Shown: positions 1 through 64,000 of the stretch, piece by piece
Position numbering within the stretch: position 1 is the first letter of the stretch
How the letters are laid out: every line of letters begins with the position of its first letter
Assembly: GCA_030390025.1 (NCBI GenBank)
Contig: CM059432.1
Location: 23,376,001 to 23,440,000 of the forward strand
Direction of reading: 5' to 3'
Origin: Squalus acanthias
Lineage: Eukaryota
Length of the DNA: 64,000 bases
Notes under the pieces: model-generated
Seen by the model: only the letters and a program-made list of their open reading frames with translations
Databases searched by the model: none
Told to the model about the DNA's origin: nothing
Made by a program: the position numbers and the translations under genes

Positions 1-368
1 AGGGAGAGTCATCACAGGCTCTTGTTTCATACCTCCTCGAGGCCAGTAAAGAACAACATGAGAAGAAGTTTGGGAGCAGGAACTAAATGGCCTGATGAAA
101 CCTATAGGAAGAATAAAAAGATCTAAGTCTAAGTTAGCCACTTGAAGGCATAGAAGAATGGCTCTGGAACAATATCAATTTTTCTCCAGTTCTGTGAAGA
201 AATGTCTGATCTTACCTCACATCATTGCCGTTGAGTTTGTGAACTCAGTGAAATGACAGAACAATGAATGTCCTTTTGGGTATATGAGCGTGTTAATCAT
301 TCTTACGTAGACTTTGTCAATTGGAACTTTGGCATTCAAGGGGAAGCTACATTAACTCATGAGGGAGA

Positions 369-488
369 AAGGAATAGGATATGTTGATGGGGTTAGATGT
401 AGAGGGGTGGGAGGAGGCTCATGTGGAGCATAAACACCGGCATGGACCTGTTGGGCCAAATGGCCTGTTTCTGTGCTGTAAATACTTT
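369..488 (+). mobile_element. CR1 LINE 3' end fragment
   Basis: Typical tail gggccaaatggcctgtttctgtgctgta followed by (aatactttgt)n, split by the Harbinger insertion. Confidence 0.7.
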
Positions 489-1026
489 GGCCGGAATTTT
501 CCGGCGGCTATGCGTGCGAGTTTGGAGGCGGGTCGGCAGTAAAATTTGCAGAAGCTGGGAGCGGGTTTGGAACACGCGGTGATCCCGCATCCTCGCGCCT
601 TTAAATCGGGCGCGTTTGCCAGCGCACCACAGACCCGAATGGCAGAGGCGGGCGACCTAATTAATCTTATTAACTCCTTGTTGTGAGACCCCTAACAGGG
701 ATTTTAAGTAGACCTTTTGAATTTCACTGGATGACCACGGGAATCACGCAGCTCGGGAACCACGTCTGTGTAGCTGAGGTGGCCATTGATCGAGGTCATT
801 AATGCAGAGCATGGAAATCCCAATAAATACTCCCACATGACACCTGATTACTTGCCTACGGGAAAGGCTCTTGCTGACTCCATTTTGTGCAGAGATTTAG
901 ATGTTTACAGTTTGCAAGTCTTTTCTGCAACCTCAGAAGCCACTCTCACCACATTGCTAGTAACTATCACAACACTGACAGATTGCTCCTCTGATCTCCA
1001 ATTGACCTTCCATCTATTACATCAGC

Positions 1027-2202
1027 ATGGGTGCCCCTTATACTGTCTCCTCTTGGTCATCAGAATCGGACCATGACGAGCCCCAACACCAGCAGGCACA
1101 CAAGCAACAACAACCTTCTCCTCAATGACCTGATGTTGCACAGGACAGAGGTCGTCAGCGCAGGGCTGCACCGCGCCGGAGGCGACACCCCCAACACAGG
1201 GTATACAGGCAGAGGATGAGCTTCCTCAACATGAGTGAGCAGCAGTGCCAAAGGAGGCTCAGGCTATCACGCCAGGTTGTTGCAGACATTTGCAGCTTGC
1301 TGGGGCAAACCCTGCAGCCCAGAGGAGCGGGTGGACACTCCTTGCCAGTGGCTGTCAAAGTCACCAGCCCCTTCAACTTCTTCACCTCAGGCTCCTTCCA
1401 GGGATCTGCAGCAGACATTTGCAGCATCTCGCAGTCGGCCGCCCACAGATGCATCACACAGGTCACCGATGCCATGTTTGGCAAGTCAGCCAATTATGTT
1501 AACTTTTCCACTGGTGCAGCTAGTGTTACTGAGCAGGCGCTCGCCTTTGCCACACTGGCTGGCATCCCACGGGTGCAGGGCCATCATCGACTGCACACAT
1601 GTGGGCATCAGGGCACCCTCACATCACCCAGGAGTGTTTGTGAACCGCAAGGACTTCCACTCACTCAATGTGCAGCTCGTCTGCAACCACAGGGAGATCA
1701 TCATGCATGTGTGCGCCGAATTCCCTGGCCGCTGTCGTGACTCTTTCGTCCTGCGCAAGTCCACCTTCCCTCAGCTCTTCGCACTGCCAAACACACTTAC
1801 TGGCTGGCTGCTTGGAGTCAAGGGCTATCCACTGAAGACGTGGCTCATGACACCCTTGAGGAGGCCAAGCAATGAGGCTCAGGAGCACTATAATGAAAGT
1901 CACATGTCCACCAGATGTGTCATAGAGTAAACAATAGGCAGGCTGAAGATGCACTTCAGATGCGTTGACAGATCTGGAGGAGCCCTTCAGTACGCACCAG
2001 CCAGGGTCTCCAGAATCATCGTCGTCTGCTGTGCCCTGCACAACATAGCGCAGCAACGAGGATAACAGCTGGATGAGGAGCAAGGCGCAGAGCGCACAGC
2101 CTCTTCAGAGGAGGAGGATCCTGAGGTCCACATGCCAGCAACACGGAGGACATTGCTGCCCAGGAGGCCAAAGATGGCCTTATTATGGCCAGATTTAATT
2201 AA
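1027..2202 (+). pseudogene. Harbinger (HARBI1-like) DDE transposase pseudogene
   Basis: Motifs [38 protein letters not shown](V)KGYPL..WLMTP, TRCVIE*TIGRLK, CCALHN. Stops at ~1126, 1928 and ~2063, +1 frameshift near 1580, and GDKGY appears as GVKGY. Confidence 0.92.
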
Positions 2203-2498
2203 CTTCCTGTATTACAGCCATATGGCTGCCACATGCTGTGCCAGGTCCCCTCACACTCAACAACACCATAAAGCATCCCTACAATGACCAAGCCATTCCT
2301 TTCACACTTACCCCTATTGCTGGAGGTAACGTTATGTCTCACCATTCACTCCAACTCACTAAGCCACTTCCAAAGTAGCAGACAAAAATGTGCATGAACG
2401 GAAAGTGGTGAAAATAAATAGTTTTATATGTGTCATGACAGTAATGGAACCTTAACAATAACACATCTTTAAACACCCATGTGCTTACCCTTGTGCAT

Positions 2499-4346
2499 CT
2501 ACTTCTGTGCCATTTTTTGTTTACGCGTGCTTCTACGAGGTGCAACCCTAGTGGCTTCAGCAGAGGTAGAGGCAAGCTGCTCACTTCCCTGCTGCGATTG
2601 TGTAGACACTCTTGGTGGGCAGCCTTTGGGTTTTGGAGCCTCTGATGGCCCCACCAATGGCTGCTGCTCCTGCGACTGTGCAGGGGCAGACTCGGCCATC
2701 GCGATCCCAGGAGGCATCTAGGGCTCTGACTGAGGGGGCGGGGTGGCAGGCAACGAGGAAGAATTGTGAGCACTTTGAGAGGAGCCACCACTTCCATGTC
2801 CCCTCTCACCATCATCCCTCTCATGGGCCACCCACACTTCCCTGCTAGCAAAGAGCTGGAGAGCACCTTGCTGCACAGCAGTGGGGCCATGAGGACCCAA
2901 GTCTACATTTACATCCCTCCTAGAGAGGAGGTCTATGAGCCTCTGCTCATCTGAGTAGCGCATTAGCTGCTCCATGCAGGTGGCCATCCTTTCCATGGAA
3001 GAGCATAGCATCCCCATCTCCTGTGACACAGTGGTGCTCATGTTGGAGATAGAATCCTCCATTCTCTGCACATTTGCAGACATCGCAGTCACAAAACCTG
3101 ACAGAGCCTCCTGCACTTCTTGCTGCACCTCCAGGATCACACTCTTTCTCGATGGCCCCCGAGGCTGAGAGTCTGCATGCAGCTGAGCAGAGCTTGGTGC
3201 ATCCTGCGCCCTCCGGCGAGGAGTCTCCACTGCTGTCCCTGTCTCCACCATCTGCTCTTGCTCTCTTGTGACTTGAGAGACACCAGGTGACAACAATACT
3301 CTATCTCGCATAGGACCCACTGACGTGTGAATATCTGCGCTGGTGCTGGGTGCGCTTATGTCTGGTGATGGTGCACCCTCAGGGCTGGAGGCTCCTCTGA
3401 GGAGTCATCTTCCTCCTCTGGCTGGACAGTGGACGGAGGGCACTTAATGGATCTGTAAATGGAGAGTAAAGAGATGATTTAGAAATGTTATATTAAGAAT
3501 GGGTAACGATACCATTATGCATATGATGAACATTCACTGGCTGCTGACATCAGTCACCATATGAGTGACTGCTGTATGCAGTGTGGCTGTATGAGATGTA
3601 ATTCTGTCGCCAGGTTGCTGAGAGGTCCCCCTCTCTCCATCTCCCACCGCCAGCAGCTCCGCAACTCTTGACACCTCCAGGGCAACCTCCTCTGCTGGAG
3701 TTAAAGTGGTGAAGGATGGAGGGCCACCTCCAGTTCTCTCCCTCTCCCTGTTGTTGTGCGCTCGTTTCTCCTGCAAGGAAGGAAAGAAGAGAAGTTTGCG
3801 TGAGAGTGATGGCATGAGTGTAAGGAATATGTGGGTTACATCTGTACAGATTGACTATGAGGGAGTGTGGTGCCAATGCCAAAGTGCCAATGCCAAATGG
3901 CCTACTTGTGTGCTGTTACTTGGTATGATTGCATTAGGATGAGGGGTGGTTAGTCAGAGGGTGATGTAAGTATGTACATAGAGAGAGAGAGAGATGGGTG
4001 GACATGCAAGGTATGTTGGTGTGAGTAGTGATGTGCAGGAGCAGGCTTGGGAAGGCAGAGTGATGGGGATGTGGTGACAGGCACAGCAGGATGACTTTGC
4101 ACTCACCTTTCCTGATCTCATGAGATCACTGAAGCACTTCCGGCACTGCACCCAGGTCCGCATCACCACATTCCTTCTGTTCACCTCCTCAGCTATTTGG
4201 AGCCGGGCTGTTTTTGTCTCTTGGGGAGGTCTCTTCCGCCCCTCAGCAGGGAAGAGGGCCTCCCTGCGTGCTCGGACTCCCTCCACAAGAATACGTAGGT
4301 AGTCATCAGAAAACCTGGGTGCAGCCCTCTGTCTCTTTGAAGTCAT
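2499..4346 (-). pseudogene. Harbinger Myb/SANT-like DNA-binding protein gene (three exons ~4346-4107, 3770-3611, 3452-2499), disrupted
   Basis: MTSKRQRAAPRFSDDYLRILVEGV...RTWVQCRKCFSDL trihelix/Myb-like motif, gtgagt donor, then ERTGGGPP motif; in-frame stop at 2718-2720. Confidence 0.85.
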
Positions 4347-4689
4347 GTTTTGATGTGTGAGCAATAAGATCCTGCACTATCGTCCCTGCACACTCCTAGA
4401 TGAACCTTTAAATGCAATGTGGCCAAGGCTGCTTTAAATACCCCGCTGGAAATGAGTCATCGATGACATCATCAGACCCACACCATTTAATAGGGCCGGG
4501 AAACGCACATGTCTGCCTTAATAGGGGCCATTAACTGAAAGTTGCTCTGAGGAGCGGGATCATCAGAACAACGCAGTTCCGACTCGCCACGTTGCCCGCA
4601 CGCACCCGGCCCGACTCGGTAAGGAAAATTCCGGCCTTTGTAATACTTTGTAACAAATCTGTATCCCATCAGTTCATGGTCACCTGTAC

Positions 4690-5180
4690 TGGTTCTCTGA
4701 TGAGCCAATGAACCACAGAGGTTTACAGCACAGTAGGAGGTCACCTGTGAGGCTTTTTTCTAGATCCAAAATTAATCCCACTGCCCTGCTCTCCCACATA
4801 TATTTATATCTACCTCTGTTTCCAATATCCATCTGATTTTCCATTTAAGGATGCAATGGTTCTGACTCGACCACTGTCTGTGACAAAGCTCCACCAACAC
4901 ATTGCATAAAGAAATGTCCACTAACCTCTCTTAGTGACAATGTTAAACTGATGACTTCCCAACCAAAGGAAATAGCCTTTTCCTTTTCATCCGACTGAAA
5001 CCTTCATAATTATAAAAATGCTTATTAAAAGTTCCTTCTTAGCTTTCGCTGCTCCAGTGGAATAGTCCCAGCATCTCAAGTTTCTCCAGATAACTATAGT
5101 TTCCTATCCCTGTTACCACCCTGAAGAATCTACACTGTATGCTTTCTACAGCTTTAATGTCCTTTTGGAACGGCCCAAAC
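4690..5180 (-). mobile_element. Degraded CR1 LINE 3' fragment
   Basis: Reverse-complement similarity to the CR1 ORF2 C-terminus and 3' UTR seen elsewhere in the window. Confidence 0.55.
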
Positions 5181-5239
5181 TATATAAGCATGTTAATCAT
5201 TCTTATGTGGACTTAGTCAATTGGAAGTTTGGCCTTTAA

Positions 5240-5660
5240 GAATCAATGGCTGAGTAGGAGATGTACTACCTGGTATGGTATTACATCTCCTGACAAACAT
5301 ATCAGATAGGTTCCAGACTTACTCGTGCTATTGGCTGATCTCAGCTATGGTGGTGTCACAACTGGCCTCAGTGCCTCTGGGCTAAGGGAGATTTAAAAAA
5401 GTCATGACCCTCACTCCTGATCATTATTCAATGACCCGCTATTGGAAAGTGCAGATACATGGATGTCAGATGACGGCAGGGTCAGGGTCAGTAATGATAC
5501 TACTCCTCCGTTATGGCAAAATGACCTCCTGATACTCATTGCCTAGGCTCAGACATGGAGAACTGCCAATTGGGCAAGGTAGTGAAGGACTGCTGATACC
5601 TGTGAAATCATACCCAGGCATGTCTTCAGAAGATGAGGGGAAAGAGAAGCAAACTGGGAA
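5240..5660 (+). mobile_element. Old SINE-like interspersed repeat (unnamed family; related copies ~22790-23150, 23725-24300, 25095-25620, 50290-50700)
   Basis: Shared blocks (gctgatctcag, tgaccc..ctggaaagtg, acacatgaagaatgg) recur in several copies; the 22790 copy has a B-box-like GGTTCGATTCCC. Confidence 0.5.
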
Positions 5661-7679
5661 AAGTGTGAAAACATGTCTTGTTAAACTTACTGAGAAATTT
5701 TCTGCTTCAGCATTCCAGGCACTTGCATAGAGTGCGTTTCAAGAATTCGCACACCTCCAGACCATGATTTTCCATCCATTAAAATTTACAGCCTGCTCTT
5801 TGTCTACACCTGGGGCTCCAAAGTAGAGAATCCCCCACTGTCTTTAATACTTAAAGAATGTGAAGTGCCTTCGGATGTTCAGCCACATTAAAGGACCTTT
5901 GTGAGTGTAAGTTATTGCTGTAGTATTTCTAGATCCAAATAACATCATTCCAGTTTCCTGGTTTTATTGAACATTAAAACTTTACAGGAATTTATTTTTG
6001 CTAATGTTAATTGATAACAGACAAATATATATTTTGAAAACTGACATGAAGTCTCAATATATTTGAGATAGGTGGGCCAGCTTACCAAAATCGAGACCAG
6101 AGAATTTCCTTGGGATCCTTGCAAATAAATAATTTGCGATTCTCCCAGCGTGGTTTTAGTAGCAGCCTGAAGATCATCAGATTCCTCATTAAAAAAGTTC
6201 AGTTCAGCATCTGGTAAAATAGCAAATGCTGCAGCATGCTGCTGTAATTGTTAATTAGCTCAGCTTCTGGGCACTTTCAGCGAGATGAAAGAGAAGAATT
6301 TTCATTAGCTCCCCTGCTGAGATTATCAATGATACATCAGGCTGCTAAACCGAGGTGGTGGTGCAGAATCACCCCCTGCGCCAGAATAATGAAACTTCTT
6401 TGTGTCTGTGCGTTGACTTATATTGTGCTTGAAGATATGGGAAAGTGGACATTTTTCAATGTCTCGCCCAGGGCCTGTTGCTGAGATCTCTCAGGTGATG
6501 TGCAGCAGGAAGCAATCAGTGGGTCAGTTGATGCAGTGTTGCATGGAGATCCACCTCAGCAAGAGAGGGAGGGGGTTCCCAAGATACAGGAGCTCACCTG
6601 GCTATCATCAAGCATGGGATGACATTGATGAAACCTTGAAATAAATTGTGCTTACTGTTTCCTGACTAAAAATGAGTGTGCTAATAAGCATCACAGCGAT
6701 GAGAGAAGGAACAGATGGTACGCAGATGTTATGGCTTCAACGTGGAATTCCCAGACATGCTTAGTTACTGCAACATCCAGGAGCAGTTTACAATAACAGC
6801 TCCTCTGCCACATTGTATCAATGTGTTTTTCTTTTGATTTTTTAAAAATCCGAATAATTTTATCCTTATGATAATTTTGAGTAAAATGATTGCTAGCGCT
6901 GATCAATAATACTAGCATCATGAGCGGTACCAGCACAATCTCTTCTATTTCAGGCCCTGCAGACCATGTCCCATATTTACCCAATTTTCTGTCTTTCCTT
7001 TTAGAAGGTGGTGGCTCTTATTGGGTGAGCAGCTCCACTACTGAGATAGCAAAGGGCTGATAGCACCTGTGAAACAGTGCAGGCCATTCTTTGTGTGTAT
7101 CCCTAGACATCAAGTCTATTCCACTAGGGGAGAAGTGCCAAAGTTAAGTCTGATCTTGTCCTCACTGGCACTGTCCAGCAGAGGTAATGGGATAGCGACC
7201 GAGAGCAGGACCCCTTGGTTGATTTCCTTTCATCTTTCCCTTAGCTTGTAGGCGCCGTGTTCCCTGACTGCTCCCCTGGCTGAACTCAGCACAGAATGAC
7301 AACATTTTATAAGCATGCTGTGGAATAGCAACACCTCATATCAAATGTAGAGCTAAAGTTCAGACACCTGGGAATCAAACTCAACAATTACCCATCCCTT
7401 CAAGAGGTCCTGTGGAAATCCCAGATCTTCTCCTAATCCTTATCACTATAATCTTTAATGTTTATTATGGCTAGCCACATATTTGAACTGTGTGAAAAAT
7501 ATGTTATAATTCAGATTTCCACCTCCACAACTCTTCTTCTGTATCTTTTCTTGAGGCTATTCTCTGCCACCATTCTCTGAAGCAAGCAGTACACTGTTCT
7601 ACACAGCTCTGTCAATCTGTTGTTAATGACATGTCTCTGAATGAAGGCAGATAGCATTAAGCTAGGCAGCATACTAGGA

Positions 7680-7965
7680 CAATATCCCTCTATAAGGCCC
7701 CCTCCTATTCCCCTCTCAGTCCCTTATATCCTTCTATGAGGGCCTCTCATCACTGCCTTGTAACTGAGTCACTGTGAATCTGTTGTTAACAGGCCTAAGG
7801 GCCATTTATTGTCCTTCAGTGGGGTTTTACTGGGAATAGTGACTCAAGATTAACATGTTCTGTTCCACTGAGTCCCTTATATCCCTCTATAAGGGCCCTG
7901 CTCAGTACCTTATCTCCCTCTATAATGGCCCCTCTCATTCTCCACTCAGTACCTCGTATCCCTGA
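7680..7965. repeat. Degenerate local repeat of tatccctctataagggccc/ctcagtaccttat units
   Basis: About five imperfect copies between 7683 and 7962. Confidence 0.6.
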
Positions 7966-8314
7966 GTGCAGGAGTTGGCCAAAAAATGGCAAATAACAAG
8001 AACTTCGGCTGGTCTATATAATTAGCTTCTGATTTTCTTAGTGATCATGGTTGCGGAATGGAATATGAAACTTAAGGAAGAAGGGGCCATACTCCAAGCA
8101 GCCATATTATGGATCCTATCCCTAGATATATATAAACCTTTGAAGGTGCGCGTCTCTTTGTTGATTCCACAAATAAGCCGAGTGCACTTTCTGGAGTCTG
8201 TATTCGAAGAACTCCATTGAGTGCAGATTATACACATTCCCTTTGAACTTTAAATCGTAGCAAGAATAAAAGCACCTTTCACAAATGCGGATCGTCATCA
8301 TTTTTATCACTTAC

Positions 8315-8359
8315 CACTCGACCTTCAGGACCCATTGGTCCTATTGGACCTGGTCGTCC
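8315..8359 (-). CDS. COL9A1: Collagen exon, 45 bp ([15 protein letters not shown])
   Basis: cactag| acceptor, |gtaagt donor, five Gly-X-Y triplets. Confidence 0.92.
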
Positions 8360-11300
8360 CTAGTGAAAATAAAGACAGCAATGATTAAGAATTAACACTA
8401 AACCCTCTGAAAACATAAATGAAATCAAGGTAAATGTCCAAGGCCCATAGTACAGGCTGGGTTTAAAAGCCTGAAATTTGTAAGAGGACAGAGAGACATA
8501 AGTTTGAAGTCTTCGGAAAGAATGGGTTAAAGTAGTGCAACGAGTTTTAATTTCAATACAGTGAAAGGTAGAAGGAGGAAGAACAGCATGTAGGATAGAG
8601 TCTTTGCAGCTTCGAAGGAACAAGACAGGAAAGTTTGGATCAGTATTAACCATAAAAGAACTGAGAAAACAAAGACAAAAACATTTGGAAGGAGAGAGAA
8701 ATGTTGGGGGACTAGAGATGAAAAGCTTTTTGCTGCATGTGAGAGGAGCCTGTAGAGTACACAGACATGGGGACACTATTCAAGTCTTGACTGAACCTAA
8801 CCTTTATTAAGAGTTAAATGTTATTGAGGGGAAAGAAGTGTTTTCAGAAAAAAAGAAACCAAGTATCTTGGGAGCTGTCTTAGCACTGGAAGAGATGCGA
8901 GTTCCATTTGAGGTCAGAGGAGATTCTGAGATCAAGAATATCAATAGATAAAGAAGGATTTAAGGTGGAGCTATCAAGGGAAAAAAAGGTGGCGTCTGCT
9001 GTTCAGATTGTTAGGATTCATGAAGAAACTGTGGGGGTGAAATGAATGAAATCCATCTACCCAGTATGAAGGGAACTCAGAAACTAGTTGCATAAGTACC
9101 CGAGCAATGAGGTATCTGGGAATGACCTGTAGTACTTACATTCATTCCTGGAATACCAGGCTTTCCCGGTTGTCCTGAAAATCCAACCTCACCACGCTCC
9201 CCTTTCTGACCCTGCAGTGGAACAAATTGACATGTTGCTTAATTAGGCCGTTGCTGTTAATTGAACTTCACCAAGAATATCCACAAGCTGTGTATCTCAC
9301 TGGTAACAGAGTTATTGGTGCTTTTTCAAACTGGGACCTATGGGTTTTAGATGATAGTCTTTCAAAACAAGAGAAAAGAATAAACATTTCAAATTCAGAA
9401 AAAAGGGAGACCTGAGGCTTGAGTGGGGACAAAGAATCATTGATTTGTTTTAAGGATGTGTCAACCAAAATGGCGTCAGCTATTATATATTAAAAGTCTT
9501 GCTCCTGCACCTATTTCTTGTTATGCAACACTTCCTTTTAACTATCATGTTTCACTTACTGTGAGCAAGGCCACAGGAGATTCATTGGTATAAAAAGAAA
9601 ACATTGCAGTGATTGTTTTATGTCCTGCTGTTTAAAATGTCCGTGATAATTAACAGGAGCAACAATGTCCTTTCTTGTGTTTCAAAGAGTTAATGACGTA
9701 CAGGACAATAATCAGATTGGAAATCAGAAATTCTAAATGGTGTAAAACAGTTACATGAATAATGATTTTGCCATGTAATTTAATTCACTTAACTCTTCTA
9801 TTCTTTTATCCGTTTTAACCATTGTATCAAGTTTGGCAAGAAGATAACAATGGAATGCAAACTATAGCAACTACAACAACAACTTGTATTTATATAGCGC
9901 CTTTAACGTAGTAAAACCATCCAAGGCGCTTCACAGGAGTGTTATCAAACAAAATTTGACACCGAGCCACATAACGAGCTATTAGGGCAGGTGACCAAAA
10001 GCTTGGTCAAAGAGTTAGGTTTTAAGGAGCGTCTTAAAGGAGGAAAGAGGGATAGAAAGATGGCGATTGCAATTACAGTACTACAAAACAATCACAGTTG
10101 TTATGGATAACAGAAACTGTATTTATGTCATTTGCTTTCATTACAATATACACATTACGGGGCAGCATGACAAATCTTTAAAAACAAAAGGACCTTTATA
10201 AACAGATTAATTACATCCAGCAATATCCCGCAGTATTTGACAGTTAATCATTTTTTTTTGAACAGTTCATCAAGAAACACTTGCCTTTTAGCGAGAGATA
10301 CTGGATGAACTGTGTGGACCTGCTAATAGAACGCTAACAAAGTTTGAGCATCAGCACTTGATGAGGTTTTCAAACCTAAACATAAGCGCTTGTCACACTG
10401 ATTGCCTGAAAGGTCTTGCGCCCTAGCATCGGATGACGTGAAAAAGACTCTGAAATGTCAGTGATTTGGTTACTAAGCAATTTTCATACCTTGGCAACAA
10501 CGCTTGTAAAAAGATACATTAATTGGTAAAAAGGGCAACACACATCAGCTTTCGCGAGGCAGCACCACACTTAAATGAATTATTCCAGACTTTTGCAATT
10601 CATTTAAATGTTTTATTAATTGAACAATTATTCATTTAACAGGAACAGCTATCGTTGGAAAAGGAAGAAAAAGGGATTTGTGCATGGACATTTTATTCTC
10701 TCATCAATTATTCATTTAAGTGGGCTTTGACTATAGTAGAATTGCCAGAGTTGGCATGGATATCTCTCGACATCACTGACATCAAAAAATGAAAAAAGAG
10801 AAAAGGACTTCAACATGTGACATGATAATATAAGGACAAACTAGATGATTTGGTGATACTGATTTTCTGCCAGAAGTGAGTATGGGTGTGTATTCACATG
10901 TGAGTAGTCAAAGATCATGCAAATTAAGGGATACACCATCTGACATATTTCCCTTCATTTGCACCCTAGCAATACTGGCTGCTAAGAATACCTGTGACTT
11001 CCTGGCATCAGGAGTTGCTAGGTCCAGAGCATTCTATAAATCGATAAACTGAAGCAGATTAGGGACAGACTTAAATTAAGTTCAACGCTTTAAGGCCAGC
11101 CACACAGGTATGCCGCAGCTATTTTGAGATCCCAAGCTGGCTTCCCAACAAAGGTAGGAATCCTGTCGGGAATCTGCCAATGTTATTCAAATAACCATGA
11201 CATCGGAAAATCGGCCAGTGAGCAAGGCGCGCCATTATGGTGGGCGGAAATACTGGCTCACTGAAAAGGTGTTGGAATTCCACCAAAGTAGTAAATCCCA

Positions 11301-14300
11301 GCCTTGCTGTCTAATCCGCAGAGCAACATCAAAGTGAACTTTCCAATATTCCATTCCATTCCATTCCATGGGTGGGCCAATTAGAGAATCAGGCATGGTG
11401 GTCAGTGTGCCTAACTTGTGGTGCTCCCCATCTTCCAGCCAATGAAATTAGTAACAATGTAGACCATAGCAAGCTGTTTCACCATGTCCAGAACAGTAGA
11501 AGCCGAGGACAGGCTTGAAAGGGGGGTGAATTCAAAACTAATCTGCAGAAATATCTGTGGGTAAGTAGTCAATCTATGGAAAAGGCTCAGTAGGGGGACG
11601 GTGGAAGCAGTTAGTATTGATACATTCAAATGAAAATTAGATAGACTTCTTTCAGAAAATAACATTTTGACAGACAAAATATGAGTAATTTGAGAGATGA
11701 CTTATGGTAGGTGCAGCGTGCTTGGGAGGAACAGGTGACTTTGGACCTATGGTTCACTAAACTCTTCACCACCTGGGGTTTTCCTCTCCTCATGTCGGGG
11801 TCTGTTGTAGACTAATTGAGAGAGATTGATTAGTCAACAACTCCATTATCGTTGTATCATGCAACTACCAGGATGGTAGATGGCGAACTAGATGGATCTT
11901 TGTCTTTTTTCATCTGGCAATTCTTATGTTCCCATGGATCTAGAAAATCAGGAGCTTCCAAATTGAGCATGGAGGTTCATGAGTCCAACTTTCCAATCGG
12001 AACGCTCGTCGAGCAAAATGGAATGAGGCATGAAGTCTGTTTAAATTCACCCACAAAACTCTGTGAAATTGTATTGGTCATGTCACATACAAGGGGGAAG
12101 ATACTAATTTACTGAGGGGGCAAAATTGGGTGCCTTTGCGCCTCCCGTTAGCGCCCCCGGGGGACACTAACAGGGTGCAAATCGCTTTGTGACCGGGCGC
12201 GGCGCTGACATCGACTCCCGCCATAATCCCGGAGATCATGATGTCATTGCCATGCGCATCGCCACGGTAGCGCCCCGGACCCGAAATTCACTTCCGCCCC
12301 CTGCAGCAGCGCAGGTTGAAAACACCGACAGCTGCAGGAGGCGTGCATCAGGTGGCCGGCCGCTTCGGGGGCGATGATTAAAGGCGAGGTGGCCGAGGTA
12401 AGTAAAAAAAACACGTACCTTTCTTGTTCCTGTTTTTTTCGCGGGTTCCTGCCCACGATCGATCAGCCCGGCACTCTGCTTGAGTGCCGGGCTGATCGTG
12501 CGGGATCGCGGCTGCCTTGGTGATCCAGGTAGGTACTTTTTAAATTGCAGAGCCTGCAGCGATGGCCCTTCCTTTAAGGGAGGGAAGGAGCCTTTGAATG
12601 AGGCAGCGCTGCATGGCCCAGTGTGCAGCGCTGCTTAAGTCTCCACCCTACCTGCGCTCCAAGAAGGAAGTGGAGTGCTTGATTTAGCGTTCCACTTCCT
12701 TCCTGCAGCATAAAACCACATTTTTTAAAAGTTTAGAAACATTCGTGCCTGGCGCTAATTTTCTCAACTTTTAATATTTATCGCCCCAAACGGGGCTATA
12801 ATGAATTTCTCCCCCCCCCCCACCCAACATGTTTGCTGGAGTTATTTTATACGTTTTAGGGGAGATGTTTACAGCAGTCAGGATAGTATACCGGCATCAA
12901 TAGCTTCTCATGGTATCTCCTTCTAAAATATCATTCGATTTTGCAGAATTTTGCCAACTTTCACTAATTGTGTTCTTACTCTTTGTGGTAACACAATACA
13001 GCTTCCTGTGACTCGAACTTTATTGCATCACTTCCTGTGATTAGTCCAGGATAAATACGGGACTGATCAGTTGGATCCTGGAGAGGCATAGAGTAAGACC
13101 TCTTTTGTATGTAGCACCTTTTTAGTTGATTAAAGCTTACTTTAAGTTCACCACGCGTAAGGCTCATTCTTACGACACTTTTTACATAAAATTTCAGATG
13201 GTTGCTAATAAGTTAATGACCCTTGAAAACAAACAGTACTTACTGGAAGGCCTGATCGACCAGGAGGGCCTGCTCCTCCCTGCAAAATGAAAGTTAAACA
13301 TGATCACTTTTACAGATATTAAACTGTATTTCCTACATACTTAATTATTTTTGGAATTAACTTTGTACCCAAATGAAGGATGTTAGCCATGGAGAGTAGA
13401 ACACTTTACCCAAATCTGTCACCCAGTAGCGGCACCAAGCATTCCTCACAGGTATGGCAGAGGCAAGAGTAAGTTCCCTTTGCTCTATCTCAATAAATAG
13501 TCCCGAGCTCTGAACAGCATCGCCTATTGTGCCAGTGTAAGATTGAATTAATAACGTGAAGTTTTTCTTGAATTCCCTCAGGGGTTGGGGGGAATTTTCA
13601 CAGAATGTGATCATCTTGGAAGCTCACTTGGAGGTGGCTGCCTCCATCATGAGATTGAATCAATGCTCTTCTGAAATTTGCTTTCTTGTTCCTACTAAAT
13701 TGCAACAATGCCACATTCTTCCCCGTTCCTACGTTCTCACTGTGCTGAAATTGAGACTCGTCACAATTCTCCTACTCATTTTCCGTAGGACCTCAAAACT
13801 GTGGAACTTCCTTTCTCCTACTATCTTTATATTTTTAAAGTCCAAGCTTGATATAACAAAATTGTTGTTTCCTGATTTACCTTGTCTTTTCCCCTACTAT
13901 TTACCGTTTGTGGTGTTCTGCTAATGGGCCTTGACCTTTCACCTTGGTTTCCCAATCAAAATAAAATTGCACCTGACCTATGGAAGGAACATGCTCGATG
14001 GGCCCAAATAGCCTATTCTCATTCTGTACTTTGTTAAGTTCCTATCTAAGCTCAGATAGTAGATTCATCCTATTGTTACACATATCCTAATACTCTGTTT
14101 ATACTCAGAAACACAATAATTTATAATAATTCCAGAACAAGAGGGCATAATCTTAAAATTAGAGCTAGGCCATTTAGGAGTGCAATCAAGGAGCACTTTA
14201 TTATACAAAGGGCAGTGGAAATCTGGAACTCGCTCCCCTTGTGGCTGCTGGGTCAATTGAAATTTTTAGACTGAGATTGATAGATTTTTGTTATGTAAGG

Positions 14301-17300
14301 GTATCAAGGGATATGGATCAAAGGCGGGTAAATGGAGTTGAGGTACAAATCAGCCATAATCTAATTAAAATGGCAGAACAGGCCCCAGGAGTTCAATTGC
14401 CTACTACTGTTCCTATGTTCACAGGTGCACAAGGAGGCCAGATCTATAGCAAAGCCAGGTGGTTGAAGATTTTACACTGACTTGGTATCAGAGGAACTAA
14501 GTCCCATCCCTTTATATTGAACTCACCAAAGCACAAGTGCAAACAAGATGCTTCAGTTTCATCTTAAACCAAATTACATGTGTTGCCAATGCTAGAAAAA
14601 CTTAGAAAACCTCTCTGTTTCTAGTCTTTAAGAAATCAGTCTGGTACTTTGGAATTACAAAGCTTGAAAGACTTACATCAACTCCAGCTCTTCCATCCAG
14701 CCCAGATGATCCTGGAAGCCCTGGAGATCCTGAAGAACCTGGCAAGCCGGGTGGACCTGGTAGACCTGGTGGACCTGGTGGACCTGGCTTTCCATAGTCG
14801 GGTCTTGGACCCCTGAATCCAAAATCAGGCTAAAGGAAAGGAAAAACATCAATGAGAATGAGTAAACTCCCATGCTTTTACAAGGAAGGTTTCTCTACAA
14901 TCTACCACAGCAAGTGTGCCACAATTGCACAGAAAGGCCTGCGCTTGGCCTATATTTGGGAAAATGGTGAACGTTGAACTTGAAGAAAAGGTAAAATGTC
15001 CTCATTTCCCCAATTAGAAGGTCGGTGTCTATTCCATGAGAGCCTTTGAGCTTTCCTTAAGAATTTGACCTTAATCTCCTTAAAAGCACATGAGGCACGC
15101 AATGTTTAAATCACCAGCACTCATTACAGCAAACAATTCCAAAATAAATCTCGAGCAGAATGCTTCTGAAGTTTGAGATAATAAAAATGGAAAGTTTGGT
15201 GAATTGTAGTGGTTACATTTTATTCATCTGTTGCTCACAGCTCAGTTTTGTCGAGATATTGTTCAACTGCATTCCAGTTGAAACAAACTAAATTTCACTG
15301 ATAATTTTTTTTCTAAACCAACGATAGATCATCAAAGTTTTCCCTAATCTCTGCCAGTAGTACTGAATAAGTACGAGGCGGGGATAATAAATTAAGCGTT
15401 ACTTCTAAAGTTCCTTTAGAATGGAACAATTTTTTTCAAAACTTTTGATACGAACGTATCTATTTTTATACCCCTGCAGAAAAGACATGCTCCACACCCA
15501 CGACTCCCCACACACTATAGGGAAGGAACTGATCTAAGTTGGTTCCCCAAAAGGAAAAGAAAATCAAGGGAAGATTCACTCTATAAAACTGTTACGCGGC
15601 TCCAAGAGCCTGTATACAGAGCAGCATTAGGAAGATGCCCGGGGATAGATTGGTTGCCTGCCTCCTTGAATGGAGATGGTGTAGGATACAGGGAAACTTT
15701 TACAGTTTCAGTCCAATACCAACCTGGAGAAGTCTTCACAAGCAAATACACATGGGGTGAAATCGGTCTTCAGGGGTAGCGCAAAATGGACGACAGCAAA
15801 TCAACAGCTTATTTTACACCTGCCCGATTTTCTTCCCATTGACGCCAGTAAATGGGGCGGGGCGTAAAACGGGCTGCTGATTCATTATCACCCGCTTTGC
15901 TCTACCGTCGAATACCAATTTCACCCCCATAGTGAACAGAGGAGTTAATTCCACCATTATTCACCGACTAACTTGTTTTTGAGGAAAACTACATTAAAGT
16001 AGAAGTATTTAAATTTTAACAGCATAGTTCAATTTTTAGCCCTTTTCTCCTTGATATAAAAAAGTGGCAAATTTTTATATATATATATATAAATTAAGGA
16101 CATAATAGATCCCAATCTCTTCTTTTTTCTTTTGGTGAATTTTAGGCTGGGACTTTCCGCTTCAGCGCTTCTGGTACAGGCTGGGAATGCTTATCAGGAA
16201 AATTCCACACCCTGAACAGCTAATTTTATGTACATTAAAATTAATGGTCAGAACATCACAGGCTGGCAGTGAATCAGTCCCTGAAATGTGCTGCCGGCCT
16301 GTGCCAAGTAACAACTAATTGGGCAAGGAGCTGAAGGAGTGCTGGTGCCTATGTGTCCATCCACACTAATGGTTCAGCAGCTTCAGGGGAGAAAGTTAGA
16401 AGACTGCAGAAAAAAAACCCAGCTTACAGCTTCTCGGCAGAAAATTGGGTCATTAAAAATTAAAGGGATTTTTCATCTTTGTCTAAAATTATCTTTTACT
16501 TTCTTTATGAAAATAGGTGATTGTTAAACAAAACTTTGTACCCCTCATGAAATTTCTACTGTAAATATGTAAAATAGAAATGAAATTAAAATTTTGCAGT
16601 CACTGGACACATTTCTTCAAACAGTTCAAACCATTTCATCCCAAACCTTTTACTCTACTCAGTGTACAGACAAGCATGCAACTACTTAAAGAGACAGCAC
16701 CTCACCTCTTGCTGGTCTTCTGCTGGATGTCAGCACTGTAGGTTGCATCACTTACACTAACTGGAAAGCTCCCGCACGAGATTTTAGGGAATGTTTTGCG
16801 TTGCACTGTATTTCTGTGTGTGTGCATACATGTGAATGTCCGAGTAGGCCTATCTCTTTATACATGGGTATCTGTGTCAATAAGTATGTCTGTATTCTGC
16901 GTGGCTGCATATTGATTTCATTGTATGTGTGTTTGTCTGCGACTGGGAGCCTCATACAGGTTTAACCCTGGCCGGTTGGGTTTCCCAGGCCTCAGGAAAC
17001 CCGACAGCTCAAGAGAGGCGAGGACAGCTTTGGGGAAAAGGTAAGTGCCTTTACAGCACCGTTTGTGGGCCAGAAGGAGCAGGAGTGCTTCCCCTGGCCC
17101 CCCCACCCCCCCCAAGCCTACCTCCTTCCCATGCTGGCTCCTCCCTCACCCCCGATCAGGGATCGGACCCCCCCGGGGTGGGGGTTCGCACCCCCCGGGA
17201 TTGAGGATCGGACCCCCCCTCCGGGGATGTGGAACGGACCCCCTCCCCCCGCCATGCTCCCACTAGCAGCTGCAGGCCCCTTACCTGCGGCTGCGGCTGC

Positions 17301-20300
17301 GGCCTGCTCCAGAGTGCTTCTCGACCGAAACTCCTCACCCCCCCCAACCACCACTTACCAAACCCGCCCCTGTTAATATCGCAGCCTATGTGTTTGTCTA
17401 TGCTGCTGTTTATTTGTGCCTCTTTGTTGACCTGTTTATATCTGTGTCTCTATCTGTCTGTTATTATATTATTGGGAATCAATGAACGCTGCCTTAGAAC
17501 AACCATAACCTGGAAGCTAAATAATATTAATGTAAATATATATGTATGTACAATAATTTATATACCCTTGACACAGGCATGCCACCTAACAGGTCCTTAC
17601 ACTGGAGGAGTGGGAACACAGGTTTAGGCCTATGAGGGGTGTGTTTTGGGACTGGTTGATGGCCTCTGTGCCTTCTTGTTGCTGCTCTCCAACAGCAAGT
17701 CAGAAGGCCTCCTGGCTGAAGGAGGGAGAGAGCGGGAACCAAGGTTCTCTGATGGCCTTGATGCAGGCAGTGGACAGGAGGAGCAACATCCTTTTTCCTC
17801 CAGGGTCAGGACGTCCTCCAGGCATCTGCTGAAAAGGCAGTGGGAGGACATCGCTCAGGACATCAATGCCAGCAGCATTGCCCCAAGAACATCGCTGCAA
17901 TGCAGAAAAAAAATTCAAGGATCTAACTAGAGTTGTAAAGGTAAGAAGTCTGATCTCATACTTTTTCATCGCAGCTGCACCAATCACAGTTTCATTAGTT
18001 ATAGCATTCACAACACTGCCCTCCTTCACTACCCTGTAATGTCCTGCAATCACTGCACCACATTCCACTGAACATTCTTTTCCTCATGCTTGCAGACTCA
18101 GCACTATTGACTTCACTTACCCACAACTCACATCACACACACTGTCAGCTATTCCACCATGACAGCCATGTTCTCCAAACACCTCACAAGACTCTCAATT
18201 AACACACATTAATCTTTCTTGTCGGAGAAGGTCGCACACAACAGCAAGCAAAAGGCTACCACCAGAGGAGGAAGAGCATGTCTGCAAACCAGCTCCCCTC
18301 TTGGAGAACGTCCTGGCAATAATGGGAAGGAGCAGAGAGGTCCTGGCCACTGGAGACGCTGGATGAGATAACCACACAGGGTTTATTTATACCTAATCCT
18401 CTTTGTTTCTTTTCACTTTTCCCTCACCCCAAACACTGCATGAAAAGTTGCATATGCATTCAACAGCCACTTCTTTCTCTCCGCTCTCCTCACACCACAA
18501 GAAAACCCTGCCTCCATTCTTTCATTTAAACTGCTGAGAATGTCGACACCCCTCAGCCAGTGGAGGAAGAGGAGCACCGTGTTGCTGAAGATGCACTGTC
18601 ACTTAATCTGACTCTCGCAAGCACCACCTCAGATACTGACACCATGCGGACTTTAGAGGCCAGATTAGACATCGAATGAGGATGTAATTGGGCTGATCTG
18701 GCATAGGCTCAACAATAGCTGTCAGAGCTGTCAGCAGAGATTCCATCATGATGGGCGCCATTGTCGTGTTCATGGAGCTGACCAGTCGGACAGAATGCTC
18801 GGCACAAAGCCTTGCAACAAGCTAAAACTGGACTCCTTCATGCCCTGAACTGTTGTGCGCAAGCTCACTGTCAGGGTACCCAGTGCAGCTAGCATTTCCC
18901 GGTGTATGCCCATCAGCCTTCTTCGGTAGCCTAGACCCTCGAAGCCAGCATCTGAGACCTCTGCGGGAAAGCAAGGAACTAAAGAGCAGAGGGATTTAGG
19001 GATCCATGTGCAGAAATCAATAAAAGCTAGTGGAAAGGTACAAAAAATAATTTAAAAGGTTAATGGAATTTTAGCATTTATCTCAAGGGGGCTGAAGAAC
19101 AAAGGGGTGGAAGTTATGCTACAGTTGTATAAAGCTCTGGTTCGACCACATCTGGAAAACTGCGTTCAGTTCTGGGCACAGCACCTCAGGAAGGATATAT
19201 TGGCCTTGGAGGGGGTGCGGTGCAGATTCAACAGAATGATCCCAGGGCTAAAAGAGTTAAATTATGAGGACAGGTTGCATAGACTAGGCTTGTATTCCCT
19301 TGAGTATAGAAGATTAAGGGGTGATCGAATTGAGGTGTGCAAGATGATTAAACGAGTTGATAGGGTTGATAGAGAGAAACCATTACCTCTGGTGGGGAAG
19401 TCCCGAACAAGGGGGCACAGCCTTAAAATTAGAGCTAGGCCATTCAGGGGTGATGTCAGGAAGCACTTCTTCACACAAACGGTCATGAAAATCTGGAACT
19501 CTTTCCCCAGAAAGTTATCGAGGCTAGGTGAATAGAAAATTTCTATTTGATAGATTTTTGTTAGATAAGGGATATGGAACCACGGCAGGTAAATGGAGTT
19601 GAGATACAGATCAGCCATGATCTAATTGAATGGCGGAATAGGGGCTGAATGGCCTACTCCTGTTCCTATGTTCCTATGTAATCTCGCCCTCCAGCGACCT
19701 GGTGCCCGTGGCATCCTATGCCCCTGTCCTAGCTCTTGTGCCCCAAGAAGATCCCTCCTCTCACCTAGACTCTGAAGTTTGCATGGTTACAATCCCTGAA
19801 CTGGTGCATGCTAGGGTCAGAACAAGGGAAGCTGCATCTTCAGGAAGGCTGGCATTCTCTTCCTGAAGTGGCAGAGGTATCTCCACATTTCCAGCACCTG
19901 AAATGAAAGAGTAGGACAAGGGTTAGCATTTAGTGTGAAGGCAGAACAGAGGAAAAAACGGCTAGTGAAAGCAGTTACAGATTGTCATGCATAGTGTGTC
20001 GGGAGAGATAGTAGTGAGAAGGGAAAAAGAAGATAAGGTATGATGAAACCCTGAGTGATGTCTCCTCCAGCAAGAACATGGCTCTCCCCCGCCTGTGATG
20101 GTCCACACATTTTCTTCCACAAGGGAGAGCGTGTGCAGGCGGGCGCGGCCTCCTCCAGTGGCAGCCTCCTGGTGTAGGTTGTGCGTGGCCTTCTCCTACA
20201 AGAAAGACGGAACTGTTTTAGTGACAGTCTTATAAGATGTTTAGAGTATGTGTCTGTCATGGTGGAATAGTTGGTATGCAGTGTGTAAGATGGGAGCTGC

Positions 20301-23300
20301 GGAGAAGCGAGGGCTGCAATAGTGGTGAGTATATGAGTATGAGGAGAAGGAACTGGAGTGAAGTGTGATGCAGTGATTGTAGGAGAGTGAAGGGACATGG
20401 AGGAGGGGAGTAGTAAGGCTGGAGGTGGTGGATGTGTGAGCAGAGACTAAGAGAGCAGTATTCTTAACTTGACAACTCTGATGGGGGTCATTGAACTTTA
20501 TCCGGCATTGCAGCCCTGTCCTGGAAGCTAAGCTCCTGGCATTGACCTCCTCAGCGACCTATTCTCACTGGCAGTGGAGGCTAACTGGAGGGCATTCTGC
20601 TCCCTGGGAGGCGGGAGGAACGACAGGATCTCCCTCCTCCTGTCCACCACCTGAACCAGGGCCTCCAATGTGGCACCGGAGAAGCTGGGTGCCCTGTCGA
20701 GACTCCTTCCAGCTATTTTAACCCTTTGACAATGTTTCCCTGCTGCCTGCAGCCAGAGTGCATTTCCTCTTTAAGAGGTGTTGGCTGCCTTTAAGTGGCG
20801 TCAAAGACGTCCAATTTCCCACTCAGCAAGGAGGCGTGCAGCCAATGAGTGGTGGCACTGGCTACATGGCGGAATCATTTTAATGAGGTCCCAGCACGAA
20901 CTTAACGCGCTGCCTCGGGCCATGCGAACAGGTTCGTGCAGCATTCCTCCCATTCCCTGCACACCCATTTTTAGGCGCGATCGAATTTCTGGGCCATTAT
21001 GTTTTAATCGCTCCATGGCCTCACCCCTCCCTATCCTCAGCCCCCCGCCACCTCCCAAACTCTCTGACTCTGGCCTCTTGTATATCCCTCCTCCCTCATC
21101 GCACCCATGGGGGCTGTGCCTTCTGCCGCTTGGGTCCCACTCTCTGAATTTCCTTCCCTAAATCGCCATCTCCCTCCCTCCCTTCACTAAATCCTACCTC
21201 TTTGACTAAGCTTTTGGTCAGCCTTCCTAATTTTTCATTCTGTGGCTTGGTGTCAATTTTTCCTCACACCTCTGGGAAGAACCTCGGGTTGTTTTTCTAT
21301 GTTAACGCCCTGGTTGATAATGCATCATGAAGAATTCCAAACAAAATAAGTTAAGTAAAACAACCGATCCCTCAGCACCATCACCATTTTCCTTCTCTGA
21401 ATTGAAACAGAGATAGTTTCAAAAATAAAAAAGTAACAAAAAGAGAGAGACCTGGGGCTGGATTTTCATAGGGCCGTGGAGGCGGGTTTGGAGGCGTGTG
21501 GGGGGTTAAAATTGCAAAAAGTGGCGGGCAGACCTGATCCCGCCTCCATGCAATTTTGATAAAATCGTGTGCGGTGTTCCCGACTCTGTCCCGCCTCCAA
21601 GAGGCGGGAGATGCCATTAAACCCCTTAACAAGCCCTAAATTGGCTCTGTAATGCCATTTTGAAACTTTTTAGCTAGTTTAACCCTTTTCTGATGTGAAG
21701 CACGCTTGATGTGAAACACGCCAGTGAAACCTGGCGGGAGCACAAGTGGATAGCTGACTATCAGCTGCAGGTCCACTATTACAATGGAGATGTGATGAAG
21801 GTAGTTGTAGTATTAGGTCTGAAAGTCGCCTCTGATGCTGCTGCATTGAATGTCTTCAGAGACTGCCTGGCCTTTGCTGTGAGAGGACCTGGATGCAAAC
21901 AAAACTCTCTCTCTCTCTGTGTCTGAGCTGCTGCTCATTTTGCATCCAGGTCCTCTCACAGCAAAGGCCAGGCAGTGTCTGAGACCAGGCAGTGTCTGAA
22001 AGCCTTCAATGCAGCAGCAATGATGACATCATCAGAGGCGACTTTCAGACTGAAACCACTAATTGGTTCATGGGTTCCCACATGCTGGAACTCAATTGCC
22101 CAATTAAGCGAAAATTGCATCAATCTCACACATCCAATTGCAGACGGGTGGATAACACGAAATGTGGATGACACGACCCCAACCCACCCCAGTATCAAAA
22201 TCCAGCCCCTGGAGTCTTAATTTTCTCTGATTGCACGTTGGTTAATGTATTCATGTAACATTACTTGGTGTGGTATTTTGCTACAATCCTTTTTTTAAAA
22301 ACCAGAGGAATTTTCAAAGAGATCGATAAAAGAGATACTGTCTCCTAAACCTAAACTATATTAAAATATAATTAATTAATGGCAGTTCTACAGCACATGC
22401 AGGCAACTAAACAAACTAGGTTTTCTAATAGGAATCGTACCAAAGTATTTGCATGCATTCTATTCTATAGATTCATGCGTAAATCGTGATGCTACTAAGA
22501 ACTTTATTTATCACACACTGGTTCTATAAGCTATTGAAACTGTCAATTGCATCCACTAGAATGAGTTACAGAATACCTCGGAATTAGGCATAATTCTCTG
22601 AGTGGGAGAAAAATTGGAAAAAGTAATGGTTAGCACAGTTGTAAAAGTGTGAAACACATTTACTTCTTGGGACAAAGATGAGAAAAATATACAAAGTACA
22701 GTGAGGTCAGGAACTGGGGGCGGTCAGCCATTTTGGAATCTGAATTCTATCTGACAAGCACATGTTTAACTGTAGGTAATCTGGCTTCTCCAATCCACCA
22801 ACAGGCTGAGTCAATGAATAGCTGAGCCATACCAGAGCAAGATGATCTCAGGTTCGATTCCCAGTGTATTCTGAGTTAGCTAACTGCATCCTCACTCAAC
22901 TATGGTTCCCACTGCGAATTGCTGTTCAGTGACCCATGCTGGGAACAGCATGTAAATGTTGATGTCAAGATCAGTTGCTATGTTTCTCCATGGTCTAATA
23001 TCTGATGTTCTGTGTCTTAGTGTGTGTACATGAAGAAAGGCCACTTGGGTGAAGTACTGGCAAACCACCAGCTCCTGTGGCGCTGTACTCCAGCATGAGT
23101 CAGTGGCTTCAGGAAAGGAGGGGGAGATAGAGGGGAAAGTGGAGGAGTCAGGGGTGGGGAAGTAAATGAAAGACAATGGGAGTTACACTGCTGCTGGCAA
23201 GAAGAGAAAGCATTAGAAGGCCACCTCTTGGAATAGTCTCACTTACACCAATATGGGTGCAGACTGGCTCATTAAACATTTCAGCCTGGCTCTGGTGCCA

Positions 23301-26300
23301 AAGGTGCAGTATAACAGCAGAATAAAATAACTTTAAAGTATTGAAACATGTAAGATTCTGAGGGGGGTTGACAGGGTGAATGCTGAGAGGATGTTTCCCC
23401 TAGTGGGGGTATCTAGAACTAGGGGGCATAGTTTCAGAATAAGGGGTCGCTCATTTAAGACGGAGATGAGGAATTTCTTCTCTCAGAGGGTCATGAATCT
23501 TTGGAATTCTCTGCCCCAGAGAGCTGTGGAGGCAGAGTCATTGAATATATTCTAGGCGGAGATTGACAGACATTTGAACTACAAGGGAGTCAAGGGGTAT
23601 GGGGAGAGAGCGGGAAAGTGGTGATGAGGCCAAGATTGGATCAGCCATGATCTTATTGAATGGTGGAGCAGGCTCGAGGGGCCGATTGGCCTACTCCTGC
23701 TCCTTATGTTCTTATTCTGAACAGGGAACTCCCTCAACAGCTCAGCTGTTAGATGCACTACCCAGTGTCAAACTGAGCCATACAGAGCAGGCACGTTTTA
23801 GACTCAACTCCATTCTGTGGCGAGGTTCCTGATCTCAAATGGTGCAATCATATTGGCACTACAATTTCTTCAGTGTCCCGGGGCTAAAGAAGATCAGAAA
23901 CAGTTGCTGTTTCTGATGGCTATCCAGTAATTTTTCCGTCTCCCTCCCGGCTAAAGTGTGTGTGGATATCAAGTGAGGGCAAAGTCAGAATGTCACCACT
24001 TAAGAACATAAGAACATTAGAAATAGGAGCAGGAGGAGTCCATTCGGCCCCTCGAGCCTGCTCCGCTAACCAATAAGATCATGGCTGATCTGATCTTGGC
24101 CTCAACTGCACTTCCCTGCCCGCTCCCCATAACCCTTGAATCCCCTGTAGCACATGGTTGAATACTTTGCTGACATTCACTATTCAGGCTCAAACAGGAT
24201 GAGTGGCCTCTTGGGTGAGGTGCCAGAGAGTAGTTGTTGCCCATGGACCCATGCTGTAACATCAGTGCCTTCAGGGGAGGGGGGAATAAAAATTAAAGAG
24301 GATTGTCCTGGTGTTTCTGTAAATGTTTTTCATTTCCTAAGATATACAAAACAACAGTGACTGCACTTCAAGAATAATTAATTGGCTGTAAGTCACTCTG
24401 GAAAGTCCTGAGGTCGTGAAAACTGCTAAATAAATTCAAGCTCTTTCTATATATACACAATATGTTACTGCTGTTGCTGTCTCCCTAATTTATATCTGGC
24501 CTTGTATTTGTTTTTCTTCTTTATATGTGATAAAGTCCAAAATAATAAAAATGTATTTAAAAAAATAAGGATGCAGAAGAGACAAAAATATTCTGAGGGG
24601 TACAAAATTATGGAATTGCTAGCAATGATGCATGCCCTCCAGTGGAGGACAGAAGCAATGTCCAATCAGCTGAACAGTCAGTGCCGGAATCATTCACAGG
24701 TATTTAGGGGGCAGTTTCGAATACCCAGAATTTGCTTCAGAAAGTTCAACAGAAGAGCTAAGGAACTGTCATAAATTAGGGGAGACAGGGAGACAGACAT
24801 GGGACAACAGGTAAGAAAGTGCGAGATGCACAGATCAACTTGAATTCCAAAGTCCATTCCCATCCTCATGAACAGGAAAGCATGAATTTTCAAATCCAAA
24901 TTCGGCTGAATTCCTGGGAACAGGAGCTTGGCAAAGCCAAATGACTTGCAGTCTCAGTTAATATTTAATAATACGAAGGGAAAATTTGAATTGAATGCAT
25001 AACTGAAGTTATGAAATAAAAACAATGTATTTTCCTCAGAAGTCCTACACATACACGACTGTAATATTTGGGACTTTATTAAAATCAGTGGTGAGGAGAT
25101 TCCCTAACGGCTCAGTTGATAAGTCCACTTCCCAGTGCGGAACGGATCCGGGTAGATCCCAGCAATGTTCCCTTTAATTTTTCTTGGGTGCACTGCCCCT
25201 TTATCAGGCTGCACAGCTCATTCAAATTTCCGCGCATGCGTGGTTTTTCCCCATTGTAAAGCCAGCAAGCGGCCTACGTGGGACCTCCAGAGCACTGCAC
25301 GGCCATGCAGCTTAACGGGAACATTGGATCCCAGGTTTAATGCCCCAGCCTCTGCTGCGTAGGTTAATCTTTGCCTGGCAGTAGATGAGATAATTGGTCT
25401 CTGTGTGCCTGGGATCATAATAAAGTGGCCAGGTTTCCTGATCCTGACTGGTATTCAATGCCCTCCTGTTGAAAGTGCACAAATGTGGATGTTGGGTGAG
25501 AATAGGGTACCGCTCATGATGCAATAGCTACTCATTATCTAGATTCACACATGAAGAATGCCTGCTTAGGTTGGCTGGTACCCACGGAACAGTCGGTGCC
25601 TTCAGATGCATGGGGAGAAAAAACTAGTGCTTGCCTTACATGCTGACACCGTGGAGGCATTCATGTCTTTGTATTTTCCTTGACAATTTTCTCCCATCCC
25701 CTCCTCTTCCTTTCCTATAGGTCCTTGCTGGGATATAGTTCACAGAGCAGTTATTGAACCAAGAGTTTGCTGGTCTGTATGGCAGTGCACTAATTGGCTG
25801 AGCTACTCGGGAAGCACCAGTCACATCCTTTAGATCCTGTCTCATTGATCATTAGTCTAGCAGAATGGGAAGACAAGTGGAAGATGGAATTTAATACAGA
25901 GAAGTGTGAGGTGATGGATTTTGCCAGAAGGAACAGAGAGAGGCAATATACACTTAATGGCACAGTTATAAAGAATGTGCAGGGACAGAGGGACCTGGGA
26001 GTTAATGTGCATAGGTCCCTGAAGGTGGCAGGACATATTGAGAGAGTGGTTAACAAAGCATATGGGATCTTGGGCTTCATAAATAGAGGTATTGAGTACA
26101 AAAGTAGAGAAGTTATGCTGAACCTTTATAAAGCACTGGTTAGGCCACAACTGGAGTATTGCATCCAGTTCTGGTCACCACACTTTAGGAAGGATGTGAA
26201 GGCCCTTGAGAGGGTGCAGAGGAGATTGACCAGAATGGTTCTGGGGATGGGGGATCTTAGCTACAAGGACAGGTTGGAGAAGCTGGATTTGTTTTCATTA

Positions 26301-29300
26301 GAGCAAAGGAGGTTGAGGGGTGATTTGATAGAGGTGTACAAGATTATGATGGGTTTGGATAGGCTAGATGGGGAAAGGCTGTTCCCACTAGTTGATGGTA
26401 CAAGGACTAGGGGACACAGATTTAAGGTTTTGGGCAAGAGGTACAGGAGGGATGTGAGGAAAAACTTTTTTTACACAGCGAGTGGTGAGGACCTGGAATT
26501 CGCCTTTGACGGAAGTGGTGGAAGTGGACTCAATGTTTTCAAGGGGAGACTGTATAGGTACTTGAGGGAAATAAATTTACAGGGGTACGGGGATAGAGTG
26601 GGGGAATGGGACTGACTGGATCGCACTGCAGAGAGCCGGCACGGACCCGATGGGCCGAATGGCCTCCTTCTGTGCCGTTATGACTCTAGTCACAGAGATG
26701 GCAACTGCAATATACGATCTGAAGGAAGGTACCTCCACCAGTGAAAAAGACCAGCTCATATCTACTGGATTCTTAGTGTGGACTCAATATCCTCACTAAT
26801 AAGTTATAACTTAGTTATGTAGATTTTCCACTGATTTTAAATAACGTGCGCCCAGTAACTACTTTATCCTAGTCGAAAAAATCCTGTCAGAACAACTTAA
26901 TGAACTGAATTATAACAAGAGTCATTATATTAAATCAATCCTACATATTAACGAAAGAGATATTCATATGCAGGCACAAATTAACATAACATATGGCTTA
27001 ACAGACATAGAGAAGAAAAGAAAGAAAGCAAGACTTGCATTTATATAGCGCCTTTCACGACCACCGGACGTCTCAAAGCGCTTTACAGCCAATGAAGTAC
27101 TTTTGAAGTGGAGTCACTGTTGTAATGTGGGAAATGCAGCAGCCAATTTGCGCACAGCAAGGTCCCACAAACAGCAATGTGATAATGACCAGTGAATCTG
27201 TTTATTTGTTATGTTGGTTGAGGGATAAATATTGGCCAGGACACCGGGATAGCTCCCCTACTCTTCTTCGAAATCGTGCCATGGGATCTTTTACGTCCAC
27301 CTGAGAGCAGACGGGACCTCGGTTTAATGTCTCATCCGAAAAAACACACCTCCGACAGTGCAGCACTCCCCTGGAGTGTCAGCCTAGCTTTATGTGTTCA
27401 AGTCCCTGGAGTGGGGCTTGAACCCACAACCTTCTGACTCAGAGGCGAGTGTGCCACCAACTGTGCCACAGCTGACAGCAGAGGTGGAGAGATACAAGTC
27501 TTATTGACACAGATATATTGTAAAGGAGGAAGGTCTTCAAAAATCAAAAGGAAAGTTCAGCCCATTCCGTTTGCTCTTGAAGTGAGGACTCGCAGTAGAT
27601 GACATGGACAGAAACATATGCTGACTTTTACCTCTACTTTGAACATCTAATATAAAATGTATTTTTTCATAAGCTTTCTCCTCTCCTGAAGGTGGTGACT
27701 CATATGGGGCTATGGCTCTCGTAAGTTTTTTTTATTGTAACCATTTTCAGTTACAACACATAGTCATACATTTATATTTTGCTACAGAAAATGTAGTTCA
27801 GTGGATACGATACAGATTGATAGGGAGTAAGCCCTTATAGGTCTATGGCTTGACAGACTACCTCACCCTAGTGATCACTCTTCATGTGGAGCCCAAGGCA
27901 GTGAGTGTTGCCAGGCCATTAAAGGATGTGAGCCATTATATTGAGTCTTAACCAATCCCCACACCTTACAAGAAGGTTTTAATGCCTCTAGTCCATCTGA
28001 AAAAACAACTGAACACAATTTAATAACAGACACTTTTCTATTGACGGAATAAAATTGAAGGGAATGTCATTCTCAGTACCATTCTCCTGCACTTCTCAGC
28101 ATTCAGCTTCAAAGAGGCACTGATGAAGGCCAGGGCCCCAGGAGATGCATGGTCTGAGGAAACCAAGGGTATTGAGAAGAAAGTACAGGGTTTTATAATC
28201 TCACCAAAAAGATTCTAAGTGCCAAATTGCAGACAATTGTGATTCAGAATGACTAGCAACACTAAAATTTCTTGTAATGTTGTGAAAAATGTAAGCTCCA
28301 TCTTGATTTAATCCATTTTATTTTTTTAATTGTGATTCTATAATGTGTTATGTGAATCCCAATCTAATTTAGTAAAACTTCAATCCAGAAATTATATGTG
28401 GTAATAACCTGCCCATATCCAATATATACTAATATAAGAAAGAGGAGGAAGGCAAACTGAGGAGAAAAAAGAAAGGGGCAAACTGAGAAGAAACACACAA
28501 AGAAAGTCAGTCAAAGAGAGGAGACACAAACTGCAGAGAAAGAAAGATAGACATGGCAGGTGGTGGTGGGGGGGCGGGGGGGGGGGTGGTGGGTGGTGCG
28601 GGAGAGAGACCAACAAATTGAGGGGAAAGAGATGCAGAAAGAAAGGAAAGGGACATATGCGTGGAGACAGATGGAACGAAAAAGTCAAACTCAAAGTGAC
28701 AGAAATGAAGGAAGAAAGCCAAAAAGCAGAGTAAGAGATACACACAGAGAGGAGAGAGAAAAACCACAGAGACAATGGGGAGAAGAGGAGAGAGAGAGAG
28801 GAATTGAGAGAGGGAGAGAAAGGACCAGCAGAGACAGACTAATAACTTCACAGAAAAAAGAGACAGACAGAGAGAGATCCAATTTACAGATGGCAACAGG
28901 GGCTGAGCATTTTTTTACCTGTTGTATGGATAACTCAGTGCAGGCCTCACGGTGCGCTCGTTGTGGATCGCAATGAATCAGCATCCACTGCAGCTCAAAC
29001 TAGAAGGAAAAAAGAACTGTTACAAATGAAACAAAAAGGGTAGAGCAGTCCTAATGTCCATTGTGACGTGTAAGATACCACTTTTTTTTTGTTTGTGCAT
29101 TCCCCACACAGTAACTTCCTGATGCGCGTCGTACTGATGGCGATGGGCATTGACCAGGTACCAGGTATTTCCTCAGATAGCAGAAAACACCTGCACTCCC
29201 GTCATCACAGATCACTCTCCCACACACAAACTCATTCCTAACAGTTCAGGAGTATCATTCCTAGAACATATCGCAGGGGCAGGTACGTACTATTTTTTTT

Positions 29301-32300
29301 CAGTGGGTGTTTGCAATGAGCTTGCCAGACCAAACAATGTACTTCAAAAGGGCTATTTTTCAAGTATCATCTTCTTCTTAGGCAGTCCCTCGAAGTCATT
29401 TTTCAAGTATGAATTTCACAATAAGGCAATAATAGAAATATTCTTATTTCCATTAATCTAACAAATCAAATAAAGCAAATGAATAGAAAAAAACAGTTTT
29501 CAGACAAAAACTTTAAAGCCCCAGATCCAAGCACCAGTTATGTGTCGCTAGTTTATCAAAAACTTCGCTACTATTCACTGCAATATTCCTCCCTAAACCT
29601 CTCCGCCTCTCTTTCCTCCTTTAAGACGCTCTTTAAAACCTGCCTCTTTCACCAAGCTTTTGGTCATCCGCCCTAATATCTCCCTTATGTGGTTCAGTGT
29701 CAAATTTTATTTGATAACGCTCCTGTGAAGTGCCTTGGGGTGTTTTACTACATTAAAGGTGTTATACAAATACAAGTTGTTGTTGAACATTTCGAAGTGC
29801 TGACCCAACCAGTCAGTTTTCACTGGGCGCATTACAGAACTGACAAGCTCTGGAGGAATGTTCTGTGGCCTATCAAGTGATCTGAGGCACTTTCTTTCGA
29901 AAGAAGGAGTGGCCCGCTTAAAAATAAATTATATTATTTCATTAAAAAGTCATAAAATTGGAAAGCCCTGTACATTCTCCCTGCACTCCGCTACTGCATG
30001 GGATAGCGGAGTTGTCACTAACTGCCCTAGGGACTTCCTGTCACTACTGCTGTGCTGCTCTTCTTACAGGCCTCCTTCACTCCTTGCCAATCAGATCTTG
30101 TGCAGAAAGGCATATATACCTGCATCACCTGCCAGGTCGGAAACCTATGCAGAGCTCACAGATCTACCAGTCTTTCTTGAGGTAACTTAATTTCAATTTT
30201 GCTTCCAAAAACTATTTTTGTCGTCACTGCCTCTTTATGCCGCTGCAGACCTTTCAATTCCTCTGTAGTTCATGCCCCCTCAAATGGCGAGCTCCCAATG
30301 AGTGGCGTCCAGAAAGCTGGTAACTTGCTGTATTTATTTAAATTAAGCTTATTCCAAAAAATTGTGGCGGGATCAGGCCATGTCTGGTCAGGCAGCTACA
30401 AATCGCGGCCCATCATATTTCATCTCAGGATTTTGCCAAGCAGAAAATCTCGGCTCTCGTGTTTAACCCAGGGGTAGGCAGTTAGACATGCACCATTTCT
30501 AGTGTTTATCCCAGAGGTAACTACTCTACAGTTACCCTTCTACACTTGTAATAAGCATGAGGTAAGAATTTCTCTGGTCAGTATAAGTCATACTATCATA
30601 ACTGTATTTATAATTTTACCAGAAATATTGAACAGATGTAATCTTAATAAACACTCTTGCGATGTTACTATACTTAGTGAGGAGGGTAATTCTTAGCTCC
30701 ATGTTAGAGAAAAGTAGTAAAAAATAATCCTGACTGGGGAAGGCCTGATGCCTGTCCCACTTATCGGTAACGGATTTTACACAGAGGTCTTTCAACAGGC
30801 TTTAGGCCCTTACTTAATATATTCAAGCGGCCTAATGCCTGTTTTAGGCGGCCATCTAGGACGCCACGAATTTAGCAGTGGGTCCAACAACCGAAAAAAG
30901 GGCACAACACATACCAATTTCTAAAGGATCCTAATTTAAAAAACCTTAGTTACTCTGATAGGCTTAACAAGCTGGGTCAATTTACTCTAGAGCAGCGTAG
31001 ACTTAGAGGTAACTTGATAGGGATTTATAAAATAATGAAAGGGCTGTATTGCATGCCTACTGATAGATCATTCCAGTTTGACAGATTGGGGAGGACCAGG
31101 GAACATGTGTTTAATCTACGCAAAAGTAGGAATAGACTAGCGTAAGGAGTAGTAAGCCTCTGGAGTACATGGCCAGCTGGTGTTGTGGGTGCTGACTCTC
31201 TGCATGCCTTCAAGAGGGAGCTGGGACAGTTCTTGGCTGGGGCCGAGATCGCATTGTATAGAAGCTAAGTGGATTAACAGATAATGAAATGCATGGTCCA
31301 TGTGCTGTCCTGTACTGGTTTTGACTACCTGACAGGGTCAGAGAGGAATTTTATGGTACAGAACTCACAGGAATCCAACAGAAAGGCTTCTTCCAGCCCA
31401 GTGTGAGATTCAGCAACAAGCTACGAGTTGAATTTGTGGCAAAAAGGGGAAACAACTGCAAGGAGTTGGGCCCCAACCTATCACTAAACCCTGGAGAGGA
31501 AGCTTCTCGCACGAAGACCTCGATGAAGTACTTAAGTGGCAAATAAACATAGTGCATGGCATTGAAATTGGAGGTTTAGAAAATGGCTGATACATCACAA
31601 ACATAGGTTGTTCCATCATGCTGAAAACAGGCACCTGTTATATAATGGATGAGGAAAGGGTGAGATTTCGGACAACAGTTGCTGGAAAGTATTACCTGAA
31701 ATCTGAGTATGAGAACACACCATCATTTATCCAGGGTTCAGCAGCTATGATAATTGGATTGCACACAAGAAAGCAGCTGGTCCTGAAGCTCCACATGTAA
31801 AACTGGCGGGAACACCATTCAAATGAGGTATGATGTTTGTCCATGTTGCAATCAGATGGATGGCAATGCCTAGCTTGAGTTATGCTGCTCACCACATCAC
31901 TTATTACCTGCTGCCAACCTGCCGAGACCTTAAAACTGCACTTGAATGCTGTCTAATGATGAATTAGTGACCAGCCTTCTTGAGAGGGGAGGTAAGCAGA
32001 GTCTCTGTGGGTTCCATGGACACATCTGGCAATGGAAACTTGGAACCAAATCTACTTCCATGACAGACTCAACTTAATCCTATCCCTGAGCCAGGCAGCT
32101 CCACATTGACTGAGCAGCCAACTGGCTCACTACTTAAACCTGCAGGCACGGACCAGTCACTGAGGGCTGGGATTCTTCCCACTTGGCTCTAGATAAGCCT
32201 ACAAACAAGATCCTGGCTGGACAAAAACATGGGAAGCTTCCCAGTGCTTTGCACTGGTAGACCGTGTAATTTTAGCTAATTAAACTCCAGAGTTCAATTG

Positions 32301-35300
32301 GAAGTTCCTGAGCCTTAGCTCTGCCAACCTGCACCTAAACTCTCTAGACTTAGGCAAGTGCGGTATGTCCCTGAGGGGAAAGAGTGCACTCAATATTGGG
32401 CAAAGGGAAATTATACCAGCAAGGATTTCTCAGTAGTTTGATTTTAGACTAGATCAAAACAAACAAAATAGAAAGATTATCTCACCACTACTGATACTTT
32501 GGGGTTTGCATCCAGTCGTCCTATCAGAGTATCACCATCTACATTCACGGTGCCCTTTGGCTTAATGGGCTGGGATGCTACTCGATGGCAGTCCACGAAT
32601 AGGCTGACCGTATCCCTCTCCACACCCACCAGGATCTTATGCCAGTCAGTATCAAAGATCTGCGAAACCTCTTGGAAAATGGCTGATTGCAGGCTGCCGT
32701 CCACGCCGACTAAATAAAACTCCAAGGACTGGGTGTTGCCATTCAGCCTCAGGCCTACTTGCTCGTAGCCGCTTTCATCCACAATCTGCCACAAGTTCCA
32801 CACTTTATTAACCGTGTTTTTGACCATCCTGAAGGTGGTGACAAATGAATACTCTTCAGGCAGCCCTCGTGGGTAGATTATTCTGGAAGAAATCAAATAA
32901 TCACTTTACATTACATAGAGTAAAATTATTTAGTCTTTACAAATTGCCAGACTCATTTAATTAGTATGATCATTGTTTTCTTTATTTATCTTTTTCTCCA
33001 GTTTTTTTGTTTCTCGTTATTCTTTTTCTCCTGCTGTCACTAGCTCATGTTGACATACATTCCAGTGTGTTATCAGTATAGTATCAGAGCAGCCATTCTT
33101 CGTGTGAATGTTGGCGGACTGGTTATGCTCTTGGGTGGTTAAGCTCTTGCCTAATGTCCACAGACATGCACTTCTGCCAGAGATCTCTGGATAATGATCA
33201 ATAACAGGAAGCACAGCCATTTTCCCCTTGCAAGCCCAGGACTTTGAGACCAATTGTCCAATTTCTTTTAAAAGTTGAATGCAGCCCCTGAGGGCCAGAG
33301 ACAAGTGTTTTGGAAGGGATGGAGTGGTGGGTGGGGGGAGCGGGCAGCGACAAGGCACTCCCCCAGGCTGCATTCTATGGCAGTCCGGGGCAAGCAGACA
33401 CCCAAGATGCAACAATAGCGACATGGGTGCCCTGTTCAAATGAGGTGGCTTCCCACTTACCCTGCATACTCCGGGGGGGGTTCATAGATCCCAATTGTTG
33501 GGATACTTGCCTGAGTATGCTTAGGCCATGTATGTCTGCATGTGACGGAATGAATAAACCTGCAGGCAAGTGAAGGAACGTGGCAACACCCGAGCCTTTG
33601 AAAGCTGGCAATATGAGCATTTGCTGCATGAGGTGGGTACAAGGGAGGGCGATAAGAGGACAGCAGTGCACATTGCCTGTTAGACGATGGTGGCCAAGTA
33701 CTCAGGGGCCATCAACTACACCCCGGACTCTTGGAAGCCCTTCCTGGCTCTTGGGAAATGTTGTGTGTCCTGACGCGCTGATGCCTCCTTTCCTTGGGGA
33801 AGGTAATGATCGTGCTGGCCCTTGCAAACAAGAGCACAGAAATTGCAAACTCTGCTGTGGCACGAGATGTGCGATGGGGCGGGGTGGGTCTTCTGCCCGC
33901 TTCTTTTCCCTCACCTTGACCCTGTCACCAGGACAGGCCTATTTAAATGATAGGGCGCAGCCAGTACTACAGGGGCATCCGGCCAAGGGCCTGATGTGAT
34001 TTTGAAGTAGCACCTTCCTGCTTTGTTGGGAGGGGAGGGGTGCAGACCAGCATGGCCTATGTTCCAAAGCTTAGACCTCGCTGGTCCCATGCTAGTCTGC
34101 CTGTCTCCAAACATCAATCGGTCTCTCTTAGGTCAATTGCTGATTATGGCATTGGCGCACCCACATGCTGCCCTGTATGGCAAGTACACAGGAACCTGTT
34201 TCCACCCATTCCGGCAGCAATGAAAAGTTCTAATGGGGAGGAGCTGGCGCTTCTCCCTCCTTCGTGACTTCAGTTTTGGGGAGGCAATGGTGCGATGCTG
34301 GGCTTGCCCGCAAATCCCACCAGTTCCAACTACTATTGGGTCCGCAATGATAACTCCTGCAACCAAGGGATCGATTTGGCATATGTCACCACTGGTGTAA
34401 AAGTTTAATCCATGCCCAGAGGAAGAGTCAATGCCTGTGGAATAATTAGGCTACAGGTTATCCATCTCTCCTTCATAAAGGCAGAGCCAAGAGCAGAGCT
34501 CGACATATGTAAAATCATAGGCACTAATCCAGGCAATACACTGTGGCGATTCAAAAGTAAACTGTGAACTATATATTTTTGCACACCAGCACTCATATCA
34601 ATTTTAGGACAATCTATAGCAGTGTGGGACACCCACTTTAATTAGTGATGACAATTGGACAGTTGTAACATATATCAGAAGTTAGATTTATATCTGCTAC
34701 CTGAGAGCATGGAATCTCATTCAACATGAGGCCATCTGGCTATTAGACACATTCTCATCATTGGACCACGAGAGAGCTTGGACTCAAACTCAAAATCAGT
34801 GTTGCCCGCAACCATACACCTGGGAATTGTATGGGAATTCTCTGGTGCGAAACCAGTGGAACCCCCAGTGTTAACTGCCAAAAGCAGTCGTGTACCCCAT
34901 TTCTCCTCGGTTTCCGCTGATCTCCCACCAAAGTTACAGCAGGAGACTGGGAGAACCCTGCGGAATGTCAGGGCCATATCATTATTGGGCCGCCATAGAT
35001 AATGGACCTAACCTACTGTGAGACCACTATTAGACACCTATTCACAAATAGCCCACTCAAGCACATTCTCCTTCCAAGGAATCACTAGCAGATAGGAGCA
35101 AATTTACCTCTAGACACCCAGCAAGATACCAATAGCAACTGGACTCATAGTAGGACATTCAGCAGCAGCCAGTTACATTCACTGGGCCATTATAGATTGT
35201 GGACCTACATTCACCATATGATTCACCAGCAATTAGATACATACGCACCATGAGCATCAGGCTAAAAGACACAAGTATTTAGATGGATACTCAGCACTGG

Positions 35301-38300
35301 ACTAATGTGTAACCATAAATAGCACATCATATCATCTATACAATAGCAAAATACTGCGGATGCTGGAAAATTGAAACAACAACAGAAAACGCTGGAAAAA
35401 CTCAGCAGGCCAGGCAACATCCGTGGAGAGAGAAACAGAGTTAACGTTTCAGGTTGAAACCCTTCGTCAGAACTGAGAAAAAAGCAGGAAATAAAACAGA
35501 TAAAAAAGCAAGGGGGAGGCTGGGGGGAGGAATAAAAGAACAAAAGGGGTGGTCTATGGTAAGTAGAGACATTAAGAGATGCTCAAGGCAAGACGAGATG
35601 GTAATGGGACAGGTTAAGAAACAAAAGGTGGCTCAGAAGTGTAAAGTGTGAAATGCTGGCAGAATGAGAGACAGCTGCCGTGGGGGGAAGAGAGAGAAAT
35701 TTGCCTGTGTCTCTCATATGCCAGAAATGTACAAGTGCTTAAATTCCCACATATTAATAACAGCCTTTGTACAGTCAAATATTTTTCTGCAATCCTTTGT
35801 ATCTCACACTTAGGACTTAATGCATGTTTACAAAGAATAAGTTACATTCTTGCTGGATTACATCACCAAAGTTGACGTAAACATTTCAGCACATAGATTT
35901 TAGCATTTTTACTGATTTAAAAAAATTCTATAAGCTCTAAGATTTATTAAGTGGCAGCCACAGAATACCAATTATTGGGCCAGAATTTACTGTATAAATA
36001 AAGGTGAAGCTAACAGCGCTCACCGTTATTTATACACAAATCGGACAGAAAATTCAGGCGAGCGCAGATGCACAATTAAATGTGACAAACTGGAAGTTGC
36101 TGTCAGAGATGTGCCGCTCCGCCGCGAACTGCGCAAAGATGAAATCTCGCTGTCTAGCTCTCCATTCAAATATATTGAACGATATGAAGTTCCTGTACTT
36201 AAGTCATAGGTACAGACTAAACTCACCACAGAAAGTTAAGGCTTGTCAATTACAAGTACTCTTTTTAACGGTGTGATAGGTCTTAATTACTGCCAAAAAA
36301 CCTCTCTGCATTGAAAATTTACTTTTACAAGTGTGGAATCTCATTCCTTCAGATGTTAATTGTAATTTATTTAACTATAGTTATTTTATAAATGTGATGG
36401 TTTTTAAAAAAAAATTATTTTAAGTTTAGCTGTTCTTTTGGGGCTGATTTCAATTCACAGATTTGACAGGTCTCCTGTCAAATCTATGAATGAAAGATGG
36501 TCTGCTGCCATTGGCTCTCCATGGCCCACGTGATCCCAGGGGTCGCATCGCACTAACTGCGCCCCTGGAAAACGCAAGCACTGCGCGCCGGCAGTTGGGA
36601 GAGGCCCAGGACCCGAAGTTCCCGTGGGCCCAAAACACAACGGCAGGCGCGGTAGGTAAGAGCACGCGCGATTCTTACCCCCGCGGCAAGCCGGACACGC
36701 GAATTTCTGGGCCATTACCTTCCATTAGAGTAATCTCACTGACCAACATCACACGGTCCATTGTTGTGGGATTGTCATTCGCGGACTAATATTACATGTC
36801 CTGTAATAGTGCGATTGTGACTCATTGACTAATATTACATGTCCTGTAATCATAACTTATATTACACCTCCTGTAATAGTGAGACTGCCACTCACTAACC
36901 AATATTACAGTAGTACTAAAATTAAAAGTGAACGCAAATAGTAATATAGAGGCTAATTTTTGAACTGTTAATTATACAGATGGCCAGCATACTCGGCAGG
37001 TTAATGGCATGAATAAGCTAGCCGTGCTGTGGAGAAGAAATAGATGATGACTGGAATTTCCTCAGAGCTGCTCCCAGTCCACTGCTGTGACTTCACTGAA
37101 AACCCTTGTTTTCATGCATAAACGGCTTTTCCGCCACACTTCCAGCAAAGGAACAGTGGCAAAGAAGGAGCAGCTCCTAGGAAATTCTATAGCCAATGAT
37201 GTGAAGCAATGTTTTGTGTGTGGGGAAGTGGGGTGGAGGAAAATCTGGTTTACCCTCGGTCAGTAATGGCAACAAAACTCACCTTGACAGAGGAAACTAT
37301 TTCCAAATAGCAACGTCTAGCATGGGCTTGCTTGTGAGAAATGGAAAGAAAGATTATTTGTATTAAACACATTGGTGGATATTTTTACCATACCCAGGTT
37401 AAAACAGTGCTGTCCATAATCTTTAATCTTGGTAATTGCTTCCTATTAGTTTCCCTTTAAAATGAATTTGCAGAGACCAGGATTGCTGGTCAGGAGAGCT
37501 ACCTAAATGGGAACAAACCAAAGAAAATTCAACATGTGCGAACTCACACAGATTTTGACTATTCTTTCCTACCTTGTTGGAATTTCAAAGTTTGCCTCTC
37601 TGTCAAGTCTGAAGGCAATCTGAAGTGGTGTCGAACCTTCCACTCTCCTGACACCCCGCAGTGGAATGGTATCCAATTGGAATTGGGTAATGAGATCAAA
37701 TCCTGAGAGTACGGGGAAGCAAAAGAATATCAGATGGGTTTTCAGTCATTAAATGGGGCATCTCTAATGTCACTCTGCCCATTTTACTAAATGGGTTGTA
37801 GAACGTATATAAGGAATGTTTGGCATCACAACCAAGGAGTAACCATTACATTAATAGATGCTATGTATTATAAATGAAAGCCTTGACAACCGCACAATTC
37901 GAGATGATGGTTACAGCGTTGTCAGCAGTCAGCATACACTGCCAAGTCTGACGATTTGCAGCCTTTTTAAAACCTTCTGATTCACACAGGAATACTAAAT
38001 GTAGGTTTATCATGCAGATTAAAAACCTGCAAATTATGAGACTCATAAGCAAGCAACTCTGTGTTTGTAATAATTATTGATTGTTGCTCAAAACAGCACA
38101 GTGGCCAGGATATTCCTCCATGGCAGCCAGGTTCCCGTACTCATTGGCGGCAACACTCATCCCAGGGGACTTCAGGGGTCAGCCCCATTGTGAGATTTGT
38201 GGTAGGATTTCCACCTGCGTTGGAGAGCCCAACTGAGTGGGCGGGGAGGGAGAAAGAAAAATGGCTGCTGCAGGCCCTAGCAACTGCAGCAGCGGAGTGA

Positions 38301-41300
38301 GATTGGCTGCTGTGCAGCAGCTGATGAGGAGTTCACTTTCATATTTTTTTTAAATCAGGATCCCAAAGAGAATTTGAGGCCCTTCAAATTTCTTTTGCTC
38401 TGAATCTGTGCTAGAATCCACAGCCTGGATTGATACAAAGGGAGGGAAATTTGCTACGGCTCTTCGGGGGGGTTTAAACTAATTTGTCAGGGGGATGGGA
38501 AAAAAGGCTGTAGTCCACGAGCCAGTGGTGAGTGTAGGGAGGTACTGAGGAGGGTATCAAGGTCGCAGGAATGTACCGGCAGACAGGAAGATGGCTTGAA
38601 GTGTGTCTACTTCAATGCAAGGAGCATCCGGAATAAGGTAGGAGAACTTGGAGCGTGGATTGGTACTTGGGACTACGATGTGGTGGCCATTACGGAGACA
38701 TGGTTAGAACAGGGACAGGAATGGTTGTTGGAAGTTCCGGGGTATAGATGTTTCAGTAAGAGTAGGGAAGTTGGTAAGAAAGGTGGAGGAGTAGCATTGT
38801 TAATCAAGGATAGTTTAACAGCGGCAGAAAGGCAGTTCGAGGGGGATCTGCCGTCTGAGGTAATATGGGCTGAAGTTAGAAATAGGAAAGGAGCGGTCAC
38901 GTTGTTAGGAGTTTTCTACAGGCCCCCAAATAGTAATAAAGATGTGGAGGAAGAAATTGCAAAGCAGATTATGAATAGGTGTGGAGGTCACAGAGTAGTT
39001 GTCATGGGTGACTTCAACTTTCCAAATATTGATTGGAACCTTTATAGGTCAAACAGTTCGGATGGGATAGTTTTTGCACAGTGTGTGCAGGAGGGTTTCC
39101 TGACACAATATGTGGATAGGCCGACAAGAGGTGGGGCCACGTTGGATTTGGTACTGGGTAATGAACCGGGCCAAGTGTTTGATTTGTATGTGGGAGAGCA
39201 CTTTGGAGATAGTGACCACAATTCGGTAACTTTCACTATTGCAATGGAGAGGGATAGGGCCATACGGCAGGGCAGGGTTTATAATTGGGGGAGGGGTAAT
39301 TATGATGCGATTAGGCAAGAATTAGGGAGTATAAGATGGGAACAGAAACTATCAGGGAAAGGCACAAACGAAAAGTGGAGCTTTTTCATGGAGCAATTAC
39401 TGCGTGTCCTTGATAGGTATGTCCCTGTCAGGCAGGGAGGAAATGGCCGAGTGAGAGAACCATGGTTCACAAAAGAGGTTGAATGTCTAGTCAAGAGGAA
39501 AAAGGAAGCGTATGTAAGGATGAGAAAACAAGGTTCAGTTGGGTCGATTGAGGGGTACAAGGTAGCAAGGAATGAGCTAAAAAAAGAGCTTAGGAGAGCT
39601 AGGAGGGGGCATGAGAAGTCCTTGGCGGGTCGGATCAAGAAAAACCCCAAGGCTTTTTACACTTATGTGAGAAATAAAAGAATGACCAGGGTGAGGGTAG
39701 GGCCGGTCAAGGACAGTAGTGGGAACTTGTGCATGGAGTCAGAAGAGATAGGAGAGGTGATGAATGAATACTTTTCGTCAGTGTTCACCGAGGAGAGGGG
39801 CCATGTTCTTGAGGATGAGAGTGTGATAAAGGTGGATAGGCTGGAGGTGGTAGATGTTCTGAGGGAAGATGTTTTAGCAATTTTGAAGAACCTGAGGGTC
39901 GATAAGTCCCCTGGGCCAGATGGGATATATCCTAGGATTCTTTGGGAGGCAAGGGAGGAGATTGCAGAGCCTCTGGCTTTGATCTTTGGGTCCTCACTGT
40001 CCACGGGGATGGTGCCAGAGGACTGGAGAGTGGCGAATGTTGTTCCTCTCTTCAAGAAAGGAAATAGGAATGACCCTGGTAATTATAGGCCGGTTAGTCT
40101 TACTTCGGTGGTTGGTAAGATAATGGAAAAGGTCCTGAGGGATAGGATTTATGACCATTTGGAAAGGGGCAACTTAATCAGGGATAGTCAACACGGATTC
40201 GTTAAGGGTAAGTCTTGCCTAACAAATTTGATTGAATTCTTTGAGGAGGTAACTAAGTGTGTAGATGAAGGTAGAGCAGTTGATGTCGTATACATGGATT
40301 TTAGTAAGGCGTTTGATAAGGTTCCCCATGGTCGTCTCATGAAGAAAGTAAGGAGTTGTGGGATAGAGGGAAATTTGGCCGATTGGATAAGTAACTGGCT
40401 ATCTCATAGAAGGCAGAGGGTGGTGGTGGATGGAACATTTTCGGACTGGAGACCAGTTACCAGCGGTGTGCCACAGGGGTCGGTGCTGGGTCCTCTGCTG
40501 TTTGTGATTTTTATCAATGACTTGGAGGAGGGGACTGAAGGGTGGATCAGTAAATTTGCTGATGACACCAAGATTGGTGGAGTAGTGGATGAGGTGGAGG
40601 GCAGTTGTAGGCTGCAAAGAGACATTGATAGGATGCAGAGCTGGGCCGAAAAATGGCAGATGGAATTTAACCCTGATAAGTGCGAGGTGATTCATTTTGG
40701 TAGGGCAAATGTGAATAAGGATTACAGGGTCAACGGCAGGGTTCTGAGGAACGTGGAGGAGCAGAGGGATCTGGGGGTTCATATCCACAGATCTCTGAAG
40801 GTTGCCACTCAAGTGGATAGAGCAGTAAAGAAGGCCTATGGTGTGTTGGCGTTTATTAACAGAGGGTTTGAGTTTAAGAACCGTGAGGTTATGCTGCAAC
40901 TGTACAGGACCTTGGTGAGACCACATTTGGAATATTGTGTGCAGTTCTGGTCACCTCACTATAGGAAGGACGTGGAAGCATTGGAAAGAGTGCAAAGGAG
41001 ATTTACCAGGATGCTGCCTGGTTTGGGGGGGAGGTCTTATGAGGAAAGATTGAGGGAGTTGGGGCTTTTCTCTTTAGAGCGGAGGAGGATGAGAGGCGAC
41101 TTAATAGAGGTTTATAAGATGATGAGGGGGATAGATAGAGTGGATGTTCAGAGACTATTTCCTCGGGTAGAGGCAGCTGTTACAAGGGGGCATAACTATA
41201 AGGTGCATGGGGGGAGATATAGAAGGGATGTCCGAGGTAGATTCTTTACTCAGAGAGTGGTTGGGGTGTGGAATGGACTGCCTGCTGTGATAGTGGAGTC

Positions 41301-44300
41301 GGACACTTTAGGAACTTTCAAGCGGTTATTGGATAAGCACATGGAGCACACCAGAGTGATAGGGAGTGTGATAGCTTGATCTTGGTCTCGGACAATGCTC
41401 GGCACAACATCGAGGGCCGAAGGGCCTGTACTGTGCTGTACTGTTCTATGTTCTATGTTCTATGTTAGGTTACAGGGAGCGGGCTGGAAATTGGACAGGA
41501 GTTTGAGTTCGGATCGGTCAAGGTCCTGTGGGTGGCGGAGCGGGCCCAGGGGCCGAGTGGCCTGGTCCTGCTCCCACTTCTTGTGTTCTTTAGAGTTGAG
41601 GTTGGATCAGATCAGCCATGATCTCATTGAATGGCAGAGCAGGCTCGAGGGGCCAAGTGGTCTACTCCTGCTCCTATTTCTTATGTTCTTATACAAAGAT
41701 GGGAGGGAAAGTAGAAAGTGAGGAGGACATAAAAAACCTACAAGGGGATATAGACAGGCTGGGTGAGTGGGCGGAGATTTGGCAGATGCAATACAATATT
41801 GGAAAATGTGAGGTTATGCACTTTGGCAGGAAAAATCAGAGAGCAAGTTATTATCTTAATGGCGAGAAACTGGGAAGTACAGCAGTACAAAGGGATCTGG
41901 GGGTCCTAGTGCAAGAAAATCAAAACGTTAGTATGCAGGTGCAGCAGGTGATCAAGAAGGCCAACGGAATGTTGGCTTTTATTGCTAGGGGGATAGATTA
42001 TAAAAACAGGGAGGTATTGCTGCAGTTATATAAGGTATTGGTGAGACCGCACCTGGAATACTGCATACAGTTTTGGTGTCCATACTTAAGAAAAGACATA
42101 CTTGCTCTCGAGGCAGTACAAAGAAGGTTCACTCGGTTAATCCCGGAGATGAGGGGGTGGACATATGAGGAGAGGTTGAGTAGATTGGGACTCTACTCAT
42201 TGGAGTTCAGAAGAATGAGAGGCGATCTTATTGAAACATATAAGATTGTGAAGGGACTTGATCGGGTGGATGCGGTAAGGATGTTCCCAAGGATGGGTGA
42301 AACTAGAACTAGGGGGCATAATCTTAGAATAAGGGGCTACTCTTTCAAAACTGAGATGAGGAGAAACTTCTTCACTCAGAGGGTAGTAGGTCTGTGGAAT
42401 TTGCTGCCCCAGGAAGCTCTGGAAGCTAAATCATTAAATAAATTTAAAACAGAAATAGACAGTTTCCTAGAAGTAAACGGAATTATGGGTTACGGGGAGC
42501 GGGCAGGAAATTGGACATGAGGCTGAGTTCGGATCGGTCAAGGCCCTGTGGGTGGCGGAGCGGGCCCAGGGGCTGAGTGGCCGAGTCCTGCTCCTACTTC
42601 TTGTGTTCTTTAGATTTGAGGTGAGGATCAGATCAGCCATGATCTTATTGAATGGCGGAGCAGGCTCGAGGGGCCGATTGGCCTACTCCTGCTCCTATTT
42701 CTTATGTTCTTATGTTCTTATAATGAGTTATGTACTCTGCCACAAGAGCTATCAGGTGCATTTCTGGGCAAAGTTCCTTTTAAAGTTTGAGAACTTGCCT
42801 GGTAAGTCATCTTGTCCAATCCTAATATTAGGACACACAGTGCTGTCATCCAGACCATTGAAGTTCAGTCTGTGTTCTACTGCTGGATAAAAAGAAAACA
42901 TAATTAGACCGGTGGCTAGTATATTAAACCTATCAATTAGATACAGATGTATGGTATTCACATTCAGTGTAATTGTAGAGTTAAGAGTCAGAAGGCTTAG
43001 GGTTAGACTTCCACTGAAGGGACTTGATCACCTAATCTCGGCTGACACTTCAGTGCAGTACTGAGGGAGTGCTGCACTGTCAGAGGTGCTGTCTTCAGTA
43101 TGAGACGTTAAACCAGTCTGTCCTCTCAAGTGGATGTTAAAGATCCCACGGCACTATTCGAATAAGAGCAGGGTAGTTCTCCCAGTTGTGAAAAGCACTA
43201 TATAAATGCAAGATCTTTATTTATTTAAATGAAATAGTTTTTAAAAAGAGGCTGGGAGGTTAGGGCAGTGTGTATCTTTTTTTGTAACTATTGGAGAAGA
43301 GAAATGTTTGTTTTGGATACTGGACTATAGATTTAAGTAAAACTAGAGGGAAATCGGATGAAGAATGTAAATGGGATAAAGGCTCACCAGCTGGAATTAT
43401 AAACAAAGTGTTTTTTGTGAATGCACTAATCAGGAAGAACTGGTTAACAGTCCATAGATTGTAAGTGGAAGGGAATTAAGGAGTTCCACAGACTAGATGT
43501 CCTGGGAAAGTAGGAGTAGATGCAATAAGTCTGGACTTATACATGGTACAGATGCGGGTTGGTGCAGGTGGTCCATAAATTAGTCGAGGGTTTGAGGCGA
43601 GAGAAGGACTGCCCAACAGACAACAAGCTTTTCCTTGTATCCTATCCAGGAGTACTATCCATAAACCCATGGCAATAATAACCTCTAAACTGTGAAATTC
43701 TTGGAGACTGGATGGCAGTGAGCACATGCTTATATGGCACTAGAAATACATGTGCAATTACAATTTGGAGCATTGACTGCATCTTTCCATTAATTTCACC
43801 AGAAGGCACAGCCAGATACCACCTGCAAAAACACATGGTTAATTGTGAATTAAAGATTATCTGCTTATACCTGGTAAACACGACCTTTGCCTGAGGGGGT
43901 CGGATAGGAATTTTCCAGATTTTTTTTCCCTTATTGGCCCAGGACATTTTTTCTGTTTTTTACCTTCTCCCAGGAGATGACATGGCTGCTGGGGGGTGTG
44001 GTGGATGGCAGCATGGGGTAGGAAGTGTCCAGTCATGCTGCTCCAGGCATTGCGAGTGTGGGGCAAGCTTTATGGACCAGCTGGTCTTTTCCTGCCCGTC
44101 ATTTTCGTATGTTTGTAATATTTTTTGCAGCATCACAGAAGTCGAATGCATTCTTATTAAACGACATTTTACTTACTACACAATACTGGAGACCAAAATA
44201 CTGTCTGTAAGGTTGCAAAAGTGAAAATACACAGCTTCACCACGAATCCCTCCTGTTTTTTCCTGGTTCAAGGCAAAATTAAAAATTAAACAAATGTCAA

Positions 44301-47300
44301 AAATCATTAAACCAACAATAGCAACGTCATACGTAATCAAATGATAATAGTTATTATCAAAGGGGCTGTCTTCAAGGGAAAGTGTTTCGAAAACAACTCT
44401 TTTTAGGGGGCTGGAAGAAGCGCAATTGGAGCCATTTGTTATTTTCATCATGATGGTATCAGCTACATAACAGTCATTTCAGTCTGATTTATGTCATGCT
44501 TGTAAACAAAAAGAATATAGGTTTGTCAAACACTTTCTCATGAAGATAATGCCCCATTAATGCTATTCATTTTCAAAATAATGTTCATAAATTAAACATA
44601 TATCAAAATGGCAACTAAACGGTGTATGTATCATCTAAAATATAATCTATAATATATAAAGAGACTCCTATCTTTCATATACTGCCACATCCAGTTCGGT
44701 TTTGGAGCAAGAATATGCAGAGCCACAGAATGGCAGAGTATAGGGTTGATTCCTCCTCTCTAAGGTTCTGATGCCAGATGCATTGAGAGAACAAGCACAG
44801 CAGAGGCCAAGTATTTTTTTTTGTGGGGCTGGGGGGTGCTGGATGAGATAGGGATCCTAAGCCTACCATTAGGCAACTATGACGTTGACAATTGGCCAAA
44901 AGCATCATTGGGAGCATCATGGCTGTCTTGCTCTCTCCCAGAGGGTTCCAATGAGGTCAGAATATAGGAAACCTGCCTGTCCCTGTAGGAAGGTTGATAT
45001 TTTAAAAAGCCACAGTTGCCTTAATTAGGTTTTTATACTCCCTGCTGTGTAAGTATGCTCAACATCTGTCCATTGCAATAAAAAGAACAGAAAACAGGGT
45101 TTTATTGAAACTATTAAGTATTGTATACAATGCCAACTAGTGAGTTATTCAATATTGGATTTGCTCTGATATTTTATGAGGTTATCAGACCTCCTCAACT
45201 GAATGACAGTTTTGGAACTCACTGCTGCCATCTGTTGTCCTGTGTGTAACTGACTCCCAGCAATTTATAATTTGTGCAACTTTCTGCCAGCCAGCTATAT
45301 ATGAGGTTTCCAACCTATGGGCCAGAAGTTACATGTGGCCTTCAAGCCCTGGTCCTGAAAGCCCAGGCTGCTCAGTTCTATTTGCATGTATATTACTTAT
45401 TTGCAGTTTTGTCCTGTTTGAGTTTTTGTGGAGGTTTAGAAAAGAGGTTTTTAGTGCTTTTGCCTCATAGGAACATAGAAACAGGAGTAAGCCGTTCAGC
45501 GTTTCAAGCCTGTTCCACCATTCAATTAGATCATGGCTGATCCATACCTCAACTCCATTTACCCAGATTTTCTCCCTTGATTTCCTTAACCTAATAAAAA
45601 TCTATCAATCTCAATCTTAAAAATTTCTATTGACCCAACAACCACAGCCTGTTGGGGGAGAGTGTTCCATATTTCCACTACCCTTTGTGTGAAAAAGTGC
45701 TTCATCATTTCACTCCTAAATGGCCTAGCTCTAATTTTAAGATTATGCCCTCTTGTTCTGGATTCTCCCACCAAAAGAAATAATTTCTCTGTATCTACTC
45801 TATCAAATCTGTTTATCACTTTAAACTCCTGAATTAGGGCACCCCTCAATCTTCCAAACTCAAGGGAATGTAAACCAAGTTTATGCAACCTGTCCTCATA
45901 ATTCAACCCTTTAAGCTCTGGTATCAATCTGGTGAATCTGTGCTGTACCCTCTCCAAGGTCAATAAATCTTTGCTGAGATTTAGTGCCCAAATCTGAATG
46001 CAATACTCCAGATGGAACTTGACCAAGGCTCTGTACAACTGAGGCATCACTTCCTCACTTTTGAATTACAGCCCCCTTGAGATAAAGGCCAACATTCCTT
46101 CACCTTTTTGTACCTGTTAAATACCTTTTAGTGATTTCTGTACATGGACACCAAAGTCCCTTTGCTCCTCCATAGCTCCTGGTCTCTCACTATTAAGAAA
46201 ATGTTCTGGTTTGTCTTTGTCTGATCCAAAGTGGTTGACCTCACACTTCCCCACATTGAACTCCATCTGCCATAGTTTTATCCAGTCACTTAGTCTGTCT
46301 ATGTCCCTTTGTAACTTCCTGCTCCCATCTACATAACGTACTGTGCCTAACTTAGTGTCATCTTCAACTTGGATATACAACTCTCTATTCCTTCATCAAG
46401 TCTTTAATATGTATGCTGTAAAGCTGAGGCCACAGTACTGATCACTGGGGAACACCATTTGTCACATCCCACCAATCCAAGAACATTCCTTTTACCCCTA
46501 TTCTCTATCTCCTACGTCCCAACCAATTACTGACCCATGTCACAAGGTCTCCATTGCTGTGTGTTCTTATTTTTGCCATAATCTCTTGTGCAGAATCTTA
46601 TCAAATGCCTACGGACATCCACATAGACAACATCCATAGACACTCCCCTATACACTATGCTAGAAATCTCCTCAAAAAACTCAACTAGATTAGTGAGACA
46701 TGACCTACCCTTCGCAAATACATGCTGACTCGCTTTTATCAGTTGATACTTGTCCAAATGCTTAGTCACTCTGTCTCTGATAAATCCTAAATCATAATAC
46801 TAAGATCTATTAGTATCAGCAATTTGAGATATATGTAACTTAATAGGAACATGGATTTAATCTTTCTATGTAGCCCCTGAGCCCCCATTGTACACACATA
46901 TTCAACCCATGAAGACAAAAGATTGGATACCCTTGTTCCATTTGAATCACTGCCAGCAATTTAGTATCATGTGTAATTCAATGCACACAATTCATTAACC
47001 TTTATTTAACTCACTACCAACTATCTTCTATTTAATGCATAGAAAAATATGTTTCCCAAAATATGATTATATATTTTGTTCCCTTTCCAAGTCTTCTACC
47101 AGACAAGATGGCCAGATGTGGTCTATGACTAACTTGAAACATGACATGTGCTAAGTGTAGCATGCTTGGGAGGAAAATGGTGACTTTGGACCTATGGTTC
47201 CCACAGCTCTCTACAACTGGGTATTTTTCTCGTGTCATTTCTGGGTCTGTTGTAGACTAATTGACAGAGATTGATTGCTCTGATTAGTCAACAACTCCAT

Positions 47301-48977
47301 TATCATTATATCATGCAACTACCAGGATTGTAGAGGATGAACTAGATAGACCTTGGTCTGTTTTTCTTCTAGCAATTCCTATGTTCCTATGTGGTGTCCT
47401 ACCGTCTTCTCCATGACCACTGTCAATATCACTTTACGCAAATGCCAGCTTCCTTTCGATACTTAAAGAAATAGCAGTAGTGCATGACACGTCTTTTCAC
47501 TCACCCACACAGACAGGAAACAGCATTGAGAGCCAATATGAGACAGCTCACGACCAAAACCAAGACCACCCTCTCATGGCAACAAGGTGAATGAAAAAGA
47601 TGGAGAAATAGCAACAACAAAAAAGTGAAATTTCAAAGCAAACTCCGCAGAATCATCTAACTAGATGACGAACCCGAATGATAACAAGTCAAACCCGTGC
47701 CGAAAAATCTGATTGTCTTCAAATTCCGTTTTAAAAATCAGTTTGATTCAGGTGATTTCATAGTGGTCCAACTGAAGACCTGTTTGGACCCAGCGACCAG
47801 TGTTTGAAATAGAAGTACATGACACAGAAGCAGGCCATCCAGCCCAGTCAGTCTGTATGGGCGTTTATCTTCCATGTGAGCAAATACTCTAATCATATTT
47901 ATCTGGCCTGCTCCCATATCCCTATATCCCCTTTTCCTTCATTCACCTGTCCAATCTAAATTAAGAATTGACATAGTTTATGCCTCTGGAGTTGATCTGA
48001 TATTTGGCTACAATCAGAAAGCTTATTTCAACAACAACAACAAGTATTTATATAGCACCTTCAACATAGTTAAACGTCCCAAGGCGCTTCACAGGAGCGT
48101 TATAAAACAAAATTTGACACCGATCCACATAAGGAGATATTAGGGCAGGTGACCAAAAACTTCGTCAAAGAGGTAGGTTTTAAGGAACGTCTCAAAGGAG
48201 GAAAGAGTAGTGAGGTGAAGAGGTTTAGTCAGGGAATTCCAGGATTTAGGGCCTTGGCACGGCTACCAATTGGTGGAGCGATTGAAATCGGGGATGCTGA
48301 AGAGACCAGGATTAGAGGAGCGCAGATATACCCGATGTATAGTTTCATCTAAACATAGCATCCACTGTCTGATGTGACTAAACTTTAAACTTAAACTTTT
48401 GGCTGCGTTAGTTTTTTTTTAAAAGACAGTCATCAGAAGCCATAACACTTTAAACACCAACTAGCAGAACTGTTACAGAAGTTTACAGTTAGGCTCTTTA
48501 AATTCTAGCTCTGCAAAGCTCTTTCTCGCTTGTTTTACTTTTAACCTCTGGTAGAAATTAAGCCGTTTAATCATACAAACGACATGATTTATGGTTTTCA
48601 TCCTCACTTAACACTCAACAAATCCTTTGTATTATAACGTCACATTATATTTATATTTATTTGCAAACGCAAACTAAATGCACATTAGATTATTTTCCTC
48701 TGTGAATTTGCCCCATGAGGTTTGTTGATATAATGCTGTAACTTTTTATGGGTTTAAGGATGCTTGAGTAGAACGGTGACCTTTACGAAAATAATCGCGG
48801 CCCATATTAAATCAATCGAAAATTCATTGAGATGTCGTTTTAGACAATATGATTTGCTGCAATTATTTTAAAATTGCAAATATATTAATTGGTTAAAAGT
48901 TATATGCAGCACAGCTAAATTATTTTTAAAATGGAATGGAAGTCCTACCTTGATCCGTGGAACAAATCCAATCCCAT
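8315..48977 (-). CDS. COL9A1: Collagen type IX alpha-1-like (FACIT) gene, 5' part; 10 coding exons in window, continues beyond the left edge
   Basis: Manually spliced exons 48949-48977, 44177-44262, 42799-42882, 37573-37702, 32486-32882, 28919-28999, 14677-14829, 13244-13279, 9140-9211, 8315-8359 join in one frame with matching phases. Product contains [48 protein letters not shown] and [12 protein letters not shown], recognisable as the COL9A1 NC4 domain, then Gly-X-Y. May be a paralogue rather than the true orthologue. Confidence 0.88.
9140..9211 (-). CDS. COL9A1: Collagen exon, 72 bp ([24 protein letters not shown])
   Basis: ctgcag| acceptor, |gtaagt donor, eight Gly-X-Y triplets. Confidence 0.92.
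9868..10065 (-). mobile_element. L2-clade LINE 3' end
   Basis: Ends in aaggcgctatataaatacaagttgttgttg; same family at 48028-48330 (-), 29585-29785 (+) and ~21150-21305 (+). Confidence 0.7.
11575..11930 (+). mobile_element. CR1 LINE 3' fragment with long 3' UTR (sister copy 47030-47392)
   Basis: FK*KLDRLL-type ORF2 end; shared 3' UTR (gtgactttggacctatggttc...ttagtcaacaactccattatc) and ttcttatgttcc tail. Confidence 0.7.
12116..12814. mobile_element. Non-autonomous Harbinger-like MITE
   Basis: GGGGGCAAAATT start and AATTTCTCCCC end (imperfect TIR), GC-rich, several internal hairpins. Confidence 0.6.
13244..13279 (-). CDS. COL9A1: Collagen exon, 36 bp ([12 protein letters not shown])
   Basis: ttgcag| acceptor, |gtaagt donor, four Gly-X-Y triplets. 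Confidence 0.9.
14120..14420 (+). mobile_element. CR1 LINE 3' fragment
   Basis: [17 protein letters not shown] coding end plus ttcctatgttc tail. Confidence 0.8.
14677..14829 (-). CDS. COL9A1: Collagen exon: linker plus first 13 Gly-X-Y triplets ([24 protein letters not shown]...GLDGRAGVD)
   Basis: tttcctttag| acceptor, GAT|gtaagt donor, 153 bp, phase 0-0. Confidence 0.88.
15754..15927. mobile_element. 174-bp Harbinger/Tourist-like MITE
   Basis: TIRs GGGGTGAAATCGGT / ACCAATTTCACCCC, 3-bp TSD CAT (15751-15753, 15928-15930), partly palindromic interior. Confidence 0.8.
16960..18960 (+). mobile_element. Harbinger relic carrying a degraded Myb/SANT gene
   Basis: EPRFSD...[27 protein letters not shown] at ~17736-17912, donor gtaaga at 17941; boundaries approximate. 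Confidence 0.7.
18980..19680 (+). mobile_element. CR1 LINE 3' fragment
   Basis: [17 protein letters not shown]...LRGDRIEV...TRGHSLKI; (ttcctatg)n tail. Confidence 0.9.
19690..20995 (-). mobile_element. Harbinger relic (Myb/SANT exon remnants, TIR-like end GAATTTCTGGGCC)
   Basis: 20470-20700 reverse strand resembles the Myb exon at 59100-59320 (VAEEVNARS...QCRIKFND). Confidence 0.65.
21455..22208. mobile_element. Non-autonomous Harbinger element with central fold-back
   Basis: TIRs GGGCTGGATTTT / AAAATCCAGCCC, TSD CTG (21452-21454, 22209-22211); 38-bp perfect internal inverted repeat 21862-21899 / 21939-21976. Confidence 0.82.
23345..23715 (+). mobile_element. CR1 LINE 3' fragment
   Basis: [16 protein letters not shown]...SRTRGHS and ggctcgaggggccgattggcctactcctgctcc tail. 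Confidence 0.88.
24000..24145 (-). mobile_element. CR1 3' tail fragment nested in an older SINE-like repeat
   Basis: Reverse complement of the CR1 tail with (taagaaca)n. Confidence 0.8.
25855..26690 (+). mobile_element. CR1 LINE 3' fragment (ORF2 C-terminal part)
   Basis: [13 protein letters not shown]...QRDLGV...[19 protein letters not shown]...[10 protein letters not shown] in ORF 25794-26615. Confidence 0.92.
27012..27476 (-). mobile_element. tRNA-derived SINE, SacSINE1/DeuSINE-like
   Basis: Minus-strand A box TGGCACAGTTGG and B box GGTTCAAGCCC, core ccaatatttatccctcaacc, L2-like tail gaaaggcgctatataaatgcaag plus (tttc)n. Family name is from recollection. Confidence 0.8.
28430..28880. 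repeat. Purine-rich (GA) low-complexity tract
   Basis: About 450 bp of gagagaga/gaaa repeats with a G run, just downstream of exon 6 in transcription sense. Confidence 0.75.
28919..28999 (-). CDS. COL9A1: COL9A1-like exon 6 ([27 protein letters not shown])
   Basis: ttctag| acceptor, CAG|gtaaaa donor, 81 bp, phase 0; [12 protein letters not shown] motif. Confidence 0.93.
29585..29785 (+). mobile_element. L2-clade LINE 3' end
   Basis: [19 protein letters not shown]-terminal motif and tail ending caagttgttgttg. Confidence 0.75.
30900..31350 (+). mobile_element. Degraded CR1 LINE 3' fragment
   Basis: [25 protein letters not shown] sequence; related to the minus-strand copy at ~52330-52670. Confidence 0.7.
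32486..32882 (-). CDS. COL9A1: COL9A1-like exon 5 (core TSPN/LamG NC4 domain)
   Basis: ORF-track peptide [19 protein letters not shown]...[19 protein letters not shown]...[12 protein letters not shown]; ttccag| acceptor, |gtgaga donor; 397 bp. Confidence 0.95.
35342..35480 (-). mobile_element. Penelope-like element terminal (pLTR) fragment
   Basis: caaaatactgcggatgctggaa...aactcagcaggccaggcaacatc block with a hammerhead-like core on the minus strand. Confidence 0.7.
35439..35474 (-). ncRNA. Minimal type I hammerhead ribozyme-like motif
   Basis: AGUU-CUGACGA-A-GGGU(UUCA)ACCU-GAAA-CG-U-U-AACU: core, stem II, palindromic ACGU stem III, stem I AGUU/AACU. Confidence 0.6.
35977..36713. mobile_element. 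Non-autonomous Harbinger-like element
   Basis: Imperfect TIRs GGGCCAGAATTT / GAATTTCTGGGCC, TSD ATT (35974-35976, 36714-36716); shares internal blocks with 54872-55635 in opposite orientation. Confidence 0.75.
36784..36910. repeat. Short imperfect tandem repeat (gactaatattacatgtcctgtaat)
   Basis: Three to four copies visible. Confidence 0.7.
37054..37187. mobile_element. Small MITE-like inverted repeat
   Basis: gaatttcctcagagctgctcc ... ggagcagctcctaggaaattc. Confidence 0.5.
37573..37702 (-). CDS. COL9A1: COL9A1-like exon 4 ([43 protein letters not shown])
   Basis: ctcag|GA acceptor, AG|gtagga donor, 130 bp, phase 1 to 2; NC4 homology. Confidence 0.92.
38440..41467 (+). mobile_element. Young 5'-truncated CR1 LINE with end of ORF1, intact ORF2 and 3' tail
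   Basis: ORF1 end [13 protein letters not shown] (38441-38482), uninterrupted ORF2, tail gggccgaagggcctgt...(ttctatg)n. Confidence 0.95.
38596..41379 (+). CDS. CR1 ORF2: APE-like endonuclease plus reverse transcriptase, 927 codons, no stops
   Basis: YFNARS, AITETW, GDFNFP, LDLVL, SDHN (endonuclease); [38 protein letters not shown] (RT). The listed start is TTG; the frame is open further upstream. Confidence 0.95.
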   Translation: MKCVYFNARSIRNKVGELGAWIGTWDYDVVAITETWLEQGQEWLLEVPGYRCFSKSREVGKKGGGVALLIKDSLTAAERQFEGDLPSEVIWAEVRNRKGAVTLLGVFYRPPNSNKDVEEEIAKQIMNRCGGHRVVVMGDFNFPNIDWNLYRSNSSDGIVFAQCVQEGFLTQYVDRPTRGGATLDLVLGNEPGQVFDLYVGEHFGDSDHNSVTFTIAMERDRAIRQGRVYNWGRGNYDAIRQELGSIRWEQKLSGKGTNEKWSFFMEQLLRVLDRYVPVRQGGNGRVREPWFTKEVECLVKRKKEAYVRMRKQGSVGSIEGYKVARNELKKELRRARRGHEKSLAGRIKKNPKAFYTYVRNKRMTRVRVGPVKDSSGNLCMESEEIGEVMNEYFSSVFTEERGHVLEDESVIKVDRLEVVDVLREDVLAILKNLRVDKSPGPDGIYPRILWEAREEIAEPLALIFGSSLSTGMVPEDWRVANVVPLFKKGNRNDPGNYRPVSLTSVVGKIMEKVLRDRIYDHLERGNLIRDSQHGFVKGKSCLTNLIEFFEEVTKCVDEGRAVDVVYMDFSKAFDKVPHGRLMKKVRSCGIEGNLADWISNWLSHRRQRVVVDGTFSDWRPVTSGVPQGSVLGPLLFVIFINDLEEGTEGWISKFADDTKIGGVVDEVEGSCRLQRDIDRMQSWAEKWQMEFNPDKCEVIHFGRANVNKDYRVNGRVLRNVEEQRDLGVHIHRSLKVATQVDRAVKKAYGVLAFINRGFEFKNREVMLQLYRTLVRPHLEYCVQFWSPHYRKDVEALERVQRRFTRMLPGLGGRSYEERLRELGLFSLERRRMRGDLIEVYKMMRGIDRVDVQRLFPRVEAAVTRGHNYKVHGGRYRRDVRGRFFTQRVVGVWNGLPAVIVESDTLGTFKRLLDKHMEHTRVIGSVIA
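41468..42720 (+). mobile_element. Two further head-to-tail CR1 3' fragments (41468-41690 and 41691-42720)
   Basis: ORF 41618-42520 encodes the CR1 ORF2 C-terminus; both pieces share the same doubled 3' tail. Confidence 0.9.
42799..42882 (-). CDS. COL9A1: COL9A1-like exon 3 ([28 protein letters not shown])
   Basis: Matches the COL9A1 [13 protein letters not shown] motif; polypyrimidine tract plus cag/cag/tag acceptor; non-canonical donor CAG|gcaagt. Confidence 0.88.
43030..43222 (+). mobile_element. SacSINE1-like SINE, internally deleted
   Basis: ctgagggagtgctgcactgtcagaggtgc...aaagatccc...gcactatataaatgcaag. Confidence 0.7.
43880..44112 (+). mobile_element. CR1-family 3' UTR fragment (sister of 51640-52330)
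   Basis: Reverse complement of the ctcctgggaga...ttcctctccgaccccctcagg block at 52230-52322. Confidence 0.65.
44177..44262 (-). CDS. COL9A1: COL9A1-like exon 2 (signal-peptide-like [28 protein letters not shown])
   Basis: Acceptor aaccag|G, donor A|gtaagt, 86 bp, phase 2 to phase 1, exactly bridging exons 1 and 3; basic then hydrophobic residues. Confidence 0.65.
45466..46785 (-). mobile_element. CR1 LINE fragment (RT to 3' tail)
   Basis: ORFs 46527-46769, 46117-46380 and 45586-46050 encode consecutive RT/C-terminal parts. Confidence 0.92.
47030..47392 (+). mobile_element. CR1 3' UTR fragment
   Basis: Close to 11575-11930; ends in ttcctatgttcctatg. Confidence 0.7.
48028..48330 (-). mobile_element. 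L2-clade LINE 3' end
   Basis: Same family as 9868-10065. Confidence 0.75.
48949..48977 (-). CDS. COL9A1: COL9A1-like exon 1, coding part ([10 protein letters not shown])
   Basis: ATG at 48977 (gagaATGG), donor AG|gtagga, ends in phase 2, next to a GC-rich CCAAT-containing region. Confidence 0.65.
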
Positions 48978-49240
48978 TCTCGTTTCAAATTAGGAACCAG
49001 GCAAGTGGTAGAGAAGTAGAGAAGGCGAAGCTTTAGAAGCGATTCATTTGCGCCGCGCAAGGATGCGGCGGAAGGAGTGGAGGCGCAGAGCGAGACTCAG
49101 TTGGAGGTGAGCTGGACTGCCCCTGGCAAAGGCTGGGACCTTGCGCCATCCCATTGGCTGCCAGTCTCATCAGACTTCGCTGGCTCCAACCTTTCTCAAT
49201 AAACTCTCCCGCCTCTGTCCCACCGCGTTGAGTACAAAGG
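48978..49240 (-). promoter_or_regulatory. Putative 5' UTR and proximal promoter of the collagen gene
   Basis: Locally GC/CpG-rich; CCAAT on the minus strand at 49153-49157 and a GC-box-like AGGCGGGA at ~49207-49214, upstream of the exon 1 ATG. Confidence 0.5.
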
Positions 49241-49463
49241 TAGCCAAGGGAAGGTTTTAATTTGCTTCAGCTTTTATGGTGTATTTGCACGGTTGTAAAA
49301 CAGATTCTTCATCCTCCGTACAACCCAGTTTCTGCTTAATGCATAGAATATTGCTTTTGATCTGAGGCTTGGGAATAATTGGTGTGTGCTGGGAACTATA
49401 AGTGGAAAATCGATTAAATTTTACTAATTGTCAATAAGCAATATAAGGTTAATTGAATTGAAA

Positions 49464-49931
49464 GATAGAAAGAACTTGCATTTATATAGCGCCTTTCACG
49501 ACCTCAGGATGTCCCAAAGCGCTTTACAGCCAATGATGTACTTTTGAAGCGTAGTCACTGTTGCAATGTAGGAAACACAGCGGCCAATTTGTGCACAGCA
49601 AGATCCCACAAACAGCAACGTGATAATGACCAGATAATCTGTTTAGTGAGGTTGGTTGAGGGATAAATATTGGGCAGGACACCGGGGAGAAATCCCCTGC
49701 TCTTCTTCAAAATAGTTTTTTTTTATTTGCTTGTGGGATCTGGACATCGCTGGCAATGCCAACATTTATTGCCCATCCCTAGTTGCCCTTGAGAAGGTGG
49801 TGGTGAGCCGCCTTCTTGAACCGCTGCAGTCCGTGGGATCTTTTACGTCCACCTGAGAGGACAGACTGGGCCTCGGTTTAACGTCTCATCTGAAAAATGG
49901 CACCTTTGGCAGTGCAGCACTCCCTCAGTAC
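49464..49931 (-). mobile_element. SacSINE1-like SINE interrupted by a poly(A)-tailed non-LTR 3' fragment (49716-49832)
   Basis: Colinear with 27012-27476 except for a ~117-bp insert that begins with a T run. Confidence 0.8.
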
Positions 49932-50924
49932 AGGTGAAGAGATGCCCTAAATTCTACACTTTACCTATCAACTATACTTGATTGCATTCGAACAATGTTA
50001 ATTATGAATCTTGACTGAAATATAATGAGGGGGTGGGAGATGGAGCAGGGTATCTGGAACTGTGGAAAATTCACTAAAATATTGACCATATTAATATCAG
50101 TATAGAAATTAATAAGACAGGCTGCCATGCACAGAGAGGAGTTGAAGTCTGGAGCTGAGCAAGGGAACCTCTATCAGATGACAAGCTTCTTCCTGTATCC
50201 TATCTAGGAGTCAAAGAGAGATGTTGGAAAGTATTCACGTTTTGAACAGACATGAGCTTTAAGAGAGCTAAAAGTTGTTTCGAGAAGCTCTCCAGTGACT
50301 GACCTGGTTAAGACAGTGACTAGCTCAGCCATAAATAATAGCAAAACCTCAGATTTAGGTCCCGGTCTGCGCTCTGTTAGCTGACCTCATCTGAGGTGGT
50401 GGCAAGGGTACTGTAATTAACCTCATCACCCAGCATAATGAGACAAAAATCAGCCAAGGTGTCCACTCATGAATGTTATTCCGTGACCCCCTGCTGGAAG
50501 TATACATGTGTGGACATCAGACAACGACAGGATCAGCTTCAGCTTTGATTCCCCCCCACCCCGCCCCTCCCCCTGTCCCTCCGTATCTTGACAACACTCA
50601 CTGTTTGGACTCACACATGAAGAATGGTAACTTGGGTTATGTACCAAAGGTGGAGCTGTCCCACAGCAAGGCATTAACACTTTAAGGATAAAAGGATGGA
50701 AAGGATGAATATTGGCAGATAAAAAAGGATTTAAAAAAGCTGTTATGGAGAAAGGAAAAGGTGTGGAAAAAATTCAAGCTTCCGAGAGATAATTTTAACA
50801 ATGAAAAAAATATGGGAGTTCCATTCAAGGTCAAAGGAGAGATTGCAAGGGTGGAGCCATTAAATGTAAGAGGCCGTGGTTGGTGGCTAGATTATGAGGG
50901 ACATTACAAGATCATAAGGTAGAT

Positions 50925-51445
50925 GCAGATGAGAGAGATCATTTAGTTCATCCTAGCTCATCCATTCAGAGAAACACGTACGTAGCCCCGTCATGTTATC
51001 TAACTAACTCTTGAATTAATCCAAGGTATTCACCATGACTAATTCACTCGGAAGACCATTCCAAGTGTTAATCACTATTTCAAAAAGTTCTTCCTAACAT
51101 CTGCCCTAAACTTTCCTTTCACCAATTTTAAACCAGGTCTCCTGGTTCTATTGTCCTAGCAGACTTTGAAGTAATACTCCAGATTAACCTTATCCATGCC
51201 ACTTAGCATCTTATATACTTGTATAAGATCTCTTTTCAGTCACCTCATTTCAAGGCAAAAGACCTCCAGTTTCTCCAGTCTTTCCTCATTACTCAATCCT
51301 TTGATGCTTGTGGTTCTTCTTTGCACCACCTCCATGACTTGAATATTTCTTTAAGTGTTGGTGACCAAAACTGAATACAGTACTTGAGCTGTGTTCTGAT
51401 CATGGCACTGCACAGTTTTAGAATGACATTTTCCAGCTTATAGTC
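50925..51445 (-). mobile_element. Degraded CR1 LINE 3' fragment
   Basis: Reverse strand gives [33 protein letters not shown]-like sequence. Confidence 0.7.
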
Positions 51446-51727
51446 AACCAACCGATTTAGGATGCTAGAGGGATGGTAGAGGCTGAGGATTCCAATGGAA
51501 ATGAGTTCTGCCAGATTGTGCTAGTTTATGGACTCACTCTACCATCTTGTCAGGCCTGGGGTAAGTGTTTGAAGCCCTCAAATGAAGTAGAGCTGATCAT
51601 CATTACAGTATGCAAAAGGGGGTGGGGATGGCCACCACAAACATAGGAACATACAAAATTGACAGGCAGGAAAAGACCAGCTGGTCCATCAAGCCTGCCT
51701 CACACTCATGATGGCCCGAGCATCATG

Positions 51728-52180
51728 AAAGAAAGAAAGACTTGCTTTTATATAGCGCCTTTCATGACCACCAGATGTCTCAAAGCACTTTACAGACAAT
51801 GAAGTACTTTTGAAGTGTTGTCACTGTTGTAATGTAGGAAACACAGCAGCCAATTTGCGCACAGCAAGCTCCCACAAACAGCAATGTGATAAAGACCAGA
51901 TAATCTGTTTATTGTTATGTTGATTGAGGGATAAATATTGGCCAGGACACCGGCGATAACTCCCTTGCTCTTCTTCGAAATCGTGCCATGGGATCTTTTA
52001 CATCCACCTGAGAGAGCAGACGGGGCCTCAGTTTAACGTTTTATCCGAAAGACAGCATCTCTGACAGTGCAGCACTCCCTCAGCCTAGATTTTTGTACTC
52101 AAGTCCCTGGAGTGGGACTGTGAACCCACAACCTTCTGACTCAGAGACGAGAGTGCTACCCACTGAGCCAAAGCTGACAC
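51728..52180 (-). mobile_element. Full-length SacSINE1-like tRNA-derived SINE
   Basis: A box TGGCTCAGTGGG, B-box region, (tttc)n tail; flanked by catcatga / catcctga as a probable TSD. Confidence 0.85.
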
Positions 52181-52729
52181 ATCCTGACGAAACACTTCCT
52201 CCCTCCTGCCCCCAAACCCACAGCCATGTAATCTCCTGGGAGAGGCAAGAAAACAGACAAAAAAATCCAAGGCCAATAAGGAAAAAAATACACTGGAAAA
52301 TTCCTCTCCGACCCCCTCAGGTGATCGAAACCTGTTCAGGAGATCACATGGACCAAGTGTTATCTATAAAGACACTTACCTTCTGTATGATGTGATAGCT
52401 GCCCAAGTCAAGAACCTGTCCAGCTCCCTCTTGAAGGCATACCGAGAGCCAGTACCCACCATACCAGTCAGCAATGTATTCCAGAGGCTCACTACTCTCT
52501 GGGAAAAGAAGAAACGTCTAACATCCAATCTATTCCTACTCTTATCATAGTTTAAACTCGTGCCCCTTGGTCCTCCCCAATCATTGGAATAATCTATCAA
52601 TAGACATGTTAGCCAGCCCTTTAATTATTTTATCGACCTCTGTCAGGTCACCTCTAAGTCTACACTGCTTTAAAATAAATATGAGAAGTCGCACAACACC
52701 AGGTTATAGTCCAACAGATTTATTTAATT

Positions 52730-52767
52730 TTACAAGCTTTCGGAGCTGTCGCTCCTTCGTCAGGTAA
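52730..52767 (-). ncRNA. Identical hammerhead-like motif on the opposite strand
   Basis: Exact reverse complement of 52964-53001. Confidence 0.7.
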
Positions 52768-52963
52768 GTTAGCAATGAGAGAATCTCCCAGAATTCACAA
52801 TTTAAACCCAGACAAAATCTATTCACATTATTCGCTACAACAAAGAGCACAGCCAAGACAATGAGATGTGTCCCAGGGGGTCCAACGTGTCAAACCACCT
52901 GCTGGCTGCATATCCTGTCAAAGGTTTAAATTGTGAATTCTGGGAGATTCTCTCATTGCTAAC

Positions 52964-53001
52964 TTACCTGACGAAGGAGCGACAGCTCCGAAAGCTTGTA
53001 A
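52964..53001 (+). ncRNA. Minimal type I hammerhead ribozyme-like motif
   Basis: UUAC-CUGACGA-A-GGAGC(GACA)GCUCC-GAAA-GC-U-U-GUAA: core, 5-bp stem II, palindromic AGCU stem III, stem I UUAC/GUAA. Confidence 0.7.
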
Positions 53002-54424
53002 AATTAAATAAATCTGTTGGACTATAACCTGGTGTTGTGCGACTTCTCATTTTTGTCCACCCCAGTCCAACGCCGGCATCTCCACATCATTAAAATAAAT
53101 AGACCAAGGTCCTTGAACCTATCTGAGTAGCTGAGATTCTTTGAGCTGGAAATCACACCGTTTTCCAACCTACATGCATGCTGGATGACGAGTATTCAGG
53201 ATGACGTGTGAGACATTGGCAGGAACATGGCCTCAGACAGAGCTGCAGGTGGGAGGGCCTTTAAAAGGCCCATAAAACTTTAAGGTAACTGTACTAGGCT
53301 TTTTAAAGGCCCTTCTTGTAGTTTTTAAAACAATTATTTTCCTCCAGCTGGTACTTGAGCTTTCATGACCTTTTGTACCAGTTCCTGTTATTCATTTATT
53401 TTGCCCCGTGCTCCCTTTATTGGCACCAGAGGGTTTGCCCCCAATCCTTTGCGTTGACATGTCCAGAGGAAAAGGGGACCAGCAGGAAGATGTAAGTTAG
53501 GTCAGGGTGCCCAAGAGGTGCTCTGTGGCTTCCTGTCTGCCGACACCTCGACCGCACCCTATATTTGAAGAGGTAGCAAACCTCACCTTGGGAGACATTG
53601 TTGGTAGAGGTTTCTTGTCCCGGTAAAAGCTACACCAGCAGACCCACGGTGTCATCACAATGAGACGTGAATCCTGTCTTACCCTTATGCGGGAAAGTTC
53701 ATCGGAAGCATCCCAATGACAACATACCATCCTTTGCATGTATTGCATGAAAGAAGGCAAGGTGATTTGGAGTCAGCATTCACTGTTTGACTGCACCTGC
53801 CAAGATGCCACCAACCATTTGTATGGGCCCTGACAAATCCGCCTGGGAATGACTGTGGAAACCTGCCTTCTCACAGGCCACAGCTGACTGTTACTTGCCC
53901 TGTACATGTGCAAGATTCTGCTCCACGATAGCCACAGGTGTCCTTGCAGCAGATGGCAAAGCTCAGTATCTTTTCTGGATTGGCAGATTCAATTTGAGTT
54001 ACAGACAATTTCTTTCTCTTATCAATGGTTTCATTCTTAACCCCTTCTGACATTGCACTTGAAGTTGTGAATGATTATTGAAATGAGGACAAAGGGATAA
54101 TTGAGGGATTCAGCAGGTCCTAAAGCATTGCCTACCAAATTAGAATTGCTTTACGCTTGAAGATGAAAATCACCCCTGTTAAATGTTGCATTTACTTTTA
54201 CTCCTAGATCCCTTTCTGATTCACCTTTAACTAATTCTAAAACTTCTACAGTATATTTACAACATCTATTTTTTCTACCTTGCACTTATTTGTTTTATAT
54301 TTCACCCTAATTGCAAATTTTATTTAATTGTTTTGTAGGTACCTGCCTGCTTCACTGATCGCAACTCTCCTGCCACTCCCCCACCCCCAGTTTAATATTA
54401 CCTGAGAACTTATCATAGAATCAG

Positions 54425-56024
54425 GGGGCTGGATTTTCTCAATGGGGAGCTTTTGGAGCCGGGATACCCACTTGTCGGGTTTTAGTCCCGCCTCCATCGA
54501 CTTGTGGCCAACCCACGCTATTTTCCCTTGCTTGGACCTTGTTAAGCCCGCCCAGCAGGCTTAGCAGGCCAATTAAGGGAAAGCCGGTTACAGGTGACGT
54601 CAGTGAGTGACGTTTCAACTGTCAAGCGCTTTTGACGGATGAAATGTCAGCGTTTGACGGCTCTGTGAAGCTGGCAAACACTGACAATCTGTCCTCTAAG
54701 ATGAGCCCTTCCACTCCGGCTCACTTAGAGATATCTCCTGAGCAGAAAGCAGAGGCTGCAGCTTTTGACAGTTCAGCAGCCATTCTGTTTTCTGTGCCGG
54801 TGAGATGAGGGACTCCCGCGACCCGAAAGGTTGAAGCCTGCAGGAAGAAGTAAAGGTAAGTTAAACTTATTGGCCCAGAAATTAAACAGTGAGGGTTCCC
54901 GCGGGGGTAAGGATTCCCCGCGATATCGCACTCCGCGCCTACCTTTTTGCTCCGGGCCCACACGAACTTTAGTTTGAATGGCTCTGTCTCTTGGAACCAT
55001 GCAGTGCTTGCGTGACCCAGAGACGCAATTAATTCGTGCGAGCTCTGGGATCACGTGATTCAGTTAGAGCCAATGGCAGCACACCATCTTTCATTCATAG
55101 TTTTGACAGGAAGACCTGTCAAAGCTATGAATACTACACACCCCCAAAAGAACAGCTAAACCTCAATTAAATTTAAAAAAAAGCCATCACATTAATAAAA
55201 TAAGTATAGTTAAATAAATTAACCACTTTAAACAAAAAATTAAATTTTTGAAAAAATTTAAAATCTTTTTAAAAGTTATAAAAATAAACTTACCTTTCTT
55301 TAAAGTCTCTAAAAAAGATAAACCTGTTGAAAAAAATTTAAAATAGCACTTAATTAACTACTTACCTTGTTAAAAGGGTGTCATACGCCTGCTTTTTTTA
55401 TGTGTAAAATCTTCACCACTTACCTGCGCGTTCAAAGCTGAAAAAATAACTAAGTGCACTGCGTGCGCACAGCCTGTAACGCACACGCGGTTCACTTAGG
55501 AACCGCCCCCTTTTGAATTCACGAAGTGCCGGTTTCCCGCGCATGCGCAGTGCATGCAGGAAACCGGCAATTGGAGACCTAATACGCGAGAGTACACAGT
55601 GCGTACTCTCGCGTATTAGGTCTAATTTTCGGGCCATTAAAACACTTTACACTCACCTCACACACTCACCTCTCCACACTTGCACCCATCACTCACCTGC
55701 ACACCGGATATCTCGACCCTCCGACCCCCGCAGACCCATGGCTCGCCTCGCTGACCCTGGCGAGGTTCGGAGCCGTCAGGAAGCCCATACTTCAGGGCTG
55801 AAAATAGGGATTCTCCAAAAACTGCCTGTTAGCAGGCAGTTAATTGGCACTAATCCCCTTCCCGCCTCAGGGAGGCGGCTCCCAGCGCGGGTCGGGTACC
55901 CGCCTCCTGGGAAGATGGCGCGGAGGCGGGTTGAGGGCGGGATGGGTACCCGCCCCCAGATTCTGCCATTTTCCCGGCAGTCCCACCTCCTTACCCGCCT
56001 CCCCAGGGCTGGCAAAATCGCCCC
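54425..56024. mobile_element. Non-autonomous Harbinger element containing a nested element, inserted in a CR1 tail
   Basis: Ends GGGGCTGGATTTT / AAAATCGCCCC; flanks atcatagaatcag and catagaatcatagaat are halves of a CR1 (attctatg)n tail. Confidence 0.72.
54872..55635. mobile_element. Nested Harbinger-like MITE
   Basis: TIRs GGCCCAGAAATTA / TAATTTTCGGGCC, TSD ATT (54869-54871, 55636-55638); 21-bp perfect subterminal hairpin 55575-55623. Confidence 0.8.
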
Positions 56025-56025
56025 C

Positions 56026-56975
56026 ATAGAATCATAGAATGGTTACAACATGGAAGAAGGCCATTCGGCCCGTCGAACCCGTGCTAGCTCTCTGCAAGAG
56101 CACTTCAGCTAGTCCAACTTCCCCGCTTTTTCCCCGTAGCCCTGCAAATTTTTTTGTTTCAGATACTTATCCAACTCCTTCTTGAAAGCCGTGATTGAAT
56201 CTGCCTCCACCACCCTTTCACACAGTGCATTCCAGATCCTAACCACTCGCTGTTTAAAAAAGTTTTTTCTTACGTCACCTTTGGTTCTTTTGCCAATCAC
56301 CTTAAATCTGTGTCCTCTAGTTCTGGGAACAGTTTCTCTCTATCTACTCTGTCCAGACCCCTCATGATTTTGAACACCTCTATCAAATCTCGTCTCAATC
56401 TTCTCTGCTCTAAGGAGAGCAACCCTGCTTCTCCAGTCTATCAACGTAACTGAAGTCCCTCATCCCTGGAATCATTCTCGTAAATCTTTTCTGCACCCTC
56501 TCTAAGGCCTTCACATCCTTCCTAAAGTGCGCTGTCCAGAATTGGACACAATATTCCAGTTGAGGCCAAACCAGTGTTTTATACAGGTTCATCATAATTT
56601 CCACACTTTTGTGCTCTACACCTCTATTCATGAAGCCCAGAACTGCTTTCTCAATCTGCCCTGCCACCTTCAACGATTTGTGCATATATATCCCTCGGTC
56701 TCTCTGTTCATGCACCTCCTTTAGGATTGTACCCTTTAGTTTATATTTCCTCTCATTCTTTCTACCAAAATGTATCACTTCGCATTTTTCTGCATTAAAT
56801 TTCATCTGCCACGTGTCTGCCCATTCCACCAGCCTGTCTATGTCTTCCTGAAGTCTATCACTATCCTCCTCACTGTTCACTATACTTCCAAGTTTTGTAT
56901 CATCTGCAAATTTTGAAATTGTGCCCTGTATACCCACATCCAAGTCATTAATATATATCAAGAAAAGCAGTGACC
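56026..56975 (-). mobile_element. CR1 LINE 3' fragment
   Basis: [26 protein letters not shown]...LEYCVQFW in ORF 56410-57135; C-terminus in 56109-56300. Confidence 0.92.
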
Positions 56976-57019
56976 AGTTTGTGTTGAGAGTTTCTGCATC
57001 TAAGTGATTAATGTAGATT

Positions 57020-58985
57020 ACAATCATAGAATTATAGAAATTTATGGCACAGAATGAAGCCATTCTACCCATCGTATCTGTGCCAGCCGAAAAGGATCCA
57101 TTCAGCTTAATCCCACTTTCCAGCTCTTGATCCATAGCCCTGTGGGTTATGGCACTTCCAGTGCATATCCAAGTAAGTTTTAAATGCGATGAGGGTTTCT
57201 GCCTCTAATGCCCTTTCAGGCAGTGAGTTCCAGATCCCCACCACCCTCTGGGTGAAAAATATTCTCCTCAACTCCCCTCTAAACTTTCTACCAATTACTT
57301 TAAATCTATGCCTCCTGGCTATTGACCTCTCTGATAAGGGAAATAGGTCCTTCCTATCCACTCTATCTAGGTCCCTCATAATTTTATACAGCTCAATTAA
57401 GTCTCCCCTCAGCCTCCTCTGTTCCAAAGAAAACTACCCCAACCTATCCAATCTTTCCTCATAGCTAAAATTCTCCAGTCCTGGCAACATCCTCATAAAT
57501 CTCCTCTGTACCCTCTCTAGTGCAATCACATCTTTCCTGTAATGTGGTGATCAGAACTGTATGCAGTACGCTAGCTGTGGTCTAACTAGTGTTTTATACA
57601 GTACAAGCATAACCTCCCTGCTCTTATACTCTATGCCTTGGCTAATAAAGGAAACATACCCCGTTTGCCTTCTACCTGTCCTGCTCCCTTCAGGAATCTG
57701 TGGACATGCACTCAAGGTCCCTCTGTTCCTCTACATTTCTCAGTATCCTACCATTTATTGTGTATTCCCTTGCCTTGTTAGCCCTCCCCAAATGCATTAC
57801 CTCACACTTTTCCGGATTGAATTCCATTTGTCAATGTTCTGCCCACCTGACTAGTCCATTGATATCTTCCTGCAGTCAACAGCTTTCTTCCTCACTATCA
57901 ACCAATTTTTGTATCATCTGCAAACTTCTTAATCATGCCCCCTACAATGAAGTCTAAATCATTGATAGACACCACAAAAAACAAGGGGCCTAGTACTGAG
58001 CCCAGCGGAAACACCTGTCGACCATTACACTTTGTTTCCTGCCACTGAGCCGATTTTGGATCCAACTTGCCACTTTTCCTTGGATCCCATGGGCTTTTAC
58101 TTTTCTGACCAGTCTGCCACGTGGGACCTTGTCAAAAGCCTTGCTAAAATCCATGTAGACTACATGAAACACGCTACCCTCATCGATCCTCCTCAACATT
58201 TTTTATCAAGTTAGTTAGACACGACCTTCTCTTAACAAATCTATGCTGACTGCCCTGGATTAATCTGTGCCTTTCTAAATCACGATTCATACAGTCTCTC
58301 AGAATTTTTTCCAATAATTTTCCCACCACTGTGGTTATGCTGACTGGCCTGTAATTACTCGATCTATCCCTTTCTCCCTTTTTAAACAACGGTACAACAT
58401 TAGCAGTCCTCCAGTCCCCTGGTACCACACCTGTAGCCAGAGAGGATTGGAAAATGATGGTCAGAGCCTCCACTATTTCCTCCCATGCTTCTCTTAACAG
58501 CCTAGGATTTATTTCATCCGGGCCTGGCGATTTATCTACTTTCAAAGATGCTAAACCCCTTGATACTTCCTCTCTCACTATGTTTATCTCACCTAATATT
58601 TCACACTCCTCCTCGTTAACTACAATGTCTGTATCGTCCCTCTCTTTTGTTAAGACAGACGCAAAGTATTCTTTAAGAACCATACCCACGTCTTTTGCCT
58701 CAACACACAGGTTACCTTCTTGGTCTCTAATAGGCCCTACTCTTTCCTTAGTTATCCTCTTGCTCTTTATGCATTTATAAAACATCTTTGGGTTTTCCTT
58801 GATTTTACTTGCCAATATTTTTTCATGCCCTCTCTTTGCTTTCCTAATTTCCTTTTTAATTTCACCCCTGCACTTTCTATACTCCTCTAGGCTTTCTGCA
58901 GTATTGAGCTCTCGGTTTCTGATATAAGCTTTCCTTTTTTGCCTTAACATCCCCTTCTACCCCTTGACATCCAGGGGGCTCTAGA
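57020..58985 (-). mobile_element. CR1 LINE fragment (RT region to 3' tail), frameshifted
   Basis: [32 protein letters not shown] and LRGDLIELYK across ORFs 58180-58950, 57990-58199 and 57107-57427. Confidence 0.92.
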
Positions 58986-58989
58986 TGTG

Positions 58990-61900
58990 GGAGTCCCACC
59001 CTTTTAAGAACAGTAGTGACCACAGCACTAAACCCTGCACACTCTGGCAGCGGACAGCAGGCAAACTTCGCAAATGGAGAAATGGCTACAAGAGGACCAG
59101 AGAAGGCACAGAGTTCTCTGATGCAGCATTGGAGGCCGTACTCTAGGTAGTGAACAGGAGGAGGAAGATCCCGTTCCCTCCAGGAGGCAGGAGGTTCTCT
59201 AGGCAACACCTCCGCCACCAGTGGGAAGGGGTCGCTGAAGAGGTCAATGTCAGGAGCTTAGCTCTCCGGGCACGGCTGTGATGCCGAAAGAAGTACTATC
59301 ACCTCACCGGAGTTGTCAAGGTAAAAATCTTACCTCTCAGCTCAATTATTCATTCCTTACACTTGCAGCACCTGCAGCCTGAATAATCAGAATACGCCCC
59401 TCTCCCGCTTCCTTTCACTCTTATACAATTACTGCACCACACTTCACTCTACCTCCTTCTCCTACTCACATACTCTACACTTCCTACTCTCACCACTATA
59501 GCAGCCCTAACTCCCTCACACCTCACATCTTCCACACAACATATTTGACTATGACAGGCACTTTGTTTAACCTCACCTTACAAAGATGTCACTAACACTT
59601 TCCCTTCTTTCTTGCAGGAGAAGTTTGTGCACAAATTGTGACAGGAGGAGGAAGCTAAGCCCTCTTTCACATGCTCTGACCTGTGGAAGAAAATATGATG
59701 GCCATCACAAGCAGGAGGGGAGTCATGGCAATGCTGGAAGAGATGTCGTTCAGAATTTCTTCCCACCTTATCCTCTTTCTCCTCCTTTCTTACTTCTATC
59801 TCTCCCTACACACTCTGCATGACAAATTGCAGATGCTTTCACCAGCCACTTCTCTTTCTCTGCTCTCTCCCTTCACATTAAAAGCTAAACCTTGTCCCCC
59901 TCTTTCATTTCAATTGCTGAAAATGTGGACGCCCAGGATGAATGAATCATGACTGTTGCCAGAAAACCAGGAACAGCCCTGCATGATGCTTTGCTTGTGG
60001 TCACAGAACAGCTGAACATTGAGGGAGTGGAATCCCTATCTATTCAGAAAGGTACCAGCCTGGTGATGGAGAGCACACAAGGCAATATGGGTGTAGTCTA
60101 TGACATCTTGCACCCTGGGGAAGCCTGCAATGCAGGCAAAGGCTCTTTCTCCTGCTTTGCTCTATCCATTGGGAAAGAGATGTAACTGTTCCTCCTGAGT
60201 TAGAGAGCCTGGGTGACCTTCCTGATACAGCGGCGAACAGCAAACTGTCACTGATGTCACCTGCTGCAGCCTAGAAGGAGCCTGTTGCATAAAAGTTAAA
60301 GGCCACAGGCAGTGCTGTCAATGCCCTGGTGTGAAGCTCGAGTTGTGGTTGCAGCAGGTGACATAGCTCGTCATAGCCTCCTTGGTGAAGCGAAGACTCC
60401 TTGCTGTAGGGGGTGGTGGTTTGTGTCAGCTTCACCTCTGACTTCTGAGCGGTTCGAATCGCTCCCACTCCCTTGGTTCTAGACCTTGGACTTATTTGGG
60501 GGTTGTGATAAAAGGTGCAGCAGACAACTGAGTTTGATGAAAAGAACTTCAATCTTTATTAAGAGGTAGTACACAAATAATAACACTCAACACTCTAAAG
60601 GTGGGGAACACTTCGGTACAAGCGAGGGAAATGACAGTAGAACAATACTTCACCCCTCCCAACCCCACTTTACTAGCTAAGTTAGGCTTTGAAGGACCAG
60701 GGATAATGCTCACCAATCCTTTTACAGTTGGGCTAAATCGCGGTTTTGGGGTTCGTTGTTTATGGCGGTTAGTGTCTGCCGTACCCCGTACGCAGTAGAG
60801 GACTTCACCTGGGTCTCTGGTCAGTCTTCGCGAGTCCGCTGATGCGGTAGGATGTCGGTTTGGATTTATCTGGTGAGTACCCAATTTCTTTCGGTTAGCA
60901 ATAGGGTTTAGAGTCTTTGGGAAAATCTTACCCAGGGGTAAGTCAGGAGTAGATTGTAGAGTGGAAACTTGGCGGTTTTTCAGGTTTTCTTCCCTTGAGT
61001 TGGTCTTTGTTGGTCGTGGTGGCCTGCTATTACCCGCTCAGTTGGGGGTAATATGCGGTTGTTGGTTTCTTGAGGCCTTTGGTTTCCGCGACGGTTTTAG
61101 GCCTTGTCTAGTGTGTCGGTCGACCTCGTGGAGCCGTTGGTGACTTGTTGCTGCTTGTTGCTCCGGGTGACTGTGTTGGGACCGTTGTTGGAGGTCCGTC
61201 GAGGTGGTATCTTCACGAGCTGGACTCAGGTGTGTCTGAGTGGTGAGCGATGCCGACTCGCTTCCAGCTCGACTTGGGTCTGTGATGTTGCCCCTTGTCT
61301 CCACACTCGACTGTGTGTGTGTGATGCTGATGACCCGCTTGACTCGACTGTCGAACCGCTTAACAGGCCTTCAATTATATTAAATTGAAGTGGCCTTATC
61401 TGCCCGCCAAATCTGCTCAGTCCATTGTCTGGTTTTGGTGGGCTCGTTAACGGTAACGACTTTACTAGCGTGTTAACTGGTTTTTAACAGGCCTTCAATC
61501 TCACCCATTGAACATGGCCTTATCTACCCGCCAAATCTGCTTGGTTCTTTGTCTGATTTTGGCGGGCTAATTACCAGTAACTGTTCTGTAAGTGTCAAAT
61601 GGCTTTTGGGATGGCTTGCATCCTGTCGATCTCCTCAGTTGATCACTGGTGATTGATTTTGTGTTTGGTTTTCTAGGCTGGACTCGGTCTTTCTATAGAA
61701 TGGGTCTGAGTGGGTTTTATTATGCATGTTTCTGATGGGCCCTGTAATCGGTTTTGATGGGGCCTGTATTTTGGGTGGGACTGTCTTCTCCCAGGGTCTA
61801 TTGTTCAAATGTTAATGTCTGCTGGGGCTTGAGTGAGGTCATCCCGGTTCCCCAGACAGTGTAATTAACTGCAATAGCCAAACTGCTTTTACAGAGGTCT

Positions 61901-62730
61901 ATCCCACCTCCTTGTCCCTTTACAGGCCCAGACATGTTTTTAAAATGCCAAAACTCAGTTTTTGGTCTTAAATTCCTTAGGTTAGGCCCAAATGCATTTT
62001 CATCACCCTGAGGTAGTTCCAAAGTCCTTTTTCCTTAGGTTTTGGGGATCTGCAAATTTTGGAAACCTTACATTGCACATTGCTCCTCAGTGAAGTTAAG
62101 GTAGGGGAAATGCTCCCTGAAGACCCGCTGAATGTATAGTCTGCTGCACAGTGCCCGCCTCCTCCCTCTTCTCTCAGCTGCTTCTGCTCTCTCCTGTCTT
62201 CTTGGCTGTTCCCCCTCATCCTCCAGCCCCAAAGCCAGATTTACCAGACCAACATGACTGCAGTGAAACTGTTTTGAAGGCATACAAAAACAGTCCGGCA
62301 CCAGCAAAAAGGTGTCAGCAGAAGTCAGTTGTAGAAGGCAGAAAATAGGTCATAAAAGGCCCAGAAGTTAACCAGCAGCCTGAAAGGACAAGCCATCAAC
62401 TAACCTGTATGTAGTGGATGAGCCCTTTAAATAGCACTGTTGAAGGGTCCTTGCTGCCTGTTAACACCATGAGTTGCTGGGTGAGTTTATCACATGGTGA
62501 GTCAGGTGCTGGAGTAGACGAATTTCAGGCAAGAGTCCTAAAAAAAAGTGTCGGACCCTTAGTTAAATATTTTATTGAACCTTTTTAATGCTTCCGGTGC
62601 ACCCTAGACATCTACAGAGGAGCCCGATCCAATATGGCGCGTAGTACACTTGAAACGTGGAATAAGTGCGTGTACATTGCCCGCCATATTGAATGCTTAG
62701 GCACCCGTTTTAGACAATGGACAATGTGCC
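58990..62730. mobile_element. Second, internally deleted Harbinger transposon (Myb remnants on + at ~59080-59750; transposase remnants on - at ~62270-60200)
   Basis: FSDAALEAVL..VNRRRK Myb exon; RVFREHFPYLNFTEEQCA|RSLRFTKE..LCHLLQPQL...LPVAFNFYATGSF transposase N-terminus. Ends approximate. Confidence 0.78.
60405..62072 (-). mobile_element. Solo-LTR-like insertion, 1668 bp
   Basis: Begins TGTAGG, ends CCTTACA, 4-bp TSD TTGC (60401-60404, 62073-62076); AATAAA on minus strand at 60555-60560; 124-bp internal tandem duplication; removing it restores the transposase sequence. Confidence 0.85.
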
Positions 62731-63612
62731 ATCAAAGTGCTTTGTGCATTGGTCTGTTAAGCCACACTTGCAAATACCACTGAATGTAACTCTTTCCAAT
62801 GCTTGTAGGTCACAGTCATCTTTGTTCTGAAGTGACTTGTATTATTAATGATGGCTTGCGGCACATCGTGTTTTTAAAGGAGTAAGTTGTTTACAATGTA
62901 ATATAATTGACAATTTTTTTTTTTAGGCAGCCAACACATTGCACCAGAGAGTCAAACAAGATGTTCATTCCTGCCTGTTAATACTTAAACAATAAGTTCC
63001 GGATAGGTCCATCAAGAAGCCAGAGCAGAGTTGAACTGCTTTCCCAAGGGAGAAAGGGTAAATCTTATGATGAGTCAACTTGACCTGTGCTCATGCATCT
63101 CTTATTAGCATTGGCAGAGATCTGAGTGCTTTACATAAACTTGGAGCAGATTGTCAATAGTTGTTATCAACTCGCAACGTAAGAGAAGTGCTGTTAAAAA
63201 CAACAGAAAGATACCTCTTACATCTCTCCAGCAATTGAAAACAAGCTTTATGCTCCGAGATGTTTGAAGATTTTGCCTGTTCATCTACCCTTGATCAAAG
63301 GATGGTGCTGGGTGACCTAAAAATAACTAAAAAATTGACTTATTGACACGATCACGGAGCATTTGCAGCAATGTAATAGTGCTGTACTTTGGAATGGTAG
63401 GACGTGGCATAGATCTACAATTTTCATCATCTGTGTGGTGCCAATGCTCAGACATACAGGTAAGGAAAGTAATCAATTTCCATATCGAGAACATATGAAA
63501 TATCAATGTTCTCATGAACCCTTGAGCACCTACCAGGGATTTGGCAGGCGGTTATCTGCCCACTGAAGTTATCATCTATCATCATATTTTTGACTGGATC
63601 AGTCTGGTTTTT

Positions 63613-64000
63613 GAAAGAAAGAACAAACGTACATTTATATAGAACCTTTCACACCTTCAGGCTGTGTCAAAGCATCTCACAGCCAATTAATTACTTTTGA
63701 AGTGTAGGCATTGTTGTTAGGTCATTTGCACACAGCAAGGTGTACAAACAGCAATGAAATAAATGACCAAGCAATCTGTTTTTTGATAGTGTTAGGTTAA
63801 GGGATAAACATTGGCTAGCTCATTGGGAGAATTCTCGTGCTCTTTTGCATATAGTGCCATTGCATCTTTTACATCTACCTAAGGAGGTAGACAGGGTCTC
63901 GGTTTAACATTTTGTCCGAAAGATAATGTAGTAGTCCCTCTGCACTGCACTGAAACTGTCAGATTAGATTAAGATACTCAAGTCCTGGAGTAGGGCTTAA
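63613..64000 (-). mobile_element. Diverged SacSINE1-like SINE, runs off the window
   Basis: Colinear with 27012-27476. Confidence 0.8.

Follow-up and report, generated by a model that had tools for sequence, protein, structure and literature searches.

A candidate -1 programmed frameshift site at the ORF1/ORF2 junction of CR1 LINEs, considered from a copy in Squalus acanthias

In the -1 programmed ribosomal frameshifting (-1 PRF) of coronaviruses and arteriviruses, and at retroviral gag-pol junctions, a heptamer of the form X_XXY_YYZ lies at the end of the upstream ORF and an enzyme ORF follows in the -1 frame, the same arrangement as is described below. U_UUA_AAC is the coronavirus slip site. 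The definition of X_XXY_YYZ is set out in PMC3542737, where a stem-loop or pseudoknot 5-9 nt downstream is the canonical second element, and U_UUA_AAC has been used as a reporter slip site (PMC3919603).

Amongst LINEs, L1 and SART1 resemble CR1 in having a dicistronic RNA in which ORF2, following ORF1, is expressed at a low level (PMC1965478, PMC10275272). Canonical vertebrate CR1 LINEs share an esterase ORF1, an ORF2 with apurinic endonuclease-type (APE) and reverse transcriptase (RT) domains and the lack of a poly(A) tail, according to a survey (PMC13343379) whose main text mentions neither frameshift, slippery site, overlap, start codon nor translation and leaves the production of ORF2 unaddressed. 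In the portion of PMC11835228 drawn on here, CR1 accounts for 11.8% of the chicken genome and is given two ORFs, frameshifting being mentioned for ALV only. The first 300,000 characters of PMC5009743 do not mention CR1, and the non-LTR frameshift case given there is HeT-A.

The junction in the window and the family of the element

The window, the whole 64,000-nt stretch of S. acanthias DNA analysed, holds a LINE copy whose features are all on the + strand. At 38465-38482 its letters read CGG GGG GGT TTA AAC TAA. The putative slippery heptamer T_TTA_AAC (38473-38479) is in the X_XXY_YYZ register of ORF1 and adjoins the ORF1 stop TAA (38480-38482), the TA of which is part of a CTA Leu codon in the -1 frame. 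An earlier note had pointed out this heptamer and its register before the stop, and both were found again when the window was re-read. Its description of the site as an ORF1/ORF2 junction holds for the stop and the heptamer, but ORF1 is cut here to its last 14 codons including the stop. This 3' remnant (13 sense codons plus stop, 38441-38482) lies at the 5'-truncation point and matches 29 other copies, comparison with which places the truncation at about 38440/38441, with unrelated sequence upstream. The window copy is a 5'-truncated passenger without promoter or ORF1 start; the mechanism proposed below concerns the source elements of the family, not this copy. TTTAAAC occurs 19 times on the two strands of the 64-kb window and is followed by TAA or TAG in one case only. 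The word is common, so that its place and conservation matter and not the word alone.

The ORF2 frame extends from stop to stop over 38434-41379 and is -1 relative to that of ORF1. Read as an open frame from the slip site, ORF2 is intact over 968 codons (38473-41379). It starts with a linker of 45 codons (38473-38607) that has no ATG, while the other two frames contain two and three stops there, and continues into an APE-type endonuclease domain (38608-39219, codons 46-249; PF03372, E 6.4e-22) and an RT domain (40060-40779, codons 530-769; PF00078, E 6e-37). The first in-frame ATG (38971-38973) is inside the endonuclease domain, 166 codons past the slip site, and an ORF2 started at this AUG would miss the first 120 endonuclease residues. 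The claim that the -1 frame is open into the endonuclease, with no ATG until 38971, was thereby borne out. A short 3' UTR (41380-41466) ends in a (TTCTATG)-type microsatellite tail (41440-41466) and has no poly(A).

A DNA search of the 3.7-Gb genome to which the window belongs gave 981 first-look candidates. The 40 that were scored were all about 100% identical, which suggests that the family is very young, and a difference of one base in 260 separates the window from the 29 other copies retrieved. Full-length ORF1 of this family (L007:616-1542) encodes 308 aa with an SGNH esterase domain (PF13472, E 3.7e-13). Named ORF1 homologues are present in sharks, rays, chimaera, frogs, bichir, eel and birds, the closest being that of a houndshark; P0017 and P0089, used as search queries, returned only the window's own family. 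The element therefore has the esterase ORF1, the ORF2 with APE and RT domains and the microsatellite tail without poly(A) of canonical vertebrate CR1 elements. By this architecture, and by ORF1 homologues from sharks to birds, it fits the description of a canonical vertebrate CR1 LINE.

Conservation of the junction between lineages

Since copies of one young family say little, other lineages were sought with divergent ORF1 proteins, with the Pfam esterase model and in metagenome contigs. Eight lineages from the same genome (A, the window family, and B, C, C2, D, E, E2 and F) were compared with seven metagenome contigs, called bird-like because they resemble penguin and goose proteins, and one real copy was used per lineage. 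The junction alignment comprises 14 lineages, seven from the own genome and seven bird-like; L111 and L112 were omitted and F was found later. The seven bases of the heptamer and the TA of the stop are invariant in all 14, although the lineages are related and the counts are not independent. In every lineage the ORF1 stop after the heptamer is TAA or TAG, never TGA. Lineage F (L231-L242) has TTTAAAC and the stop in 12/12 copies, and TTTAAAC followed by TAA or TAG is present in 170 of the 177 own-genome loci with a readable junction. Amongst the copies picked by the Pfam esterase model, which does not cover the junction, 24/30 have an intact heptamer and six have one or two changes in it, three of these at the same position. 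The six look like decayed copies, and may alternatively be a small non-slippery subfamily.

The ORF1 C-termini themselves are 25-35% identical between shark-type and bird-like elements and 48-95% identical within the own genome. The terminal Leu is encoded by TTA only and the Asn by AAC only (13/13), against four and five codons in two other invariant Leu columns and against a single codon kept at just one of 13 invariant endonuclease residues. The T before TTA never changes, while serving as the third codon position of Gly, Thr/Ala, Asp, Ser, Cys and His. By these comparisons, the conservation of heptamer, stop and -1 register goes far past what the protein would need. A lack of conservation of heptamer or register across copies had been named beforehand, in the earlier note, as one of the things that would refute a frameshift, and both proved to be conserved.

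The heptamer is present in 10 of 35 metagenome loci, including the variant of L111, a mutated stop in L134 and an upstream indel in L116. Another 16 end ahead of the ORF1 stop. The nine loci without the heptamer are L127, which belongs to another clade, L130 and L144, which match only the middle of the profile, and six weak esterase matches with no ORF2 behind them. Two viral-contig loci have neither an ORF2 match nor the heptamer, and scans of bacterial genomes returned nothing. L111, a distant element with 41% ORF2 identity, has G_TTA_AAC, and its ORF2 stays open from there for 973 codons. GUU is tolerated as XXX in equine arteritis virus (PMC3542737), and the L111 variant would remain slippery. 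L127, the one control, lacks the heptamer; it has an esterase-like ORF1, a spacer of ~145 nt and an ATG of its own ahead of the endonuclease, and its ORF2 is, on our reading of the sequence, L1/Tx1-like (24% identity). This single case suggests that the esterase does not need a Leu-Asn (LN) end.

At the protein level, LN is the final dipeptide in 62 of the 66 ORF1 homologues that extend to the C-terminus (sharks, rays, frogs, eel and penguin). A wider search, of 50%-identity representatives with a profile built from 50 end-reaching proteins, includes the terminal LN and is biased to it; this gave 150 cluster representatives, of which 117 reach the end, with 60 LN, nine GN, two KN, one KK, one GL and 44 other dipeptides. 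LN is still terminal where the C-terminal tail is 6-13 residues longer (9/60 LN ends). The 44 are distant ORF1-like representatives whose final dipeptides fit no heptamer and whose element type is not established. U_UUA_AAC needs a T before TTA, so Glu, Gln, Lys, Met and Trp are barred before LN, and these five residues precede LN in 1/36 de-duplicated ends, whereas the two positions before that have them in 24/72 (Fisher P 0.0002). The residue before GN is Gln in 7/8 ends and Ser in 1/8, both codable with a final G, and the Gln-Gly-Asn group would require G_GGA_AAC, as deduced from protein only. The GN proteins are related to one another and may be one clade. Two stingray gene models, P0039 and one longer ORF1 relative, pass from ORF1 into Phe-Lys-Leu (FKL) and the endonuclease; these may be single copies changed by one base, or annotation joins, and were not counted as support.

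In the 12 lineages with a readable linker (E, m113 and m122 were excluded, the chosen copy being broken or ending before the motif), heptamer and endonuclease motif are separated by 37, 45, 48, 50, 51, 66, 67 or 88 codons. Whatever its length, the linker leads into the endonuclease in frame -1: over 642 codons this frame has no stop, while the other two together have 104. The residues FKL at its start do not vary in 15 lineages, and the linker is unalignable past about nine codons. Upstream of the heptamer, in most lineages, a stop shuts the -1 frame within 13-22 nt. The register is thus kept despite a variable linker, which implies that translation of ORF2 must start at or near the ORF1 stop.

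A proposed frameshift and its alternatives

These results suggest that the junction is probably a site of programmed -1 frameshifting that gives an ORF1-ORF2 fusion. The X_XXY_YYZ word is in zero-frame register, the -1 ORF is open from the heptamer and the conservation of the heptamer exceeds what the protein needs; direct support in the sequences comes from this register and open frame, from the window family that has no ATG and from the heptamer, stop and G run kept across lineages. Most ribosomes would read Leu-Asn and the stop, giving the 308-aa esterase ORF1 protein. A ribosome is envisaged as pausing while UUA occupies the P site and AAC the A site, with the stop as the next codon in frame. 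The G run that begins 10 nt further on would then be near the mRNA entry channel and may add to the pause. A minority would slip by one base on U_UUA_AAC to UUU/AAA and read on through linker, endonuclease and RT, with a predicted fusion of ~1274 aa. In contigs from eight sequencing runs, taken by guess for RNA, the junction of this family is crossed without indel or joint, but these contigs may be DNA and lose rare forms, and they do not count as evidence here. The gag-pol-style -1 fusion proposed in the earlier note therefore gains comparative support from heptamer, stop and register, but the pseudoknot that went with it does not.

The elements of that pseudoknot (38506-38528; GGCU/AGCC with CCAC/GUGG) are present, but they form 4-bp stems 26 nt from the heptamer, do not recur in the other lineages and have CCAG for CCAC in copies of the same family, for example L032, L036 and L047. 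The region that the note would have folded, 38480-38570, folds no better than shuffled sequence (z +0.52, 132/200 shuffles as good). Conserved folding downstream was likewise not found in 60-nt windows of 15 lineages (z -0.98 to +1.39); with 100-nt windows, two of 14 lineages reach z -3.3 and -2.4, the window family having +0.49. No stem-loop or pseudoknot was found 5-9 nt downstream, the place of the canonical second element, and Rfam gave no match at the junction.

What is kept downstream is a run of five G (38490-38494 in the window), a candidate stimulator. It starts exactly 10 nt after the heptamer, the first four G being present in 14/14 and the fifth in 13/14 aligned lineages. It begins 7 nt after the heptamer in L111, and in lineage F it is a single tract with nothing else kept downstream. 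In the -1 frame the run reads NNG GGG GNN, encoding Gln, Lys, Gly or Arg, then Gly, then various residues; synonymous positions of this frame are thus fixed, which suggests a signal at the RNA or DNA level. G-quadruplexes are able to stimulate -1 shifts after UUUAAAC (PMC3919603). A conserved stimulator of this kind, for which four G-tracts would be expected 5-8 nt downstream, was rejected, as no three-tier motif was found in 16 lineages and a two-tier motif from the G run occurs in 3/16, with one tract in F. A long-range partner for the G run was also rejected: in several lineages the best duplexes cluster at about -630 to -680, where ORF1 encodes its LxNR(Y/F) motif, and against synonymous randomization their mean z of -0.80 (n=11) is about that of a CLPGA site (-0.77), another ORF1 window giving -1.12. 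On this analysis the G run possibly acts as a protein-binding site, without a conserved local fold.

Termination-reinitiation, in which the ribosome stops at TAA or TAG and restarts close by, on an AUG or a non-AUG codon of the -1 frame, to make a separate ORF2 protein, is unlikely, though it has precedents: SART1 uses UAAUG coupling (PMC10275272) and L1 ORF2 accepts any sense codon for its AUG (PMC1965478). The heptamer and G run would then be a reinitiation signal, and a restart close to the stop would likewise fix the register. The earlier note had expected no ATG ahead of the endonuclease; there is none in the window family, but one is in frame in six of the eight own-genome lineages. Lineage C has a TAATG stop-start overlap, the fourth linker codon is ATG in four of the bird-like lineages, and in lineages with such an early AUG reinitiation could operate alongside frameshifting. 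Outside A and F, however, linker Met codons are scattered: they lie at codons 3-58, at unrelated positions, and make up 2.8% of codons, that of lineage E being two codons before the domain. Lineages A and F have none at all, B, C2, D, E and E2 have no AUG overlapping or next to the stop, and m113, m120, m122 and m111 have none near it. Around the stop, only TTT AAA CTA are invariant as codons of the -1 frame, and these are not usual non-AUG starts. UGGGA, a motif of the TURBS type, occurs within 90 nt upstream in 4/16 lineages, at unrelated positions. Moreover, reinitiation predicts neither the exact X_XXY_YYZ word nor its exchange for G_TTA_AAC or, as suggested by the proteins, G_GGA_AAC, both of which would suit a frameshift.

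The junction might instead serve RNA processing or transcription, whose signals TTTAAA ahead of G-rich sequence resembles. It could be a 3' splice site, with a branch like CTAA and an AG ahead of the G run; a weak poly(A) signal whose downstream element is G-rich; an internal promoter of the TATA-like kind; or a place where the polymerase slips and adds one base. AG does precede the G run in 12/14 lineages, but it is missing in lineage B and m114, and the branch would lie only ~10 nt from the AG. In A and F an ORF2 RNA made by splicing or from an internal promoter would still be AUG-less, the T and A runs are only three long, and neither the codon phase of the heptamer nor G_TTA_AAC is accounted for; such a signal seems very improbable. 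Least probable by a little is that there is no nucleotide signal, and that constraints on Leu-Asn at the end of ORF1 and on Phe-Lys-Leu at the start of ORF2 overlap and so fix the bases. Overlapping frames do fix third positions, and FKL is indeed invariant, but ORF2 would then have to begin before FKL, in a stretch of the -1 frame that has no start and is soon closed in most lineages. Nor would it be expected that LN stays terminal after longer tails, that GN replaces it together with a matching preceding residue, or that the linker is otherwise unalignable. Programmed -1 frameshifting remains the reading adopted here.

Significance and comparison with known systems

CR1 is dominant in birds and abundant in this genome, and the translation of an ORF2 without an AUG is unaddressed in the papers searched. 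A full-text literature search, the coverage of which stops short of supplements and of the 1990s chicken and turtle CR1 papers, found no account of frameshifting or of a slippery heptamer at this junction. Those papers may have noted the ORF overlap. What is apparently new here is the application of -1 frameshifting to CR1 LINEs, without the usual RNA structure.

If the frameshift is true, the RT would be fused to an esterase/coiled-coil ORF1 protein, and the ratio of ORF1 to ORF2 would be set as in retroviruses. An 'intact' CR1 would need to be redefined, with no ATG required for ORF2 and with one-base changes in the G run mattering, and CR1 retrotransposition assays would be built differently. 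The junction would also represent a deeply conserved -1 frameshift signal of cellular genomes, apparently without the usual RNA structure. A far wider statement can be offered as speculation, and is rather doubtful: that all esterase-type vertebrate CR1 elements, together with the G_GGA_AAC group, make RT only as a fusion, through a structure-free cassette of heptamer, stop and five G at 10 nt, on which ORF1p itself or some protein that binds G tracts acts as the stimulator, and that this cassette, present in very many genomic copies, has been unchanged since the ancestor of sharks and birds.

Compared with viral -1 PRF, the CR1 junction has no conserved fold 5-9 nt downstream and has instead five G at 10 nt, and the element encodes no protease that would cleave the fusion. 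In the cited parts of PMC1965478 and PMC10275272, the ORFs of L1 are non-overlapping and those of SART1 meet at UAAUG, and a conserved slippery heptamer is described for neither. Amongst APE-type non-LTR elements, TRE5-A and TRE3-A of Dictyostelium likewise have the second ORF at -1, so that a frameshift is required (PMC5911963). They differ from CR1 in clade and host and in having a non-esterase ORF1 without assigned function.

In the -2/-1 frameshifting of PRRSV nsp2, the spacer from slip site to motif is ~10 nt. The slip site there is followed by a short, single-stranded, homopolymer-rich CCCANCUCC, which is bound by protein and involves no RNA fold (PMC7618843). The PRRSV motif is C-rich and is used with nsp1beta/PCBP, whereas CR1 has a run of five G, for which a protein binder is hypothetical. 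The likeness is by analogy only, and lies in a slip site that is followed at about the same distance by a short homopolymeric motif instead of a fold.

The window copy and neighbouring repeats

The lineage A CR1 copy in the window (38440-41466) is truncated at its 5' end exactly 32-33 nt before the slip site, the TTTAAAC heptamer at 38473-38479. Despite this cut its ORF2 frame is intact, with 968 codons. No clear target-site duplication was seen around 38440-41466, and at 41467 the tail passes directly into sequence resembling the 3' end of another CR1. The window contains at least 10 further CR1-like reverse transcriptase fragments, older, 5'-truncated and lying on both strands, with 30-64% identity to ORF2; these include 18978-19508, 25857-26471, 41693-42490, 45595-46781 and 56139-59004. 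Upstream of the CR1 copy, a short imperfect repeat at 36800-36915 contains self-complementary words (cctgtaatag...taatattaca).

Junction variants and the ORF1 motif

In lineage C (locus L087 and related copies), the heptamer is followed directly by a TAATG stop-start overlap, which is absent from its sister lineage C2 (ORF1 identity 95%). These two lineages form a natural pair with which to tell reinitiation from frameshifting. In lineage E, three of 30 copies (L171, L176 and L187) have a common A>G change at base six of the heptamer, reflecting either chance decay or a small subfamily.

Within ORF1, an LxNR(Y/F) motif lies about 640 nt upstream of the stop (901-925 in L007, a full-length family A copy), and this distance is nearly constant (636-648 nt) in shark-type and bird-like lineages. 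The motif site was tested as a pairing partner of the G5 run located 10 nt after the heptamer, and was rejected.

Recent activity and the distribution of ORF1

Several deeply diverged CR1 lineages were recently active in the S. acanthias genome, since at least three (A, B and F; L061-L085, L231-L242) have intact ORF1 in many near-identical copies. In two copies of lineage B, L217 and L218, the frame read from the slip site stays open over 999 codons.

In protein databases, two stingray gene models (P0039 and P0109) show ORF1 and the -1 frame fused across the junction, and one of these models is named as an unrelated host enzyme. CR1 ORF1 is also filed under names of bacterial or host genes (P0006 and P0034), which is contamination or mis-annotation. 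The metagenome contig L127 (273-4048) carries an esterase-like ORF1 ahead of an ORF2 that is L1/Tx1-like and has an ATG of its own; by sequence likeness this is a putative case of an esterase ORF1 outside CR1/L2.
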